From assembly GCA_049315725.1 (NCBI GenBank), contig JBMOJP010000005.1:1-51188 (forward strand): DNA of 51,188 nucleotides, written 5' to 3'. Shown one piece after another: positions 1 to 51,188 of the stretch. The position numbers and the translations under genes were made by a program. The stretch is from Chthoniobacterales bacterium. GTDB taxonomy: Bacteria > Verrucomicrobiota > Verrucomicrobiia > Chthoniobacterales > JACTMZ01. The number at the start of each line of letters is the position of its first letter. Within the stretch, counting starts at the first letter, position 1. The notes below the pieces were generated by a model. The model did no database searches. It had not been told where the DNA came from and was given only the letters and a program-made list of their open reading frames with translations.

Positions 1-2
1 AG

Positions 3-539
3 ATCGTCAACTCGGTCGGCAAAATCGGACTGGCCGTGCGCGGCCTCTATGGCGAAGGCACCGAAGCCTTGGGCAACCTCTTCCAAGTTTCCAACCAGAC
101 CACCTTGGGCGAAACGGAGGAGGAAATCATCGACCGGCTGGGCAAGGTCATTGAGCAGGTCATCGAGCATGAGCAAAACGCGCGGCAGACCCTCCTCGAG
201 CGACGGGCCAACATGCTGCTCGACCAGATCGGCCGCGCCTACGGCATCCTCGGCCACGCCCGTTCCATCGCCTCCAAGGAAACGCTCAACCTTCTCTCCA
301 TTCTCAAACTCGGAGCCGATCTCGGGCTCTTCCCCGAACCGACCCAACTGGCGGTGGACGAACTTTTCATCACGACCCAGCCGGCGCACCTGCAACTCGG
401 GGCCCAGGAGGAAAAGTTGAGCCCCGAGGAACGCGACACCTTGCGCGCCGACTTGGTCCGTGCAAAAGTGAAAATTATCCCCGAGCCCAACATCGCCAAA
501 GTCGGCCCGGCGAAGAACGGCCGGAAAAAAGACCAATGA
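3..539 (+). CDS. mcsB: Protein arginine kinase McsB (5' partial, runs off the window)
   Basis: Frame open from position 3 (IVNSVGKIGLAVRGLYGEGTEALGNLFQVSNQTTLG...TQPAHLQ...RDTLRA), typical McsB C-terminal half; stop overlaps clpC start (ATGA). Confidence 0.9.
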   Translation: MVNSVGKIGLAVRGLYGEGTEALGNLFQVSNQTTLGETEEEIIDRLGKVIEQVIEHEQNARQTLLERRANMLLDQIGRAYGILGHARSIASKETLNLLSILKLGADLGLFPEPTQLAVDELFITTQPAHLQLGAQEEKLSPEERDTLRADLVRAKVKIIPEPNIAKVGPAKNGRKKDQ

Positions 540-3031
540 ACAACTTTACCCCACGCGCCCAACAGGTTCTCGCCCTCGCCCGCAAGGAGGCGGACCGCTT
601 CAACCACAACTACGTGGGCACCGAGCACCTTCTCCTCGGCTTGATCAAGCTCGGTCAGGGTGTGGCCATCAATGTGCTGGCCAAGATGGGTCTCGACCTC
701 GAGACGGTCCGCATGGAGGTGGAAAAACAGGTCGGCTCGGGCCCGGAGACCAAGATGGTGGGCAACATCCCCTACACACCGCGGGTCAAGAAAGTTTTGG
801 CCCTGGCCGGCAAGGAAGCCAAGGCCCTCGGCCACTCGTATGTCGGCACGGAGCATATCCTGCTCGGACTTCTCCGCGAAGGCGATGGCGTGGCCGCCAA
901 GGTCTTGAAGAACCTCGATGTGGACATTGAGCGCACCCGCAACGAAATCCTCCGCGAGCTTAATCCGAACTTCAGCCCGGAGGACGAGGACATGGAAGCC
1001 GCCGAGGTGGGCGGCGGACCCGCGGGCAAGAAGGAGGTCAAAACCCCGGCGCTGCGCGCCTTCGGCCGCGACCTCAACGAGATGGCCCGCAAGGGCAACA
1101 TGGATCCGGTCATCGGCCGGGCCAGCGAGATCGAGCGCGTCATCCAGATTCTCTGCCGCCGGACGAAAAACAATCCGGTCCTCATCGGCGAAGCCGGCGT
1201 GGGCAAGACCGCCATCGCCGAGGGCCTGGCCCAGGAAATCATCGCCGGCAACGTGCCCGATCTTCTGCGCGACAAACGCGTCATCACCCTCGACCTCGCC
1301 CTCATGGTGGCGGGGACCAAATACCGCGGACAGTTCGAAGAACGGATCAAGGCGGTGATGGACGAAATCCGCAAGAGCAAGAACATCATTCTTTTCATCG
1401 ACGAGCTGCACACCATCGTCGGGGCCGGCTCGGCCGAGGGCGCGATGGACGCCTCCAACATCATCAAGCCGGCCCTTTCCCGCGGGGAACTCCAGTGCGT
1501 CGGCGCGACCACCCTCAACGAATACCGCAAGTATATCGAGAAGGACTCGGCCCTCGAGCGGCGCTTCCAGACCGTCAAGGTCGAAGCCCCCAGCGTGGAC
1601 GAGACCATCCTCATCCTCAAGGGCATCCGCCCGAAATACGAGGCGCACCACAAGGCCAAGCTGACCGATGAGGCTTTGGAGTTTGCCGCCAAGCTTTCCG
1701 ACCGCTACCTGACCGGAAGATTCCTGCCGGACAAGGCCATTGATGTGATGGACGAGGCCGGCGCGCGGGCCCGGATTCAGAACATGACCCGTCCGCCCGA
1801 CGTGAAAACGCTCGAGGTCGAGATCGAGGAAATCCGGGGGCAGAAGGAAGCGGCGATCAAAGCCCAGGATTTTGAGAAGGCCGCCGCCCTGCGCGACAGC
1901 GAAAAGCACGCCCGCGAGAAACTCGACCAGATCATGAACGACTGGCGGGCCAGCCGGGACGAGAAAGAGGTGGTGGTAGGCGAGGACGACATTCTCCATG
2001 TCATCTCTAAATGGACCGGCATTCCGCTTTCCCGCATGGACCAGAACGAGACGCGCAAGCTGCTCGCGATGGAGAGCGAATTGCGCAAGAAAGTCATCGG
2101 TCAGGATGAGGCGGTCATCGCCATCAGCAAGGCCCTGCGCCGCTCCCGCGCCGACCTCAAGGATCCACGCCGACCGATCGGCTCGTTTATTTTCCTCGGC
2201 CCCACCGGTGTGGGAAAAACCTTTCTGGCCCGCACGCTGGCCGAATTCATGTTCGGCGACGCCGACTCACTCATCCAGATCGACATGTCGGAATACATGG
2301 AGAAGTTCACCGCCTCGCGCCTCATCGGGTCGCCTCCGGGCTACGTCGGCCACGAGGAAGGCGGGCAACTCAGCGAGGCGGTGCGCCGCCGGCCCTATTC
2401 GGTCGTTCTGTTCGACGAGATCGAGAAGGCCCACCCCGATGTGATGCACCTGCTTCTCCAGATTCTCGAGGAGGGCAAGATCACCGACTCGCTCGGGCGC
2501 AAAATCGACTTCCGCAACACGATCATCATCATGACGTCCAACGTCGGGGCCGAGTTGCTGAAGAAGCAGACCTCGCTCGGCTTCGGCGCGGCCAAGCTCG
2601 ACGAAAGCCACGAGGGCATGCGGGACAAGGTCATGGAGGAAACCAAACGCGTCTTCAAACCGGAGTTCCTCAACCGGCTCGACGACATCATTGTCTTCCA
2701 CTCGCTGGCCAAGGGAGATCTTGAGCACATCGTGGACCTCGAGGTCCGCAAGGTCATTGACCGCCTCAAAGCGAAGGACATCACCGTCGTGCTCGAGCCC
2801 GCAGCCAAGGAGTTCCTCATCAGCAAGGGTTACGATCCCCAATACGGAGCACGCCCGATGCGCCGTGCGGTCGAGCGCTACCTCGAGGATCCCGTGGCCG
2901 AGGAGATTCTGCGCGGCAGTTACAAGCCGGGGCAGGAACTCCGCGTGGTCCGGGACGGCGAGAAACTTGCGTTCAAGACCAAGAACGAAGCCGAACCTCC
3001 CGCTCTCGCCGCCGCCGAGAGCCCGGAGTAA
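536..3031 (+). CDS. clpC: ATP-dependent Clp protease ATP-binding subunit ClpC
   Basis: 831 aa; two Clp-N repeats, Walker A GEAGVGKT and [11 protein letters not shown]-like M-domain ([11 protein letters not shown]), [21 protein letters not shown]; follows mcsB. Confidence 0.97.
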
Positions 3032-3037
3032 TCGGCC

Positions 3038-6000
3038 TCAGCGAAAGCTCCAGCGGAAGCCAACTTCCTCCGCCGGGCTGTTCAGGTGAAATTCTTCCGG
3101 GGGCCGGGCACCGGCAGAGAGGCGAGGCCAGGCGGCACCGATTTCAAGTCGGGCCGTGGACGGCACGATGCCGGTGTTGAGCAGCAGAACGAGCTGGCGG
3201 GCGGTCAGCGAGGGCGAGGACGAGAGAGCCAGCGCGCCCCCGGCCAGCGGACCCGAAGCCGTGGCTGCGATCTGGAAGGCGCCGGCCGCCCCTGCACCGG
3301 TTAGATCGAGCAGCGGCTGCCACGGCAGATCTCGAGTGAATGGCAAGGTTCCGTGGGTGTGGAGCGAGACGCCGGAGGGCAAGATCACGCTCAGGTTCTC
3401 GACACCGACATCCCCCAGCAGCAGCGGCTGACCCAAGGTTCCCTCGATTTGCAGGTTGGGTCGCAGGAGCCCGGAGTTCCGATCTGGCCCGACCGCCACC
3501 GGCTGGCTCGCGGTCAGGCGAATCGTGGTGTTCCAGGCGGAAAATGGCGCAAGGCTGAAGCCCGGAGGCACGGGCCACCCGGCAGTGGGGGCGGGCTGTG
3601 TTTCGGGCGTGACCACCAACCGACGCAGCACGCGGCTGCCGATCAAATCCACCACGCCATCCACCGCCCCGCTCTCGCCTCCACCCTTCGCCGTCAGCTG
3701 CAGACCGCCCTGGAGCAGGAGGTCGTCGTTGCGGAAGAATCGCAGGTTGGCTCCGCGGGCGGACAGATCGTAGCTGGGCCGAGCCATCTCGCCAAAACTC
3801 ATCTGGCCGCCAAGGCTGAGCGTCCCCTCACCCATCTTCATCCTTGTGCCCTCGAGGGCGGCCTGTGTTCCCGCCAGAACAACCTTGGCTTGCACATCGG
3901 TCAGAGGTTCCCAACCTTTCGCCGCCTCAAGCCGGCCTTCTGTCCACTCGATCGTGCCGTCCAAATGCGGCTCGAAAGGAGTGTGCGACGCTTTGATTTC
4001 GGCGCGCATCTCACCCGAGGCGAGACGGAAAACGCCCACCTTCGGTCCAAAGGAAGCGAGGTCGAGCGAAGGAACCGAGAGGCGCATGTCCCAGGGCTGA
4101 AGACCATCAATCATGGTCCAACCGCCATCAGCCCCCTCGCCCATCAAGGGCAGGTTTGCGGTGAGCTGGACTTCTTCCCCGCCTTCCGGGATCAACTTGG
4201 CGGCCAGCGAGGCCCGGCAGTCCTTTGCTTGCAGGGTTAGCTCGGCCCGGGACGGAGGCAGCGAGAAGCTGGGCAGCTTGGCCCGCAGTCCTGCGATGAA
4301 AAGACGGCCGTCCACCACCGCATTTTCCCACGGTCCGCTCGCATCGAGGCGAAGATCAACCCGCCCGCGCAGCGTGGTTTCCTGACCAAACAACTCGACC
4401 AGCGAGCCGAGCTCGAGGTCTTCCGAGCGCACCGAGGCATAGACGTCGTTGGAGGGCATGATGACCTCGCCCCAAGCACGGCGGTCCAGCACGGCATCGA
4501 GAGAGACCGGCAGAAAAAGTTCGCCGCGCAACAACCGCGTGCGGCCGCTGAACAATTGAATGTCCTGCATGGACAATCCCTTGGCTCCAAAATAGAGCAC
4601 CGATGAGAGAGAGAGCGGTCCGCGGTCGAGCAGGAATCGGCTCACGTAGATGTTCCCCGGCGAATAGGTTGCCACCAGGTTGGCGTTGACCGGCACGGGA
4701 TTGAGATCTCCGGTGAACTTGACCAATTCGAGGCTGGCCACCCCCGAGTGTGCATCGCCCGCTCCATCCCCCTCCCAGAAAAGCAGCACACTGCCCTCGC
4801 GCGCCCAATCGGGGGCAAAGCGGCCAATGGGCTCGAGATAGCGGGCAATCTCGCGCACGCGCAATTCGAGGCGCCCTTGGTAGGCGAGTTTGTCCGAGAT
4901 CGAGACCAGGCCCTCGCCGCGGAGAAAATTGACCCCGCTCCACGCCTCGATGCCTGCGAGGGAAATGTCGCGACCGTTGGAAAAGGCATCCGCTTGGAGC
5001 CAATTCACCGGCATACCCCGCAGACGCAGATTCCAGCCGCGCAGGCTGGACCAGCCTTTGCTATCACGTGCCGTCCCAGCGACGGCCCCATGCGCCTGCA
5101 CGGCACCCGCCGAGTTTTTTCCGCGGTCGCCCACCAGAGCCGCGAGCGCGCTCAGGTCGCCCACCTCCAGCCGCCAGGCTGCTTGGAACGGAGCCTCGCT
5201 CCAGGCCCCACCCTCGGCGGGCAGGGTCACCCATCCGGACAAATCCACCACATTGGCGGGCTGTTGCAGGAGGAACTGGTCGACCTGCAATTTACGCCCG
5301 GCCAGACTCAGGCCGAGTTTGGCCTCCGCGAAGGCTCGCGGACCTGCGGCAAAATCCCGCACCTCGGCTCGAAGGGCAACCTGTGCATCCGCCGGATGCT
5401 GCGGATCGCCATTGAAAATAAACTTCGTCGTATCAACCCGCCCCTGCAAACCGTCCGGCCAGGCGAAAAAGCGGCCAGCCTGGTCGAGCGATAGATTCCA
5501 TGCATTGACCGCGACCTTTATGGCCGCGTCCTCAAAGGCCAAGTCGGCCTGCATGTAACCGCCGAACGCCGTCGAGGCCAAAGTGGCTTCCGGCGGACCG
5601 ACCAGGGCGAGGGAGAACGAATCCACCGCGACATTATCGCCCAAATCCAAGTCAGCCAGGTAGAGGCTGCCGCCACTCCATCCGGTGACGGCTTGCCGAT
5701 CAGTCCAGTCTTTCTGCCAATCGCCACTGCGCCACCCAACGCTGCGCGCCTGCCAGACGCCGGGGTTGTCTTCGTCCAGACGTCCCTCCACCCCGCCCAT
5801 GGTCAGGCTGTGCACCCCGTGGCGCCACGAAAGTTTCGAGGCCGTGATGTCCAGTACACGCGGCACAAGGGCAAGCGAGGTGAACGGGGCACCAAGAGCA
5901 CGACCCGAGGTTTTCGCTCGCGAGGCCTTCGGCTCTTCGATCGCAATGTTCCCAGCCAGATCGCGCACCTCGACCTTTTGCAGCAAGCGGCAGGGTGATT

Positions 6001-6301
6001 GCAGCCAGTGCCAGGGAGCAGTCAAAAACACCTCGACCCGCTCCGCCTGCAGGCTGGTTCCGTCCGCGGCGTTCACCCTCACCTTCTCCAAGACCAACGG
6101 CCGCGAAATCGCCGTGCGCACCCGCTCCGCGCTCAGATTGTAACCCGACCGCGCGGCCGCCCAAGGGACAAGGTGCCCGGCCACCCAACTGAGGATCGCC
6201 GTCTGGCTGATGGCCACGGCCAGGAGAACCGCGAGGACAAAGCCAAGACGGGCGAGGCGCTGGCGGGAAGGAGGGGATGCAGAGACAGCGGACTCGGTCA
6301 T
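3038..6301 (-). CDS. TamB/AsmA-like translocation and assembly module protein
   Basis: 1087 aa, N-terminal membrane anchor, long amphipathic beta-strand repeats, DUF490-like C-terminal part (LQIEGTLGQPLLLG...LSSSPSLTARQLVLLLNTG). Confidence 0.7.
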   Translation of the reverse strand: MTESAVSASPPSRQRLARLGFVLAVLLAVAISQTAILSWVAGHLVPWAAARSGYNLSAERVRTAISRPLVLEKVRVNAADGTSLQAERVEVFLTAPWHWLQSPCRLLQKVEVRDLAGNIAIEEPKASRAKTSGRALGAPFTSLALVPRVLDITASKLSWRHGVHSLTMGGVEGRLDEDNPGVWQARSVGWRSGDWQKDWTDRQAVTGWSGGSLYLADLDLGDNVAVDSFSLALVGPPEATLASTAFGGYMQADLAFEDAAIKVAVNAWNLSLDQAGRFFAWPDGLQGRVDTTKFIFNGDPQHPADAQVALRAEVRDFAAGPRAFAEAKLGLSLAGRKLQVDQFLLQQPANVVDLSGWVTLPAEGGAWSEAPFQAAWRLEVGDLSALAALVGDRGKNSAGAVQAHGAVAGTARDSKGWSSLRGWNLRLRGMPVNWLQADAFSNGRDISLAGIEAWSGVNFLRGEGLVSISDKLAYQGRLELRVREIARYLEPIGRFAPDWAREGSVLLFWEGDGAGDAHSGVASLELVKFTGDLNPVPVNANLVATYSPGNIYVSRFLLDRGPLSLSSVLYFGAKGLSMQDIQLFSGRTRLLRGELFLPVSLDAVLDRRAWGEVIMPSNDVYASVRSEDLELGSLVELFGQETTLRGRVDLRLDASGPWENAVVDGRLFIAGLRAKLPSFSLPPSRAELTLQAKDCRASLAAKLIPEGGEEVQLTANLPLMGEGADGGWTMIDGLQPWDMRLSVPSLDLASFGPKVGVFRLASGEMRAEIKASHTPFEPHLDGTIEWTEGRLEAAKGWEPLTDVQAKVVLAGTQAALEGTRMKMGEGTLSLGGQMSFGEMARPSYDLSARGANLRFFRNDDLLLQGGLQLTAKGGGESGAVDGVVDLIGSRVLRRLVVTPETQPAPTAGWPVPPGFSLAPFSAWNTTIRLTASQPVAVGPDRNSGLLRPNLQIEGTLGQPLLLGDVGVENLSVILPSGVSLHTHGTLPFTRDLPWQPLLDLTGAGAAGAFQIAATASGPLAGGALALSSSPSLTARQLVLLLNTGIVPSTARLEIGAAWPRLSAGARPPEEFHLNSPAEEVGFRWSFR

Positions 6302-6345
6302 GTCGCAGTCTGTTCGCCGATGGCGGGAACGGAGTTGATGCCCCT

Positions 6346-6418
6346 AAAAAGTTGCAGCCCTCCTCGTCGAATGACGAGAAGGGCTGCTGTTCCCCCCAGA
6401 ACAATCTTTACTACAGAT
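6346..6418 (-). ncRNA. Candidate small RNA (or terminated leader upstream of the tamB-like gene)
   Basis: Minus strand: A-tract, TTGCGC (6452-6447), N16, TAATAT (6430-6425), then a TGTTC-TGGGGG-GAACA hairpin, a 14-bp stem (6354-6387) and AACTTTTT, all in an AT-rich intergenic gap. Confidence 0.45.
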
Positions 6419-6559
6419 GTAGGTATATTAACGAGTGGTGCCCCGGGCGCAAGGTTTTTTTTTGAGTTTCTTCGCTCGTCGCCGGTATGGCATTTAAACC
6501 GTTTGTCCATAATTGTTTATGCTTTGTTACGAATGGGTAACAAGATGCAGATAGGGCAC

Positions 6560-6925
6560 CTACTTGAACAGCAGCATCCGAATCCCTATCAGAATCATAA
6601 GGATGGCAAAGACCCGGGCGAGGGTTTCATTGGAGAGGTGCTTGAGCCAATCGGTGGCCAACCACGCGGTGCAGGCTGCTCCGATGACGACGGGGACAAC
6701 GATTTGCCATTTGACGAGGGAGGCCGCCGAATACCTCGCGGTCGCCACGAGGGAGACGACAATGATGACGGCGAGCGATGTGGCCACGGCGGATTTCTGG
6801 TCGAGGGCCATGAAAAAAACAAAAGCCGGGACCATGATGAGACCACCCCCTACCCCGCAGAGGGCGGCGAGAACTCCGGTCAGCGCGCCGATACCGAGGC
6901 CGAGAACAAACTGCCACAGCGTCAT
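6560..6925 (-). CDS. Half-size sulfite exporter TauE/SafE (TSUP) family protein
   Basis: 121 aa hydrophobic protein; GVGGGLIMVP and QKSAVATSL motifs; ATG 6925 overlaps the nudix stop. Confidence 0.85.
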   Translation of the reverse strand: MTLWQFVLGLGIGALTGVLAALCGVGGGLIMVPAFVFFMALDQKSAVATSLAVIIVVSLVATARYSAASLVKWQIVVPVVIGAACTAWLATDWLKHLSNETLARVFAILMILIGIRMLLFK

Positions 6926-7422
6926 GCTCCGGCGGGCGCCTCCGTCACCAACCAATCCAAGCGATGATCCACCATGCGATCACCGTCGAATTCGAAAAAA
7001 CCGCGGAAGCTCCGTCCCGCCAGCAGACCGGGCAGCCAATGGCGGTCATCCGCCCACATGCGGTCGTAGGGAATCTCATCCACCCGCACCCAGAGCGGAA
7101 TGGCCTCGTCGGTTTCGACCGGTTCGCCCTCGCAATCCGCCGAGAGAAACACCGCGCAGTGCAAAGAATATCCGTCCGCAAATTGAAAGCTGAGTTCGCC
7201 GCGCAAGCGGGGATCGCAGGGCACGACACCCAGTTCCTCGCCGACCTCGCGCACCGCCGCCTCCAGTGCGGTCTCCCCCGGCTCGAGCCGGCCGCCCGGG
7301 CCGTTGATCTTTCCTGCGCCCAACCCGCGTTTCTTGTGGATGAGCAGAACCTCGTGGCCCCGGGTGATGAAGCATAGATTGGCCCTTTCGCGCGGCTCCC
7401 AGTTTGGCCAGTCGGTGGTCAT
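6922..7422 (-). CDS. Nudix hydrolase, 8-oxo-dGTP diphosphatase (MTH1-like)
   Basis: KKRGLGAGKINGPGGRLEPGETALEAAVREVGEELG nudix box; IPYDRMWADDRHWLP. Confidence 0.88.
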   Translation of the reverse strand: MTTDWPNWEPRERANLCFITRGHEVLLIHKKRGLGAGKINGPGGRLEPGETALEAAVREVGEELGVVPCDPRLRGELSFQFADGYSLHCAVFLSADCEGEPVETDEAIPLWVRVDEIPYDRMWADDRHWLPGLLAGRSFRGFFEFDGDRMVDHRLDWLVTEAPAGA

Positions 7423-7447
7423 GTGCAGTCGTCGAGAACGGGGACCC

Positions 7448-7906
7448 TTAGCGGCCGGCCAGCCGGAGCGGCACAACCAGCACCGGGCACAACGCGTGTT
7501 TGAGCACACCGTTGACCACACTGCCGGTGAAGAGATGATAAAGCGCACCGTGACCATGGGAGCCCATGACGATGAGCTCCGCGTTGCATTCGCCGGCGGC
7601 GGCGATGATTTCATCAGCGGGCAGGCCGAAGCGCACCGCGGACTCGCAAGCCAGACCTTGGGCCTGCACCTTGCTGGCCAGTTCCCGGACTTGGGCGGTC
7701 TCAATCCTTTTCTCGTTTTCGAAGTCGGTTCCCGAGCTCAACCGCATCATCTCCGGATCGGTTTCAAAACCGGCCACCCCGGCGACAGGCTCGATGACAT
7801 GGAGAAGGAAGAGTCCAGCTTCGCGCCTCCCGGCCTCCTCGGCCGCTGCGGCCAGCAGACCGCCCGCCGAGTCGCTGAAATCCACCGGAACCAGAACCAT
7901 TTTCAT
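7448..7906 (-). CDS. Universal stress protein (UspA family)
   Basis: MKMVLVPVDFS...LLHV...GLPADEI...LIVMGSHGHG...GSVVNGVLKHALCPVLVVP. Confidence 0.92.
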   Translation of the reverse strand: MKMVLVPVDFSDSAGGLLAAAAEEAGRREAGLFLLHVIEPVAGVAGFETDPEMMRLSSGTDFENEKRIETAQVRELASKVQAQGLACESAVRFGLPADEIIAAAGECNAELIVMGSHGHGALYHLFTGSVVNGVLKHALCPVLVVPLRLAGR

Positions 7907-8008
7907 TGGAGCAATATCAGCCCGTCCCCCCCGCGGGGCCAGCGAGAAATCAGGCCACGGCCCGATGGACACAGCGCCGGCTTTATGGCACTTTGGAGGA
8001 GTAAACAC

Positions 8009-8839
8009 ATGACTGCGGCTGTTCTGATCGGAATCCTCGCCCTGTTCGCCTCCACCGTCCACGGGGAGGACACGAACGAGGTCATGGTCGACGATTTTGC
8101 CCGCGAGGAGCTCGGGGTCAACGAACTCACCGCTCCGTCCATCCAGGGACTTTTTTCTGACCTGGAAGCCTTCAAACCCATCCCCATCGCTCTCATTGCC
8201 GAGACCGACTTCGACCGGGTCTACAACAACCGCTTCCAAACCTCGCTGAATTTTGGCGCCCTGATCTGCGACGGATTTTTTGCGGTGCTGGGGGAGCAAA
8301 AGCCGCTGATCCAAAAAGTCGGCCGCTCCCTGCTCCGGCAGGCCCAAAGCCTCGCGGTCGGCCAGCGGCTCTCCACCCACGCCAACAGCCTGCTCGAACT
8401 GGGCCAGCGCGGGGACTGGGCCGCACTCAAACTCGAGTTGATCAAGACCCAGTCCGATGTCGAACAGGCCATGATCGAGCTGCGCGACGAAGAGATGGCC
8501 CACATGGTCAGCCTGGGGGGATGGCTCCGCGGTTTCGAGATCAGCACGATCGTCACTGCGGAGAACTACAGCCCGCAGCGGGCCGCCGGATTGGTCAAAC
8601 CTGACGTCATGAACTACTACCTCGACCGCCTCGAGACGATGAATCCGCGGATCAAAAACACCGAGGTGGTTACCGGCATCACCTCGCGTCTGGAGACTAT
8701 CCGGGCCATCTCGGCCGAAGCCTCGGGACGGCCACCTTCGCTTTCCGAAGTCCAACGCATGCGCGATCTGGCCATCGAAATCACCCAGACGATGTCCGCC
8801 CAGGTGGACAACGAGGGGCGCATCATCAAGGCCCCCTAG
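8009..8839 (+). CDS. Hypothetical exported all-helical protein
   Basis: GGAGGAG Shine-Dalgarno before ATG 8009; signal peptide (AAVLIGILALFASTVHG); host-like codon usage; no recognisable family. Confidence 0.7.
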   Translation: MTAAVLIGILALFASTVHGEDTNEVMVDDFAREELGVNELTAPSIQGLFSDLEAFKPIPIALIAETDFDRVYNNRFQTSLNFGALICDGFFAVLGEQKPLIQKVGRSLLRQAQSLAVGQRLSTHANSLLELGQRGDWAALKLELIKTQSDVEQAMIELRDEEMAHMVSLGGWLRGFEISTIVTAENYSPQRAAGLVKPDVMNYYLDRLETMNPRIKNTEVVTGITSRLETIRAISAEASGRPPSLSEVQRMRDLAIEITQTMSAQVDNEGRIIKAP

Positions 8840-8858
8840 CCGCGACCGGCCGCACGTC

Positions 8859-10481
8859 ATGCCGGTTGTCTTTCGTCCGCCCCCGCGCAGTCGCGCGCCT
8901 GAACTCCACCGGTCCGCGGAGGATTTTTTTCGCGCCACCTGGGCCGACTTTCCCCAGGACGCAGCCGGGCACGGGCTGAAGGCATACCGTGGGCGGCTCG
9001 GACCGAACGATCCGGCCGTGCACCAGCGACAGGCGGCCCGCCTCGCGCACACGCTCGCCCGCGTGGAGGCGCTCTCCCCGGGGGAGGGCGACGACTGGAC
9101 CGATCGCCGGGCGTTTTTGGCCAGCCTGCGCACCGGCCTGTTTTTTCATGCCACGCATCCGCGCTGGCAACTCGACCCCCAAAGCCACAGCGGCACCGCG
9201 GTCAACAGCGTGTTCCACCTCCTCGTGCGCGAAGCCGACAATCTCCGCGCGGCCACGCCGGACATCCTCTCGCTCCTCGCGGACATTCCGCGTTTTCTCG
9301 ACGAGGGCTACGCCTGCCTGCGGCGCCCCGTCCCGCTCTGGACGCGCTTGGCCATTCGCTCGGGCCGGCACACCGCCACGTTTTTCGCCCAAGCCGCCGG
9401 GCAAATCACGCCGCTGGCCCCGTCCCCCCAGCGCGCGCAGAGACTCTTTGCGGCCGCCGCGGACGCCTTCCGCGACTACGCGCAGCGTCTGGAAAAGATC
9501 AAAACCGGCCCGGCCGGCGGATTTGCCGTGGGGCGCGAACATTTCGAGTTTCTCCTGCGGGAGCGACTCGGCACCGATGCGAACGCGAACGAACTGCTCC
9601 ACGAGGGCCAGCGCCTCGTGGCGTCGGTCGGCCATGAACTCAAGCGCGAGGCCGCGCGCTTCGGTCGTCGCTCCGCGCACGACCTCCTCGAATCTCTGCG
9701 CCATGACTGGCGGCCGTCCGCCCCCGATCTTCTCACCGAATACCGCCGGATCACGAAAGAGATCAAGGCACACCTTGACCACTCCGGGATCGTGACCCTG
9801 CCGCGCGGGGAACGATTGAAGGTCGTCCCGGTGCCGGATTTCTTGCGCGAGCAATTCCCGACGGCCGCCTACAGCGCGCCGGGACCGTTCGATCTCGATC
9901 AGACCGGAGTATTCTGGGTCAACGACCTGTCGAATTCAGCTTCCACTCCGGCGGCACGCCAGGCGGAAGTGGCCCAGCATTTCGGACTCGAACTGACCTG
10001 CGCCCACGAGGCTTATCCGGGACATCACCTGCAGTTCATCATCCAAAACCGACACCCCAGCCGGCTGCGCCGGATGTTTTCCCACGCGATTTTTTACGAA
10101 GGGTGGACGCTCTGGTGCGAGAAGCTTTGCGTGGAGCGCAAGATTTACCGCGCCCCGCATGCGCGCCTGATCCAATTGCATGATGCGCTCTGGCGGGCCC
10201 ATCGCATCCTGGTGGACATCGGCCTCCAGACCGGAGGACTCTCTCACGCTGGGGCCACGCGGCATCTGGTCGAGCATGTCGGCTTCACCCGCACGCGCGC
10301 CGCGGCCGACGTCAACTGGTATACTGCCTCACCTACTGTGCCGATGAGCTACCTGCTCGGCCGCGGCCAGGTGGAAAAACTTTTCGCCACCCATCGCGGA
10401 ACGCTACGGCAGTTCAACGACCGCCTGCTGGCGCACGGCGCCATCCCGTTTAGCTGGTTCCGCCCGACGGGGGCGGCGTGA
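8859..10481 (+). CDS. DUF885 family putative metallopeptidase
   Basis: HEAYPGHHLQ, FYEGWTLWCE, WRAHRILVDIGL, SYLLG motifs. Confidence 0.88.
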   Translation: MPVVFRPPPRSRAPELHRSAEDFFRATWADFPQDAAGHGLKAYRGRLGPNDPAVHQRQAARLAHTLARVEALSPGEGDDWTDRRAFLASLRTGLFFHATHPRWQLDPQSHSGTAVNSVFHLLVREADNLRAATPDILSLLADIPRFLDEGYACLRRPVPLWTRLAIRSGRHTATFFAQAAGQITPLAPSPQRAQRLFAAAADAFRDYAQRLEKIKTGPAGGFAVGREHFEFLLRERLGTDANANELLHEGQRLVASVGHELKREAARFGRRSAHDLLESLRHDWRPSAPDLLTEYRRITKEIKAHLDHSGIVTLPRGERLKVVPVPDFLREQFPTAAYSAPGPFDLDQTGVFWVNDLSNSASTPAARQAEVAQHFGLELTCAHEAYPGHHLQFIIQNRHPSRLRRMFSHAIFYEGWTLWCEKLCVERKIYRAPHARLIQLHDALWRAHRILVDIGLQTGGLSHAGATRHLVEHVGFTRTRAAADVNWYTASPTVPMSYLLGRGQVEKLFATHRGTLRQFNDRLLAHGAIPFSWFRPTGAA

Positions 10482-12384
10482 AGCAATTCAGGTAGGTGTA
10501 GCCGTCGAGGGCCTTTTCATACTCATCAAGCAGGCGCATGGCCTCATTCGGTTTCATCCGGTCCTCCTTGATCGCGGCGTCCACCTGGACCTTGACCCGC
10601 CTCACCAACTCGCTCTTCTCCCACTGGGTCAGGGCCAGCACGCTGCCGATGGTGTTGCCGCCGATGATTTCTTCGACGTAGTAACCGCTCTCCTCATCCT
10701 CATCGAGGAAGAGGTGCATCTCGTTGACCCGGCCGAAGAGATTGTGCATGTCGCCCATGATGTCCTGGTAGGCCCCGGCGAGGAAGAACCCGAGGTAATA
10801 GGGCCGTCCCTCCTCGGCGCGGTGCAGCGGCAGGGTCGGCTTGACGTCCTGCAGGTCAATGAAGCGTGCCATCTTCCCATCCGAATCGCAGGTGATATCA
10901 ACGAGGGTCGACTCCCGGTCCGGCGCTTCGTTCAGCCGATGAATCGGCATGACGGGAAACAACTGCCCGAGGGCCCAGTGGTCGAGGAGGGACTGGAAGA
11001 TGGAAAAATTGCACAAAACCTGGTCACCGAGGGACACCTCCAGTTCCTTGACCTCCTCGGGCACATAGCGCATGCCCCGGAACAACTCGACGACCTTGGC
11101 CGCGATCTGCCAGTAGACCATCTCGAGCCGGGCCTTGGCCGGCAGCTCGAGCAAACCGAGGGCAAACATCGAGTCGGCCTTCTCCCGAATCTCCTGTGCA
11201 TCATGCAGGCTCTCCAAGCGGTGCTTGCTCGCCAGCGACGCGTAGATGTCGATCATGTCCTGCACGACCGTCGGGTCGCCCGGGGCGGCCGCGACAACGG
11301 GCCCGCGGGATACCTTCTCGATCGAGCCGAAGGCTTCGACGATCAGAACTGAATGGTGCGCGGCAATGGCCCGGCCGCTTTCGCTGACCAGCACCGGATG
11401 CGCGACCTTTTCTTCGTCGCACACCTCCTGGACGGCCGAGACGACGTCGCGGGCGTATTCGGGCAGCGTGTAGTTGACCGAACTGTCAAAGGTCGTGCGC
11501 GAGCCGTCGTAATCAATGCCCAGACCCCCACCCACATCGAGGTAGCCGAGTTCGTGCCCCAGCTTGTGCAGCTTGGCGTAGAACCGCGCCGCCTCCCGCA
11601 CGGCCCGCTTGATCGTCCCGATGTCGGGGATCTGCGAGCCCACGTGAAAATGAACCAACTTGAGACAATGCGCCATGCCCTCGCGTCGCAGGAGTTCGCT
11701 GGCGTCAACCAGTTCTGCGGTGGAAAGGCCGAACTTGGCGTCTTCGCCCCCGCTCGTGGCCCATTTGCCCGCACCTTTCGTCGCCAGGCGGACGCGGACC
11801 CCGATCCATGGTTCGACGCCCATGGTCCGGGCGATGGCCATGATTTGCGCCAACTCCTCCACCTTCTCGACGACCATGACCAGCCGCTTGCCCAGCTTGC
11901 GCCCGAGCATGGCGTTGCGGATGTAGTCGGCATCCTTGTAGCCATTGCAAATGATGAGGCTTTCCGCATCGGCGTGGATGGACAAAGCGGCGAGCAACTC
12001 CGGCTTGCTCCCGGCCTCGAGACCGAAGTGAAATGGCTCACCGGCCTCGACAATCTCTTCCACCACTTCGCGCAGTTGGTTCACCTTGATGGGAAACACG
12101 CCGCGGTAAACATTCCCGTAACCGGCGCCGGCAATGGCTTCGCTGAACGCTTCGTTGATCGTCCGCACCCGGTGCCGGAGCAAATCCTGGAAGCGCAGGG
12201 TCAGAGGGAACGATAGCCCGCGGGAGCGCGCCTCCTCGACCAACTCCATCAGGTCGATCTCCCTTCCGGGCTCGCCGTCGGGACGAACCACGACATGACC
12301 GTGCGAATTGATGGAAAAATAAGGTGAACCCCAGCGCTCCACATTGTAGAGCGCCAGCGCGGAGGAGATGTCCCAGTCTTGCAT
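10450..12384 (-). CDS. speA: Biosynthetic arginine decarboxylase
   Basis: VFPIKVNQ (PLP lysine), GLEAGSKPEL, HFHVGSQI, DVGGGLGIDYDG, DITCDSDG, GAYQDIMGDMHNLFG. Confidence 0.96.
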   Translation of the reverse strand: MQDWDISSALALYNVERWGSPYFSINSHGHVVVRPDGEPGREIDLMELVEEARSRGLSFPLTLRFQDLLRHRVRTINEAFSEAIAGAGYGNVYRGVFPIKVNQLREVVEEIVEAGEPFHFGLEAGSKPELLAALSIHADAESLIICNGYKDADYIRNAMLGRKLGKRLVMVVEKVEELAQIMAIARTMGVEPWIGVRVRLATKGAGKWATSGGEDAKFGLSTAELVDASELLRREGMAHCLKLVHFHVGSQIPDIGTIKRAVREAARFYAKLHKLGHELGYLDVGGGLGIDYDGSRTTFDSSVNYTLPEYARDVVSAVQEVCDEEKVAHPVLVSESGRAIAAHHSVLIVEAFGSIEKVSRGPVVAAAPGDPTVVQDMIDIYASLASKHRLESLHDAQEIREKADSMFALGLLELPAKARLEMVYWQIAAKVVELFRGMRYVPEEVKELEVSLGDQVLCNFSIFQSLLDHWALGQLFPVMPIHRLNEAPDRESTLVDITCDSDGKMARFIDLQDVKPTLPLHRAEEGRPYYLGFFLAGAYQDIMGDMHNLFGRVNEMHLFLDEDEESGYYVEEIIGGNTIGSVLALTQWEKSELVRRVKVQVDAAIKEDRMKPNEAMRLLDEYEKALDGYTYLNCFTPPPSGGTS

Positions 12385-12483
12385 TAGGCGAGCGCGCTAA
12401 TACGGCCACACGGCCGCAAGATCAACCGCAATTCTTGCGGAATTTTCTTTGGCCGGATTTTGCCCTCGTCCAGACTGCCGCCG

Positions 12484-12900
12484 ATGAGCCGCCCCGCCCT
12501 GCCCCGGATTGAGCATGAAGTCACCGTAATGTTCTTCGACACGGACTGCGCGGGCGTGGTCCACAACCTCGCGTATCTGCGTTTCATCGAGACAGCGCGG
12601 ACCCTCATGGCCGGCGAAATGGGCATGCCCCTGCGCGAAATGGTCGATACCGGGCTCTACCCGGTCGTCCTCCGCACGGAAATCGACTACCGCTCGCCCG
12701 GCCGCGTCGGCGAGGTTCTCCTTGTCCGCGGCGGCGTTTCGGAACTCGGCCGCGTGCGCTTCTGGGTCAGCTTCGAGATCATCCGTCCGGAAGACGGCAC
12801 AGTGCTCGCGACCTGCCGCCAATCGCTTGCGCTCATCCGCATGCCGGGGGCGAAGGCCGAGCGTCTGCCCGCCGAGTGGTTTGTCGCCGCGAAGGCTTAG
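12484..12900 (+). CDS. Acyl-CoA thioesterase (YbgC/4HBT family)
   Basis: FFDTDCAGVVHNLAYLRFIETAR hot-dog motif. Confidence 0.88.
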   Translation: MSRPALPRIEHEVTVMFFDTDCAGVVHNLAYLRFIETARTLMAGEMGMPLREMVDTGLYPVVLRTEIDYRSPGRVGEVLLVRGGVSELGRVRFWVSFEIIRPEDGTVLATCRQSLALIRMPGAKAERLPAEWFVAAKA

Positions 12901-12908
12901 CCTCACCC

Positions 12909-13475
12909 TCAGCCTTTGACCGAGCGGGCCACGGCAACCAGGGCCATGGTCAACTTTTCCCGCACGCCGGGCGCGAAGCCCCGTTTTTCATGGAGAGCGA
13001 GAAGTTGCAGGACCCCGCAGCGTAGCAGGCTGGCGCTGGCCACCTCGAGATGCAGGGTGATGCCCCGCGCTTCGCCCCAACCGGCCCCGCCCGCCTCGGC
13101 TGCGCGATCCATCGCGCCCGTGGCCGCCGTGAGGAGCACCTCGGGGCGCAAATCGACCGGCATGTTCCAAGCGGCCGCGATCTCGCGACCATGCAGCAGC
13201 AGGCAACTCTCGATGCCGGGCAAACCGCAACACAGCCGCGGCACATCGGCCGGCGTGATCCGCTCTTCGGTATGAAAAATTTCCTGCAGCACTTTGTCCG
13301 CCGCCAGATTCCGCCCGCTCCAAGCCGTCGGGGCTTTCTCCAGTCGGGGCAAGCCGGCCAGAACCCGCGTGCGCAGCGTCTCGGGCAGTCCCACCGTCAC
13401 GGGCCAGACCTCAAGTTCCCGCACCACATGCAACGGATGCTTTCCGGCGGGACGAAGGGCGAGGGCTTTGGTCAT
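12909..13475 (-). CDS. Hypothetical protein with possible Roadblock/LC7-like C-terminal domain
   Basis: C-terminal half has an alpha-beta-beta-alpha-beta-beta-beta-alpha pattern (LPGIESCLLLHG...ITLHL...SLLR...LLALH...GFAPGVREKL); start uncertain. Confidence 0.5.
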   Translation of the reverse strand: MTKALALRPAGKHPLHVVRELEVWPVTVGLPETLRTRVLAGLPRLEKAPTAWSGRNLAADKVLQEIFHTEERITPADVPRLCCGLPGIESCLLLHGREIAAAWNMPVDLRPEVLLTAATGAMDRAAEAGGAGWGEARGITLHLEVASASLLRCGVLQLLALHEKRGFAPGVREKLTMALVAVARSVKG

Positions 13476-13614
13476 GACTCCTGCTAGCAAACCTCCCCGA
13501 CGCCCCGCGGGCAAGCCCTCCGCTTTCGCTTGGGCAATTCACCGGCGCGGGCTAAATTGCCGTCATGATCCGTTGCCTACTCTCCACGACGACCCGGGAG
13601 GCCTCTCCCCGCTG

Positions 13615-13890
13615 ATGAAAACCGTGACCATCACCGAGGCGAAAAAACACCTGGGCGCCTACCTCAAGGAGGCGGTCGACGGTGGCAATATCGGCATCAT
13701 TTGCGGACATCACATCGTGGCCCTGCGCCCCGTCGCCGTGACCACGTTGGACTTCGACGAGACGGGTGATGCGGATGTGGCCAAACTCACGGCCGAGCAG
13801 CGCGACGCGCTCTACGTCCAACTCAAGCAGGAGCGCAAGGAAGCCAAGCGGCGCCGCAAGGAACTGCTGGCCGGCACCCCGGACGCTTGA
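13615..13890 (+). CDS. Phd/YefM-like antitoxin / small DNA-binding protein
   Basis: MKTVTITEAKKHLGAYLKEAVDG...IVALRPV matches the Phd/YefM N-terminal pattern; 91 aa. Confidence 0.7.
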   Translation: MKTVTITEAKKHLGAYLKEAVDGGNIGIICGHHIVALRPVAVTTLDFDETGDADVAKLTAEQRDALYVQLKQERKEAKRRRKELLAGTPDA

Positions 13891-13911
13891 CCGGTTGTGC
13901 GTCCGTCTTAT

Positions 13912-13929
13912 GCTGGACACATGTCCAGC
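13912..13929. promoter_or_regulatory. Candidate LexA autoregulatory operator
   Basis: Inverted repeat GCTGGACA-CA-TGTCCAGC over the lexA start codon (core GGAC-N4-GTCC). Confidence 0.4.
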
Positions 13930-14556
13930 TTGCCCACGACGCGCCAAAGCCAGATTCTCGACTACGTCCGTCGTCACCGCACCCGCCATGGCGTGCCGCC
14001 GACGGTGCGCGAGATCCAGCATCATTTTGGCTTTGCCAGCCCCAATGCCGCCGCCTCGCATCTGCGGGCTTTGGCCAAAAAGGGTCTGGTCCACCGTGCC
14101 CCCGGCGCGGCCCGCGCACTCACCCTGCCGGGCGAGGAGCGCCGCGAGGTGGCCGGCATCCCGATTTACGGCGACATCCCGGCCGGTTTTCCCGATTCCC
14201 GTGAGCAACGCCCGGACGGCTGCGTTTACGCCGACCTCGACTCGCTCGACATCCGCCGCACCGCCCGCACCTTCGCCGTGCGGGTCCGCGGCGACTCCAT
14301 GACCGGAGCGCACATCGTCGACGGCGACATTGTCGTGCTCGAGTTGCGCGAGCCGAACCACGGCAACATCGTGGCCGCGCTGATCGACGGTGAAACCACA
14401 CTCAAGCGTTACCTCACCCGCCAACGCCGCCCTTTTCTCCGGGCCGAAAACCCGAAGTATCCCGACCTCATCCCCGCCCATGAGCTGGTCATCCAGGGCG
14501 TGATGATCGCGCTCTTCCGCAAACCGCAGGACGCCGGCCGGGCCATCGCGCCGTGA
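13921..14556 (+). CDS. lexA: SOS repressor LexA
   Basis: PPTVREI...SPNAAASHLRALAKKG winged HTH; Ala-Gly cleavage site IPAGFP; catalytic GDSM and TLKR. Confidence 0.95.
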   Translation: MSSLPTTRQSQILDYVRRHRTRHGVPPTVREIQHHFGFASPNAAASHLRALAKKGLVHRAPGAARALTLPGEERREVAGIPIYGDIPAGFPDSREQRPDGCVYADLDSLDIRRTARTFAVRVRGDSMTGAHIVDGDIVVLELREPNHGNIVAALIDGETTLKRYLTRQRRPFLRAENPKYPDLIPAHELVIQGVMIALFRKPQDAGRAIAP

Positions 14557-14822
14557 CACGGCTGAGGGGTGCGGCAACGAATTCCATGTCTGGCGCGACG
14601 AGTTGTTCCCTTCCTCCGCGCCCATCACGACAATAGCCTCATGGGGATGGCAGGAGTCAGGCCCGGATCCTTCGGGGTGAGTTATGTTCACGGCAGTTTG
14701 TCTCCTGGCCTTGACTCGGGCTACGCCCTCGCCCTGCGCTCGGCTCGCGGGCTGCCCGCCGTGGCGGGCCTGACGCGTGGGCGTGGGCGCAAGGGGTTAT
14801 CGCGATGCTCTTCGCCCGGCGA

Positions 14823-15323
14823 CTACTCGACTTTCAGCCGGAGCACTTCCTCGGTGCCGGGCAACGGCTTCGGGGCGTTGGGGCCGAAGAAAAAGGTGTG
14901 GGTCAGCTCGGAGCCGGTGTGCAGGGCGGCCTGCATGGTCCAGAGCAGAAAAATGCAAGCCGCCACGGCGACGAGCCGGGCAAGCAGCGACACGCCGGGA
15001 ATGCGTCCGCCGAAAAAACAGGCGGCAGCGGCCACGGCGGAGAACCAGGCGGCAAAGAGCATGAGCCCCGAGGTGCTCTGGTGATTTTGCACGGCCGCGG
15101 CGACAGATTCTCCGACATAGCGGACCTCGACCGCCGCCTCCCGCCCGGTGGTGTGCGCCCAAGTTGCGCCCAGCGCACCGAGCAGCATCAGCAGCAAGGC
15201 GAAGCGTAGCACATGGCGGTGGGGCCACAGCAGGGAGAGCAGCACCGCCGCCATGCCCAGGAGCAGGAAGGCCACGGGAAAATGGACGGCAAAGGGGTGC
15301 AACGGATCCGGCAGGTGCAACAT
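14823..15323 (-). CDS. DUF2231-like membrane protein
   Basis: LHPFAVHFPVAFL...TG...H...TGSELTH, four hydrophobic helices. Confidence 0.8.
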   Translation of the reverse strand: MLHLPDPLHPFAVHFPVAFLLLGMAAVLLSLLWPHRHVLRFALLLMLLGALGATWAHTTGREAAVEVRYVGESVAAAVQNHQSTSGLMLFAAWFSAVAAAACFFGGRIPGVSLLARLVAVAACIFLLWTMQAALHTGSELTHTFFFGPNAPKPLPGTEEVLRLKVE

Positions 15324-15417
15324 GGAAATGGAAAAATGCCGCCGGGACGACGTTTAGGCAATACTCCGTGGACTCCCGCGGCCCTCTGGTGAAAAATCCC
15401 CACCCGCCCCAACCTCC

Positions 15418-16695
15418 ATGCTCGAGCCATTCCTGCAATCCGCCCTCGCCGACCTCGAGCGCCGCCACCTGCGCCGGCGCATCCGCGTGTCGGATGCGCC
15501 CACCGGACCGCTCGTGCACATGGGGGACAAAACGCTGCACAATTTCGCCTCGAACGATTACCTCGGACTGGCGGCAAACCCGCGCGTAGTTGAGGCCGCC
15601 GTGCAGGCGCTCCGGGATTTCGGGGCCGGGGCCGGGGCCTCGCGCCTGGTCACCGGAACGCAGCGCCCCCACCGCCAACTCGAGGAGCAACTCGCCGCCT
15701 TCAAGCGCACTGAGGCCGCGCTTGTTTTCAGCAGCGGCTATGCGACCAGCACAGGCGCGCTGTCTGCTTTGGCCACCAAGAACGATGTCATTCTCCTCGA
15801 CCGGCTGAGCCATGCCTGTCTGGTGGATGGCGCGCGACTGAGCGGAGCCACGCTGCGCCCCTTCCGCCACAATGACCTCGACCACCTCGAGCATCACCTT
15901 CGGTGGGCCCGGGCGCGGCATCCCTTGGCCCGGCTTTTCATCGCGACGGAGTCGGTCTTCAGCATGGACGGCGACACCGCCCCGCTCGCGGCGATCGTGG
16001 AAATGAAGGACCGCTATGGTGCCGCCCTGGTGCTGGACGAGGCGCATGCCGTGGGCGTCCTCGGCCCCGGCGGCCGCGGGCTGGCCGCCCAATGCCGGCT
16101 GGACCAACGCATCGAGGTGCAGATGGGCACCCTGGGCAAAGCTCTGGGCAGCTCCGGGGGATACATCGCGGGGTCGAGGCATTTGGTGGAATTTCTGGCC
16201 AACCGCGCGCGCAGTTTTGTTTTTTCCACGGCCGCCCCCGCCTCGTCCGCCGCGGCCGCCACGACCGCCTTGGAAATCTGCGCCGGCCCCGAGGGCGACC
16301 GACGCCGGATCAAACTCCGCGAACTCGCCGACCTCGTGACCCCAAACCTCCCGGCCGCGATTCATCCGCTCATCCTCGGCGGCGAGGAAAACACCCTCCA
16401 AGCCTCGGAATCGCTGGCCAAACTGGGGTTTTTCGTTCCAGCCATCCGTCCCCCCACCGTGCCGAAGGGCACCTCGCGCCTGCGCGTCAGTCTGTCGGCC
16501 GCGCACGAATCGGCAGCCGTGGCCACGCTCGCGCGGATGCTGGCGGTGGTTTCGGCCCGCCCGGAGGCTTCGGGTGGAGATCCCGACACGGTCTGCCCGG
16601 TTTGCGGCCGCATCCTCACGCAGGAGAAATGCAAGGTCGTGTGCCGCAGCGCGGTCTGCGGCTACCGGATTGTTTTCAATTGCTCGGAATTCTGA
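15418..16695 (+). CDS. bioF: 8-amino-7-oxononanoate synthase with C-terminal Cys-rich zinc-ribbon extension
   Basis: NFASNDYLGL, HACLVDG, TESVFSMDGD, DEAHAVG, GTLGKALG, IRPPTVPKGTSRLR; extra tail CPVCG...CKVVC...CGY...NCSEF. Confidence 0.92.
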   Translation: MLEPFLQSALADLERRHLRRRIRVSDAPTGPLVHMGDKTLHNFASNDYLGLAANPRVVEAAVQALRDFGAGAGASRLVTGTQRPHRQLEEQLAAFKRTEAALVFSSGYATSTGALSALATKNDVILLDRLSHACLVDGARLSGATLRPFRHNDLDHLEHHLRWARARHPLARLFIATESVFSMDGDTAPLAAIVEMKDRYGAALVLDEAHAVGVLGPGGRGLAAQCRLDQRIEVQMGTLGKALGSSGGYIAGSRHLVEFLANRARSFVFSTAAPASSAAAATTALEICAGPEGDRRRIKLRELADLVTPNLPAAIHPLILGGEENTLQASESLAKLGFFVPAIRPPTVPKGTSRLRVSLSAAHESAAVATLARMLAVVSARPEASGGDPDTVCPVCGRILTQEKCKVVCRSAVCGYRIVFNCSEF

Positions 16696-16713
16696 CCCGC
16701 GCACAATCCCGCC

Positions 16714-18561
16714 ATGCCGAATCCCAACCCCGACACCGCCCAACAGATCAAACGTGTTCCCACGCGCGAGGAAATCCCCGAGGCCGACCGCTGGGATCTG
16801 ACCCACCTTTACCCGGACGACGCCGCCTGGGAGGCCGAGTTGGCGGCACTGCAAGCGCGGTATCCGGGCATCAAAGACTTCCGCGGCAAGCTGGCCGGGT
16901 CGCCGGCGTCGCTGCTGGCCGCGCTGGAGTTGGAGAAAAGCATCGACCAACCGCTCGAGCGCTTGGCGACCTACGCGAGCCTCCGGACCAGTGAGAACGG
17001 TGCCGACGCGGCCTTTCTCGAACGGGAAGCCCGACTGCAAAACCTGCACACGGAGATCGTGGAAACCTGCTCATTCATCAGCCCTGAACTGCAGGCGGTT
17101 CCGGACGCCAAGTTTGCCGCCCTGGTCGCGGCACCAGAATTGACCCCTTGGCAGACGGTGCTGACGCGATTGCGCCGCTTCAAGCCGCACACGCTCAACG
17201 AACGCGAGGAGCGCCTGCTCGCCATGGGCTCGCAACCGTTGGAGGGACACGAGGAAACTTTTTCCCAACTGACCAACGTGGACCTCAAATTCGGCCTCAT
17301 CGCGGGGACGGACGGACAGCAGAGCGAACTCAGCCTCGGCAGCTTCAGCTCATTTCTGGTCAAGCCGGACCGCGACCTGCGTCGTCGCGCCTTCCACCAA
17401 TTCTACGAGGAGTTCACCGACCACAAATTCACCCTGGCCAGCACCCTGGCCAATTCCGTGCGGGCCGATGTCTTCAAAGCGCGGGCCCGCGACTATCCAT
17501 CCGCCCTCGGCGCCGCCCTCTTCCGCCACAACATCCCGGAAACCGTTTACATCAACCTCGTCGGGGCCGTGCGGGCCAACCTCGCCCCACTCCACCGCTA
17601 CTACGAACTGCGGCGCCGCGCGCTCGGGATTGAGACAATCCACCACTACGACACCTACGTCCCGCTCGTCCCGCAGGTCAGCACGCACCTGAGCTTCGAC
17701 GAGGCGATTGATCGCGTGATCGCCGCGGTCCACCCGCTGGGTGAAGAATACACGCGGGAGCTGGCCGCCGGCCTGCGCGGGCGCTGGTGCGACCGCTACG
17801 AATCGAAGGGCAAACGCAGCGGCGCCTTCTCCAGCGGGTGCTTCGGCTCACCGCCCTACATCCTGATGAACTACAAGCCGGATGTGTTTTCCGACATGTT
17901 CACGCTGGCCCACGAGGCCGGTCACTCGATGCACACGTGGTATGCCCAACGCGCACAAACCTACCAAGACCATCATTATCCGATCTTCCTCGCCGAAGTC
18001 GCCTCGACCTTCAACGAAGAACTCCTGACCCACCATCTCCTCGAACAGACCAGTGACCCGAAGATGCGAGCCCACTTACTCAACCGCCAGATCGACGACC
18101 TGCGGGGCACGATTTACCGGCAAACCATGTTCGCGGAGTTTGAGAAAATCATCCACGAGCGGCAAGAAGCCGGGGAGGCTCTGACCCTCGACACGCTCAC
18201 GACCATCTACCATCAGCTCCTCGTGACCTATTTCGGACCGGACTTCGTTCTGGATCCGCAACTCGACCTCGAGTGCCTGCGCATTCCACATTTTTACAGC
18301 GCGTTCTACGTCTACCAATATGCGACCGGCATGAGCGCAGCCCTCGCTCTCTCCGGGCAGGTGCTCGAATCCGGCGATGCCTCGCGCTACCTCGGGTTTC
18401 TCCGCTCGGGCGGCAAGCTCGATCCGATCGATACGCTCACCGCCGCCGGGGTGGACATGAACTCCTCCGCCCCGGTGGACCGCGCGCTGGAACTCTTCGC
18501 CCGCCGGGTGGACGAACTGGCCGAGTTGCTCGGCGTGGACCTCGGAGGTCCCACCGCATGA
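16714..18561 (+). CDS. pepF: Oligoendopeptidase F (M3B)
   Basis: WDLTHLY, GKRSGAFS, TLAHEAGHSMH, AEVASTFNE, RIPHFY..FYVYQYATG. Confidence 0.95.
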   Translation: MPNPNPDTAQQIKRVPTREEIPEADRWDLTHLYPDDAAWEAELAALQARYPGIKDFRGKLAGSPASLLAALELEKSIDQPLERLATYASLRTSENGADAAFLEREARLQNLHTEIVETCSFISPELQAVPDAKFAALVAAPELTPWQTVLTRLRRFKPHTLNEREERLLAMGSQPLEGHEETFSQLTNVDLKFGLIAGTDGQQSELSLGSFSSFLVKPDRDLRRRAFHQFYEEFTDHKFTLASTLANSVRADVFKARARDYPSALGAALFRHNIPETVYINLVGAVRANLAPLHRYYELRRRALGIETIHHYDTYVPLVPQVSTHLSFDEAIDRVIAAVHPLGEEYTRELAAGLRGRWCDRYESKGKRSGAFSSGCFGSPPYILMNYKPDVFSDMFTLAHEAGHSMHTWYAQRAQTYQDHHYPIFLAEVASTFNEELLTHHLLEQTSDPKMRAHLLNRQIDDLRGTIYRQTMFAEFEKIIHERQEAGEALTLDTLTTIYHQLLVTYFGPDFVLDPQLDLECLRIPHFYSAFYVYQYATGMSAALALSGQVLESGDASRYLGFLRSGGKLDPIDTLTAAGVDMNSSAPVDRALELFARRVDELAELLGVDLGGPTA

Positions 18562-19808
18562 AGCGCGCCTTCCTCGACAAGATCCTGGCCCGCCTCCGCC
18601 GGATCCAGCCGGAGGAAGTCGAGACGTTCTTCGTTGAGTTGGCCCGCGACAAGCGTTTCCTCGAGACCATTTTCAACGCGATCCACGAGGGCGTCATTGT
18701 CACCGACGTCGGCGGCACGGTGGTCTATCTCAACGACGCCGCCTGCCTGCTCTTTGGTCTCGACCCCGCCTCCGCCCTCGGTCGTCCCCTCGCGGAAAAA
18801 ATCAGCGGCCTGCGCTGGAAGGAACTGGCCCAAGGCCGCGAGATCGTGAGCCGGGACATCGAGGTTTTTCACCCGGCCCACCGCGTCCTCAATTTCTACG
18901 TCGTGCCGCTGATGAGCGAAGACGAGGAGGAAGGGGGGCCGCAGCAGCATGCTGGCTACGTCTTGATCATGCGCGACATCACGGAGCGCCAGCGCGCCAC
19001 CGAGGAAACGCTGGAAAGCGAACGCATGGCCGCCCTGCAGCTGCTCGCCGCCGGCGTGGCCCACGAAATCGGCAACCCGCTCAACTCCCTCACCATCCAC
19101 CTCCAGCTCCTCGAACGCCGCCTGCGCAAGCTGCCGGCGGACCAGCGCGGGGACCTGCTTCCGCCGCTCGCCATCGCCCGCGACGAAATCAAACGGCTGG
19201 ATACGATCGTAACCCAGTTTCTTCGGGCCATCCGCCCGGCTCCACTCGACCGGGTTCCACAGGACCTCAACTTGCTTGTGCGCGAGGCCGCAGAATTTCT
19301 CGGCCCCGAACTCAAGTCGCGCAATGTCCTGCTCGAGCTCGAACTCTCCCCGGGCCTCCCCGCTCTTGCTGTCGATCCAAACCAGCTCAAGCAGGCGTTT
19401 TTCAACATCATCAAGAACTCCAGCGAGGCCATGAAGCAGGGCGGCCTCTTGAAAATTCGCACCCTGGCCGAGGCGGGCCGGATCGATGTCAGCTTCACCG
19501 ACACCGGGGGCGGCATGAGCACGGAAGCCATGGCCCGGGTCTTCGAACCCTACTACACGACGAAGCGAACCGGCAGCGGGCTCGGCCTCATGATCACCCA
19601 GCGGATCGTCCGCGCCCATGGCGGCGAAGTCGTGATCGAGAGCACCCCCGGGCAGGGGCTTCGTCTGACCATCCGCCTGCCACGGCAGGACAGGCAGGTC
19701 CAGATGCTCCCGCCCCGTCCCCTGACCCTGCCGGCCCCGGCGAAAAAATCATCCCGCCGCACTCCCGATCAACCAGGCCGCGAAGGCGTAATAGGTGGGA
19801 ATGCCTAG
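18558..19808 (+). CDS. PAS-domain cytoplasmic sensor histidine kinase (NtrB-like architecture)
   Basis: PAS (IHEGVIVTD...YLNDAA...MRDITE), H-box AGVAHEIGNPL, N-box NIIKNS, DTGGGM, FEPYYTTK, GSGLGL; ATGA overlap with pepF stop. Confidence 0.9.
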   Translation: MKRAFLDKILARLRRIQPEEVETFFVELARDKRFLETIFNAIHEGVIVTDVGGTVVYLNDAACLLFGLDPASALGRPLAEKISGLRWKELAQGREIVSRDIEVFHPAHRVLNFYVVPLMSEDEEEGGPQQHAGYVLIMRDITERQRATEETLESERMAALQLLAAGVAHEIGNPLNSLTIHLQLLERRLRKLPADQRGDLLPPLAIARDEIKRLDTIVTQFLRAIRPAPLDRVPQDLNLLVREAAEFLGPELKSRNVLLELELSPGLPALAVDPNQLKQAFFNIIKNSSEAMKQGGLLKIRTLAEAGRIDVSFTDTGGGMSTEAMARVFEPYYTTKRTGSGLGLMITQRIVRAHGGEVVIESTPGQGLRLTIRLPRQDRQVQMLPPRPLTLPAPAKKSSRRTPDQPGREGVIGGNA

Positions 19809-20297
19809 GATGACGTTGAAGGGGAAGGTCAGGGCAAGCGCCGCGGTCAGGTAAATGGCCGGACTCGCTGCGGGCAGCGCCCCGCGCACCGCGGCTGGCG
19901 CGGCGATGTAGCTCGCGCTGGCCGCCAGTGTTCCCAGGATGGTTGCCCCTCCGATGCCCATTCCACTCAGCCACCCGTAGTGCGCCGCCAGCGCGGCCGC
20001 GTTGACGCCGTCGAACCGGCCGAACTTCCGCAGGATGGCAAAACTCCAGACCGGAATGGCCAGGCTCAAAAGCAGCGCGGCCGTGAGCGCTTTCCAGAAA
20101 TCGGCGAAGGCCACGCCGTCCAGCTTGGCCCCACCCTTCAACCCGATGGCAAAAAGCAGGTAAATGGTCAGCCCGGTGTAAATCTCCGGCGGAATCTTCA
20201 GGTCACTGCGAATCAGACTGGCCACGACCCCGAGGAGAAAGGCCAGGACCATGGGGGAGAGCAGGCTCAGAGCAACGGCCTGCTCGCCTGGGTGCAC
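19749..20297 (-). pseudogene. SbtA-family Na+/bicarbonate permease with in-frame internal deletion
   Basis: N-terminal motifs (SDLKIP, YLLFAIGLKGG, AAALAAHYG) joined directly to C-terminal motifs (LAASASYIAAPAA, TFPFN..GIP.Y); about 170-180 aa versus more than 300 aa for typical members. Confidence 0.75.
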
Positions 20298-20320
20298 GGC
20301 CAGGGCCGAAAGGCCTGACC

Positions 20321-21082
20321 TTACGCCGGCCGCACCGCCACGCCGCGCGCGGCGAGGAACTTCTTCACGTCCGCCACGGTGTATTCCCCGAAGTGGAAGA
20401 TGCTCGCGGCCAGCACGGCATCGGCGCCGGCGTGCTGCAGGACATCCGCCATGTGCTCGAGCCGTCCGGCCCCGCCACTGGCGATGACCGGAATGCACAC
20501 CGCGGAGGATACGGCGCGCACCATTTCCATATCGTAGCCTTCCTTGGTCCCGTCGGCGTCCATGCTGGTGAGGAGAATCTCCCCGGCTCCTAGCTCCGCC
20601 GCCCGCGAGGCCCAGGCGACCGCCTCCAGACCCGTCGGATTCCGTCCGCCATGGGTGTAGACCGTCCAGCCGCCCCCGGGACGCCGCCGCGCGTCGATGG
20701 CCACGACGATACACTGGGAGCCGAAGCGCTCCGAGCCCTCGCGGATCAATTTCGGACGCTGGAGGGCGGAGGTGTTGACGCTGACTTTGTCGGCCCCGGC
20801 GCGGAGCATGATTTTCATGTCTTCGACCGTGCGGATGCCGCCGCCGACGGTCAGGGGCATGAAGCATCGGGCCGCGGTGCGTTCGACCACGTCGACCATG
20901 GTGGCGCGGTTGTCCGACGAGGCGGTGATGTCGAGGAAGACCAGCTCGTCCGCCCCCTGGACATCGTAGGCCTGGGCGCACTCGACCGGATCACCCGCAT
21001 CGCGCAGATCGAGGAACTTGGTGCCCTTGACGACCCGTCCGCCCGTCACATCGAGGCAGGGAATGATCCGCTTGGTCAGCAT
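20321..21082 (-). CDS. hisF: Imidazole glycerol phosphate synthase subunit HisF
   Basis: [51 protein letters not shown]. Confidence 0.97.
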
Positions 21083-21167
21083 GGGCTGAGGATGACCGCA
21101 GGCGGTGATCCGTGCAATGCGCAGATAAATGCTTTGCCTAAGGCCCGGCGTTTTTTACCGTGCGTTG

Positions 21168-21776
21168 ATGCGTTCGATCCTCATCGGCACCCTCCTCTTC
21201 ACGGGGTCCGTCTTTTTGACGGGTTGCGCGAACCGCCAGGGCGTCGGTTATTTCCACACCGTGGTGGTGGATGCGGGCCACGGCGGCATCGACAAGGGCG
21301 CCCGGGGCTCGGACGGCTCGGTGGAGAAAACGTATACCCTCGACACGGCCAAGCGGCTCGAGCGTGCGCTCAGGTCCCGCGGCTATCGGGTTATCATGAC
21401 GCGCAAGAACGACACCTTCATTCCCCTGCCAACCCGGGCGGCCATCTCGAACCGGGAGCGTGGTGCGATTTTCGTCAGCGTGCATTACAACTGGGCCGGC
21501 CGTTCCTCGGCCGAGGGATCGGAGACTTACTACTTCAACGCCAAGTCCTACCCGCTCGCGGCCAACATCCAGAGCGAGCTCGCCCGCGTGGCGACTCCGA
21601 GTCGTGGGGTCAAACGCGCCCGCTTCCATGTGCTGCGCAACAACACGCGGCCGGCCGCGCTGGTCGAGTTCGGCTTCGTCTCCTGCCCCTCCGAACTGCG
21701 GGACATCAAATCCGCCGGCTACCGCCAGCGCATGGTCGATGCCGTGGTGCGGGGCATCATCAAATCAGGGAACTGA
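21168..21776 (+). CDS. N-acetylmuramoyl-L-alanine amidase (Amidase_3), probable lipoprotein
   Basis: Lipobox-like FLTGC; VVDAGHGG.D.GA, EK, FVSVHYN, LVEFGF. Confidence 0.9.
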   Translation: MRSILIGTLLFTGSVFLTGCANRQGVGYFHTVVVDAGHGGIDKGARGSDGSVEKTYTLDTAKRLERALRSRGYRVIMTRKNDTFIPLPTRAAISNRERGAIFVSVHYNWAGRSSAEGSETYYFNAKSYPLAANIQSELARVATPSRGVKRARFHVLRNNTRPAALVEFGFVSCPSELRDIKSAGYRQRMVDAVVRGIIKSGN

Positions 21777-22442
21777 CCGCGGCAGCGAGCTGCCAATCGG
21801 CGGAATCGGACGGCCGAAAATCTCGGGCTGGCCCACTGCTCCACGGTCCAGCCCCGGGGCCAGAGCCTCGAACAGCCGCGCGAAGGAAATGCTGCATTGG
21901 AGGCGCCGCTGGGAATGGTCAATCTTGGGATTGACCTGGATGACCGCCGCGGAGAAAGGCGGAAGGCGTTTGCGTGCGAGCGCGTCGCGACGCACCTCGG
22001 CCAGCGGGCGCGAGGTGTCTTTGACCAGGCGATCGAGCGCGAGCAGATCGTCACGCGTGACCGGGGCCCAGAGAGCCCGCCACTGTTCCGGGGTCACCCG
22101 CGCGGTCAGCGATTGCACAAATCTCTTGCCGCTTCCGTCCTGCTGCCAGAACCCAATGACCAGGAGAAAGGGCTCATCGATGTCGAACTGCCGCAAAGCG
22201 TCGCCCAGGCCCACCGGCGAGCCGAATTTCGTCGCCTTCGGATTGACCGGAACTCCGCCATGCTCCCGGTTGGCCGAGGCGGGAATGTCCCACTTGTCCG
22301 TCGGACCCGCCGCCCGATGCCCGCCGAAAAACGTGTCCGCCACCCAATGCTCGAACGTCAGCCCGTGCTCCTGGATCTCGGTGGCGGAGAGCAGTCCGGA
22401 AAGCAGAAGCAGGGCGGCGGCGGCAAAAGGGTGAACACGCAT
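21765..22442 (-). CDS. Exported protein with putative PD-(D/E)xK restriction-endonuclease-like domain
   Basis: Signal peptide MRVHPFAAAALLLLSGLLSA then EIQEHGLTFE...KWDIP...VNPKAT...GDALR...NPKIDHSQRRLQCS. Confidence 0.55.
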   Translation of the reverse strand: MRVHPFAAAALLLLSGLLSATEIQEHGLTFEHWVADTFFGGHRAAGPTDKWDIPASANREHGGVPVNPKATKFGSPVGLGDALRQFDIDEPFLLVIGFWQQDGSGKRFVQSLTARVTPEQWRALWAPVTRDDLLALDRLVKDTSRPLAEVRRDALARKRLPPFSAAVIQVNPKIDHSQRRLQCSISFARLFEALAPGLDRGAVGQPEIFGRPIPPIGSSLPRSVP

Positions 22443-22703
22443 GATGGGGAATCGGCCTTGCTCCAATCTTGCTCGGATTTCGACCTGCGCCAGGACCACG
22501 TCAAAAACGAGGTGGTGGAGGGCCACGATCGGAAATGTCACAAAGTTCCGCTTGCAGCGGAAGCCTCAATCCACCCAGCCGCTGCGAGGCAGCAGGAAGG
22601 CTACGATTCCGGGGAGCGCAGGCCCCACGAAGCGCGAGAGCGCGTGTGCCTCCCATCTCCCGCGGCATCGTTCCGGCGAAGACGGCGGGAGCCAGCGGGG
22701 CCT

Positions 22704-22732
22704 TTGACCTGCCCGCCGATTTCACTTAGCGT
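22704..22732 (+). promoter_or_regulatory. Sigma-70-type promoter
   Basis: TTGACC-N17-TAGCGT, about 120 nt upstream of the glycosyltransferase start. Confidence 0.45.
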
Positions 22733-22849
22733 CCTGCTCATGTCCAGGACTGGCCACGCTTTGAGGGCGCTTCCGACTCCGAGGCTAAACGACCGCCAGA
22801 GACAAATGAGCTTCGTCTTGTCGGCCTCATTCACCCCCACCCCCTAACC

Positions 22850-24004
22850 GTGCGCATCATCGTCACCGGCCTGATCGGTCAATACGCGTTCGGCGGCGTC
22901 ACCTGGGACTACATCCAATACGCTCTGGGGTTTCGCGCCCTCGGGCACGACGTGTGGTATCTGGAGGATACGGGCGCCTGGGCTTACGACCCCGTGGCAC
23001 AGGAACCAAGCGCGGACTGCTCGCACAACGTGGCCTACCTTTCGAGGGTCATGAACGCCTTCGACATGGGCGACCGCTGGATCTACCGCAATGGAGCAGA
23101 TGGCACTTACCACGGTCCCGCTACGACGGCTGAAGCGGAGAAGCTGATCGCCGAGGCCGACATTCTGGTCAATGTCTCCGGCGCGGCCTGGCTGACCGAC
23201 GCCACGGCGGCGATTCGCCGCAAGTTGTTTTTGGATGGCGACCCGATGTTCACCCACATCGGGTTGGTCACGCATGGCGGAACGGAGGAGCGGATCCGCA
23301 TGCATGACCGGCATTTTTCTTTCGGGCTCAACATCGGAAGCCCCGGCTGCCTGGTTCCCACCGGCGGGTTGACCTGGCATCCCACCGTCCAGCCGATCGC
23401 GCTCGAGCATTGGGATCCACAGGCTGAAGCCCCCCTGGCCGTCTCGCGCGGCGCCTGGAGCACGGTCATGAACTGGTCCAGCTACAAACCAAAGGAGTTC
23501 GACGGAGAGACCTACGGTCAGAAGGACGAGGAGTTCCTGAAGTTCGTTCTTCTGCCGGAGAAAACCCGCGAGTCTTTCGTGCTGGCCATGGGCCATGGCG
23601 TGGGGAAAAGCCGCCCCACGGACATGCTGGAGTCCCATGGCTGGAGCATCGTCGAGCCGGACATTCATCTCCCCGATTACCTGACCTATCGGGATTTCCT
23701 TGCCGGTTCGAAAGCCGAGTGGAGCATCGCCAAAAACGGCTATGTCAAATCCCGCAGCGGTTGGTTTAGTTGCCGCAGCGCCTGCTATCTGGCCCTCGGC
23801 AAACCGGTTGTCGTGCAAGACACCGGATGGAGCGACTCCCTGCCCTCGGGCGATGGGGTGCTCGCCTTCTCCGATCTCGAGGGTGCCACCCGGGCCGTGG
23901 CCGACGTGGCGGCGAACTATGCGCATCACAAAAAGGCCGCGCGCGCCTATGCGGAAAAGCATTTTGACGCCCGAGCCGTCTGCGCGGATCTGCTCGAGCA
24001 TTAG
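22850..24004 (+). CDS. Glycosyltransferase-like protein (GT-B fold)
   Basis: GTG start; GGVTWDYIQYALGFRALGHDVWYLED; SGWFSCRSACYLALGKPVVVQDTG; C-terminal AEKHFDARAV. Confidence 0.8.
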   Translation: MRIIVTGLIGQYAFGGVTWDYIQYALGFRALGHDVWYLEDTGAWAYDPVAQEPSADCSHNVAYLSRVMNAFDMGDRWIYRNGADGTYHGPATTAEAEKLIAEADILVNVSGAAWLTDATAAIRRKLFLDGDPMFTHIGLVTHGGTEERIRMHDRHFSFGLNIGSPGCLVPTGGLTWHPTVQPIALEHWDPQAEAPLAVSRGAWSTVMNWSSYKPKEFDGETYGQKDEEFLKFVLLPEKTRESFVLAMGHGVGKSRPTDMLESHGWSIVEPDIHLPDYLTYRDFLAGSKAEWSIAKNGYVKSRSGWFSCRSACYLALGKPVVVQDTGWSDSLPSGDGVLAFSDLEGATRAVADVAANYAHHKKAARAYAEKHFDARAVCADLLEH

Positions 24005-24139
24005 AGCATTTTCGGAAAAGCCATAGCCACGGAGAGAGCAAGGTGATGATTTTGCGCTGGCACACCGGCGCAGCATCCCTCTGACTATCGTCTCCAATCC
24101 TCCCAAAACCGTGGCTGCACTTTTCTTGAACTCGCGATA
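24002..24139. repeat. Degenerate MITE-like element with imperfect terminal inverted repeats
   Basis: TAGAGCATTTTCGGAAAAGCCATAGCCACGG versus reverse complement of the right end TATCGCGAGTTCAAGAAAAGTGCAGCCACGG; TA at both ends. Confidence 0.35.
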
Positions 24140-24174
24140 AGCCGGCGAGGGGTCAACCCCACCTACGGCGGACC

Positions 24175-24247
24175 TGGAGGTAAGGGGAGTCGAACCCCTG
24201 ACCTTCTCATTGCGAACGAGACGCTCTACCAACTGAGCTATACCCCC
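24175..24247 (-). tRNA. tRNA-Ala (anticodon CGC)
   Basis: GGGGGTATAGCTCAGTTGGTAGAGCGTCTCGTTCGCAATGAGAAGGTCAGGGGTTCGACTCCCCTTACCTCCA: full cloverleaf, G3:U70 Ala identity pair, CCA not encoded. Confidence 0.97.
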
Positions 24248-24603
24248 TGTGACCGTGGAGAATTTTAGTCAACAAGGCGGGTCAGCCGCAAGTCAAAGGC
24301 GGCGGGCTCAGGCAAAGCACCAAGTCGCAGTCACCAACTCCCCCCAGCCAAGGGGTTCCGTTCGGTCATCAATCCCCCTGCCTTCAAGGGGATTTCTGAC
24401 GAACCGGTCACCCTTCCAAACTATGCCGCGCCCGCGCCGAATCGTGGAGCAACGCCAACAACTCGGCAGACCGCCGCATCGAGTCGTAAGGATGCCGGTA
24501 TCCAAGCGGATCGCGGTGTTGATGCCCTGCAAGAGCGCGCTGCCGTCGCCCTGCTCTGGTCCATGGATGTTGCTCATGAACCACCACCTTCCGAGATCTC
24601 CCG

Positions 24604-24679
24604 TTCAAGGTAGCCCTGTGGGCAGAGCAGAGGGCTGGAAATCCTCGTGGCGGGGGTTCGATTCCCTCTCTGGCGACCT
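24604..24679 (+). pseudogene. Decayed tRNA (tRNA-Phe-like scaffold, anticodon reads GGA)
   Basis: TA-GCCC-TGTGGGCA-GAGC-A-GAGGG-CTGGAAA-TCCTC-GTGGC-GGGGG-TTCGATT-CCCTC-TCTGGCG-A-CCT has exact tRNA spacing but broken acceptor and D stems. Confidence 0.7.
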
Positions 24680-24960
24680 CCTCCGACAATCAATCGCTTT
24701 CGGAGGATTATTGCCAAAAATAGCCCGTAAAGGCCCGAACACTTTCTCGGGTCTCATGCGTGCCACGGATGGTTCGATTCCCACTGTAATTATACCAAAC
24801 GCTTCCTGCTTTCAGACTATGGTCTTGGCCAAGGGGCACGGCCGTCCCGCCCGTCACGCCCCGACAACAGAGGCGGGACGGCATGTGCTTCCTGGAAAAC
24901 CTGCGCAAGAACAACGCTGGAGCACGTGGGTTTTGCATCGTTCCGGATTAGTCACAGCTC

Positions 24961-24977
24961 TAGGCACGGAACTTGCT
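24961..24977 (+). promoter_or_regulatory. Sigma-54 (-24/-12) promoter of the REC-glutaminase gene
   Basis: TAGGCACGGAACTTGCT: GG-N10-GC, near the TGGCACG-N4-TTGC consensus; about 100 nt upstream of ATG 25079. Confidence 0.7.
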
Positions 24978-25078
24978 CAATTGAGCTTGCCGAACAAGCC
25001 TAAACACAAGGCAAAGACCCTCCATCCGCGCGACTTGGACTCGCTGGTATTGAGGCAAATCTCTCCTCACGACCAATC

Positions 25079-26443
25079 ATGCATCCAAAAATTCTCACCG
25101 TTGACGACAGCAAGACGATCCGGATGTTACTGGCGCGCCTCTTTGGGAAGTATCAATGCCAAGTCTTCGAGGCGGCTGATGGCTCCGAGGGGCTCTCCGT
25201 GGCTGTGCGGGAGAAGCCGGACCTCATTATCATCGACTACAACATGCCTGTCATGGACGGCATTACCATGCTGCGGAAGTTGCGGGAGGAAGCGGAGTTT
25301 AAAAAGACCGAGGTGATTATGCTCACTGGTGACACCAGCACACAGATCTTGGCCAGCGTGGCCCGTCTCGGGGTGCGTGACTGCGTGACCAAGCCATTCA
25401 ATGAGGATGAGTTGGTGGCCAAGGCGTTGCGCGTGGTAAAGTTAGAGCCTCGTAATGTGGAAAAAAGCCACGATACGTCCACGATTCAATCGTTGCTGGA
25501 AAAACTCCATGCACGCTACAAGGGTGTCAACGATGGCGAGTTGGCCAGCTACATCCCGGAATTGACCAAGGCCAACCCGGACCACTTCGGCATCTGTCTG
25601 GCCTCAGTGGAAGGCACCATGTTCCAAGCGGGCGACTGCAATGTGGAGTTCACGATCCAGTCCGTCTCCAAAGCGCTGGTCTACGCCCGAGCGCTCACCA
25701 TGCACGGCCGGGACAAGGTCACCCAGCGCGTCGGAATCGAACCGAGCGGCGATACCTTCAACTCCATCAATCTCGACAAGCAAAACCGAGCCTTCAACCC
25801 CATGGTCAATGCCGGCGCGATCACCGCGACCGGGTTGATCGAGGGTGCCTCGCTCGCGGAGCGGCGGGAAAACCTCCTCAAGACTTTCAGCAAGGCTGCG
25901 GGGAGGGAGCTCAAGATTGACGAGCGCGTCTACAAGTCCGAGAGCCTGACAGGGCACCGCAACCGGGCCCTGGTCTGGTTGCTGACGAATTTCGGGCAGG
26001 TCGACGAGGCAGCGACCTTGGACACGCTTGAACTCTACTACATGCAGTGCTCGATCCTGGTGACCGCGCGCGATCTGGCCATTATGGGCGCCACCCTGGC
26101 CAACACGGGGATGAATCCGTTCACCGGCGAGAGTATCTTCGATGTGCACTGCGTGCAGGACACGCTTTCCGTCATGTTCACTTGCGGTATGTATGACTAT
26201 TCGGGCGAATGGGCCTTCCGCGTCGGCATTCCCGCCAAGAGCGGAGTCGGCGGTGGCATCATGGGAGTGGTCAACCGTCAGCTGGGCATCGGCATCTATT
26301 CGCCGCCGCTGGACGACCGCGGGAACAGCGTGCGGGGCATTTTGGCCTGCAGTCATCTTTCGGAGGAGCTAGGCCTGCACGCCTTCAACTTCATGAACGA
26401 CGGGTCCACCTACCTTCGCTCCATGATGGTCGGTGACTCATGA
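25079..26443 (+). CDS. glsA: Response-regulator receiver domain fused to glutaminase (GlsA family)
   Basis: aa 1-122 REC (VDD, D53-YNMP, T83, KPF); aa about 135-454 glutaminase: YIPELTK, FTIQSVSK (catalytic SxxK), EPSG..FN, NPMVNAGAI, CGMYDYSG, PAKSGVGG, SPPLD.RGNS. Confidence 0.93.
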   Translation: MHPKILTVDDSKTIRMLLARLFGKYQCQVFEAADGSEGLSVAVREKPDLIIIDYNMPVMDGITMLRKLREEAEFKKTEVIMLTGDTSTQILASVARLGVRDCVTKPFNEDELVAKALRVVKLEPRNVEKSHDTSTIQSLLEKLHARYKGVNDGELASYIPELTKANPDHFGICLASVEGTMFQAGDCNVEFTIQSVSKALVYARALTMHGRDKVTQRVGIEPSGDTFNSINLDKQNRAFNPMVNAGAITATGLIEGASLAERRENLLKTFSKAAGRELKIDERVYKSESLTGHRNRALVWLLTNFGQVDEAATLDTLELYYMQCSILVTARDLAIMGATLANTGMNPFTGESIFDVHCVQDTLSVMFTCGMYDYSGEWAFRVGIPAKSGVGGGIMGVVNRQLGIGIYSPPLDDRGNSVRGILACSHLSEELGLHAFNFMNDGSTYLRSMMVGDS

Positions 26444-26586
26444 TTTGAGGCTGCCTCGAGGGGGAGATCGGTCATGACATGGTCCAACCGGAATGGTTGA
26501 GGTCTCGCCCAAGGGTCCGACCCGCGCAAGCCTGCGGCCACCCTCAACTCGATCTTTGCCGACCGGCCTAATCAGGCTGCGCCGCC

Positions 26587-27825
26587 CTAGGCGAAGTGGA
26601 TTCGGATCAGCGAAAAATCATCGTCGAGCGGACCGGGGCCGTTGAACCCGTGCAGCCAATCGAGGAGGCGGCGGAAAACATCGGGCGCGGTGGCGTTGGC
26701 CTGCATGAAGTTTCTGAACTCCGCGAACCCGAGCATCTTGCCGTCCGGCTTGGCCACCTCGTAAGTGCCGTCGCACAAGACGAAGAGACGCGAACCGGGA
26801 GGAATCTCGCGCGAGGCTGAGGCGTAGGGGAGGTTCTCCAGGTAGCCGATCATCAGGCCCGACTTGTTGAGGTCCTCGATCTCGCCGCCCGGCAGAACGA
26901 GAAGCGCGGGGGGATGGCCACCGCTGGCGTGGCGCAACATGCGGGTCGGGGTGTGGTAGACGCCATACCAGATGGTGAAATACATGTCGTTGTTCCGCTC
27001 CATGGGGAAGGCGGAGTTGAGGGCCTGAAGCACTGCGCCGGGATCACGAAAATCGACGCCGGGCAACGCGCCGGACCTGATCGCATTGATCGCGCTGACC
27101 GAGAGCAGGGCTGCGCCCACCCCGTGACCGCAGACGTCGAGCAGATAGATGGCGAAATGCTCGTCATCGATCCAGTGGTAGCCGAAGGAGTCGCCGGCCA
27201 GTTCGGTGGACGGCTCGTAGTGCCAGTCGATCGCATACGGCTTTTGCGTGGGCTCCGGCAGGATGCTGCGGACATACATGGCCGCATCATCGAGTTCCTT
27301 GGCCAGGCGCTTCTGCGTCCGCTCGAGCAATTCCTTTTCCTCCTGCAGCTGGATGAAGCGCAGGCGATCAAGGTCGCGCAGCCGTTTCTTTTCGATGGAG
27401 GAGGTGACTCTTGCGCGCAGTAGCGTCGGGTTGAAAGGCTTCGGCAGGTAATCCTCGGCGCCGGCCTCGATGCACTGCACCGCATTTTCGAGTTGTTCGG
27501 CCCCGGAAACAACGATGACGGGAAGACCGCTCAGCTCCGGACTCGATTTGATGGTCTGCAGCACCTCCATGCCGTTCATCTCCGGCATCTCCATGTCGAG
27601 CAACATCAGGTCGAAGGACTTCTCCTTGATCAAGCCCACCGCCTGGCGCCCGTCGGCCGCCTCGGTGATCTTTTTGAACCCCAGCTCATGCAGTGATCTG
27701 ATCAAAATCATCCGCATCGTCCGGCTGTCATCGACGACGAGCACCTCCGATTCCTCGAGGGGCTTGATGGTGAGTTCAGCTAGCGACGAGGAAATCGGCA
27801 TTGTTGTTTCTTGTTGATTACTCAT
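26587..27825 (-). CDS. Receiver-PP2C/SpoIIE serine phosphatase (RsbU-like)
   Basis: REC (VDDSRTMR, LDMEMP, KPF), coiled coil, then LAGDSFG, DVCGHGVGAAL, CDG and DDDFSL PP2C motifs. Confidence 0.92.
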   Translation of the reverse strand: MSNQQETTMPISSSLAELTIKPLEESEVLVVDDSRTMRMILIRSLHELGFKKITEAADGRQAVGLIKEKSFDLMLLDMEMPEMNGMEVLQTIKSSPELSGLPVIVVSGAEQLENAVQCIEAGAEDYLPKPFNPTLLRARVTSSIEKKRLRDLDRLRFIQLQEEKELLERTQKRLAKELDDAAMYVRSILPEPTQKPYAIDWHYEPSTELAGDSFGYHWIDDEHFAIYLLDVCGHGVGAALLSVSAINAIRSGALPGVDFRDPGAVLQALNSAFPMERNNDMYFTIWYGVYHTPTRMLRHASGGHPPALLVLPGGEIEDLNKSGLMIGYLENLPYASASREIPPGSRLFVLCDGTYEVAKPDGKMLGFAEFRNFMQANATAPDVFRRLLDWLHGFNGPGPLDDDFSLIRIHFA

Positions 27826-27842
27826 GGTGTGTTCGCCGTGAT

Positions 27843-28247
27843 CTATGGCGTCGGGTCGTCAGTGGCCGCTCGGGGCATGAGCGGGAGGATTTTGTTGATT
27901 TTCCCCAGGAGCGCTTGCTCCTCGAAGGGCTTCACGATGTAGTCCCGTGCTCCCAGACGCGCAACGGCGGAGATGATCGCGCGGCCCGACTCGGCGGTGA
28001 GCATGATGACCGGCGTCGCTTTGAGGGCCGCGTCCTCGCGCAGGCGGGAGAGCATGGTCAGCCCGTCCATCACCGGCATGTTGTAATCGAGGATGATGAG
28101 TTGCGGCCCTTTCTCCGCGGCGACGGCCAAGCCTTCCGCGCCGTTGGATGCCTCGCAGACCTCGACGGCAAAGGGTCGCAGGATGCGTGCAAGGAGCAGT
28201 CGTATCGTCTTGCTGTCATCGACGGTGAGAATGGTCGGATCGCTCAT
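27843..28247 (-). CDS. cheY: CheY-like single-domain response regulator
   Basis: 134 aa stand-alone REC (ILTVDDSKTIR, DYNMPVMDG, MLTAE, KPF) within the che operon; ATGA-coupled to cheX. Confidence 0.88.
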   Translation of the reverse strand: MSDPTILTVDDSKTIRLLLARILRPFAVEVCEASNGAEGLAVAAEKGPQLIILDYNMPVMDGLTMLSRLREDAALKATPVIMLTAESGRAIISAVARLGARDYIVKPFEEQALLGKINKILPLMPRAATDDPTP

Positions 28248-28729
28248 GGTGAGGGAAAAAGCGCGATGTCCAAGGTCAAAGGATGTCCCCCGCAAGTCCA
28301 GTCCGTTCGGCAATGCTCCCCCTGCGAAGCAAAGGCTTGCTCGGGTCGGTGCGAGCGCACCACCGGAGTCTGGAGAAGGCCGGCAAAACCCTGTTGCGAT
28401 AGTTCGGAGGACAAACGACCGGCGACCATATTGCAAAGCTCGGCGGCGACATCGGCCAGTTCCTCGGGGGACGATTCGCCGGGTTGTCGTCCGAAAAGTT
28501 GCGCGGCCGCCTCGGCTGCGAAATCCAAAGGCATGGCCAGCGCGAACACGCCGTGCCACGATGGCCCCGACCATGGCACGGAGAAGCAGAGTCTTTCATC
28601 TGCGGCGCCACTCGGTTCGGTGAGGGTGGAGCACGGGGATACGCTGCGGTTCAGTTGGGTGGAAAACACCGTCTCGAGCGAGCGGCCTGCGAGGGAGGGA
28701 AGGTTGTGAGGTTTGGTGGGCGCGCTCAT
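28244..28729 (-). CDS. cheX: CheX-like CheY-P phosphatase
   Basis: W(S)GPSWHG...LADVAAELCNMVAG (ExxN motif)...LQTPVV; between cheB and cheY. Confidence 0.8.
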   Translation of the reverse strand: MSAPTKPHNLPSLAGRSLETVFSTQLNRSVSPCSTLTEPSGAADERLCFSVPWSGPSWHGVFALAMPLDFAAEAAAQLFGRQPGESSPEELADVAAELCNMVAGRLSSELSQQGFAGLLQTPVVRSHRPEQAFASQGEHCRTDWTCGGHPLTLDIALFPSP

Positions 28730-29790
28730 TTTTTTGATCCATCGTGGAGGCATTGCATGATGGCGGCCGGCATGTTGGAGAGCGTGACCACCCGGTCGAC
28801 CGCGTTGAGTTTGATGGCCGCTTGGGGCATCCCGTAGACCACGCAGCTGTCCTCATGCTCAGCCAGCGTGCTGGCTCCTGCCATGTGGAGGGCGAGCATG
28901 CCGCGGGCCCCGTCGACCCCCATGCCGGTGAGCAGCACACCGGTGGCATGATTTCCGGCGCAGTCGGCACCGGAGCGGAAAAGCACATCGACGGCGGGAC
29001 GGCAGTGGTGGAGGGGGGGCGACTGAGTAAGGCGCACCTTGTAGCCCAGCCCTGAATGCTGCAGCGCAAGGTGGTAATCGCCGGGCGCGACGAGACAAAG
29101 CCCCGGACGCAACTGCTGCCCTTGCTGGGCCTCGCAGACATCGTAGGGACAGAGCTCATGCAAGCGCTCGGCCATGAGCCGGGAGAAGTTGGGCGGGATG
29201 TGCTGCACAATGACAATGGGCGGTAGGCCGGCCGGGAGTCGGGGAAGAATGCTGCGGAGCGCCTCCACTCCGCCAGTCGAGGCTCCGATGAGGAGAATTT
29301 GCCGGGAGGAAAATCCGCCGGGCGGCGGGCTGCTGAACCGGGATTTTGCCTCGGGCGTGCCAGCGGCGGACTGCGGCACACTCCGCTTGGCCCGCGCTGC
29401 GGCTTTGACATAAAAGGCGAGGCGGTGCGACAACTCGCCCAGGCCGAGTTTGCCGTCGGGCTTGGCCAGCACATCGACCGCGCCGAGGGCAAGTGCCTCC
29501 ATGGCCTTGGCGGAACCGGTTTGAGTCAGCGAGCTGATGACCACGACGGGGAGCGGATGGTGCTCCATGAGAATTTTCAGAAACGTGAGGCCGTCCATGC
29601 GCGGCATCTCCAAGTCCAGCGTGATGACGTCCGGCTGCAGCTCGAGAATTTTTTCCCGAGCCTCATAGGGGTCGGCAGCGAGCCCGCACACCTCGAGTCC
29701 GGGATCGCGGGAAATCGCATCGGAGATGGCGCGGCGGGCGAGAGCCGAATCGTCGACGACGAGCACGCGGATTTTTTTCCCGATGATCAT
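28726..29790 (-). CDS. cheB: Chemotaxis methylesterase CheB
   Basis: REC plus IGASTGG, VQHIP, RPAVDVLF, LTGMGVDGA, VVYGMP. Confidence 0.95.
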   Translation of the reverse strand: MIIGKKIRVLVVDDSALARRAISDAISRDPGLEVCGLAADPYEAREKILELQPDVITLDLEMPRMDGLTFLKILMEHHPLPVVVISSLTQTGSAKAMEALALGAVDVLAKPDGKLGLGELSHRLAFYVKAAARAKRSVPQSAAGTPEAKSRFSSPPPGGFSSRQILLIGASTGGVEALRSILPRLPAGLPPIVIVQHIPPNFSRLMAERLHELCPYDVCEAQQGQQLRPGLCLVAPGDYHLALQHSGLGYKVRLTQSPPLHHCRPAVDVLFRSGADCAGNHATGVLLTGMGVDGARGMLALHMAGASTLAEHEDSCVVYGMPQAAIKLNAVDRVVTLSNMPAAIMQCLHDGSKK

Positions 29791-30620
29791 GGCAGCCGAT
29801 AGACCCCTTGCTGCACAGGCTCGAGGCTGTGTTTGATGCCGAACAGGCTTTCCGAATGGCCGACGATCAAATAGCCGCCGGGCGCGAGTTGCCTGGTCAG
29901 GCGCTGGATGAGCGTGGCGCGCGAGGGCGGGTCGAAGTAGATCATCACATTGCGGCAAAAGATGACGTGCTGCGAGGCGGGCACGGGGCAGTGGGGTTGA
30001 AAAAGATTGAAGCGCTCGAAGGCGATGCGCTCGCGCAACTCCGCCTTCACCCGACAGGATCCCTCGCGTGCACCGACGCCACGTTGAAAATAGCGTTTGA
30101 GGAGATCGGGTGGAACGGCTGAGGCGGTGTCGCTGCGGTAAATACCTTCGCGGGCACGCGTGAGCATGCGTCGCGAAATATCCGTGGCATGAATCCGCCA
30201 ATCGACCGAGGGGAAGGCGCGCAGAAACTCGGCGAGGACGATCCCCAGGGTGTAAGGTTCCTCGCCGGAGGAGCAGGCGGCTGACCAGATGTGGAGCGTG
30301 GCGGGTGTGGTCCGCACGAGCTGGGGCAGGACTTGCCTGGCGAGGAAGTTGAAGTGCTCGGGCTCCCGGAAAAATTTCGTGTGGTTGGTCGAGATGAGGT
30401 CGACGAGGTGGTCGATCTCCTCTCCGCCCGCGGGTGAACGCAGCAAGTCGCAGTATTCCCGGTAAGAGGCGAACTGCAGCGTGCGCAGGCGGCTGCGCAG
30501 GCGGTTGGAGAGCAGGGCATGCTTGTCCTCTCCCAAGTTGATGCGGCTGTGCTCGTAGACCAACTCGACGACGTAGCGGTAGGCGTCCTCGTCAAGGACA
30601 GGCTCGGCAGACCATTCCAT
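29787..30620 (-). CDS. cheR: Chemotaxis methyltransferase CheR
   Basis: TNHTKFFRE, IWSAACSSGEEPYT, ATDIS, IFCRNVMIYFD, GHSESL. Confidence 0.95.
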   Translation of the reverse strand: MEWSAEPVLDEDAYRYVVELVYEHSRINLGEDKHALLSNRLRSRLRTLQFASYREYCDLLRSPAGGEEIDHLVDLISTNHTKFFREPEHFNFLARQVLPQLVRTTPATLHIWSAACSSGEEPYTLGIVLAEFLRAFPSVDWRIHATDISRRMLTRAREGIYRSDTASAVPPDLLKRYFQRGVGAREGSCRVKAELRERIAFERFNLFQPHCPVPASQHVIFCRNVMIYFDPPSRATLIQRLTRQLAPGGYLIVGHSESLFGIKHSLEPVQQGVYRLP

Positions 30621-30652
30621 ATGCACGTCAGGGAGTCCCCGAGGGCTGGGAC

Positions 30653-32206
30653 TTAAAAGTTGCGGAAGTCGCTGTCCTCATCCCGGACGTTGTTGTCCTC
30701 CGGCATGGGAATGCCCGAGCGGCGCGTTTCGCGTGAGGGAGCGGAGGATTCAATTCGGCCATGGCCTTGGTCCTCTTTTTTGCCTCCGACAAAGCGACGG
30801 AGTCTCGCCACCATCTCCTGCATGGAGCGCGCCTGGGCGGAAAGCTCCTCCGCCGCGCTGGCGGTCTCCTCGGCGCTGGCCGCGTTGCTCTGGGTGACTT
30901 TTTCCATCTGGGTCATCGCGCTGTTGATCTGCTCGATGCCCAGCGACTGTTCACGCGCGGCATTGGCAATGTCTCCCACGAGGGAATCTGTCGCGCTGAC
31001 CGATCCGGCGATTTTCTGCAGGGAGTCGGCGACCTTCGCCGAGTTGGTCGAGCCGGTGCGGCTGTTCTCGATGGCCATGGCGATCTTCGCAGCGGTTTCC
31101 TTGGCCGCGGCCGCGCTGCGTTGCGCCAGCGAGCGCACTTCGTCAGCCACCACGGCGAAACCCGCGCCCGCTTCCCCGGCCCGCGCGGCTTCCACCGCGG
31201 CGTTCAGGGCGAGGATGTTGGTCTGGAAGGCGATTTCGTCGATGTCTTTGACAATTTTCGCCACTTCCGCACTCGAAGAGTCGATCGACTTCATCGCATC
31301 GCTCATCTCTCCCATGTTGACCGCGCCGGCGCTGGCCGCCGCGTGCGATTCGCCCGCGAGGGTCTTGGCCTTCTGCGCGTTCTCCGACGTCGAGCGGATC
31401 ATGCTGGTCATCTCCTCGAGCGAGGCGCTGGTTTCCTCGACAGAGGAGGCTTGTTCGCTGGCGCCGGACGACAGACTCTGGCTGGCCACGGAGACCTGGC
31501 GGGAGGCAGCCGCAGTCTGCAGTGCCCCGTGGTCGAGGCTGTTGGCCAGGCCTCGCAGCAAGCGGTTGGTCGTGCCTGAGATGAGCCACGCGAGCAAAGC
31601 AGTCAGCACCAAAGCGCCGACGAGGGTCAACCGGACGGCACGCAGACCGTGCTCGGCGATCGACTTCGCTTTGCTGGCCTCGGTTTGTCCCAACCGCACA
31701 TTGAATTCCAAGTGGCTGTCGATGGCCTGAATGAGCTTTTCGTAGGCCGACAGGGTCTCCTCCTTCCGCCTCTGGGTCTCCGATGGCTGGTTAGCGGCGA
31801 TCGCAGTGATCAACCGGTCCCTCGCTTGCATGAAAGTCGCGTGGTTCTTTCTTATTTCACCCAACAACCGGCTGTCCTCGTCGCTGATCACCATGGGGTC
31901 ATACTTTTTCGCGCCCTCCTCGATCCGGCGGCTTTGCTCGTCCGTTTCTTTTTGTAGTTCCCTGACCCGATCCGCCGACATCTCTGCATCAATCTGTTCC
32001 ACCGCGATCATCGTGTTGCGTGCCGCATTGGAGATGTTGCCGAGAATAACCAGGCTGGGAACGACGTTATCATTCAGCTCGGTGATGTTTTGCATCAGTG
32101 CCTCCATTTGCTTGAGGGCGAAAATTCCCAGGCCTGCGGTGATGAGGAGTCCGATGGCGAAGCCGGCGATGATGCGGCGAGATATGGTCCAGAAGTTGGA
32201 TTTCAT
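30653..32206 (-). CDS. Methyl-accepting chemotaxis protein (4-helix-bundle-type sensor), C-terminal DFRNF pentapeptide
   Basis: Two TM helices, helical periplasmic domain, [37 protein letters not shown] tip. Confidence 0.95.
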
Positions 32207-32245
32207 AATATAATGGTGTGTTGGGTTGGGTCGTTGTTGGTGCGC

Positions 32246-32797
32246 TTAGTTTTGGAGGGTGGCTTGCCCGTTCGGGCGTCGGAAGGCGCCGGGGGGCACG
32301 ATGTCGGCTGCGGTGAGCGTGATGGTGCCCTCTTCCTGAAAGATTTTTTCCGTCTCCAGCAGCGTCTTGACCCCGCCTTGGATGGTGGCGACGCCGCGGA
32401 TGTAGCGGGTGGAGGAGGAGGCGCCGAAGTCCGGGCAAGGTTCGATCTGCGAGACCGCGAGTTGGACCACCTCCTCCACGGCATCGACGATGACGCCGAT
32501 GAGGGTGGGGCGACCGGAGGAGGAGCCGAGTTGCAGGACGATGATGCAGGCCCGCTCGCCATATTCAGCCGGGGCCATGGAGAATTTGGCACGCAGGTCG
32601 AGGACGGGAATGACCGTGCCGCGCAGATTGATGACCCCGCGCACGTGCGGGGGCATGTTGGGCACCGGGGTGATCTGGCAAAGGCGGATGATCTCGCGCA
32701 CGTGGAGCACAGGCAGTCCGTAAGACTCCGCTCCCAAGGTGAAGGTAAGATACCGCGCGGGCTTGGCCTCGGTCACGACCGTCGGAGAGTGGCTCAT
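32246..32797 (-). CDS. cheW: Chemotaxis coupling protein CheW (copy 2)
   Basis: YLTFTLG.E.YGL, VREII, ITPVP, GVINLRGTVIPVLDLR, IGVIVDAVEEV. Confidence 0.95.
   Translation of the reverse strand: MSHSPTVVTEAKPARYLTFTLGAESYGLPVLHVREIIRLCQITPVPNMPPHVRGVINLRGTVIPVLDLRAKFSMAPAEYGERACIIVLQLGSSSGRPTLIGVIVDAVEEVVQLAVSQIEPCPDFGASSSTRYIRGVATIQGGVKTLLETEKIFQEEGTITLTAADIVPPGAFRRPNGQATLQN
32300..32787. repeat. 488-bp direct repeat, copy A (cheW core)
   Basis: Identical to 34553-35040 except one base (32330 C versus 34583 T) by manual comparison. Confidence 0.95.
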
Positions 32798-32798
32798 G

Positions 32799-34448
32799 TT
32801 AGAAGTTCCGGAAGTCCGAGTCGTGCTCGTCGGCGGGCATGGGGATGGCGCGTGCCATCTGCCCGGATTTTGTTTTGGTCCGCGGTGCCTCAAGGGGGCG
32901 ATAATCCTGCCGTGTTGTCTCGTTTTGACCTCCGACCAGCCGTTGCAGTTGGCCGACGAGATCCTGCAGGGTCTCGGCTTGCGCCGAGAGTTCCTCGGCC
33001 GCACTCGCGCTTTCCTCGGCGCTGGAGGCGTTGCTTTGCGTAACCCCCTCCATCTGGGCGATGGCCGTATTGATCTGGCCGATCCCCTGGGATTGTTCGT
33101 GCGAAGCATTGGCGATATCGCCGACCAGATCATCCGTCGAGGTAATCTTCTCGGCGATTCGCTTGAGTGCCTCCTCGACGCGGGCCGAGCGCTCCATGCC
33201 ATGGCGGCAACTCTCCAGACCTTCGCGGCTGCTGGCCAGATCGGCATCGATCTTGATCGCGGTTTCCTTCGCCGCGGCCGCGCTGCGCTGCGCAAGAGAG
33301 CGCACTTCGTCGGCGACGACGGCAAACCCCGCGCCAGCCTCGCCAGCTCGGGCGGCTTCCACCGCGGCATTCAAGGCAAGGATGTTGGTCTGGAAAGCGA
33401 TTTCATCGATGTCCTTGACGATCTTGGACACTTCCGCGCTCGAGGAGGCGATGGCGTTCATTGCGCGATTCATCGACTGCATGGTCGTCGTCATTTCCGC
33501 CACGGCTTGCGAGCCTTGACCGGCGACCGAGCAGGATTCCAAAGCGAGAGTTTTGGCTTTCTGGGCATTATCCGCAGTCGCTCGGATCATGCTCGTCATT
33601 TCCTCGAGGGAGGCGCTGGTTTCTTCGACGGATGCGGCTTGCTCGCTGGCTGCGGAGGAGAGCGTCTGGCTCGCCATGGCGACCTGGCGCGCAGCCGACG
33701 AAGTCTGCACCGAGCCCTGCTGAAGATTGGCCGCGATGTCGCGCAGCACATGGTTGGTCGAGCGCGAGATGGCGATCGCGAGCCAGACAGCCAAGGCGAG
33801 TCCGACCACCAACGCGACGCAGACGAAGATGATGGCGTTCCGCGCGGTGACTCGCCCGTCCGCGCCATCCCGGTTGGCCTGGTCGATGCTTTCTCGGAGC
33901 ATCACATCAACCGCATCCATGTAGCGGTCGAAGTCCGGTTGGACGCTTTCCTGAATCATGGTGAAGAGAGCCTGCCTGCCCTGTTCGGCTCCACCCGCTG
34001 CATTCGGTGCAGGGGCTGTCTGCAGCATCTCATGATAGCGGTGCACTTTTTCGACAAACGCGTCAGAGCTGACGGTATAAGCTTTGCGCGCGAGAAGAGT
34101 AGCTTCGAGCAGCCTCCTCTCTTCAGGTTGCAGGTGAGCGTTTTCCTGTTTGGCCAGTAGCTCTGTCACCTTGGAGCGTTGGCTTTTTATGCCGGCCTCC
34201 AACCCGGGGATCGCTTCCGGCGGCGCCTCCATGAGTTGTATGACTCCCATGAGCGCGCCGCGGGCCGAGTTGGAGATATCTCCATAGGTGACAACCTGCG
34301 GGAGCGATTCGTCCACCACAGCATGCAGGTCTTGTCTCACGTGAAAAATCCGCTCCAGAGAGAAGCCGCCGACCAGCATGAGGATGGAGACGAGGATGAT
34401 AAATCCGGTGTTCACTCTCCTCGAGATAGTCCAGTGGTGCATATTCAT
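32799..34448 (-). CDS. Methyl-accepting chemotaxis protein (4-helix-bundle-type sensor), C-terminal DFRNF pentapeptide
   Basis: MNMHHWTISRR start after an AC-rich leader; two TM helices; conserved signalling tip; one extra heptad in each cytoplasmic arm. Confidence 0.95.
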   Translation of the reverse strand: MNMHHWTISRRVNTGFIILVSILMLVGGFSLERIFHVRQDLHAVVDESLPQVVTYGDISNSARGALMGVIQLMEAPPEAIPGLEAGIKSQRSKVTELLAKQENAHLQPEERRLLEATLLARKAYTVSSDAFVEKVHRYHEMLQTAPAPNAAGGAEQGRQALFTMIQESVQPDFDRYMDAVDVMLRESIDQANRDGADGRVTARNAIIFVCVALVVGLALAVWLAIAISRSTNHVLRDIAANLQQGSVQTSSAARQVAMASQTLSSAASEQAASVEETSASLEEMTSMIRATADNAQKAKTLALESCSVAGQGSQAVAEMTTTMQSMNRAMNAIASSSAEVSKIVKDIDEIAFQTNILALNAAVEAARAGEAGAGFAVVADEVRSLAQRSAAAAKETAIKIDADLASSREGLESCRHGMERSARVEEALKRIAEKITSTDDLVGDIANASHEQSQGIGQINTAIAQMEGVTQSNASSAEESASAAEELSAQAETLQDLVGQLQRLVGGQNETTRQDYRPLEAPRTKTKSGQMARAIPMPADEHDSDFRNF

Positions 34449-34507
34449 ATTTGTTTGATGATTGATCGTTGGTGGTGGTGATTGTGGGTCGGGTATTGTC
34501 GCGTGAA

Positions 34508-35068
34508 TCAGGAGCGGTCCCCGAGAATGCGCGGCTGAGCATCGGGCGGAATGATGTCGGCTGCGGTGAGCGTGATGGTGCCTTCTTCCTGAAAGATTTT
34601 TTCCGTCTCCAGCAGCGTCTTGACCCCGCCTTGGATGGTGGCGACGCCGCGGATGTAGCGGGTGGAGGAGGAGGCGCCGAAGTCCGGGCAAGGTTCGATC
34701 TGCGAGACCGCGAGTTGGACCACCTCCTCCACGGCATCGACGATGACGCCGATGAGGGTGGGGCGACCGGAGGAGGAGCCGAGTTGCAGGACGATGATGC
34801 AGGCCCGCTCGCCATATTCAGCCGGGGCCATGGAGAATTTGGCACGCAGGTCGAGGACGGGAATGACCGTGCCGCGCAGATTGATGACCCCGCGCACGTG
34901 CGGGGGCATGTTGGGCACCGGGGTGATCTGGCAAAGGCGGATGATCTCGCGCACGTGGAGCACAGGCAGTCCGTAAGACTCCGCTCCCAAGGTGAAGGTA
35001 AGATACCGCGCGGGCTTGGCCTCGGTCACGACCGTCGGAGGGTGGAACGTTGCGCGTGGGGTGTTCAC
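34508..35068 (-). CDS. cheW: Chemotaxis coupling protein CheW (copy 1)
   Basis: Same core as copy 2; GTG start overlaps cheA stop. Confidence 0.95.
   Translation of the reverse strand: MNTPRATFHPPTVVTEAKPARYLTFTLGAESYGLPVLHVREIIRLCQITPVPNMPPHVRGVINLRGTVIPVLDLRAKFSMAPAEYGERACIIVLQLGSSSGRPTLIGVIVDAVEEVVQLAVSQIEPCPDFGASSSTRYIRGVATIQGGVKTLLETEKIFQEEGTITLTAADIIPPDAQPRILGDRS
34553..35040. repeat. 488-bp direct repeat, copy B (cheW core)
   Basis: Offset 2253 bp from copy A; 487/488 identical. Confidence 0.95.
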
Positions 35069-37317
35069 GTGGCTTGGCGGGCGTGTTTGGCGGGCGTTCC
35101 ATGGCCGCGATCAGAAAAGCGCACGAGGCTGTCCACATCGAAGATTAGTCCGACTGAGCCGTCCCCCAGCACCGCCGCCCCGGCGAGCAAGTGCTGGTTT
35201 TGAAATGATTGGCCCAAGCTCTTGATGACGACTTCCTGCTTGCCGATCAGTTCGTCGACCAGGAGGGCCCGGCAGGAGTCGCCGGACTCGACGACGACCA
35301 TGATGCCATCCTCCGGTTTGACCGCGCGGCTCGGGCGTCCCAGATAGGGGCCCAGGCGCAACACGGGAGTCTGGCGACCGCGAACGCTGACCACTTCACC
35401 GTGCTCTTGAATGGTGGAGACCATGCCGGGCCTGGCCCGGAAGGATTCGCGCACCGAGAGGGTGGGGATGATGTAGCGGTCGTCGCCAACGCCGACGAGA
35501 AGGCCGTCGATGATGGCCAAAGTGAGAGGAAGAATAATGGTGAAGGTCGTGCCCTCGCCGGGAACCGAGTCGATTTCGATTTTGCCGCGCAGGTTTTCGA
35601 TGTTGCGGCGCACTACGTCCATCCCTACCCCGCGTCCGGAGAGATCGGTCACTTTTTCGGCGGTGGAAAATCCCGGCATAAAGATCATCTCGTAGATCCG
35701 GGACGTGTCCGGCTCCTCGTCCGGCCCGATGAGGCCTCGCTCGCGGGCCTTGGCCAGAATGCGGGAGGCGTCGAGGCCTCGGCCGTCGTCGCGGATACGG
35801 ATGCAGATGCCGCCTCGCTGGTGGGACGCGCTCAGCATGATGGTGCCGAGGGAAAGCTTACCTGCCGCCATGCGCTCGGCAGGGCCTTCGAGGCCGTGGT
35901 CCACCGAGTTCCGCACCATGTGGACGAGAGGGTCGGAGAGTTTTTCCACGATGTTGCGGTCTAGCTCAGTATCCTCTCCCTCGAGCAGAAGTTGGATTTG
36001 CTTCTGCTGCTGGGCAGCCAGATCGCGCACGAGGCGCGACATTTTTTGGAAGACGCCGCGCACCGGAACCATGCGCAGGGACATGGCGTTGCGCTGGAGT
36101 TCGGCGGTGGTCCGACTCAGCTGGCGCAGGCAGCGATCAAGGGTCCGGCTGGTCAGGTTTTGCACTTCCGGATTTTGCACCACCATCGATTGGGCGATCA
36201 CCAACTCGCCGACCAGGTCCACGAGGTGGTCGAGCTTGAGCGTGTCTAATTTGACGAAGCCCGAGGAGGTCTCGGTGGTGGCAGGACCGGCTGACGTCGC
36301 CGGGGCGGAGGCTGCTCTTTTCGCCAGGGGCTGCGCCGCGCGCGAAGCCAGAGTCTTGCTGGAGGGCTTTTCCTCCTCGGCCGGCGGATCGATCTCGGGC
36401 GGTTCTTCGGACTGGTCGGCAGGGGAAGGGGTGAAGACTGGAGAGGGTTCAGGCGCGGCGGGAGGCAACTCCCCGCGCAGGGCCGCCTGCAGCCTTTGCA
36501 TGAGGGCGCTCGTGGGGACGACGATGGGTGAACCGGCCCCAGTTCCGTTGAGCTGCGCGCCGATCTCGCGGGTGAAGTGCTTGAGGGCGTCGGCTCCGGA
36601 CAAAATAAGATCAACGATAGGCGAGCTAATCGAAAGTTCACCGCGCCGTGCCGCGGCCAGCAGGGATTCCAGATCATGGGCCACATCCTGCATCGCGCCG
36701 AGGTGCAGGAAGCCTGCCCCGCCTTTGAATGTGTGGAAGGCTCGGAAAATGGAGTTGATCGTGTCGGCGTCCGTCGGGTTGCCCTCGAGGACAATGAGTC
36801 CCTCCTCAATGCTCTGCAGCAGCTCAACCGATTCACCATGGAATTCGCGGAGGAGTTCGCTGTCATCCTGCAAATTCAGCGTGATCGACTTTTCCTCGAC
36901 GCCGGGTGCCGCTTGGATGGTGCTGGCTGCGACTGACGGCGCTGGCGCCGGCGGCGGTGCGGTGGTGGCAGCTTCTCCCCATAGGGCCGGGGCAGCAGGC
37001 ATCGCTTCTCCGTGCTGCCAAGCGTCAATGACCCGCAACATCCACGGATGCCATGCGTTGAGGTTGGCGATAGTTTCCTCGGAGAATTTTGCCGAACCGT
37101 CCAGAGTGAGATCAATCCACTGCCGTGCGTCGCGCAAACCCGCGCTCAGTTGCGCCGGATCATCGGGCTGCGCGGCATCCTCCATGTCCATGAGGCAGCG
37201 GTTGATGGCAAGCAGACCTGTGTCTTCCCCCGGAATGGCGAATGCCAACTCCTCGCTCAACTGTTCAAGCAACTGGCTGATTTTTTCCGTTTGGCTGGCG
37301 ATCGCGGTCCTCTCCAT
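35065..37317 (-). CDS. cheA: Chemotaxis histidine kinase CheA
   Basis: Hpt FRAFHTFKGGAGF, dimerisation KLDHLVDLVGELVI, HMVRNSVDHG, DDGRG, PGFSTAEKVTDLSGRGVGMDVV, PLTLAI, C-terminal CheW-like P5. Confidence 0.96.
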   Translation of the reverse strand: MERTAIASQTEKISQLLEQLSEELAFAIPGEDTGLLAINRCLMDMEDAAQPDDPAQLSAGLRDARQWIDLTLDGSAKFSEETIANLNAWHPWMLRVIDAWQHGEAMPAAPALWGEAATTAPPPAPAPSVAASTIQAAPGVEEKSITLNLQDDSELLREFHGESVELLQSIEEGLIVLEGNPTDADTINSIFRAFHTFKGGAGFLHLGAMQDVAHDLESLLAAARRGELSISSPIVDLILSGADALKHFTREIGAQLNGTGAGSPIVVPTSALMQRLQAALRGELPPAAPEPSPVFTPSPADQSEEPPEIDPPAEEEKPSSKTLASRAAQPLAKRAASAPATSAGPATTETSSGFVKLDTLKLDHLVDLVGELVIAQSMVVQNPEVQNLTSRTLDRCLRQLSRTTAELQRNAMSLRMVPVRGVFQKMSRLVRDLAAQQQKQIQLLLEGEDTELDRNIVEKLSDPLVHMVRNSVDHGLEGPAERMAAGKLSLGTIMLSASHQRGGICIRIRDDGRGLDASRILAKARERGLIGPDEEPDTSRIYEMIFMPGFSTAEKVTDLSGRGVGMDVVRRNIENLRGKIEIDSVPGEGTTFTIILPLTLAIIDGLLVGVGDDRYIIPTLSVRESFRARPGMVSTIQEHGEVVSVRGRQTPVLRLGPYLGRPSRAVKPEDGIMVVVESGDSCRALLVDELIGKQEVVIKSLGQSFQNQHLLAGAAVLGDGSVGLIFDVDSLVRFSDRGHGTPAKHARQAT

Positions 37318-37531
37318 GTTCAAAGCTAGTGCAACGTAGCGGTGGAGGTGTGCATGAGTCGACAGGAAAGGCATCCCCTGCCGGAACAGTCCCTCACGAG
37401 GTCGCCTAGAGGGGCGACTTTTCTCCGGGTGCACCCTCGCGCGTCATGGGCGCGACTTTGTCGCCGTTATGATGCTTGGGATCCAAGGGACTCGTCGGCG
37501 GGGCTTCCGGCTCGGCGGTCCTGCGGACCGT

Positions 37532-37921
37532 CTATCTCCCTTCGGTCGGTTCCATCTCCCCGCGCGCGAAGTAGGTCTGGTCGTAAATGTTCTGCTCCTG
37601 GCCCTCCAAGCTGGTGAGGATGAAACGCGGGTTGGCCCCCACCACCGCAGCAGCCGCCATCGTAGCCGTGAAATGCACCCGGTCGTCGGTGGCGTCGAAG
37701 TCCAAGATCAGCTCGCTCGGAGCTTCTTTGAAACTTTGGATGAACAACTCCAAGAGCACCTTCGACATGGCCAAAGCTGTCGGCCAATCGGCACGTTGCT
37801 CCAAGCGGCACAACGTCGAGCTGCCAGCCGGTTCCTCACTGCGCTCCACCGCACTCTGCCACAGCAGGTCCACTGCGGCACTTCGCTAATTTTTGCTCCC
37901 TGCGTGAAACATCCGGGTTAG
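37532..37921 (-). mobile_element. IS1380-family transposase remnant
   Basis: AGSSTLCRLE...ELILDFDATDDRVH joined to NPRFILTSL...Y.ARGEME (central DDE region deleted); candidate end CCCGGATGTTTCAC at 37917-37904 next to TTAG. Confidence 0.8.
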
Positions 37922-37995
37922 TTCAACGGGCCAGTCCAACTCACCCGACTCGTCGCCACGCCGGACATTTGGTCGCTTGGCCCCGGGAAACAGCA

Positions 37996-38022
37996 ACGCC
38001 GCCGGGGAGGCCCCGGCGGCGT
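37996..38022 (-). terminator. Intrinsic terminator-like hairpin after glnA
   Basis: ACGCCGCCGGGG-CCT-CCCCGGCGGCGT (12-bp stem) then TGCTGTTT, 25 nt after the GSIII stop. Confidence 0.7.
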
Positions 38023-38047
38023 GCGGTGAGGTGGTTTTGGGCCCGGC

Positions 38048-40201
38048 TTACTTGATGAAGAGCATCTCCTGGTAGGTCGGGAGCGGCCAGACTTCATCGG
38101 GCAGCAGGGTCTCCAGTTCGTCCACCGTGGTGCGCACTTTGAGCATGGCGGGCAGGACCTTGAAGGTCCAATCGCTGAGCTCATGGGCGGTGGAATGGAC
38201 GGCGTGGAGCATGGCGAGGTCGGTCTCGAGTTGCGCGACGAGCGCGGCCACCTTTTCCAGCGTGGCCGTGCTGGCGGTCACCTTGGCAGCCTTGAGCTTG
38301 GTCACGCCCTCGGCCAGGGCGGTGGCGTAGGCGGAGGCCACGGGGAAGATCTTGGTCTGCGCGACTTCGGCGACGAGCTTGGCCTCGACGTTGACGACTT
38401 TCTCGTATTGCTCGCAGAGGATGTGGTAGCGGCTCTTGAGCTCCGTCTCGGAGAGCACGCCATACTTCTCGAAAACCTCGATGATTTCCGGTCCCAGCAT
38501 GGCCGGAAGCGCATCGGCGGAGGTCTTGAGATTGGGCAGACCGCGCTCGGCCGCCTCGGCATGCCATTCTTCCGAATAGCCGTTGCCGTTGAAGATGACC
38601 TTGCCATGCTGGTCGATGATTTCCTTGAGGACCGACTGGATGGCCTTGTTCAGGTCGGGTGCGCCCTCGAGCTTGCCCGCCACGTAGTCAAGCGAGTCGG
38701 CCAGAATGGTGTTCATGGCGATGAGCGCGCCGGAGATGGACATGTTTGAACCGACGGCCCGGAACTCGAAGCGGTTGCCGGTGAAGGCAAAGGGCGAGGT
38801 GCGGTTGCGGTCGCCTGCATCCTTCGGCAGCTCGGGGAGAACATCCACGCCGATCTTGAGCGTGCCGCGCTGCTTCGACGTGGTGGCTCCGCCGGCCTTG
38901 ATCTGGTCGAAAACATCAGCGAGCTGGTCGCCGAGGTAGATCGAAATGATGGCCGGAGGCGCTTCGTTGGCGCCGAGGCGGTGGTCGTTTCCGGCTGAGG
39001 CGATGCTGGCGCGGAGGAGCGGGGCGAATTTGTCGACCGCGCGGATGACGGCGCCGGCGAAGACGAGGAACTGGGCGTTCTCGTGCGGCGTGTCGCCCGG
39101 ATCAAGGAGGTTGCCCTGCGTAGCATTGCCCAGCGACCAGTTGACGTGTTTGCCCGAGCCGTTGATGCCGGCGAAGGGCTTCTCGTGCAGCAGGCAGGCC
39201 AGGCCGTGACGGTCGGCCGTGCGCTTGAGGATCGTCATGACCAACTGCTGGTGGTCAGCGGCGAGGTTGGCCGACTCGAAGAGCGGGGCGATCTCGAACT
39301 GCCCCGGCGCGACCTCGTTGTGGCGGGTCTTGGACGGAATGCCGAGTTTGAAGAGTTCGCGATCCACCTCATACATGAAAGCCATGACCCGCTCGGGGAT
39401 GAGGCCGAAGTAATGGTCCTCGAACTCCTGGCCCTTGGGCGAAGATGCACCGAAAAGGGTGCGGCCGGCCGAGAGCAGGTCGGGGCGGGCGTAGAAGAAC
39501 ATCTTGTCGATGAGGAAGTATTCCTGCTCGGGACCGGCGGTCGCGCTGACGCGCGCAATATCCTTGTGGCCGAAAAGTTTCAGGATGCGGCGGGCCTGTT
39601 TGTCCAGGACCTGCATGGACTTGAGCAGCGGCGTCTTCGTGTCGAGCGCCTCGCCCGTCCAGGAAACAAACGAGGTCGGAATGCAAAGCGTGTTGCCGTT
39701 GGCGTTCTCTATGAGGTAGGCCGGGCTGGTCACGTCCCACGCGGTGTAACCGCGGGCGGAGTGGGTGGCGCGGATGCCGCCGGACGGGAATGAGGAGGCA
39801 TCAGGCTCGCCCTGAATGAGCGTCTTTCCCTTGAACTTGGAGATAGCCGAGCGACCACCGGCGGCGGGGTCGTAGAAGGAGTCGTGCTTCTCGGCGGTGA
39901 TGCCGGTGAGCGGGTAGAAAACGTGGGCAAAGTGGGTGGCACCGCGGCTGACCGCCCAATTCTTCATCGCTTCGGCCACCTCGTCGGCCACGCCCTCGGG
40001 CAATTTGCGACCTTCTTCGAGGGTCTCGATGATGGACTTGTAGGTGGCCGGCTTGAGCGTGTCCTTCATTGTGGCGAGGCTGAAGGTGTTCGCCCCGAAA
40101 ACTGTTTCTGGCGTTTCTTCGACAAAGTTGACCGAAGCATCCTGCGCTTTGCGGGTTGCGATGGCCACCACGGCGGCGGAGCGGGCTGACAGGTTACTCA
40201 T
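38048..40201 (-). CDS. glnA: Glutamine synthetase type III
   Basis: 717 aa; [92 protein letters not shown]. Confidence 0.96.
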
Positions 40202-40284
40202 TATGTGTGTGTGGGTTGGGTTGGTTGTTTTGCGAAGGCGCCATTGTGGGGATCGGGAACCGCCATCGCGAGAAAACAGTATAA

Positions 40285-40301
40285 AGCACAAATCATGCCA
40301 A
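40285..40301 (-). promoter_or_regulatory. Sigma-54 (-24/-12) promoter of glnA
   Basis: Minus strand TTGGCATGATTTGTGCT: GG-N10-GC, about 85 nt upstream of the GSIII ATG. Confidence 0.72.
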
Positions 40302-40414
40302 GGCTGGAGAAAGATGCGAGCTACCGCTTGGCCAGCCCGCGAAACGGAGAGCGGCCAACGGGGAGCTGGGCAAGAGGATAAACCACCCGGCCACGCTGTT
40401 GAATTTTAGCCATA

Positions 40415-41359
40415 TCAGGCTTTGGCCAGTGCCGGCGGATAGACTGGACGCCGCCGGGCTGCGGCCCAAAAGGCGAGGCCGATGAGAACCAGAAAAACGG
40501 AAAGAAACTGCCCACGGGTCAACCAGCCAACGTAGCCGGCATCCGGTTGCCGGAAAAATTCGCCGAAACTGCGGAGAAGGGCATAACCGACAAAGAAGGC
40601 CCCGGTGACGACCCCATTAGCCGTGCGCACGCGGGTGCGCAGAAGCCAGAGCAGAGCGAAGAGGACCAGGCCCTCGAGCGTGGCCTCGTAAAGCTGCGAG
40701 GGATGCCGCGGGACCAGGTAGGTGCCGAGAATTTCGCGCCAGGCCGGCGAGCTCTGGGCGGCCTCCACCACTTGATCCAATCCCCTCGGACCTCCGGAAA
40801 ATTGCTCGGCACTGGCCACAACCTCACGCTGGACCGCGAGCGGCAATTCGTGGACCTCGTGGGGGAACTTCACCGCCCACGGAACCGAGGCCGGGCGGCC
40901 GTAAAGCTCGCCGTTGATGAAGTTGGCCAGACGCCCAAAAAAAAGCCCAAGCGGGGCCCCGACCACGAGGTTGTCGCCCAGGCCCGGCCAGTTGACCCCA
41001 TGCCGCCAGGCATACCACAGGGTGTAAAGCACGACGCCGAGAATGCCGCCGTGCGCCGACATTCCTCCCTCCCACACGCGCAAAAGGGTGAGCGGATTCC
41101 TGATCAAGCCGTCGAAATCGTAGAACAGCATGTAGCCCAGCCTTCCACCCACGAGCACACCGAAGACAGCACAGCCGGTGATGAAGTCCGCCACCCGGTC
41201 GGCCGGAATGACCGAGAACCCGCGTTGCGCGAGATGCCGATAGATCAAGAAGGCCGCAGCAAAAGCTGCGAGATAAGCCAGCCCATACCAGCGGACCCCG
41301 AAGCCGCCGCCAAATTGCACCGCGAAGGGATCGAGACTGTGAACCCAGTAGGCGAACAT
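40415..41359 (-). CDS. lgt: Prolipoprotein diacylglyceryl transferase
   Basis: VRWYGLAY, GGRLGY, WEGGMSAHGG, GRLANFINGELYGR, HPSQLYE, EFFRQPD. Confidence 0.96.
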   Translation of the reverse strand: MFAYWVHSLDPFAVQFGGGFGVRWYGLAYLAAFAAAFLIYRHLAQRGFSVIPADRVADFITGCAVFGVLVGGRLGYMLFYDFDGLIRNPLTLLRVWEGGMSAHGGILGVVLYTLWYAWRHGVNWPGLGDNLVVGAPLGLFFGRLANFINGELYGRPASVPWAVKFPHEVHELPLAVQREVVASAEQFSGGPRGLDQVVEAAQSSPAWREILGTYLVPRHPSQLYEATLEGLVLFALLWLLRTRVRTANGVVTGAFFVGYALLRSFGEFFRQPDAGYVGWLTRGQFLSVFLVLIGLAFWAAARRRPVYPPALAKA

Positions 41360-41433
41360 CAGGAGAGTTGAGGTAGGCGCCTTTTCACGGCGACGCGGCC
41401 CGGTCTTTCAACTTTCATCGCTCAGCCCTTAAA

Positions 41434-41976
41434 CTACTTCGCCGATTGCGGGACCTTGCGGAACATGGCCTTGTCATACCCCTGAGCCGCCATGCTCTCG
41501 AGCACGGCAGCGTAGTCGGTGGCGCTCATCTGCTTGTCCCGCGCCATGATCCATCCATAGCCGCGTGACGGATGCCCCACGGCCATGAAGCGGTAGGCTG
41601 GATCGAGATAGATCACGTAGTAGGGCAGCGAGATCGGCCAAAGGAACTGCACCCGCCACTCGGCGTTGGATTTTTTATCCACGACCCAGGCGAGACCATT
41701 CATCACTTTTTCGGGACCATCAAACCCGCCTTGGCGGTAGCTGAAGATGTTGTCCATCCGGCCATCGGCGCGCGCACGGTAAGTGTCCTTGGAGTCATAG
41801 GTGTCGCGTTCGAGAAAATAGGGGATGTGGCCGATGACCCACCAGTCGCCCATGAAGCGGGGAAGATCGACGTAGTCCACCGTCTTGAGCGGCGGCAATT
41901 TTGGACCGCCCGAGACGCACCCCGCGAGCAGGGCCAGACCAAGGAGGGACAGGAGGAGCAAAGCGATTCGTGCCAT
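41434..41976 (-). CDS. blc: Bacterial lipocalin lipoprotein (Blc)
   Basis: Lipobox LAGC; VDLPRFMGDWWVI; VQFLWP...YYVIYLD..Y; WIMAR. Confidence 0.88.
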   Translation of the reverse strand: MARIALLLLSLLGLALLAGCVSGGPKLPPLKTVDYVDLPRFMGDWWVIGHIPYFLERDTYDSKDTYRARADGRMDNIFSYRQGGFDGPEKVMNGLAWVVDKKSNAEWRVQFLWPISLPYYVIYLDPAYRFMAVGHPSRGYGWIMARDKQMSATDYAAVLESMAAQGYDKAMFRKVPQSAK

Positions 41977-42088
41977 GGGAGCGCAGCAGAACACCCCGCC
42001 CACCCCAAGTCAAATCCCCGGGCAGGCCGGCGAGGCTTGGGCGGCCGCCGGGGAAACCCCGCTTGGAATCCAAGGCGACGATTGCCCC

Positions 42089-42859
42089 TCAATGGCTCTT
42101 CCCGGCCGGCCTTTGCGGAATGAGGAGCACGCCAAGCACAATGAAAGCGCCCAGGACGGCCGAGGCGGAATAGCGGCTCAAGGCCAGGCCACCATGGTCC
42201 CAGGGCTTGTCGAGGAAGTCGCCGATGACCGCGCCCAGAGGCCGCGTGAGGATAAAAGCCGCCCAGAAAAGCAACGGACGGGAGAGGTGCGTCCAAAAAT
42301 AGGCTGCGGCCACCAGCGCCAGCATGACGGCAAAAATCAAGCCAGCCCCGAGATAGCCCAGCCCGGCGGTATCCGCCGTCCAATCGCCGAGAGCCGTTCC
42401 CAGAGTCTGCGAAAACATGATGGTCAGCCAATAAAACATCTCGGCTTTCGGCGTGCTCACGGTTTCCACCGCGATGGAACCGAGAGTTCGATGCCAGAGG
42501 AACAAGGAGGCCAGCAGCAGGCCGAGAAGGAGAGCGCTTCCACCCGCGTAGCCGAGGCCCAGTGAACGGTCGGCGAAGTCGGCCAGCGTGGTGCCCACCG
42601 TGGTCGTGGCCACGATGGCCGCCCAATACAACATGGCGTGGAACCGCGTCGCCTTGATTTGCGCGACGACCGCGACGGCAAACATCGCGGCAAAAATCGC
42701 CGTGCCCGCCAGGTAGCCAAGGTCCATGGACATCGTAACCGCATCCCCCGCCGTTTCGCCGAGCGTAGTCGCCGCGATCTTGATGATCCAAAAGGCCAGC
42801 GTGACCTCGGGCACCTTGCTTAGAGCGGTTTCCTGATGGTTTTTCAATGGAGAGACCAT
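42089..42859 (-). CDS. COG4705/DUF347 repeat membrane protein
   Basis: SKVPEVTLAFWIIKIAATTLGETAGD, EMFYWLTIMFSQTLGTALGD, FWAAFILTRPLGA; TGATG overlap with the upstream pseudogene stop. Confidence 0.88.
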   Translation of the reverse strand: MVSPLKNHQETALSKVPEVTLAFWIIKIAATTLGETAGDAVTMSMDLGYLAGTAIFAAMFAVAVVAQIKATRFHAMLYWAAIVATTTVGTTLADFADRSLGLGYAGGSALLLGLLLASLFLWHRTLGSIAVETVSTPKAEMFYWLTIMFSQTLGTALGDWTADTAGLGYLGAGLIFAVMLALVAAAYFWTHLSRPLLFWAAFILTRPLGAVIGDFLDKPWDHGGLALSRYSASAVLGAFIVLGVLLIPQRPAGKSH

Positions 42860-43229
42860 CAAGGGCCTCCAGCAGGAAGCAAAGCAAGCGCATACACGTG
42901 GAATTCGTTGACCCGCGGCCAGCCCTCACGCTCGTAAAAAGCCTGGGGCGCCTCGTTATTCGAGCTTCGGGGCTGATGAAAAGATCGTAGAGGATGAAGA
43001 TGCGGGCCGCCGCGACGGAGCAAAAGGTCGGATACAGCTGGGTGAAGCCAACGGCCCGCCCGTCGGGGTCAAAAGCCAGAAAGACGACGGACTTCTCCCG
43101 CTCCAAACGGAGGGAGAGAAAGTGGCGAGCCCACGCCGGGTCGGATGGCTGCGCGTAGAACTGCCGGTAGCCATCGAAAAGCGGCGCCAGCACATCAAGG
43201 TCGTCGATCGTGGCCCGACGAATTTTCAT
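42859..43229 (-). pseudogene. GNAT N-acetyltransferase, internally deleted and frameshifted
   Basis: MKIRRAT...GFTQLYP...LYDLFISPEAR ends before the acetyl-CoA-binding RxxGxG loop; the C-terminus NNEAPQAFYEREGWPRVNEFHVYAL continues in another frame from about 42960. Confidence 0.8.
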
Positions 43230-43483
43230 GTCTGCAGAGTGCAGGAGATCACGGCCAGCGGGACCATCGCGGGCAGCGGGGAGAGCAAAGCCAGAGCCGA
43301 AGCGCACGCAGCTTTTTCATGGGTTGGGTCGGCCTCTCCATCTCAGCGACGAGGACCGGGGTCGAGCGGCCAATCGAGCCCGTCCACCCAGCCGCAAGCA
43401 AAAGCCGCCATCTCTTTCGCCTTTTCCCCTGCGTCCGGCCAAGGCATGCTGCCCGAACTTATGCGGAGGCAATTCTTGGATTC

Positions 43484-45130
43484 ATGAGCGCGTCAGCCAC
43501 AGTCAATGGGATGATCAACGTCCAAGTGGATGGCGAATGGCGCCAGTTTCCCAAGGGCACCAAGCTGATCGAGGCCTGCATGCAGAGCGGGAGTTTCATC
43601 CCGCATTATTGCTACCATCCGGCCCTGACTTCGCCGGGCAATTGCCGGATGTGTCTGATCGAGCTGGGCGGGCCGAAGATGGACGCGAACCGTCAGCCCG
43701 TGCTGGGAGCGGACGGACGTCCGGAAATCGCGTGGTCGCCGCGTCCGCAGATTTCCTGCGCGCTGGAAATTTCCGAGGGCATGGCGGTGCGGACCAACTC
43801 GCCGCTGGTCGAGGATTGCCGCCAGGGCGTGATGGAGTTTCTGCTCATCAACCACCCACTCGACTGCCCGATCTGCGACAAGGCCGGGGAGTGCCGCCTG
43901 CAGGAATTTGCCGTCGAGTTCGGCCATGGCGGATCCAATTTCCTCGAGGAAAAAGTCAAGAAGCCCAAACGGCAGGATATCGGCGAGCGCATCGTCCTGG
44001 ATGACGAGCGTTGCATCCTGTGCTCGCGCTGCGTGCGCTTCATGCAGGAAGTCGCGCACGATGATGTCCTTGGGTTTGTCGACCGCGGCAGCCACACCAC
44101 CCTCACCGTTCACCCGGGACAACGCCTCGACAGCAACTACTCGCTCAACACGGTGGACATCTGCCCGGTCGGCGCGCTGACGAGCAAAGACTTTCGCTTC
44201 AAAATGCGCGTGTGGTTTCTCCGCGAGACCAAGAGCATCTGCACCTCCTGCGGCACCGGCTGCAACTCGATCATCGGCGCGCGGGAGAATGAAATCATCC
44301 GCCAGACCCCGCGGCAGAACGACGAGGTCAATTCCTACTGGATGTGCGACCACGGACGCCTTAACTACGCCTACCTTGACCGCGAAGACCGGCTGACCGC
44401 GCCGGCCCTGCGCGAGAACGGGCGGCGGCAAAATTCCACCTGGCCGCACGCCATCCGTCAGATCGCCGACAAACTTTCGGCCGTCCCGCACGGACAGACT
44501 GCACTGTTGGCCTCGGCCCGCATGACCAATGAGGAGCTCTGGCTGGCCAGCCGCCTCGCACGACAACTCAAGATCAGCCAGCATGAGGTGGTGGCGCGTC
44601 CGCAGGAGGCCGACGGCATCCTCGTGAGCAACGATGGCAACCCGAACACGGCCGGGGCTCGGATGTTCGGCCTCACCAAGGAGCCGGGGGCCACGCTGAC
44701 TACGATGGGCCGCGCCGTGCAGAGCGGCGAAATCAAGGCCCTGATTTGTCTCGGCGAGGACCCTCGTCATCTCGGGCTGAGTTCCGACGACCTGGCCAAG
44801 CTCGACCTGTTGGTCTGCCTCGACCTTCTCCCGAACACCGGAACGGCCGCGGCCACAGCTGTGCTGCCCGGGGCGGGCTTCGCGGAAAAACGGGGTTCCA
44901 TGATCAACGTGAAAGGCCGCCTGCAACGACTGAACCGCGCGACCCAGCCACCGGGGCAGGCCCGCGACGATTTCGAGGTTTTGTCCGACCTCCTCCGCGC
45001 TCTCGGAGCCGAGGTGCCGCAGACCCTTGACGGTGTCTTCAAGGAAATGGCCGAGGCCACCCCGGCTCTGCACGGCCTCAGCCTCGCCAAATTGGGCGAC
45101 GGCGGGATCCCCCTCGCTATCTCGATTTGA
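43484..45130 (+). CDS. nuoG: NADH-quinone oxidoreductase subunit G-like protein (stand-alone)
   Basis: IPHYCYH..GNCRMC, NHPLDCPICDKAGEC, RCILCSRCVR, ICPVGAL, CTSCGTGC...CDHG Fe-S motifs; molybdopterin-oxidoreductase-fold C-terminus. Confidence 0.85.
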   Translation: MSASATVNGMINVQVDGEWRQFPKGTKLIEACMQSGSFIPHYCYHPALTSPGNCRMCLIELGGPKMDANRQPVLGADGRPEIAWSPRPQISCALEISEGMAVRTNSPLVEDCRQGVMEFLLINHPLDCPICDKAGECRLQEFAVEFGHGGSNFLEEKVKKPKRQDIGERIVLDDERCILCSRCVRFMQEVAHDDVLGFVDRGSHTTLTVHPGQRLDSNYSLNTVDICPVGALTSKDFRFKMRVWFLRETKSICTSCGTGCNSIIGARENEIIRQTPRQNDEVNSYWMCDHGRLNYAYLDREDRLTAPALRENGRRQNSTWPHAIRQIADKLSAVPHGQTALLASARMTNEELWLASRLARQLKISQHEVVARPQEADGILVSNDGNPNTAGARMFGLTKEPGATLTTMGRAVQSGEIKALICLGEDPRHLGLSSDDLAKLDLLVCLDLLPNTGTAAATAVLPGAGFAEKRGSMINVKGRLQRLNRATQPPGQARDDFEVLSDLLRALGAEVPQTLDGVFKEMAEATPALHGLSLAKLGDGGIPLAISI

Positions 45131-45165
45131 GTTTCCCCCGTTTCGGGGTTCCATTTGCGGTTCGG

Positions 45166-46953
45166 ATGCGCCCCCCCGTTTCCAGCTTCCTTGCCCTCCT
45201 CTGCCTCGGCGTCGCGCTGCAGGCCAGCCCGGTGTTGCGAGATGTGGAGGACAGCCTGACCAACGATGTCGGCTTCGGCAACGAGGTCTGCGTGATGGGG
45301 GCTCATCCGCTGCTCGGCGCGAACGACCCGCTCAAGGCGGTCAAGCTTAGCTGGAACACGGGTAACGTCTGGCGCGGCACCATCGCGCTCCCCGCCGGGG
45401 CCAACCTCGGGTTCAAAATTGTCCGTCGCTCCTACGCTACGACCAATTGGTCCAGCGGACCCACGACCGACCTTCTGACCAACCAGACCGCGCTGGTGCC
45501 TGCTCATATCCCGGCGCCGTGGAAGGGAAAAACCATCTTGCTTCACAGCACGTGGAATCAGGCGAACGTTTATTTCCGCGACCTGACCGCAGGACAGACC
45601 AGCTGGACGACGGTGCCGATGCGAAATGTCGGGCCCGGCCGGAATGGCGCGGAGAAACTTTTTCGCGCGGACGGCGTGGCTGCGGTGGGCGGAGAGTTGG
45701 AGCTTGTTTTCAATGACGGGGCGGGTTCATGGCTCAACGCCCCGGCGCCACCGTCCGGCACGGCCAACGGTGCGGCTCCGGCCGTGCCCGTGCCCTACCA
45801 AGGCTTGGCCGCGCCCTACAATTTCCGGACGCGGCAGGACGTCTTCTTCGTGCAGGACCAGCAGATCTTCAACTACCGCCCCCCGGTCAGCATCAGCGCG
45901 CCGCGATTCGAGACCCGGCAGGTCGGCTCGACGGTCAATCTCATCCCCGGACGTCCGGTAACGATTTACCTGCCGCGCGGTTATGACCAAAACACGTGGA
46001 AGCGATATCCGGTCGTTTACTTCCATGACGGGCAGAATGTGTTTTTTCCCGGCGGCGGCTTTGGCACGTGGGACGCCGACCGCATCGCCAATTACGAGAT
46101 CAGCCAGGGCCGCATGCGCGAGGCCATCCTTGTCGCCATCCCCAACGGCAACGCCTACGGGTCCGACCGGCTCTACGAATACCTGCCCAACGGCGACACC
46201 ATCACCAACTACGCTGGCACCGGACTCAATTTTTCCGGCCGAGCCTCGCTCTACCTCCAGTGGATGCTCGACAACCTCGCACCCACGCTGGACATCAATT
46301 ACCGCACGCTGGGCGACGCGGACAACACGCTCACTGCCGGATCATCCATGGGCGGGCTGGCTTCGGATTACCTCGGATTCACCCGCAGCGACCGCTTCGG
46401 CACCGTGGGAATTTTTTCACCGGCCTACTGGGCGGCGCCGAACTATCTGACCAACCGCACGCTCACGCTGCAGCCGTTGCGGCGATACATCTACATGGGC
46501 ACGGCGGAGTCGAGCGGCGGCGAGTCGAGTTCGAAGGTCTACTGGCAGGGCGCGCTCAACGCCTACAACAGCTACCTGCACGTCGGCCAGGCGGTGAACC
46601 GGACCTTGTTTTTCGAAGGCGGGGCCGGCGGACAGCACAACGAACAAAACTGGTCGCGTCGTCTCCCCTCGTTTTTCGCCTGGGCCCTCGACCCGTGGCG
46701 CGAAGCCAATCCGCTGGCCTTGGAAAATTTTCCGCCGACCCTGCGGATCGAACCCGGTGCGTCCGCCGCCGCGGCCACCCTCCGCCGCACCGGACTCCTC
46801 GGCTGCCGTCAGGAACTCCCCAGCACGACCAATTTCGCCTCGTGGCAGACCAACAATCTCACGCCCGCGACGGACGCATGGGATGAGACGACCAATGCGG
46901 TGAATCCTGGTCTAGGCCCCGCCGCTTTCTGGCGCCTGCGCACCACGCCGTAG
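45166..46953 (+). CDS. Secreted alpha/beta-hydrolase (putative esterase) with N-terminal CBM20-like module
   Basis: Signal peptide; VGFGNEVCVMGAHPLLG...W.GTIALP; YPVVYFHDGQN; GSSMGG nucleophile elbow; HNEQNW. Confidence 0.8.
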   Translation: MRPPVSSFLALLCLGVALQASPVLRDVEDSLTNDVGFGNEVCVMGAHPLLGANDPLKAVKLSWNTGNVWRGTIALPAGANLGFKIVRRSYATTNWSSGPTTDLLTNQTALVPAHIPAPWKGKTILLHSTWNQANVYFRDLTAGQTSWTTVPMRNVGPGRNGAEKLFRADGVAAVGGELELVFNDGAGSWLNAPAPPSGTANGAAPAVPVPYQGLAAPYNFRTRQDVFFVQDQQIFNYRPPVSISAPRFETRQVGSTVNLIPGRPVTIYLPRGYDQNTWKRYPVVYFHDGQNVFFPGGGFGTWDADRIANYEISQGRMREAILVAIPNGNAYGSDRLYEYLPNGDTITNYAGTGLNFSGRASLYLQWMLDNLAPTLDINYRTLGDADNTLTAGSSMGGLASDYLGFTRSDRFGTVGIFSPAYWAAPNYLTNRTLTLQPLRRYIYMGTAESSGGESSSKVYWQGALNAYNSYLHVGQAVNRTLFFEGGAGGQHNEQNWSRRLPSFFAWALDPWREANPLALENFPPTLRIEPGASAAAATLRRTGLLGCRQELPSTTNFASWQTNNLTPATDAWDETTNAVNPGLGPAAFWRLRTTP

Positions 46954-47253
46954 CGGGTCGACCTAGTGGGCATCGGCGGCATCGGCCGGGTGCAGACGAA
47001 TCAGCCAGCCCAGAAGGCTATGGAGAGCTCTCCGGGGGGAAATTTTTAGCGCCTTCCTCAGCATGTCCCCCTCTTGGCGCTCTCTTGCGCAGCGCGGCAA
47101 GACAGTATGCAGCGAACTCCGCCGGGGCGAAATCCCACAACGCGGAATGCGGCCGTTGATGGTTGTATTTCCCGCGGGGTTCGCCGCCCAGAAACTTCCA
47201 CCGGCTCTTTCCCGGTTTGCCAAAAGGAGCAGGCTCGGTAACCTTGCGCCTTC

Positions 47254-48702
47254 ATGCAGCAGTTCTTGCGTTTTGTTTTGGGCGTGGCGTTGTTTGTTCC
47301 CTGGGCCGCCGCCCAGGCCGCTCCGGGCGTGGCGGAAAGCATGGTCCGCATCTCGACCTCGTCGCAGCAACCCGACTATACCGTGCCATGGAACCCCGGG
47401 AGCATGACCGGCGGCGTGGGCGCCGGCTTTGTCATTGCGGGCAATCGCATCATGACCAACGCCCACGTGGTCAGCAACGCGACCTTCATCACCGTGCTCA
47501 AGGAGGGCGATCCGCGGCCGTGGGAGGCGCGCGTGCTCTACGTGGCGCACGATTGCGACCTGGCGATTCTGGGCGTTTACGACGAAGCTTTTTTCAAGGG
47601 CACCAAGCCGCTGGATTTCGGCGGCATCCCCGCGCTCGAGTCCTCGGTCAGCGCCTTCGGCTACCCCATCGGCGGGGACCGGCTTTCGGTCACACGCGGC
47701 ATCGTCTCGCGCATCGATTTCCAGCCCTACAGCCACTCCGAGGTGGACAGCCATCTGGCCATCCAGATCGACGCCGCGATCAACCCCGGCAACAGCGGAG
47801 GCCCGGTCATGCAGGACGGCAAGGTCGTCGGGGTCGCATTCCAAGGCTACGGAGGGTCGGTGGCCCAGAATGTCGGCTACATGATTCCCACGCCGGTCAT
47901 CCGCCGATTCCTCGAGGACATCAAGGACCAGTCCTACGACCGCTACATGGATCTCTCGGCCACGTATTTTCCTCTCATCAATCCGGCCCAGCGGGCCGCC
48001 CTCGGGCTGACCGATCAGGACACTGGGGTGCTGGTCGGCAGCGTCTTCGACGGCGGGGCCTCGGCCGGACAGCTGCAACCGGGCGACGTCATTGTCGCGG
48101 CGGACGGACGCAAAGTGTATGCCGACGGCAAGATTGACTTTGAGGGCGAGCGGGTCGAGATGGCGGAGATTTTCGAGCGCAAATTCAAGGGGGACAAGGT
48201 TGAGTTGGAGGTGCTGCGCGACGGGGCGAAGCAAAAAATGACCCTGACCCTCGACCGCCCGTGGCCCTTCAACATGCAGGCGCATGCCTACGATGCGCGC
48301 CCCCGCTATGTCCTGGTCGGCGGCCTGCTTTTCCAGCCGCTGGACCGCGACTTCCTCGATGCGCAGAAGAACGTGGATACGCGGCTGCGCTACTTCTTCG
48401 ACCACTACGTCAGCGACCATCTCTACCGCGATTACCCCGAGGTGGTGGTGCTGAGCGACGTGCTCAAGGATCCGGTCAACACCTACGCCTCGCCGTTCAA
48501 GGGGGCGATCGTCGAGCGCATCAACGGCCGCCCGGTCCGCTCGCTCCAGGATCTGGCCGCCGCGTTCGAGGAACCGGGCGAATTCCATGTCATCGAGTTG
48601 CTGGGCGAAGGTCGCCCGATCGTGCTCGAGCGTTCCGCCCTGCCCAAGGCGGCGGCGCGAATCAAGGAGCGCTACGGCGTGGCCATCGAACAAAACCTGT
48701 GA
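47254..48702 (+). CDS. Deg/HtrA-family (Deg2-like) serine protease with PDZ domains
   Basis: Triad TNAHVV, CDLAIL, DAAINPGNSGGP; signal peptide; PDZ and GGLLFQPL second-PDZ motif. Confidence 0.92.
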   Translation: MQQFLRFVLGVALFVPWAAAQAAPGVAESMVRISTSSQQPDYTVPWNPGSMTGGVGAGFVIAGNRIMTNAHVVSNATFITVLKEGDPRPWEARVLYVAHDCDLAILGVYDEAFFKGTKPLDFGGIPALESSVSAFGYPIGGDRLSVTRGIVSRIDFQPYSHSEVDSHLAIQIDAAINPGNSGGPVMQDGKVVGVAFQGYGGSVAQNVGYMIPTPVIRRFLEDIKDQSYDRYMDLSATYFPLINPAQRAALGLTDQDTGVLVGSVFDGGASAGQLQPGDVIVAADGRKVYADGKIDFEGERVEMAEIFERKFKGDKVELEVLRDGAKQKMTLTLDRPWPFNMQAHAYDARPRYVLVGGLLFQPLDRDFLDAQKNVDTRLRYFFDHYVSDHLYRDYPEVVVLSDVLKDPVNTYASPFKGAIVERINGRPVRSLQDLAAAFEEPGEFHVIELLGEGRPIVLERSALPKAAARIKERYGVAIEQNL

Positions 48703-48716
48703 GGCTCATTTTTCCC

Positions 48717-50312
48717 ATGCATCCCCGTCGCGCCCTGCGCCTGGCCACGTTCATCCTCCTCGCCGCGGCGGCCCCCTCGCCGGCCATGGAAATCCTGCAG
48801 AAGGCCCTCCCGGCCAGCACGACGGAACCGACACCGGCCCCGGCGGACACCACCGCAGTCACCCCGGCGGCCACTCCGGCAGAAAACGCCCCGAAACTTC
48901 CCGCGATCAAGCAACCGCCCGTCGTGCGGGTCAACGTGTCCAGCCAGTCCTCGAATTTCACGCAACCTTGGCGCAAGAATCCGCCCGCCATCCGGCAGGG
49001 CTTGGGCGTGGTGCTGATGGACGGGCGCATCCTCGTCACGGCCGAGTTGGTCGCGAACCATACCTATATCGAACTGGAGAAACCGGAGACCGCGCTCAAG
49101 GCCGCCGCGCAGGTCGAGGCAGTGGACTACGACGCCAACCTTGCGCTCCTCGCCGCCCCGGCTGCGGAGTTCCTGCAAAGCATCCCCGGGGCCAAACTCG
49201 ATGACACCTCGGTGGTGGGCGACCGCGTGGACATTCTCCAACTCGAAACGAATGGCACCCCGGTGAGCACCAGCGCGACGATCACGACCGTCGAGGTCGG
49301 ACCGTATCCGGTGGACGAAAACGCCTTTCTTCTCTTCCGCCTCAGCGTCCCGCTCCAATCGCGGGAAAACAGCTTCACCGTGCCGGCCTTCCGGGACGGG
49401 CGGCTCGTCGGACTGGTCATGCGCTACGACCCGCGCACGCAGACGGCCGACCTCGTGCCCGCCCCGGTCATCGAGCACTTCCTGGCTGCGGCGACGACCA
49501 AACCCTACGCCGGGTTTCCCCGCGCTGGGCTGACCTTTGCGGACACCCGCGACCCGCAACTGCGGCGTTTCGCCAAGCTGCCCGAAGGCAGCGGAGGCGC
49601 CTACATCACCAAGGTGCTGCCCCGCTCGCCCGCCGCGGCGGCCGGGATCCAGACCGGCGATGTCCTGCTCCGCGTCGGCGACAAGACGATCGATCAGGAC
49701 GGCAACTACGAGGACCCGCGCTTCGGCCGCGTTTCCCTCGCCCACTATGTTTCCACCGCCCTGCAGGCCGGGGAGAAAGTGCCGTTCGTCGTCTGGCGCA
49801 ACGGCGCGGAAGTCACCCTCGAGGGCGCGCTGGCCCCGCGCGACCGCGCCGGCATGATCAGCCAGCCCTACATTTTCGATACCCCGCCGAGCTTCGTCAT
49901 TGTCGGCGGAGTCGTCTTTTCGGAACTCTCACGGCAATACCTGCGCGAATGGGGTCCCAACTGGCAACGCGATGCCCCGCTGCGCCTCGTTTACCTCGAC
50001 CGCTTCCAAAGCGAGCTTCCGCCCGACCGGGGCAAGATCGTCTTCGTCAGCGCCGTGCTCCCCGGGCCGAACACCCTCGGCTACGAGGGCCTCGGCTTCG
50101 AGGTCGTCGAGGAGGTCAATGGCAAGCCGATCCGCAGCCTGCAGGATCTGGCCGACGCGGTGGACCATCCGACCGACAAATTCCACCGCATCAAACTGGG
50201 CGACGACCCGGGCATGGTCGTGCTCGATGTCGAGGCGAGCAAGGCCGAGGAGGAGCGCATCAAGCGCGATTACCGCCTGCCCAACATGCGCCAACTCGAC
50301 CCCGCCAACTGA
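48717..50312 (+). CDS. Deg2-like protease paralog with degenerate catalytic triad
   Basis: Same architecture, but TAELVA (no His), ANLALL (no Asp) and RENSFTVP in place of GNSGGP. Confidence 0.85.
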   Translation: MHPRRALRLATFILLAAAAPSPAMEILQKALPASTTEPTPAPADTTAVTPAATPAENAPKLPAIKQPPVVRVNVSSQSSNFTQPWRKNPPAIRQGLGVVLMDGRILVTAELVANHTYIELEKPETALKAAAQVEAVDYDANLALLAAPAAEFLQSIPGAKLDDTSVVGDRVDILQLETNGTPVSTSATITTVEVGPYPVDENAFLLFRLSVPLQSRENSFTVPAFRDGRLVGLVMRYDPRTQTADLVPAPVIEHFLAAATTKPYAGFPRAGLTFADTRDPQLRRFAKLPEGSGGAYITKVLPRSPAAAAGIQTGDVLLRVGDKTIDQDGNYEDPRFGRVSLAHYVSTALQAGEKVPFVVWRNGAEVTLEGALAPRDRAGMISQPYIFDTPPSFVIVGGVVFSELSRQYLREWGPNWQRDAPLRLVYLDRFQSELPPDRGKIVFVSAVLPGPNTLGYEGLGFEVVEEVNGKPIRSLQDLADAVDHPTDKFHRIKLGDDPGMVVLDVEASKAEEERIKRDYRLPNMRQLDPAN

Positions 50313-50329
50313 TCCCGGCCTGATTTTCC

Positions 50330-51187
50330 ATGTCCTCACCCGTTCGCGTCCGCTTCGCTCCCTCGCCCACCGGCTTTCTCCACGTCGGAGGCGCCCGCAC
50401 GGCCCTTTTCAACTGGCTCCACGCCCGCCACACCGGCGGAACATTTGTCCTTCGCATCGAAGACACCGACCGCGAACGCCACCACGAGGAGGCCGTGCGC
50501 GCGATCTACGACGGCCTGCGCTGGCTCGGGCTCGATTGGGACGAGGGGGCGGAGAAGGGCGGCGACTACGGCCCTTACTACCAGAGCGAACGCGGTCCGA
50601 TCTACGAGCGGTATCTGAAGATTTTGCAGGACAAGGGCATGATCTACGAGGATGCCGGCGCCCTGCGCTTCCGCTCACCCCGCGAGACGGTCACGGTTCA
50701 TGACGAAGTCTGCGGCTCGATCCCCTTTGACCTCTCGAATCCGGGCACGCACCCGGACATGACCGTCCGCCGCCCGGACGGCTCATGGATCTTCCACTTC
50801 GTCAACGTGGTCGATGACATCGAGATGAAGATAACCCATGTCATCCGCGGCGAGGATCATCTTTCGAACACCCCCAAGCATGTCGAACTCTACAAGGCTT
50901 TCGGGGTCGAGCCGCCGAAGTTTGCCCACATTCCGCTCATCCTCAATCCGGACGGCACGAAGATGAGCAAGCGCGACACCGGCGCGAGTGTGCAGAGTTA
51001 CCTCGAGCAGGGCTACGCGCCCGAAGCGGTGCGCAACTACCTCTGCCTCCTCGGCTGGTCACCGAAGGACAACCGCGAGATCCTCCCGATCGAAGAGATC
51101 ATCAGCATTTTCGAGCTCAAGAACATCAACCGACGCAGCGCCGGCTTCGACCTCGACAAATGTTTTTGGATGAACGGCCAATACCTC
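50330..51187 (+). CDS. gltX: Glutamate--tRNA ligase (3' partial)
   Basis: Absent from the ORF track (no stop in the window): [24 protein letters not shown]...LRIEDTD...YQSER...[14 protein letters not shown]...KMSKR. Confidence 0.95.
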
Positions 51188-51188
51188 A

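Follow-up and report, generated by a model that had tools for sequence, protein, structure and literature searches.

The window analysed here, a stretch of 51,188 nucleotides from a freshwater Chthoniobacterales bacterium, appears to encode a non-flagellar chemosensory (Che) pathway that has the cell's only intact glutaminase among its outputs, a reading to which we assign a probability of roughly 55%. Its likely task is to control the breakdown of glutamine rather than swimming, since flagellar genes were not found, a CheY-like receiver fused to a glutaminase is encoded next to the cluster, and relatives encode an unfused glutaminase beside the same cluster. Gene content, intact motifs, the receiver clade, co-occurrence, recurring synteny, and promoter conservation are observed; a putative wiring from the Che array to the glutaminase is supported by comparison, and CheA may phosphorylate the fusion directly.

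The Che cluster, the receiver-glutaminase fusion, and their surroundings

It was originally observed that a complete Che cluster ends 143 bp from a convergent gene, which was confirmed (stops at 26443 and 26587). All cluster genes lie on the reverse strand, and their starts were refined after the Pfam scan. They encode CheA (35065..37317; Hpt, dimerisation, HATPase, and CheW-like domains in Pfam), CheW1 (34508..35068; PF01584), the chemoreceptor MCP1 with a 4HB sensor (32799..34448; Pfam), CheW2 (32246..32797; PF01584), the chemoreceptor MCP2 with a 4HB sensor and the C-terminus DSDFRNF (30653..32206; PF00015 and PF12729), the methyltransferase CheR (29787..30626; PF01739 and PF03705), the methylesterase CheB with its receiver (28726..29790, start refined; PF01339 and PF00072), the phosphatase CheX (28244..28753; PF13690, E 5e-11), and CheY, a single-domain receiver (27843..28247; Pfam). 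The last gene encodes a response regulator of receiver and SpoIIE-type serine phosphatase (REC-PP2C, 26587..27825; PF00072 and PF07228, the latter at E 9.5e-41). Over 300 nt, cheW2 and cheW1 are 99% identical, and the arms of MCP1 are each one heptad longer than those of MCP2 (two 7-residue gaps in the pairwise alignment). The cluster holds the CheA, CheW, and MCP core plus CheR and CheB, as expected of non-motility pathways, and two response regulators have enzymatic outputs, namely REC-PP2C inside the cluster and the receiver-glutaminase 143 bp away.

The fusion gene (25079..26443, forward strand) encodes 454 amino acids, and the Pfam scan matched both domains, so that the claim of an intact receiver-glutaminase fusion stands. 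Response_reg (PF00072) covers residues 5-115 (E 3e-27; 95.3 bits against a curated cut-off of 30.2) and is followed by a linker of about 12 residues and the full-length glutaminase (PF04960; residues 153-436, E 3e-113, 378 bits, profile positions 1-286 of 286); in the alignment, unfused glutaminase relatives begin at about fusion residue 125-130. The receiver contains VDDS (8-11), D53 within IIIDYN, T83, and K105. Its acid pocket D9/D10, together with D53, T83, and K105, lines up with the cluster CheY, and we take the roles of these residues from D12/D13/D57/T87/K109 of E. coli CheY. At the position of the aromatic switch residue, which precedes the conserved Lys by three residues and corresponds to Y106 in E. 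coli CheY, all 6 fusion receivers have a Cys (Cys102 in RDCVTKPF) and all 15 cluster CheYs a Tyr; because the switch aromatic is replaced in every fusion, coupling is expected to differ from that of CheY, which counts against the wiring. The glutaminase domain, aligned to 3AGD and human GLS chains, shows QSVSK (194-198), YIPEL, NPMVNAG, GHRN, MYDYSG, and AKSGVGGG, whose roles as the catalytic Ser-x-x-Lys and other active-site motifs we assume from human GLS and YbaS. The enzyme is predicted to be a PF04960-type amidohydrolase of free glutamine.

The convergent spacer between the glutaminase and the cluster (26444..26586, 143 bp) was read from the sequence, and a Logan DNA contig, possibly from the assembly's own sample, spans the junction 25992-26632 with 0 differences. 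Convergent genes are not co-transcribed, which is a point against the wiring. RNA library contigs, a weak hint at transcription, cover cheY/PP2C, both MCP genes, cheA, and the gene for type III glutamine synthetase (GSIII); depth was low on the fusion gene and zero in the spacer at 37323-37923.

Both enzyme genes had been assigned sigma-54-type promoters, and this held for the fusion gene. Its site (24962..24977, forward strand; -24 GG/-12 GC; AGGCACGGAACTTGCT) is the only 1-mismatch match to TGGCAC-N5-TTGCW within the window, and GGCAC/T-N-TTGCT is retained in the fusion loci L101 and L102 although their flanks diverge. The genome encodes rpoN and two NtrC-family activators, both of which score under the NtrC equivalog cut-off. 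The GSIII site (40285-40300; TGGCATGATTTGTGCT) has GG-N10-GC spacing and is a 2-mismatch match; the window contains fewer such matches than would arise by chance (15 against the 24 expected from shuffles), so the site is weak.

GSIII itself (38048..40201, reverse strand; GSIII_N, Gln-synt_C, and C-terminal domain in Pfam) is probably a neighbour outside the Che-glutaminase system. The idea that it is a component found no backing: it is the genome's sole glutamine synthetase (one PF00120 match), a transposase remnant separates it from cheA, and no second case of this adjacency was seen, as GSIII did not appear upstream of cheA in L063, L036, L182, and L016, the loci whose sequence covers that side. 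The 730-bp spacer from cheA to GSIII (37318..38047) is the island boundary and carries a decayed transposase fragment, of which 160 nt are 81% identical to a contig (C29) of which an ORF matches DDE_Tnp_1_4; the spacer's own ORF had no match in the Pfam scan. At the other island edge lie tRNA-Ala (24175-24247, reverse strand) and tRNA-Ser (24604-24675, forward strand), both found by ARAGORN and Rfam.

As originally observed, neither flagellar nor pilus genes were present among the scanned ORFs of the window, several long ones of which have no Pfam match. The non-flagellar reading also fits the genome, whose CheA is the only one (one PF02895 match) and whose MCPs are the cluster's two. FliG_C and FHIPEP, and thus FliG and FlhA, were not found in this 96.6% complete draft assembly, in which control profiles matched. 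The search of the genome for pilus genes turned out differently: it revealed three PilB/GspE-like genes as well as two PilT/PilU genes with scores exceeding the curated cut-off, and it is therefore conceivable that the free CheY acts on motility. Neither a STAS antagonist nor a HATPase_c_2 kinase is encoded beside REC-PP2C in the window; STAS-like and RsbW-like genes sit on two other contigs of the genome (C149 and C181).

The real Che output might lie elsewhere, in a REC-PP2C partner switch on a sigma factor or another target or in pilus motility via CheY, while the glutaminase would be an island passenger whose receiver would at most be reached by crosstalk. We consider this unlikely. It would suit the PilT/PilU genes, the distant STAS and RsbW-like genes, the tRNAs and the transposase remnant that flank the island, and the fact that the fusion is optional whereas a REC-PP2C or REC-cyclase is constant as the last cluster gene (12/12 related genomes examined). 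An enzyme-fused receiver of the CheY clade is, however, hard to account for without signalling to the enzyme.

Origin of the fused receiver and its distribution

The receiver of the glutaminase was originally called a CheY paralog, and identity and trees both place it in the CheY clade. It shares 56% identity with the window's CheY (E 3e-50), against 31% with the REC-PP2C receiver, and among the 13 Response_reg matches of the genome above the Pfam cut-off the cluster CheY is the closest other receiver. All six fusion receivers group as a single clade in the receiver trees (support 100/99, and 99 in a clean re-run), nested in a starred 30-row clade with 12 of the 15 cluster CheYs. The first tree placed the CheYs of genus g42 as sister to the fusion receivers (93/76), the re-run gave a polytomy, and the AU test of the alternative gave p = 0.44. 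Helix alpha-1 of the fused receiver (SKTIRMLLARLF) hardly differs from that of the CheYs and is unlike that of REC-PP2C.

The receiver-glutaminase fusion is rare, with four protein clusters besides the window's own, and no description of it was found in the literature searched. Both domains are conserved among the five fusion variants (77-93% identity). Among 301 genomes of the order, this type of Che cluster occurs in 13, including all 3 fusion carriers (G000, G220, G156); the other 10 cluster-bearing genomes lack the fusion. It was observed that the fusion gene adjoins che genes in the window's genome only, and the linkage expected elsewhere was not seen in the readable flanks of G220/L102, upstream in L101, or in G156, which weighs against the wiring. 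The same tRNA-Gln precedes the fusion in G220/L102 and in L101, and in G220/L102 che genes are absent from at least 10 kb to each side. The G156 fusion comes after ABC transporter genes (branched-chain-type permease and ATPase) and before a STAS gene, its contig is not the one that carries the che cluster, and its linker contains a TAA.

The cluster itself has relatives whose last genes encode REC-PP2C orthologues of 71-94% identity. In G082 its homology (88% nucleotide identity) begins at 26451, 8 bp past the glutaminase stop. Compared with G301-G303 from another order, CheA is 71-84% and REC-PP2C 76-78% identical, whereas CheA is 65-66% identical to that of genus g42 from the same order; this closeness to another order fits a joint transfer of the cluster together with the glutaminase.

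Alternatively, a classical histidine kinase, for example the orphan PAS-HisKA-HATPase kinase at 18273-19808 or one of the Ntr type, might phosphorylate the fusion, which would then belong to nitrogen control and not to Che. The orphan kinase gene lies 5 kb from the fusion, a sigma-54 promoter and NtrC-family activators are present, the fusion of G156 follows amino-acid-type ABC transporter genes, and the fusion is not linked to che genes in relatives. We nevertheless regard such a kinase as a rather improbable partner: the receiver falls among the CheYs of Che clusters rather than among other receivers, its helix alpha-1 is of the CheY and not the REC-PP2C kind, the fusion is confined to genomes with the Che cluster (3/3), and the PAS kinase is not adjacent to it in other contexts.

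Unfused glutaminases beside Che clusters

The check originally proposed, whether glutaminase genes of further genomes are syntenic with che, CheX, and SpoIIE genes, gave a positive result for unfused glutaminases, as che genes occur in 9 of 160 glutaminase loci. Their clusters are homologous or similar to that of the window and come in three gene orders. Five are convergent like the window (L004, L005, L006, L104, L106); in L036, L063, and L175 the glutaminase gene lies upstream of cheA in the same direction. The locus L016, on a Terriglobia contig, is one co-directional string of MCP, CheW, CheR, CheW, CheA, CheB, REC-PP2C, STAS, glutaminase, and RsbW-like genes, in which the STAS stop overlaps the glutaminase start, so that the glutaminase is enclosed by the STAS and RsbW-like genes. 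Because L004, L005, L006, and L106 are near-identical kin, the nine loci amount to about six lineages.

The glutaminase and che genes are separated or flanked by a STAS gene, at times together with one for an RsbW-like kinase, and STAS or RsbW-like genes are adjacent in the relatives L004, L006, and L016. Overall, 10 of 135 informative loci have a STAS gene following the glutaminase within 700 bp. The che-linked glutaminases split over two starred clades that are distinct from each other. A 16-row glutaminase clade (support 99) has the fusion nested within it, and 15 of its rows are receiver-fused, STAS-followed, or che-adjacent; at the close glutaminase relatives L103, L007, and L192, che genes were not seen. 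The repeated appearance of the linkage, across both glutaminase clades and in three different gene orders, as well as the placement of the L016 glutaminase, speaks against a passenger role.

Several CheY-like receivers act as phosphate sinks in the Che systems of Sinorhizobium and Rhodobacter. By analogy, the fused receiver could mainly be a sink or competitor that shapes Che signalling while the glutaminase works independently of phosphorylation. This we hold to be very improbable, as a sink has no need of an attached 320-residue enzyme, both domains are kept at the identity given above over five fusion variants, and the association of unfused glutaminases with STAS and PP2C genes suggests that regulation is aimed at the enzyme itself.

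Proposed mechanism, precedents, and significance

In the preferred reading, that of a Che pathway with a glutaminase output, the two 4HB-type chemoreceptors would govern the single CheA of a genome with only 3 HisKA matches. From CheA, phosphate would pass to four receivers, namely those of CheB (for adaptation) and REC-PP2C, the free CheY, and the fused receiver at its Asp53. Phosphorylation of the fused receiver would alter glutaminase activity in either direction, probably via the oligomeric state, CheX would reset the receivers, and the sigma-54 promoter with an NtrC-family activator would set the amount of enzyme. In relatives, the same input and output may be coupled indirectly, with REC-PP2C dephosphorylating the STAS protein encoded directly after the unfused glutaminase, a route to which some loci would add the RsbW-like kinase; the fusion could then be a short-circuit of it. 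More tentatively, Che arrays in several phyla may use glutaminase as a dedicated output, mostly through a PP2C/STAS/RsbW-like switch and through a CheY fusion in a few freshwater Verrucomicrobia. The proteins involved are small and soluble, and phosphotransfer and activity are thus directly assayable.

The non-motility Che pathways known to us have a second-messenger enzyme, a transcription factor, or a pilus motor as their endpoint. The Wsp pathway of Pseudomonas is a Che-like array with WspR, a receiver-diguanylate cyclase. Che3-CrdA of Myxococcus is a further 'alternative cellular function' Che system (PMC3147164), and both have in common with the window a CheA/CheW/MCP/CheR/CheB core, an enzyme or regulator as output, and no flagellar-motor target. 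Their outputs are a second-messenger enzyme or a transcription factor, whereas that of the window would be a hydrolase of central metabolism, encoded outside the operon and convergent to it; moreover, the CheA of the window has no fused receiver, unlike the comparison systems. CheB, also encoded in the window's own cluster, resembles the fusion in that an N-terminal receiver sits on a hydrolase, which in CheB is gated by this receiver upon phosphorylation by CheA. CheB has the PF01339 fold and acts on glutamyl/glutaminyl residues of receptors, whereas the fusion is of the PF04960 type with a CheY-type receiver.

Glutaminases under signal control and paired with glutamine uptake are known: the two-component system GlnK-GlnL controls glsA-glnT in Bacillus subtilis, and YbaS/GadC provides glutamine-dependent acid resistance in E. 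coli; the ABC transporter genes before the G156 fusion may be compared. There, control is transcriptional or by pH, whereas in the window the switch is fused onto the enzyme.

The F7 clusters (Stage 1 and 2) of gamma-proteobacteria, which contain STAS genes and a serine phosphatase and whose function was called unclear (Ortega et al. 2020, PMC7184735), resemble the Che-STAS-phosphatase clusters found here in gene content. In the sections of that paper considered, a glutaminase is not reported and the gene order includes cheD and Aer2-like receptors; the phosphatase of the window differs in having its own receiver and no adjacent STAS gene. In SiaABCD of Pseudomonas aeruginosa, the PP2C SiaA, the kinase SiaB, and the STAS protein SiaC control the enzyme SiaD (PMC9239204), which is a precedent for a partner switch acting on an enzyme and not on a sigma factor. 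A similar logic is suggested by the L016 string and by the glutaminase-STAS pairs beside REC-PP2C in L004-L006, where gene order points to a putative STAS-glutaminase contact; the target of SiaABCD is a diguanylate cyclase and its input is not a Che array.

The fusion may serve as a Rosetta-stone clue that genes for glutaminase, STAS, PP2C, and RsbW-like proteins are connected more widely, in a way that has apparently not been described. A metabolic enzyme would thereby join the targets of partner switching, and glutaminase would become a testable target for Che clusters with STAS and phosphatase genes whose function has been called unclear. If the reading is true, a Che pathway would end in an enzyme of primary metabolism, arrays with adaptation and gain would set metabolic flux directly, and such 'metabolic' Che pathways would tune glutamine, glutamate, and ammonium pools to extracellular signals.

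The fusion gene and its Che cluster

The high-GC window comes from an assembly of 2.67 Mb (213 contigs, 96.6% complete), and related contigs are labelled Chthoniobacterales. On the plus strand, at 25079-26443 (Pfam and start refinement), it encodes a 454-aa protein in which a receiver domain (REC, residues 5-115) precedes a glutaminase domain (residues 153-436) that is full length, matching 286 of 286 profile positions. Unfused relatives of the glutaminase have their starts near residue 125-130 of the fusion, and the join thus consists of a receiver, a linker of roughly 12 residues, and a complete glutaminase. The acid pocket, D53, T83, and K105 are all present in the receiver, and the Ser-x-x-Lys and other motifs of the glutaminase part align with those of solved bacterial and human glutaminases; we presume the usual functional roles for these residues and motifs. 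In an AlphaFold2 model (23-row alignment) the receiver was well folded, whereas the glutaminase (mean pLDDT 66) was modelled too poorly to show how the domains pack. The ESM Atlas returned generic receiver clusters alone (at 0.84) and was uninformative.

Starting 143 bp past the fusion gene, the minus strand carries genes for REC-PP2C (a receiver-SpoIIE-type serine phosphatase), CheY, CheX, CheB, CheR, MCP, CheW, MCP, CheW, and CheA. The intact fusion and the complete convergent Che operon of the original prediction were both confirmed by Pfam, and a DNA contig of a public run spans the glutaminase/REC-PP2C junction. A second such contig spans the duplicated cheW-mcp unit; the source sample may be among these runs. 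The unit is present twice at 30653-35068; the cheW copies share 99% identity over 300 nt and the MCPs 45%. MCP1 has one extra heptad per arm of the signalling hairpin, and both MCPs end in DSDFRNF, which we take to resemble the CheR/CheB-tethering pentapeptide. Past cheA follow a 730-bp spacer, the glutamine synthetase III (GSIII) gene, and lgt. Just upstream of the fusion gene lie tRNA-Ala and tRNA-Ser, the sole matches of an Rfam scan that found no RNA element in the spacers. The window also holds an orphan PAS-HisKA-HATPase histidine kinase (18273-19808) with no adjoining response regulator gene.

Profile searches found a single CheA in the genome, and both of its MCPs lie within the Che cluster. 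The fusion is the sole intact glutaminase (a second match, on contig C166, is fragmentary and contains a stop), and four of the 13 receiver matches above the Pfam cut-off fall in the fusion/Che region. In our preferred reading, to which we give a probability of roughly 55%, CheA would pass phosphate to D53 of the fused receiver, phosphorylated D53 would gate the glutaminase, and sigma-54 would control expression of the fusion. The genome has three HisKA matches besides its one CheA, and phosphorylation of the fused receiver by a donor kinase other than CheA seems improbable. The fused receiver, with its D53 in place, could also serve as a phosphate sink; joined as it is to a full-length enzyme, we regard this as very improbable. 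Flagellar and pilus genes had been reported missing from the window. For the 96.6% complete assembly this holds for the flagellar markers FliG_C and FHIPEP, which were not found, but not for pili, as two PilT/PilU and three PilB/GspE-like genes are present; the free CheY might conceivably have a pilus-related role.

Distribution and origin of the fusion

Among the 120 matches listed from a search of 5.8 billion protein clusters, at least four clusters have the fusion architecture (P0002, P0003, P0004, and P0007), and the same four were among the matches listed for a receiver-only query. Full-length fusion loci numbered at least one among the best 80 matches of a genome-contig scan and at least two among the best 80 of a metagenome scan. 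Since standalone glutaminases crowd the listed matches, only close relatives of the fusion are visible, and more distant or independent receiver-glutaminase fusions may exist elsewhere. Within the order, the fusion occurs in 3 of 301 genomes (G000, that of the window, G220, and G156), which represent two lineages and not three independent events. A CheA-CheW-MCP(n)-CheR-CheB-CheX-CheY cluster with REC-PP2C or REC-cyclase was found in 13 of the 301, all three fusion carriers among them; the tally takes in the unpublished genomes G158 and G173, neither of which gave a relevant match.

The homologous Che clusters of G220 (L098:1840-2982) and of genome G164 (L182:10487-14864) terminate in a receiver-class III nucleotide cyclase, which replaces REC-PP2C or comes in addition to it; in G164 a metallo-beta-lactamase-fold protein and an ABC transporter with a cyclic-nucleotide-binding domain follow. 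Some metagenome proteins (e.g., P0122) are CheY-REC-cyclases in a single chain, and the receiver-cyclase proteins considered as carriers of a lone CheY-type receiver proved to be CheY-REC-cyclases, or cheY plus the next gene.

The fused receiver is 56% identical to the cluster CheY, 31% to the receiver of REC-PP2C, and 64-68% to the CheYs that homologous clusters carry in a different family of the order. In both receiver trees the six fusion receivers group in a single well-supported clade, itself nested in a clade with most cluster CheYs; the second tree was run without one wrong-frame row, P0123, P0156, P0176, and P0177, and conclusions are those common to both. This receiver type is also seen in CheY-REC-cyclase, receiver-STAS, and CheX-receiver proteins, and all fusion receivers carry a Cys at the position of the CheY switch Tyr.

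The expected synteny of fusion and che genes holds in the window, but not in the other contexts with readable flanks. In G220 (locus L102) and at locus L101, the fusion gene and its promoter lie behind tRNA-Gln, adjoining an aldehyde dehydrogenase gene, with zero che genes within 10 kb on either side in L102; the fusion gene is missing from the counterpart of this site in G000, which sits at the end of contig C123. A 190-bp element of the G000 contig C92 is also found behind the fusion gene in G220. In G156 the fusion is located downstream of ABC transporter genes (branched-chain-type permease and ATPase), with the che cluster on a different contig. The glutaminase could instead be a passenger of the island, with the real Che output elsewhere, a reading we consider rather unlikely. 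The G156 gene (L095:9813-11180) carries an in-frame TAA precisely within the linker that joins receiver and glutaminase, at a position occupied by Glu in its nearest relative, P0004, and the next standard start codon does not come before residue 177; a recent nonsense mutation, an error of sequencing, or a split form could explain this. In genome G082 the Che cluster is 88% nucleotide-identical to that of the window, and homology ends 8 bp past the glutaminase stop.

Unfused glutaminases beside Che and partner-switch-type genes

With the window Che proteins as queries, che genes were found in 9 of 160 glutaminase loci, and the anticipated synteny with cheA, cheX, and SpoIIE was thereby recovered for unfused glutaminases. 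Five loci (L004, L005, L006, L104, and L106) pair an unfused glutaminase with a convergent, window-like REC-PP2C-CheY-CheX-CheB-CheR-MCP-CheW(-MCP-CheW)-CheA cluster, whose REC-PP2C and CheA are 71-78% and 71-84% identical to those of the window. In L036, L063, and L175, glutaminase and cheA share a strand, with the glutaminase 2.6-4 kb upstream. The Terriglobia-labelled L016 has a co-directional series of MCP, CheW, CheR, CheW-like, CheA, REC-REC-CheB, REC-PP2C, STAS, glutaminase, and RsbW-like kinase genes, in which the stop of the STAS gene overlaps the start of the glutaminase gene.

A STAS gene (Pfam) stands about 65 bp behind the glutaminase in L004 and L006, facing REC-PP2C, and one STAS gene is common to L004, L005, L006, and L106 at 98-100% identity (tblastn). 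STAS-like genes follow within 700 bp of the glutaminase in 10 of 135 informative loci, and also stand behind the fused gene of G156 and an unfused glutaminase of genome G193; RsbW-like genes occur in 16 of the 160 loci. STAS, RsbW-like (HATPase_c_2), and PP2C genes beside glutaminase were noted at L016:710-11505 and in L009, L028, L034, L036, L063, L082, and L175, and such neighbours span several phyla. These neighbourhoods suggest a partner switch acting on glutaminase: in the relatives, the Che pathway would act through REC-PP2C on STAS, with or without an RsbW-like kinase, and so on the unfused enzyme. Glutaminases of 600-700 aa, considered as glutaminase-STAS fusions, were tandem double glutaminases in all eight examined (P0006, P0009, P0011, P0012, P0014, P0017, P0021, and P0060; 'glutaminase A', 626-732 aa), each with two PF04960 stretches, the records including some labelled Planctomycetota, cyanobacteria, and Gemmatimonadales.

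In a glutaminase tree of 35 rows (32 chosen loci, the window, and two proteins), the fusion clade falls inside a starred 16-row clade with STAS- and che-linked genes, and another starred clade, far from the first, is made up of L016, L036, L063, and L175. L004, L005, and L006 are all from a single other order, in which 3 of 104 genomes have the arrangement; it is therefore sporadic. Because of this, and because the clusters nearest to that of the window are those of another order, the data are consistent with the glutaminase and the Che cluster having moved laterally as a single unit, and so are the flanks of the window island, where two tRNAs and a decayed fragment of a DDE transposase lie. 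The L005 record is titled Aliarcobacter sp. MAG; its genome is placed in one order with those of L004 and L006, both labelled Verrucomicrobia, and the Aliarcobacter label therefore looks wrong.

Expression, GSIII, and place among Che pathways

Sigma-54-type promoters had been proposed for both enzyme genes. The candidate site of the fusion gene, AGGCACGGAACTTGCT (24962-24977), is kept in L101 and L102 amid diverged flanking sequence, and rpoN and two NtrC-family activators are encoded in the genome, but the GSIII site is no better than chance. The site is absent in G156, where the fusion gene begins 66 bp after an upstream ORF. An RNA library gave near-identical contigs on several che genes and GSIII and low depth on the fusion gene, a weak hint that the Che cluster is transcribed in nature; zero cover at 29510-30110 and 37323-37923 (in the GSIII-cheA spacer) was not counted as a finding.

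The spacer (37318-38047) contains the decayed DDE_Tnp_1_4 transposase fragment, with a counterpart in G000 at contig C29 35777-35936. GSIII had been taken as part of the system, a view that finds no support here: it is the sole glutamine synthetase of the genome, a transposase remnant stands between it and cheA, and no GSIII was seen upstream of cheA in L063, L036, L182, or L016, so that its adjacency looks accidental. A GSIII search of genomes G301-G305 found nothing and, run without a positive control, shows little.

A full-text literature search, covering few subscription journals, yielded no description of a receiver-glutaminase or chemosensory glutaminase, in agreement with the original prediction, nor of a glutaminase with a STAS domain or partner switching. 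For ancestral F7 systems, PMC7184735 describes Che clusters of unclear function that contain STAS and serine phosphatase genes, and SiaABCD, as summarised in PMC9239204, is a partner switch whose target is an enzyme. We place the finding among the non-motility Che pathways.

Follow-up and report, generated by a model that had tools for sequence, protein, structure and literature searches.

A CheY-family receiver fused to a glutaminase beside a chemotaxis-like gene cluster: a sensory pathway that probably controls glutamine breakdown directly

What business has a receiver of chemotaxis type at the front of a glutaminase, and what is to be made of the chemotaxis-like genes that lie beside the gene for such a protein? 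The question is raised by a 51,188-nucleotide stretch of DNA from a Chthoniobacterales bacterium (positions 1–51,188 of contig JBMOJP010000005.1, assembly GCA_049315725.1; the whole of this stretch is the window referred to below), the plus strand of which encodes at positions 25079–26443 a protein of 454 amino acids with, by Pfam, Response_reg at residues 5–115 and Glutaminase at 153–436. The answer developed here is that, given a receiver on a glutaminase and an adjacent chemotaxis-like cluster, glutamine breakdown is probably under the direct control of the sensory pathway. The fusion gene itself is real, as clustering at 90% groups it with others to a total of 84 members, a single one of which is on 166 contigs, and it is present also on four metagenome contigs and in another genome, G021.

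Of what is the protein made? The receiver, residues 1–122 (25079–25444, plus strand), matches PF00072 over residues 5–115 with an E value of 3.3e-27 and at 95.3 bits passes the curated cut-off of 30.2; in the AF2 model its secondary structure runs from b1 at 4–8 through to a5 at 109–119. That model, of pLDDT 87.2, has two domains, each well folded, and between them a flexible linker of some 15 residues modelled at low confidence, at residues about 120–134 (25436–25480, plus strand), where the pLDDT drops, to below 50 at 128–131, and it is with about residue 130 that the start of receiver-less orthologues aligns. What follows (25481–26443, plus strand) is the catalytic domain, PF04960 (E 3e-113, 378 bits, profile positions 1–286 covered), with an intact Ser-x-x-Lys motif, QSVSK, the columns of which coincide with those of 3agd in the PDB (E 9.5e-77) and which also aligns with the motif of human GLS chains; Q69, S70 and K73 of the glutaminase are unchanged across 61 relatives. 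The protein is predicted to hydrolyse glutamine. The likeness to the solved glutaminases GlsA/YbaS (1u60), YbgJ (1mki) and the salt-tolerant Micrococcus enzyme (3agd) extends over ~300 residues (E 1e-61 to 1e-77) with Ser-x-x-Lys conserved, whereas none of the 29 chains among the matches listed aligns before fusion residue 132. The combination is a rare one: receiver and glutaminase occur together in 4 among the 120 matches listed, a protein atlas offered generic receiver clusters only (score 0.84), and the full-text literature on glutaminase regulation, most subscription journals being outside it, yielded no receiver-glutaminase architecture. In the source annotation these proteins are termed ‘glutaminase’ or ‘glutaminase A’ and nothing more. 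A promoter and terminator scan around the fusion gene gave nothing better than shuffles.

Has the receiver kept the means to be phosphorylated? D9, D10 and D53 of the acidic pocket, together with T83 and K105, residues whose roles are assigned after E. coli CheY, do not vary among the eight distinct fusion receivers and agree with the consensus of the CheY family, the comparison being of those eight with 129 CheY-family rows. The D-Y-N-M-P that follows Asp53 is also retained, and just one of the 11 positions of alpha1 (residues 12–22) is off the family consensus, so that pocket, D-Y-N-M-P and near-consensus alpha1 are common to the fusion receiver and to single-domain CheYs. The latter, however, stand alone at ~128–140 aa and have Tyr at the switch position, whereas in the much longer fusion protein, with its enzyme, the residue in beta5 three before the Lys is Cys102, and this in 8/8 fusion receivers against Tyr in 129/129 of the family rows. 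It is one of ten lineage-specific substitutions, among them also A84G, beside the conserved Thr, and S86T. With the aromatic switch residue lost, a CheY-type output mechanism cannot be assumed. Could the receiver then be just a structural or dimerisation domain, in which signalling by phosphorylation has been lost? The occurrence of Y102C in every distinct fusion receiver would fit, but the retention in all eight of the five residues listed above argues otherwise, as does the CheB receiver of the same genome, which like the fusion receiver is non-aromatic at the switch position, having Val there, and phosphorylation of CheB-type receivers is known. We consider such a loss very improbable.

The neighbours are those of a chemosensory system. 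Across a gap of 143 bp from the fusion gene, and convergent to it, is the final gene of a che operon, encoding a receiver-PP2C phosphatase of the SpoIIE family (26587–27825, minus strand, as are all the che genes). Beyond it are genes for a single-domain CheY of 134 aa, Response_reg alone (27843–28247), a CheX-type phosphatase (28244–28753; PF13690, E 4.7e-11), CheB with receiver and methylesterase (28726–29802, start codon uncertain), the CheR methyltransferase (29787–30626), a chemoreceptor with 4HB_MCP and MCPsignal (30653–32206), CheW (32246–32800), a second chemoreceptor (32799–34691, start codon uncertain), another CheW (34508–35068) and CheA with Hpt, dimerisation, HATPase_c and CheW-like domains (35065–37434), all assigned with Pfam. 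The first of the two CheW matches covers residues 207–346 of a 374-aa ORF (32246–33370), and since the domain sits in the 3′ part of that ORF its true start is uncertain. A DDE transposase fragment (37532–37873, minus strand; PF13701, E 1.3e-20, partial match) lies at the upstream edge of the cluster, and just upstream of the fusion gene there are tRNA-Ala (24175–24247, minus strand) and tRNA-Ser (24604–24675, plus strand), found by both ARAGORN and Rfam, the Rfam scan of the window having returned these two and nothing else. The wording of the original prediction needs one correction: being on the plus strand, tail to tail with a minus-strand operon, the glutaminase gene is a neighbour and no member. 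The CheA is the single copy found in the genome (G000, one PF02895 match), and FliG and FlhA had zero matches in that genome, which is 96.6% complete. A type III glutamine synthetase gene (38048–40291) lies upstream of that for CheA, and the notion of a glutamine-metabolism island to which it gave rise was dropped; that synthetase is a genus core gene (86–88% identity in 5/5 genomes) and is not beside the che cluster in the L019–L021 genomes (best match 30%). In an empty-site comparison HisF, the glycosyltransferase at 22850 and the synthetase were on separate contigs in all five relatives tried.

Which came first, the receiver or the neighbourhood? The nearest receiver-less glutaminases (65–67%) are convergent to an orthologous che cluster at five loci (L019, L020, L021, L173 and L185), where orthologues of the receiver-PP2C, 77–79% identical, hold the same position, CheB being 73–75% and CheA 70–84% identical. 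A further set of receiver-less glutaminases (P0021–P0034) is at 72–74%. The catalytic domains of the fusion and of these receiver-less orthologues form one clade in which they are sister groups, with starred support of 95 in a quick tree and with 91/94 in a careful one. Since the receiver-less orthologues adjoin the orthologous cluster and the catalytic domains are of one clade, it follows that a cheY-family receiver was gained by a glutaminase which was already che-linked.

What, in those relatives, might have connected enzyme and cluster? After the receiver-less glutaminase of those loci, and facing the receiver-PP2C, there is a 105-aa STAS ORF. An orthologue of this linked STAS is absent from the present genome (best match 32–43%), no STAS was found on contig C7, and tblastn detected no remnants of a cheX or STAS gene near the fusion gene. 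Partner switching comes to mind, and in one such system the PP2C, HsbR, carries a receiver. In HsbR-HsbA-HsbD, BgrSTUWV-BgrR and SiaABC-SiaD a PP2C sets STAS-type phosphorylation and the STAS protein binds and controls an enzyme (PMC8457831). The loci of the relatives are alike in that genes for a receiver-PP2C, a STAS protein and the glutaminase adjoin one another, but the known targets are diguanylate cyclases and not a glutaminase, and the window is further different in being without the STAS step, the receiver being fused to the enzyme. Such company is found more widely, as a gene for STAS, an RsbW-like kinase or PP2C is within 3 kb at 27 of 80 glutaminase loci, and the fusion locus, with its receiver-PP2C at 143 bp, has that context too. 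There is even a natural STAS-glutaminase fusion, in L050 of the Opitutae (STAS at 20–109, glutaminase at 152–435; cluster P0391, 23 members), and it also is rare, a glutaminase domain being on 1 of 70 matches to its STAS region. Both fusions begin with an alpha/beta domain about 110 residues long, which a linker joins to the glutaminase from 152/153, the difference being STAS where the protein studied here has its receiver. Long glutaminases of 626–702 aa (P0005, P0008, P0013), candidates for further STAS fusions, in fact have tandem glutaminase domains.

From where, then, did the receiver come? A gap-free match of ~55% to the CheY of the neighbouring operon had been predicted and was borne out, BLASTP of the fusion receiver (25079–25444, plus strand) against that CheY (27843–28247, minus strand) giving 67/120 identical (56%), 90/120 positives, an E value of 1e-49 and 0 gaps, with the named blocks of shared residues present. 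Are many receivers equally similar? Not in this genome, where among 14 receiver matches the two are reciprocal best, the runner-up by score being 35.7% (40/112) identical to the fusion receiver and 37.6% (44/117) to the CheY, and all the remaining receivers at most 38.6% to either. ‘Close paralog’ was nonetheless too strong a term: 109 of 120 stand-alone CheYs of other organisms outscore the local one in identity to the fusion receiver, with a maximum of 70.5%, the stand-alone family being at 52–70%, and the local CheY for its part has 120 stand-alone relatives at 64–97%. Similarity was said to be visible also in the DNA, and it is so weakly, nucleotide identity being 61% overall but 44% at third codon positions, while of the 67 residues in common 32 have the same codon, and no exact match is longer than 14 nt. 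Trees with ten other receivers of the same genome as outgroup put the fusion receiver in the single-domain CheY subfamily and apart from those others, with starred support of 98 in the first and 97/93 in the second, the outgroup split in the third being starred also at 95/93. The expectation that the two receivers would group together was correct for the subfamily, but not for a sister position, as in all three maximum likelihood trees the fusion receiver is outside the local CheY clade: in the first and third the fusion receivers are basal, with in the third a starred split of 96/85 separating them from that clade, and in the second they are beside CheYs encoded ahead of a receiver-cyclase or fused with one (90/78, below the threshold for a star). 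AU tests of fusion receivers plus local CheY clade do not reject that grouping (delta lnL 4.6, p 0.237; delta lnL 10.2, p 0.198).

Of the idea that cheY was duplicated and fused onto glsA, what survives is the joining of a CheY-family receiver to a che-linked glutaminase, whereas a recent local copy does not accord with 109 closer foreign CheYs. That it was nevertheless this operon's cheY which was duplicated and fused to the adjacent glsA, the 56% identity being due to fast divergence after fusion, is a good possibility if somewhat short of an even one. Glutaminase and che cluster are long-standing neighbours and the fusion postdates the split from L021-type loci; the stem of the fusion receivers is long, at 0.54–0.81 changes per column, and may drag them basally; and the AU tests leave a clade with the local CheY standing. 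To be set against this, besides the lesser similarity of the local CheY, are the placement elsewhere in every one of the trees, third codon positions near saturation, and an upstream region of the fusion gene without trace of cheX or intergenic DNA. Recombination or transfer of a receiver from another CheY lineage, for instance from before receiver-adenylate cyclases (P0121, P0133, P0320), can be put forward tentatively. The second tree's placement and the basal position in the other two point that way, a receiver-cyclase gene comes after cheY in G021, and the che cluster looks mobile, being present in 4 of 31 genus genomes, bordered by the tRNAs and by the transposase fragment, and 70–84% identical to clusters titled as other verrucomicrobial orders. 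The tree support concerned is, however, under the star threshold, long-branch attraction to the outgroup could have produced it, and the AU tests are compatible with the local source.

Which kinase would serve the receiver? Enzyme-type response regulators such as CheB, with receiver and methylesterase, and WspR and PleD, with receiver and GGDEF, have an N-terminal receiver, a linker and a catalytic domain, as does the fusion protein, and for CheB and WspR the phosphodonor is the CheA-type kinase of the chemosensory cluster; the difference is in the output, here a glutaminase of GlsA type with a central metabolite as its substrate. On balance, and with slightly more than even confidence, we infer phosphotransfer from CheA to a rare enzyme-type response regulator that has glutaminase as its output and switches glutamine hydrolysis. 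It had been proposed that the fusion receiver is under the same CheA and CheX as CheY, and this is plausible because there is a single CheA in the genome and because, in a survey of 31 genomes of the genus, this CheA is in 4, two of which carry the fusion as well, and the fusion is in none of the 27 that lack this CheA. Against feeding by CheA it counts that fusion gene and che operon converge, with no co-transcription, and that the trees do not pair the receiver with the local CheY as sisters. The alpha1 likeness says little on specificity, as the alpha1 helices of other CheA substrates of the cluster are quite different. There is also an orphan PAS-HisKA histidine kinase (18273–19808) 5 kb upstream of the fusion gene. 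Might it, or another kinase among those behind the 8 HATPase_c matches of the genome, phosphorylate the receiver, the che adjacency being just inherited gene order? On the 6.5-kb contig of G021, and within 10 kb to either side in L110, the fusion gene is without che neighbours, so che linkage is not required. Yet a CheY-family receiver with near-consensus alpha1, the confinement of the fusion, among genus genomes surveyed, to those with this CheA, and a glutaminase-che linkage that recurs across phyla, at 7 of the 80 loci, together make another kinase unlikely.

If CheA is indeed the donor, how would control be exerted? The genome's sole CheA, the gene for which lies 9 kb off in a non-flagellar chemosensory cluster, would phosphorylate the fusion protein at Asp53, and likewise CheY, CheB and the receiver-PP2C protein. 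Phosphorylation would reshape the beta4-alpha4 / beta5 face, the site of A84G, S86T and Y102C in the fusion lineage, and the altered face would change glutaminase activity or oligomeric state, with CheX possibly resetting the receiver. By this route signals at the two chemoreceptors would set the rate at which glutamine is converted to glutamate and ammonium. An indirect relay, from CheA by way of receiver-PP2C and STAS to glutaminase, would have given way to a direct one; as the receiver-PP2C has outlasted its linked STAS, to speak of ‘replacement’ may be to oversimplify.

Response regulators with enzyme outputs are already known, as are chemosensory pathways that steer non-flagellar functions; to our knowledge the outputs of such regulators and pathways are second-messenger enzymes, methylesterases or transcription. 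If the present reading is true, a chemoreceptor array would directly gate central nitrogen metabolism in an organism that gave no match to flagellar genes. A broader picture, offered as a possibility that falls well short of probable, is that GlsA-type glutaminases are a so far unrecognised target of signalling relays, by partner switching in many lineages, by che through receiver-PP2C in several, and with a swap of STAS for a receiver in this Chthoniobacterales lineage. Nature has here provided, in the relatives and the fusion, a ‘before’ and an ‘after’ of a kind rarely met with: enzyme and che cluster are the same, but accompanied by STAS and receiver-PP2C in the one and by a fused receiver in the other, and therefore both the partner-switching wiring and its replacement would be testable with few purified proteins. 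What is highlighted beyond this one lineage is a link, widespread and unannotated, of glutaminases to STAS/PP2C modules.

The open reading frame at 25079-26443 (+) encodes 454 residues, with Pfam matches to Response_reg at residues 5-115 (E 3.3e-27) and to full-length Glutaminase, PF04960, at residues 153-436 (E 3e-113). The che operon lies on the minus strand and ends 143 bp from this fusion gene. In Pfam terms, and all on that strand, it consists of CheA (35065-37434), CheW (34508-35068), a chemoreceptor (32799-34691), a second CheW (about 32246-32800), a second chemoreceptor (30653-32206), CheR (29787-30626), CheB (28726-29802), CheX (28244-28753), CheY (27843-28247) and a receiver-PP2C protein of the SpoIIE family (26587-27825). 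As the operon is on the opposite strand, the glutaminase gene is a convergent neighbour and not an operon member. The block formed by glutaminase and che genes is edged on one side by a DDE transposase fragment upstream of CheA (37532-37873, -), and on the other by two tRNA genes upstream of the fusion gene, tRNA-Ala (24175-24247, -) and tRNA-Ser (24604-24675, +). These edges, and the patchy occurrence of this CheA in 4 of 31 genomes of the genus (G000, the genome of the window, and its relatives G003, G010 and G021), suggest that the block may be a mobile island. The fusion is present in two of the four genomes with this CheA and in none of the 27 without it. G003 has the che cluster and receiver-PP2C and no glutaminase, and its CheA orthologue (88%; C83:4646-6946, -) has an in-frame TAG. 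No che gene neighbours the fusion in G021 (a 6.5-kb contig) or, within 10 kb on each side, on the metagenome contig L110. Two further observations are that a type III glutamine synthetase gene of the related genome G007 (C17:5318-7519, -) has an in-frame TGA, and that at 36-3031 (+) of the window a ClpC/ClpB-type AAA+ chaperone gene comes directly after the 3′ end of a gene for a McsB-like ATP:guanido phosphotransferase, a pairing familiar from the protein-arginine phosphorylation systems of Firmicutes.

Could so rare a fusion be an artefact of assembly? It is not: its 90% cluster has 84 members, one identical sequence occurs on 166 contigs, and the fusion is found on four metagenome contigs (L108-L111). 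When 8000 glutaminase relatives were scored, 4 of 120 among the matches listed had both domains (P0001, 91%; P0002, 80%; P0003, 77%; and the fragment P0006). Of 61 related genomes just two carry it, G000 and G021, and in a one-genome-per-species scan of 185,579 species a single one of the 80 kept loci matched residues 1-454, namely L018, which is that of G021, also a Chthoniobacterales bacterium. Source names for the cluster are only "glutaminase" and "glutaminase A", with fragments termed "CheY-like chemotaxis protein". Apart from the fusion, no intact glutaminase was found in G000. A second glutaminase gene survives there as a remnant (C166:11597-11959; L099:1468-1662 and upstream), which, covering the first 106 profile positions with 47% identity to the fusion's catalytic domain, is TAG-interrupted and adjoins a putative pyridoxine-phosphate-synthase-like ORF, named by eye. 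The high-ranking matches P0005, P0008 and P0013 (626-702 aa) are tandem glutaminase domains, with two Pfam stretches each.

The original prediction was that the receiver is a close, gap-free paralog of the operon's CheY, from duplication of cheY and fusion onto glsA. By BLASTP the first 122 residues and that CheY are identical at 67 of 120 positions with no gaps (E 1e-49). In G000 (2.67 Mb in 213 contigs, with 14 receiver matches) the two are reciprocal best matches and no other receiver exceeds 38.6% identity to either. The genome's closest receiver pair is another, C68:3691-4026 and C138:5376-5708, at 75.6% over 119 residues, tighter than fusion receiver and CheY. At the DNA level receiver and cheY are 61% identical, 44% at third positions, and share no exact stretch longer than 14 nt; nucleotide comparison gave no sign of gene conversion between them, and the duplication behind them is, judged by sequence, old. 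A search with the operon's CheY returned 1613 proteins at E ≤ 0.001. The best 120 of these are all stand-alone (127-219 aa, 64-97% identity), and 109 of the 120 are closer to the fusion receiver than the operon's CheY is (range 52.5-70.5%, median 64.8%). The two receivers belong to one CheY subfamily, but the analysis does not support calling the fusion's a close paralog of this operon's CheY. An exhaustive HMMER search with the fusion receiver recovered the same CheY family, its stand-alone matches at 54-64%, and also this CheY type fused to its neighbours, as CheY-receiver-adenylate cyclase (P0121, 608 aa) and CheY-HDOD-CheX (P0224, 383 aa). The gene following this cheY type varies, being receiver-PP2C in G000 and G003 and receiver-adenylate cyclase in G021 (L015:1840-2982, -).

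Trees also place the two apart. In a 145-row tree six fusion receivers form one clade (support 99, starred) on a long stem inside the CheY family, which with them is separate from 10 other receivers of the genome (98, starred); the operon's CheY belongs to a 30-row clade (96, starred) that excludes them. A careful 54-row tree agrees (fusion receivers 100/99, operon's clade 96/94, both starred), the fusion receivers adjoining CheYs that precede receiver-cyclases (90/78). When CheYs of glutaminase-linked clusters were added in a third tree, those of L019, L021, L173 and L185 fell within the clade sister to the genus CheYs in the 54-row tree (100/99, starred), with a starred split (96/85) between them and the fusion receivers. 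Nevertheless, on some 125 columns and with the long stem, AU tests did not reject trees that unite the fusion receivers with the clade of the operon's CheY (delta lnL 4.6, p 0.237) or with an inner set of 10 of its rows (delta lnL 10.2, p 0.198).

In the AF2 model of the fusion (pLDDT 87.2, pTM 0.73) the receiver has the canonical (beta-alpha)5 fold, with b1 at 4-8 and a5 at 109-119; a low-confidence linker at 120-134 (below 50 at 128-131) leads to the glutaminase fold. Comparison of 8 distinct fusion receivers with 129 CheY-family rows gave 55 columns conserved and identical in both, including D9, D10, D53, T83, K105 and D-Y-N-M-P, and ten fixed differently: L16M in alpha1, R23G, P24K and F25Y in the alpha1-beta2 loop, E36S at the start of alpha2, L52I in beta3, R76K in the alpha3-beta4 loop, A84G and S86T in the beta4-alpha4 loop, and Y102C in beta5. 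The phospho-acceptor site and alpha1 are thus retained, and the substitutions gather on the signal-transmitting face. Position 102, three residues before the conserved Lys, corresponds to Tyr106, the aromatic switch residue in E. coli CheY. Each of the 129 family rows has Tyr here and every fusion has Cys; of 12 receivers of the genome itself, nine have Tyr or Phe at the equivalent place, CheB and one more have Val, and the fusion alone has Cys.

What did the glutaminase neighbour before it had a receiver? The nearest receiver-less glutaminases with genomic context, 65-67% identical, are at five loci, given here with their record titles: L019 (Verrucomicrobia subdivision 6), L020 (an "Aliarcobacter" MAG), L021 (Methylacidiphilales) and the metagenome contigs L173 and L185. 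In all five the gene is convergent to an orthologous che cluster, whose proteins match the window's at 77-79% (receiver-PP2C), 73-75% (CheB), 68-70% (CheR), 70-84% (CheA) and 67-69% (CheY); the glycosyltransferase of the window (22850-24004) also has a homologue (56%) nearby at L173 and L185. The fusion catalytic domains and these che-linked glutaminases form sister groups (support 95, starred, in a quick tree of 52 rows and 91/94 in a careful one of 35), and the glutaminase-che link evidently predates the fusion. More widely, che genes are present in 7 of 80 glutaminase loci. At L031 (Terriglobia) che genes, receiver-PP2C, STAS and glutaminase are all co-directional; at L036 and L047 (Burkholderiales-type) an RsbW-like kinase, STAS, a GPP34-family gene, glutaminase and two genes precede CheA through CheY, with L042 similar.

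At the five loci a 105-aa STAS ORF (Pfam E 1.2e-15) lies downstream of the glutaminase, on its strand and before receiver-PP2C, and all 12 glutaminase-linked STAS proteins compared have its conserved Ser (S51). Contig C7 of G000 has no STAS; none of the 12 STAS matches elsewhere in that genome is an orthologue, the best being 32-43% identical vs 67-84% for other cluster proteins. Across the surveyed loci (L018-L097, with glutaminase at about 10001-10950 in most) a partner-switching gene is within 3 kb in at least 27 of 80, from several phyla (STAS 21, RsbW-like kinase 13, PP2C 13), and in at least 20 of the 53 with ≥3 kb on both sides, these being lower bounds from tblastn with few queries, a sample of which Pfam confirmed. 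L050, from Opitutae, even encodes a natural STAS-glutaminase fusion (9599-10948, +; 449 aa, STAS 20-109, glutaminase 152-435) that is laid out like the receiver fusion. It is rare, 1 of 70 matches carrying both domains, and its cluster (P0391, 23 members) has only "glutaminase" and "glutaminase A" as source names. Partner-switching systems in which a STAS-type protein binds and controls a diguanylate cyclase are described in PMC8457831 (HsbA-HsbD, BgrV-BgrR and SiaC-SiaD). In the literature searched, neither partner-switching control of glutaminase nor a glutaminase-STAS/PP2C neighbourhood was found.

Which kinase would serve the fusion? G000 has one CheA, eight HATPase_c matches and, at 96.6% completeness, no match to FliG or FlhA. 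A possible rival phosphodonor is the orphan PAS-HisKA-HATPase_c kinase encoded at 18273-19808 (+), 5 kb from the fusion gene and lacking an adjacent response regulator gene. The best-supported reading is that the fusion is a rare enzyme-type response regulator: the glutaminase already had a conserved place beside a non-flagellar chemosensory cluster when it acquired its CheY-family receiver. The addition most likely served direct CheA control of glutamine hydrolysis, and phosphotransfer from CheA to the fusion would alter its activity. The relatives' arrangement, glutaminase with STAS facing receiver-PP2C, suggests an indirect relay in which receiver-PP2C would act on STAS, and STAS, by binding, on glutaminase; in the G000 lineage the fused receiver would have replaced that relay.
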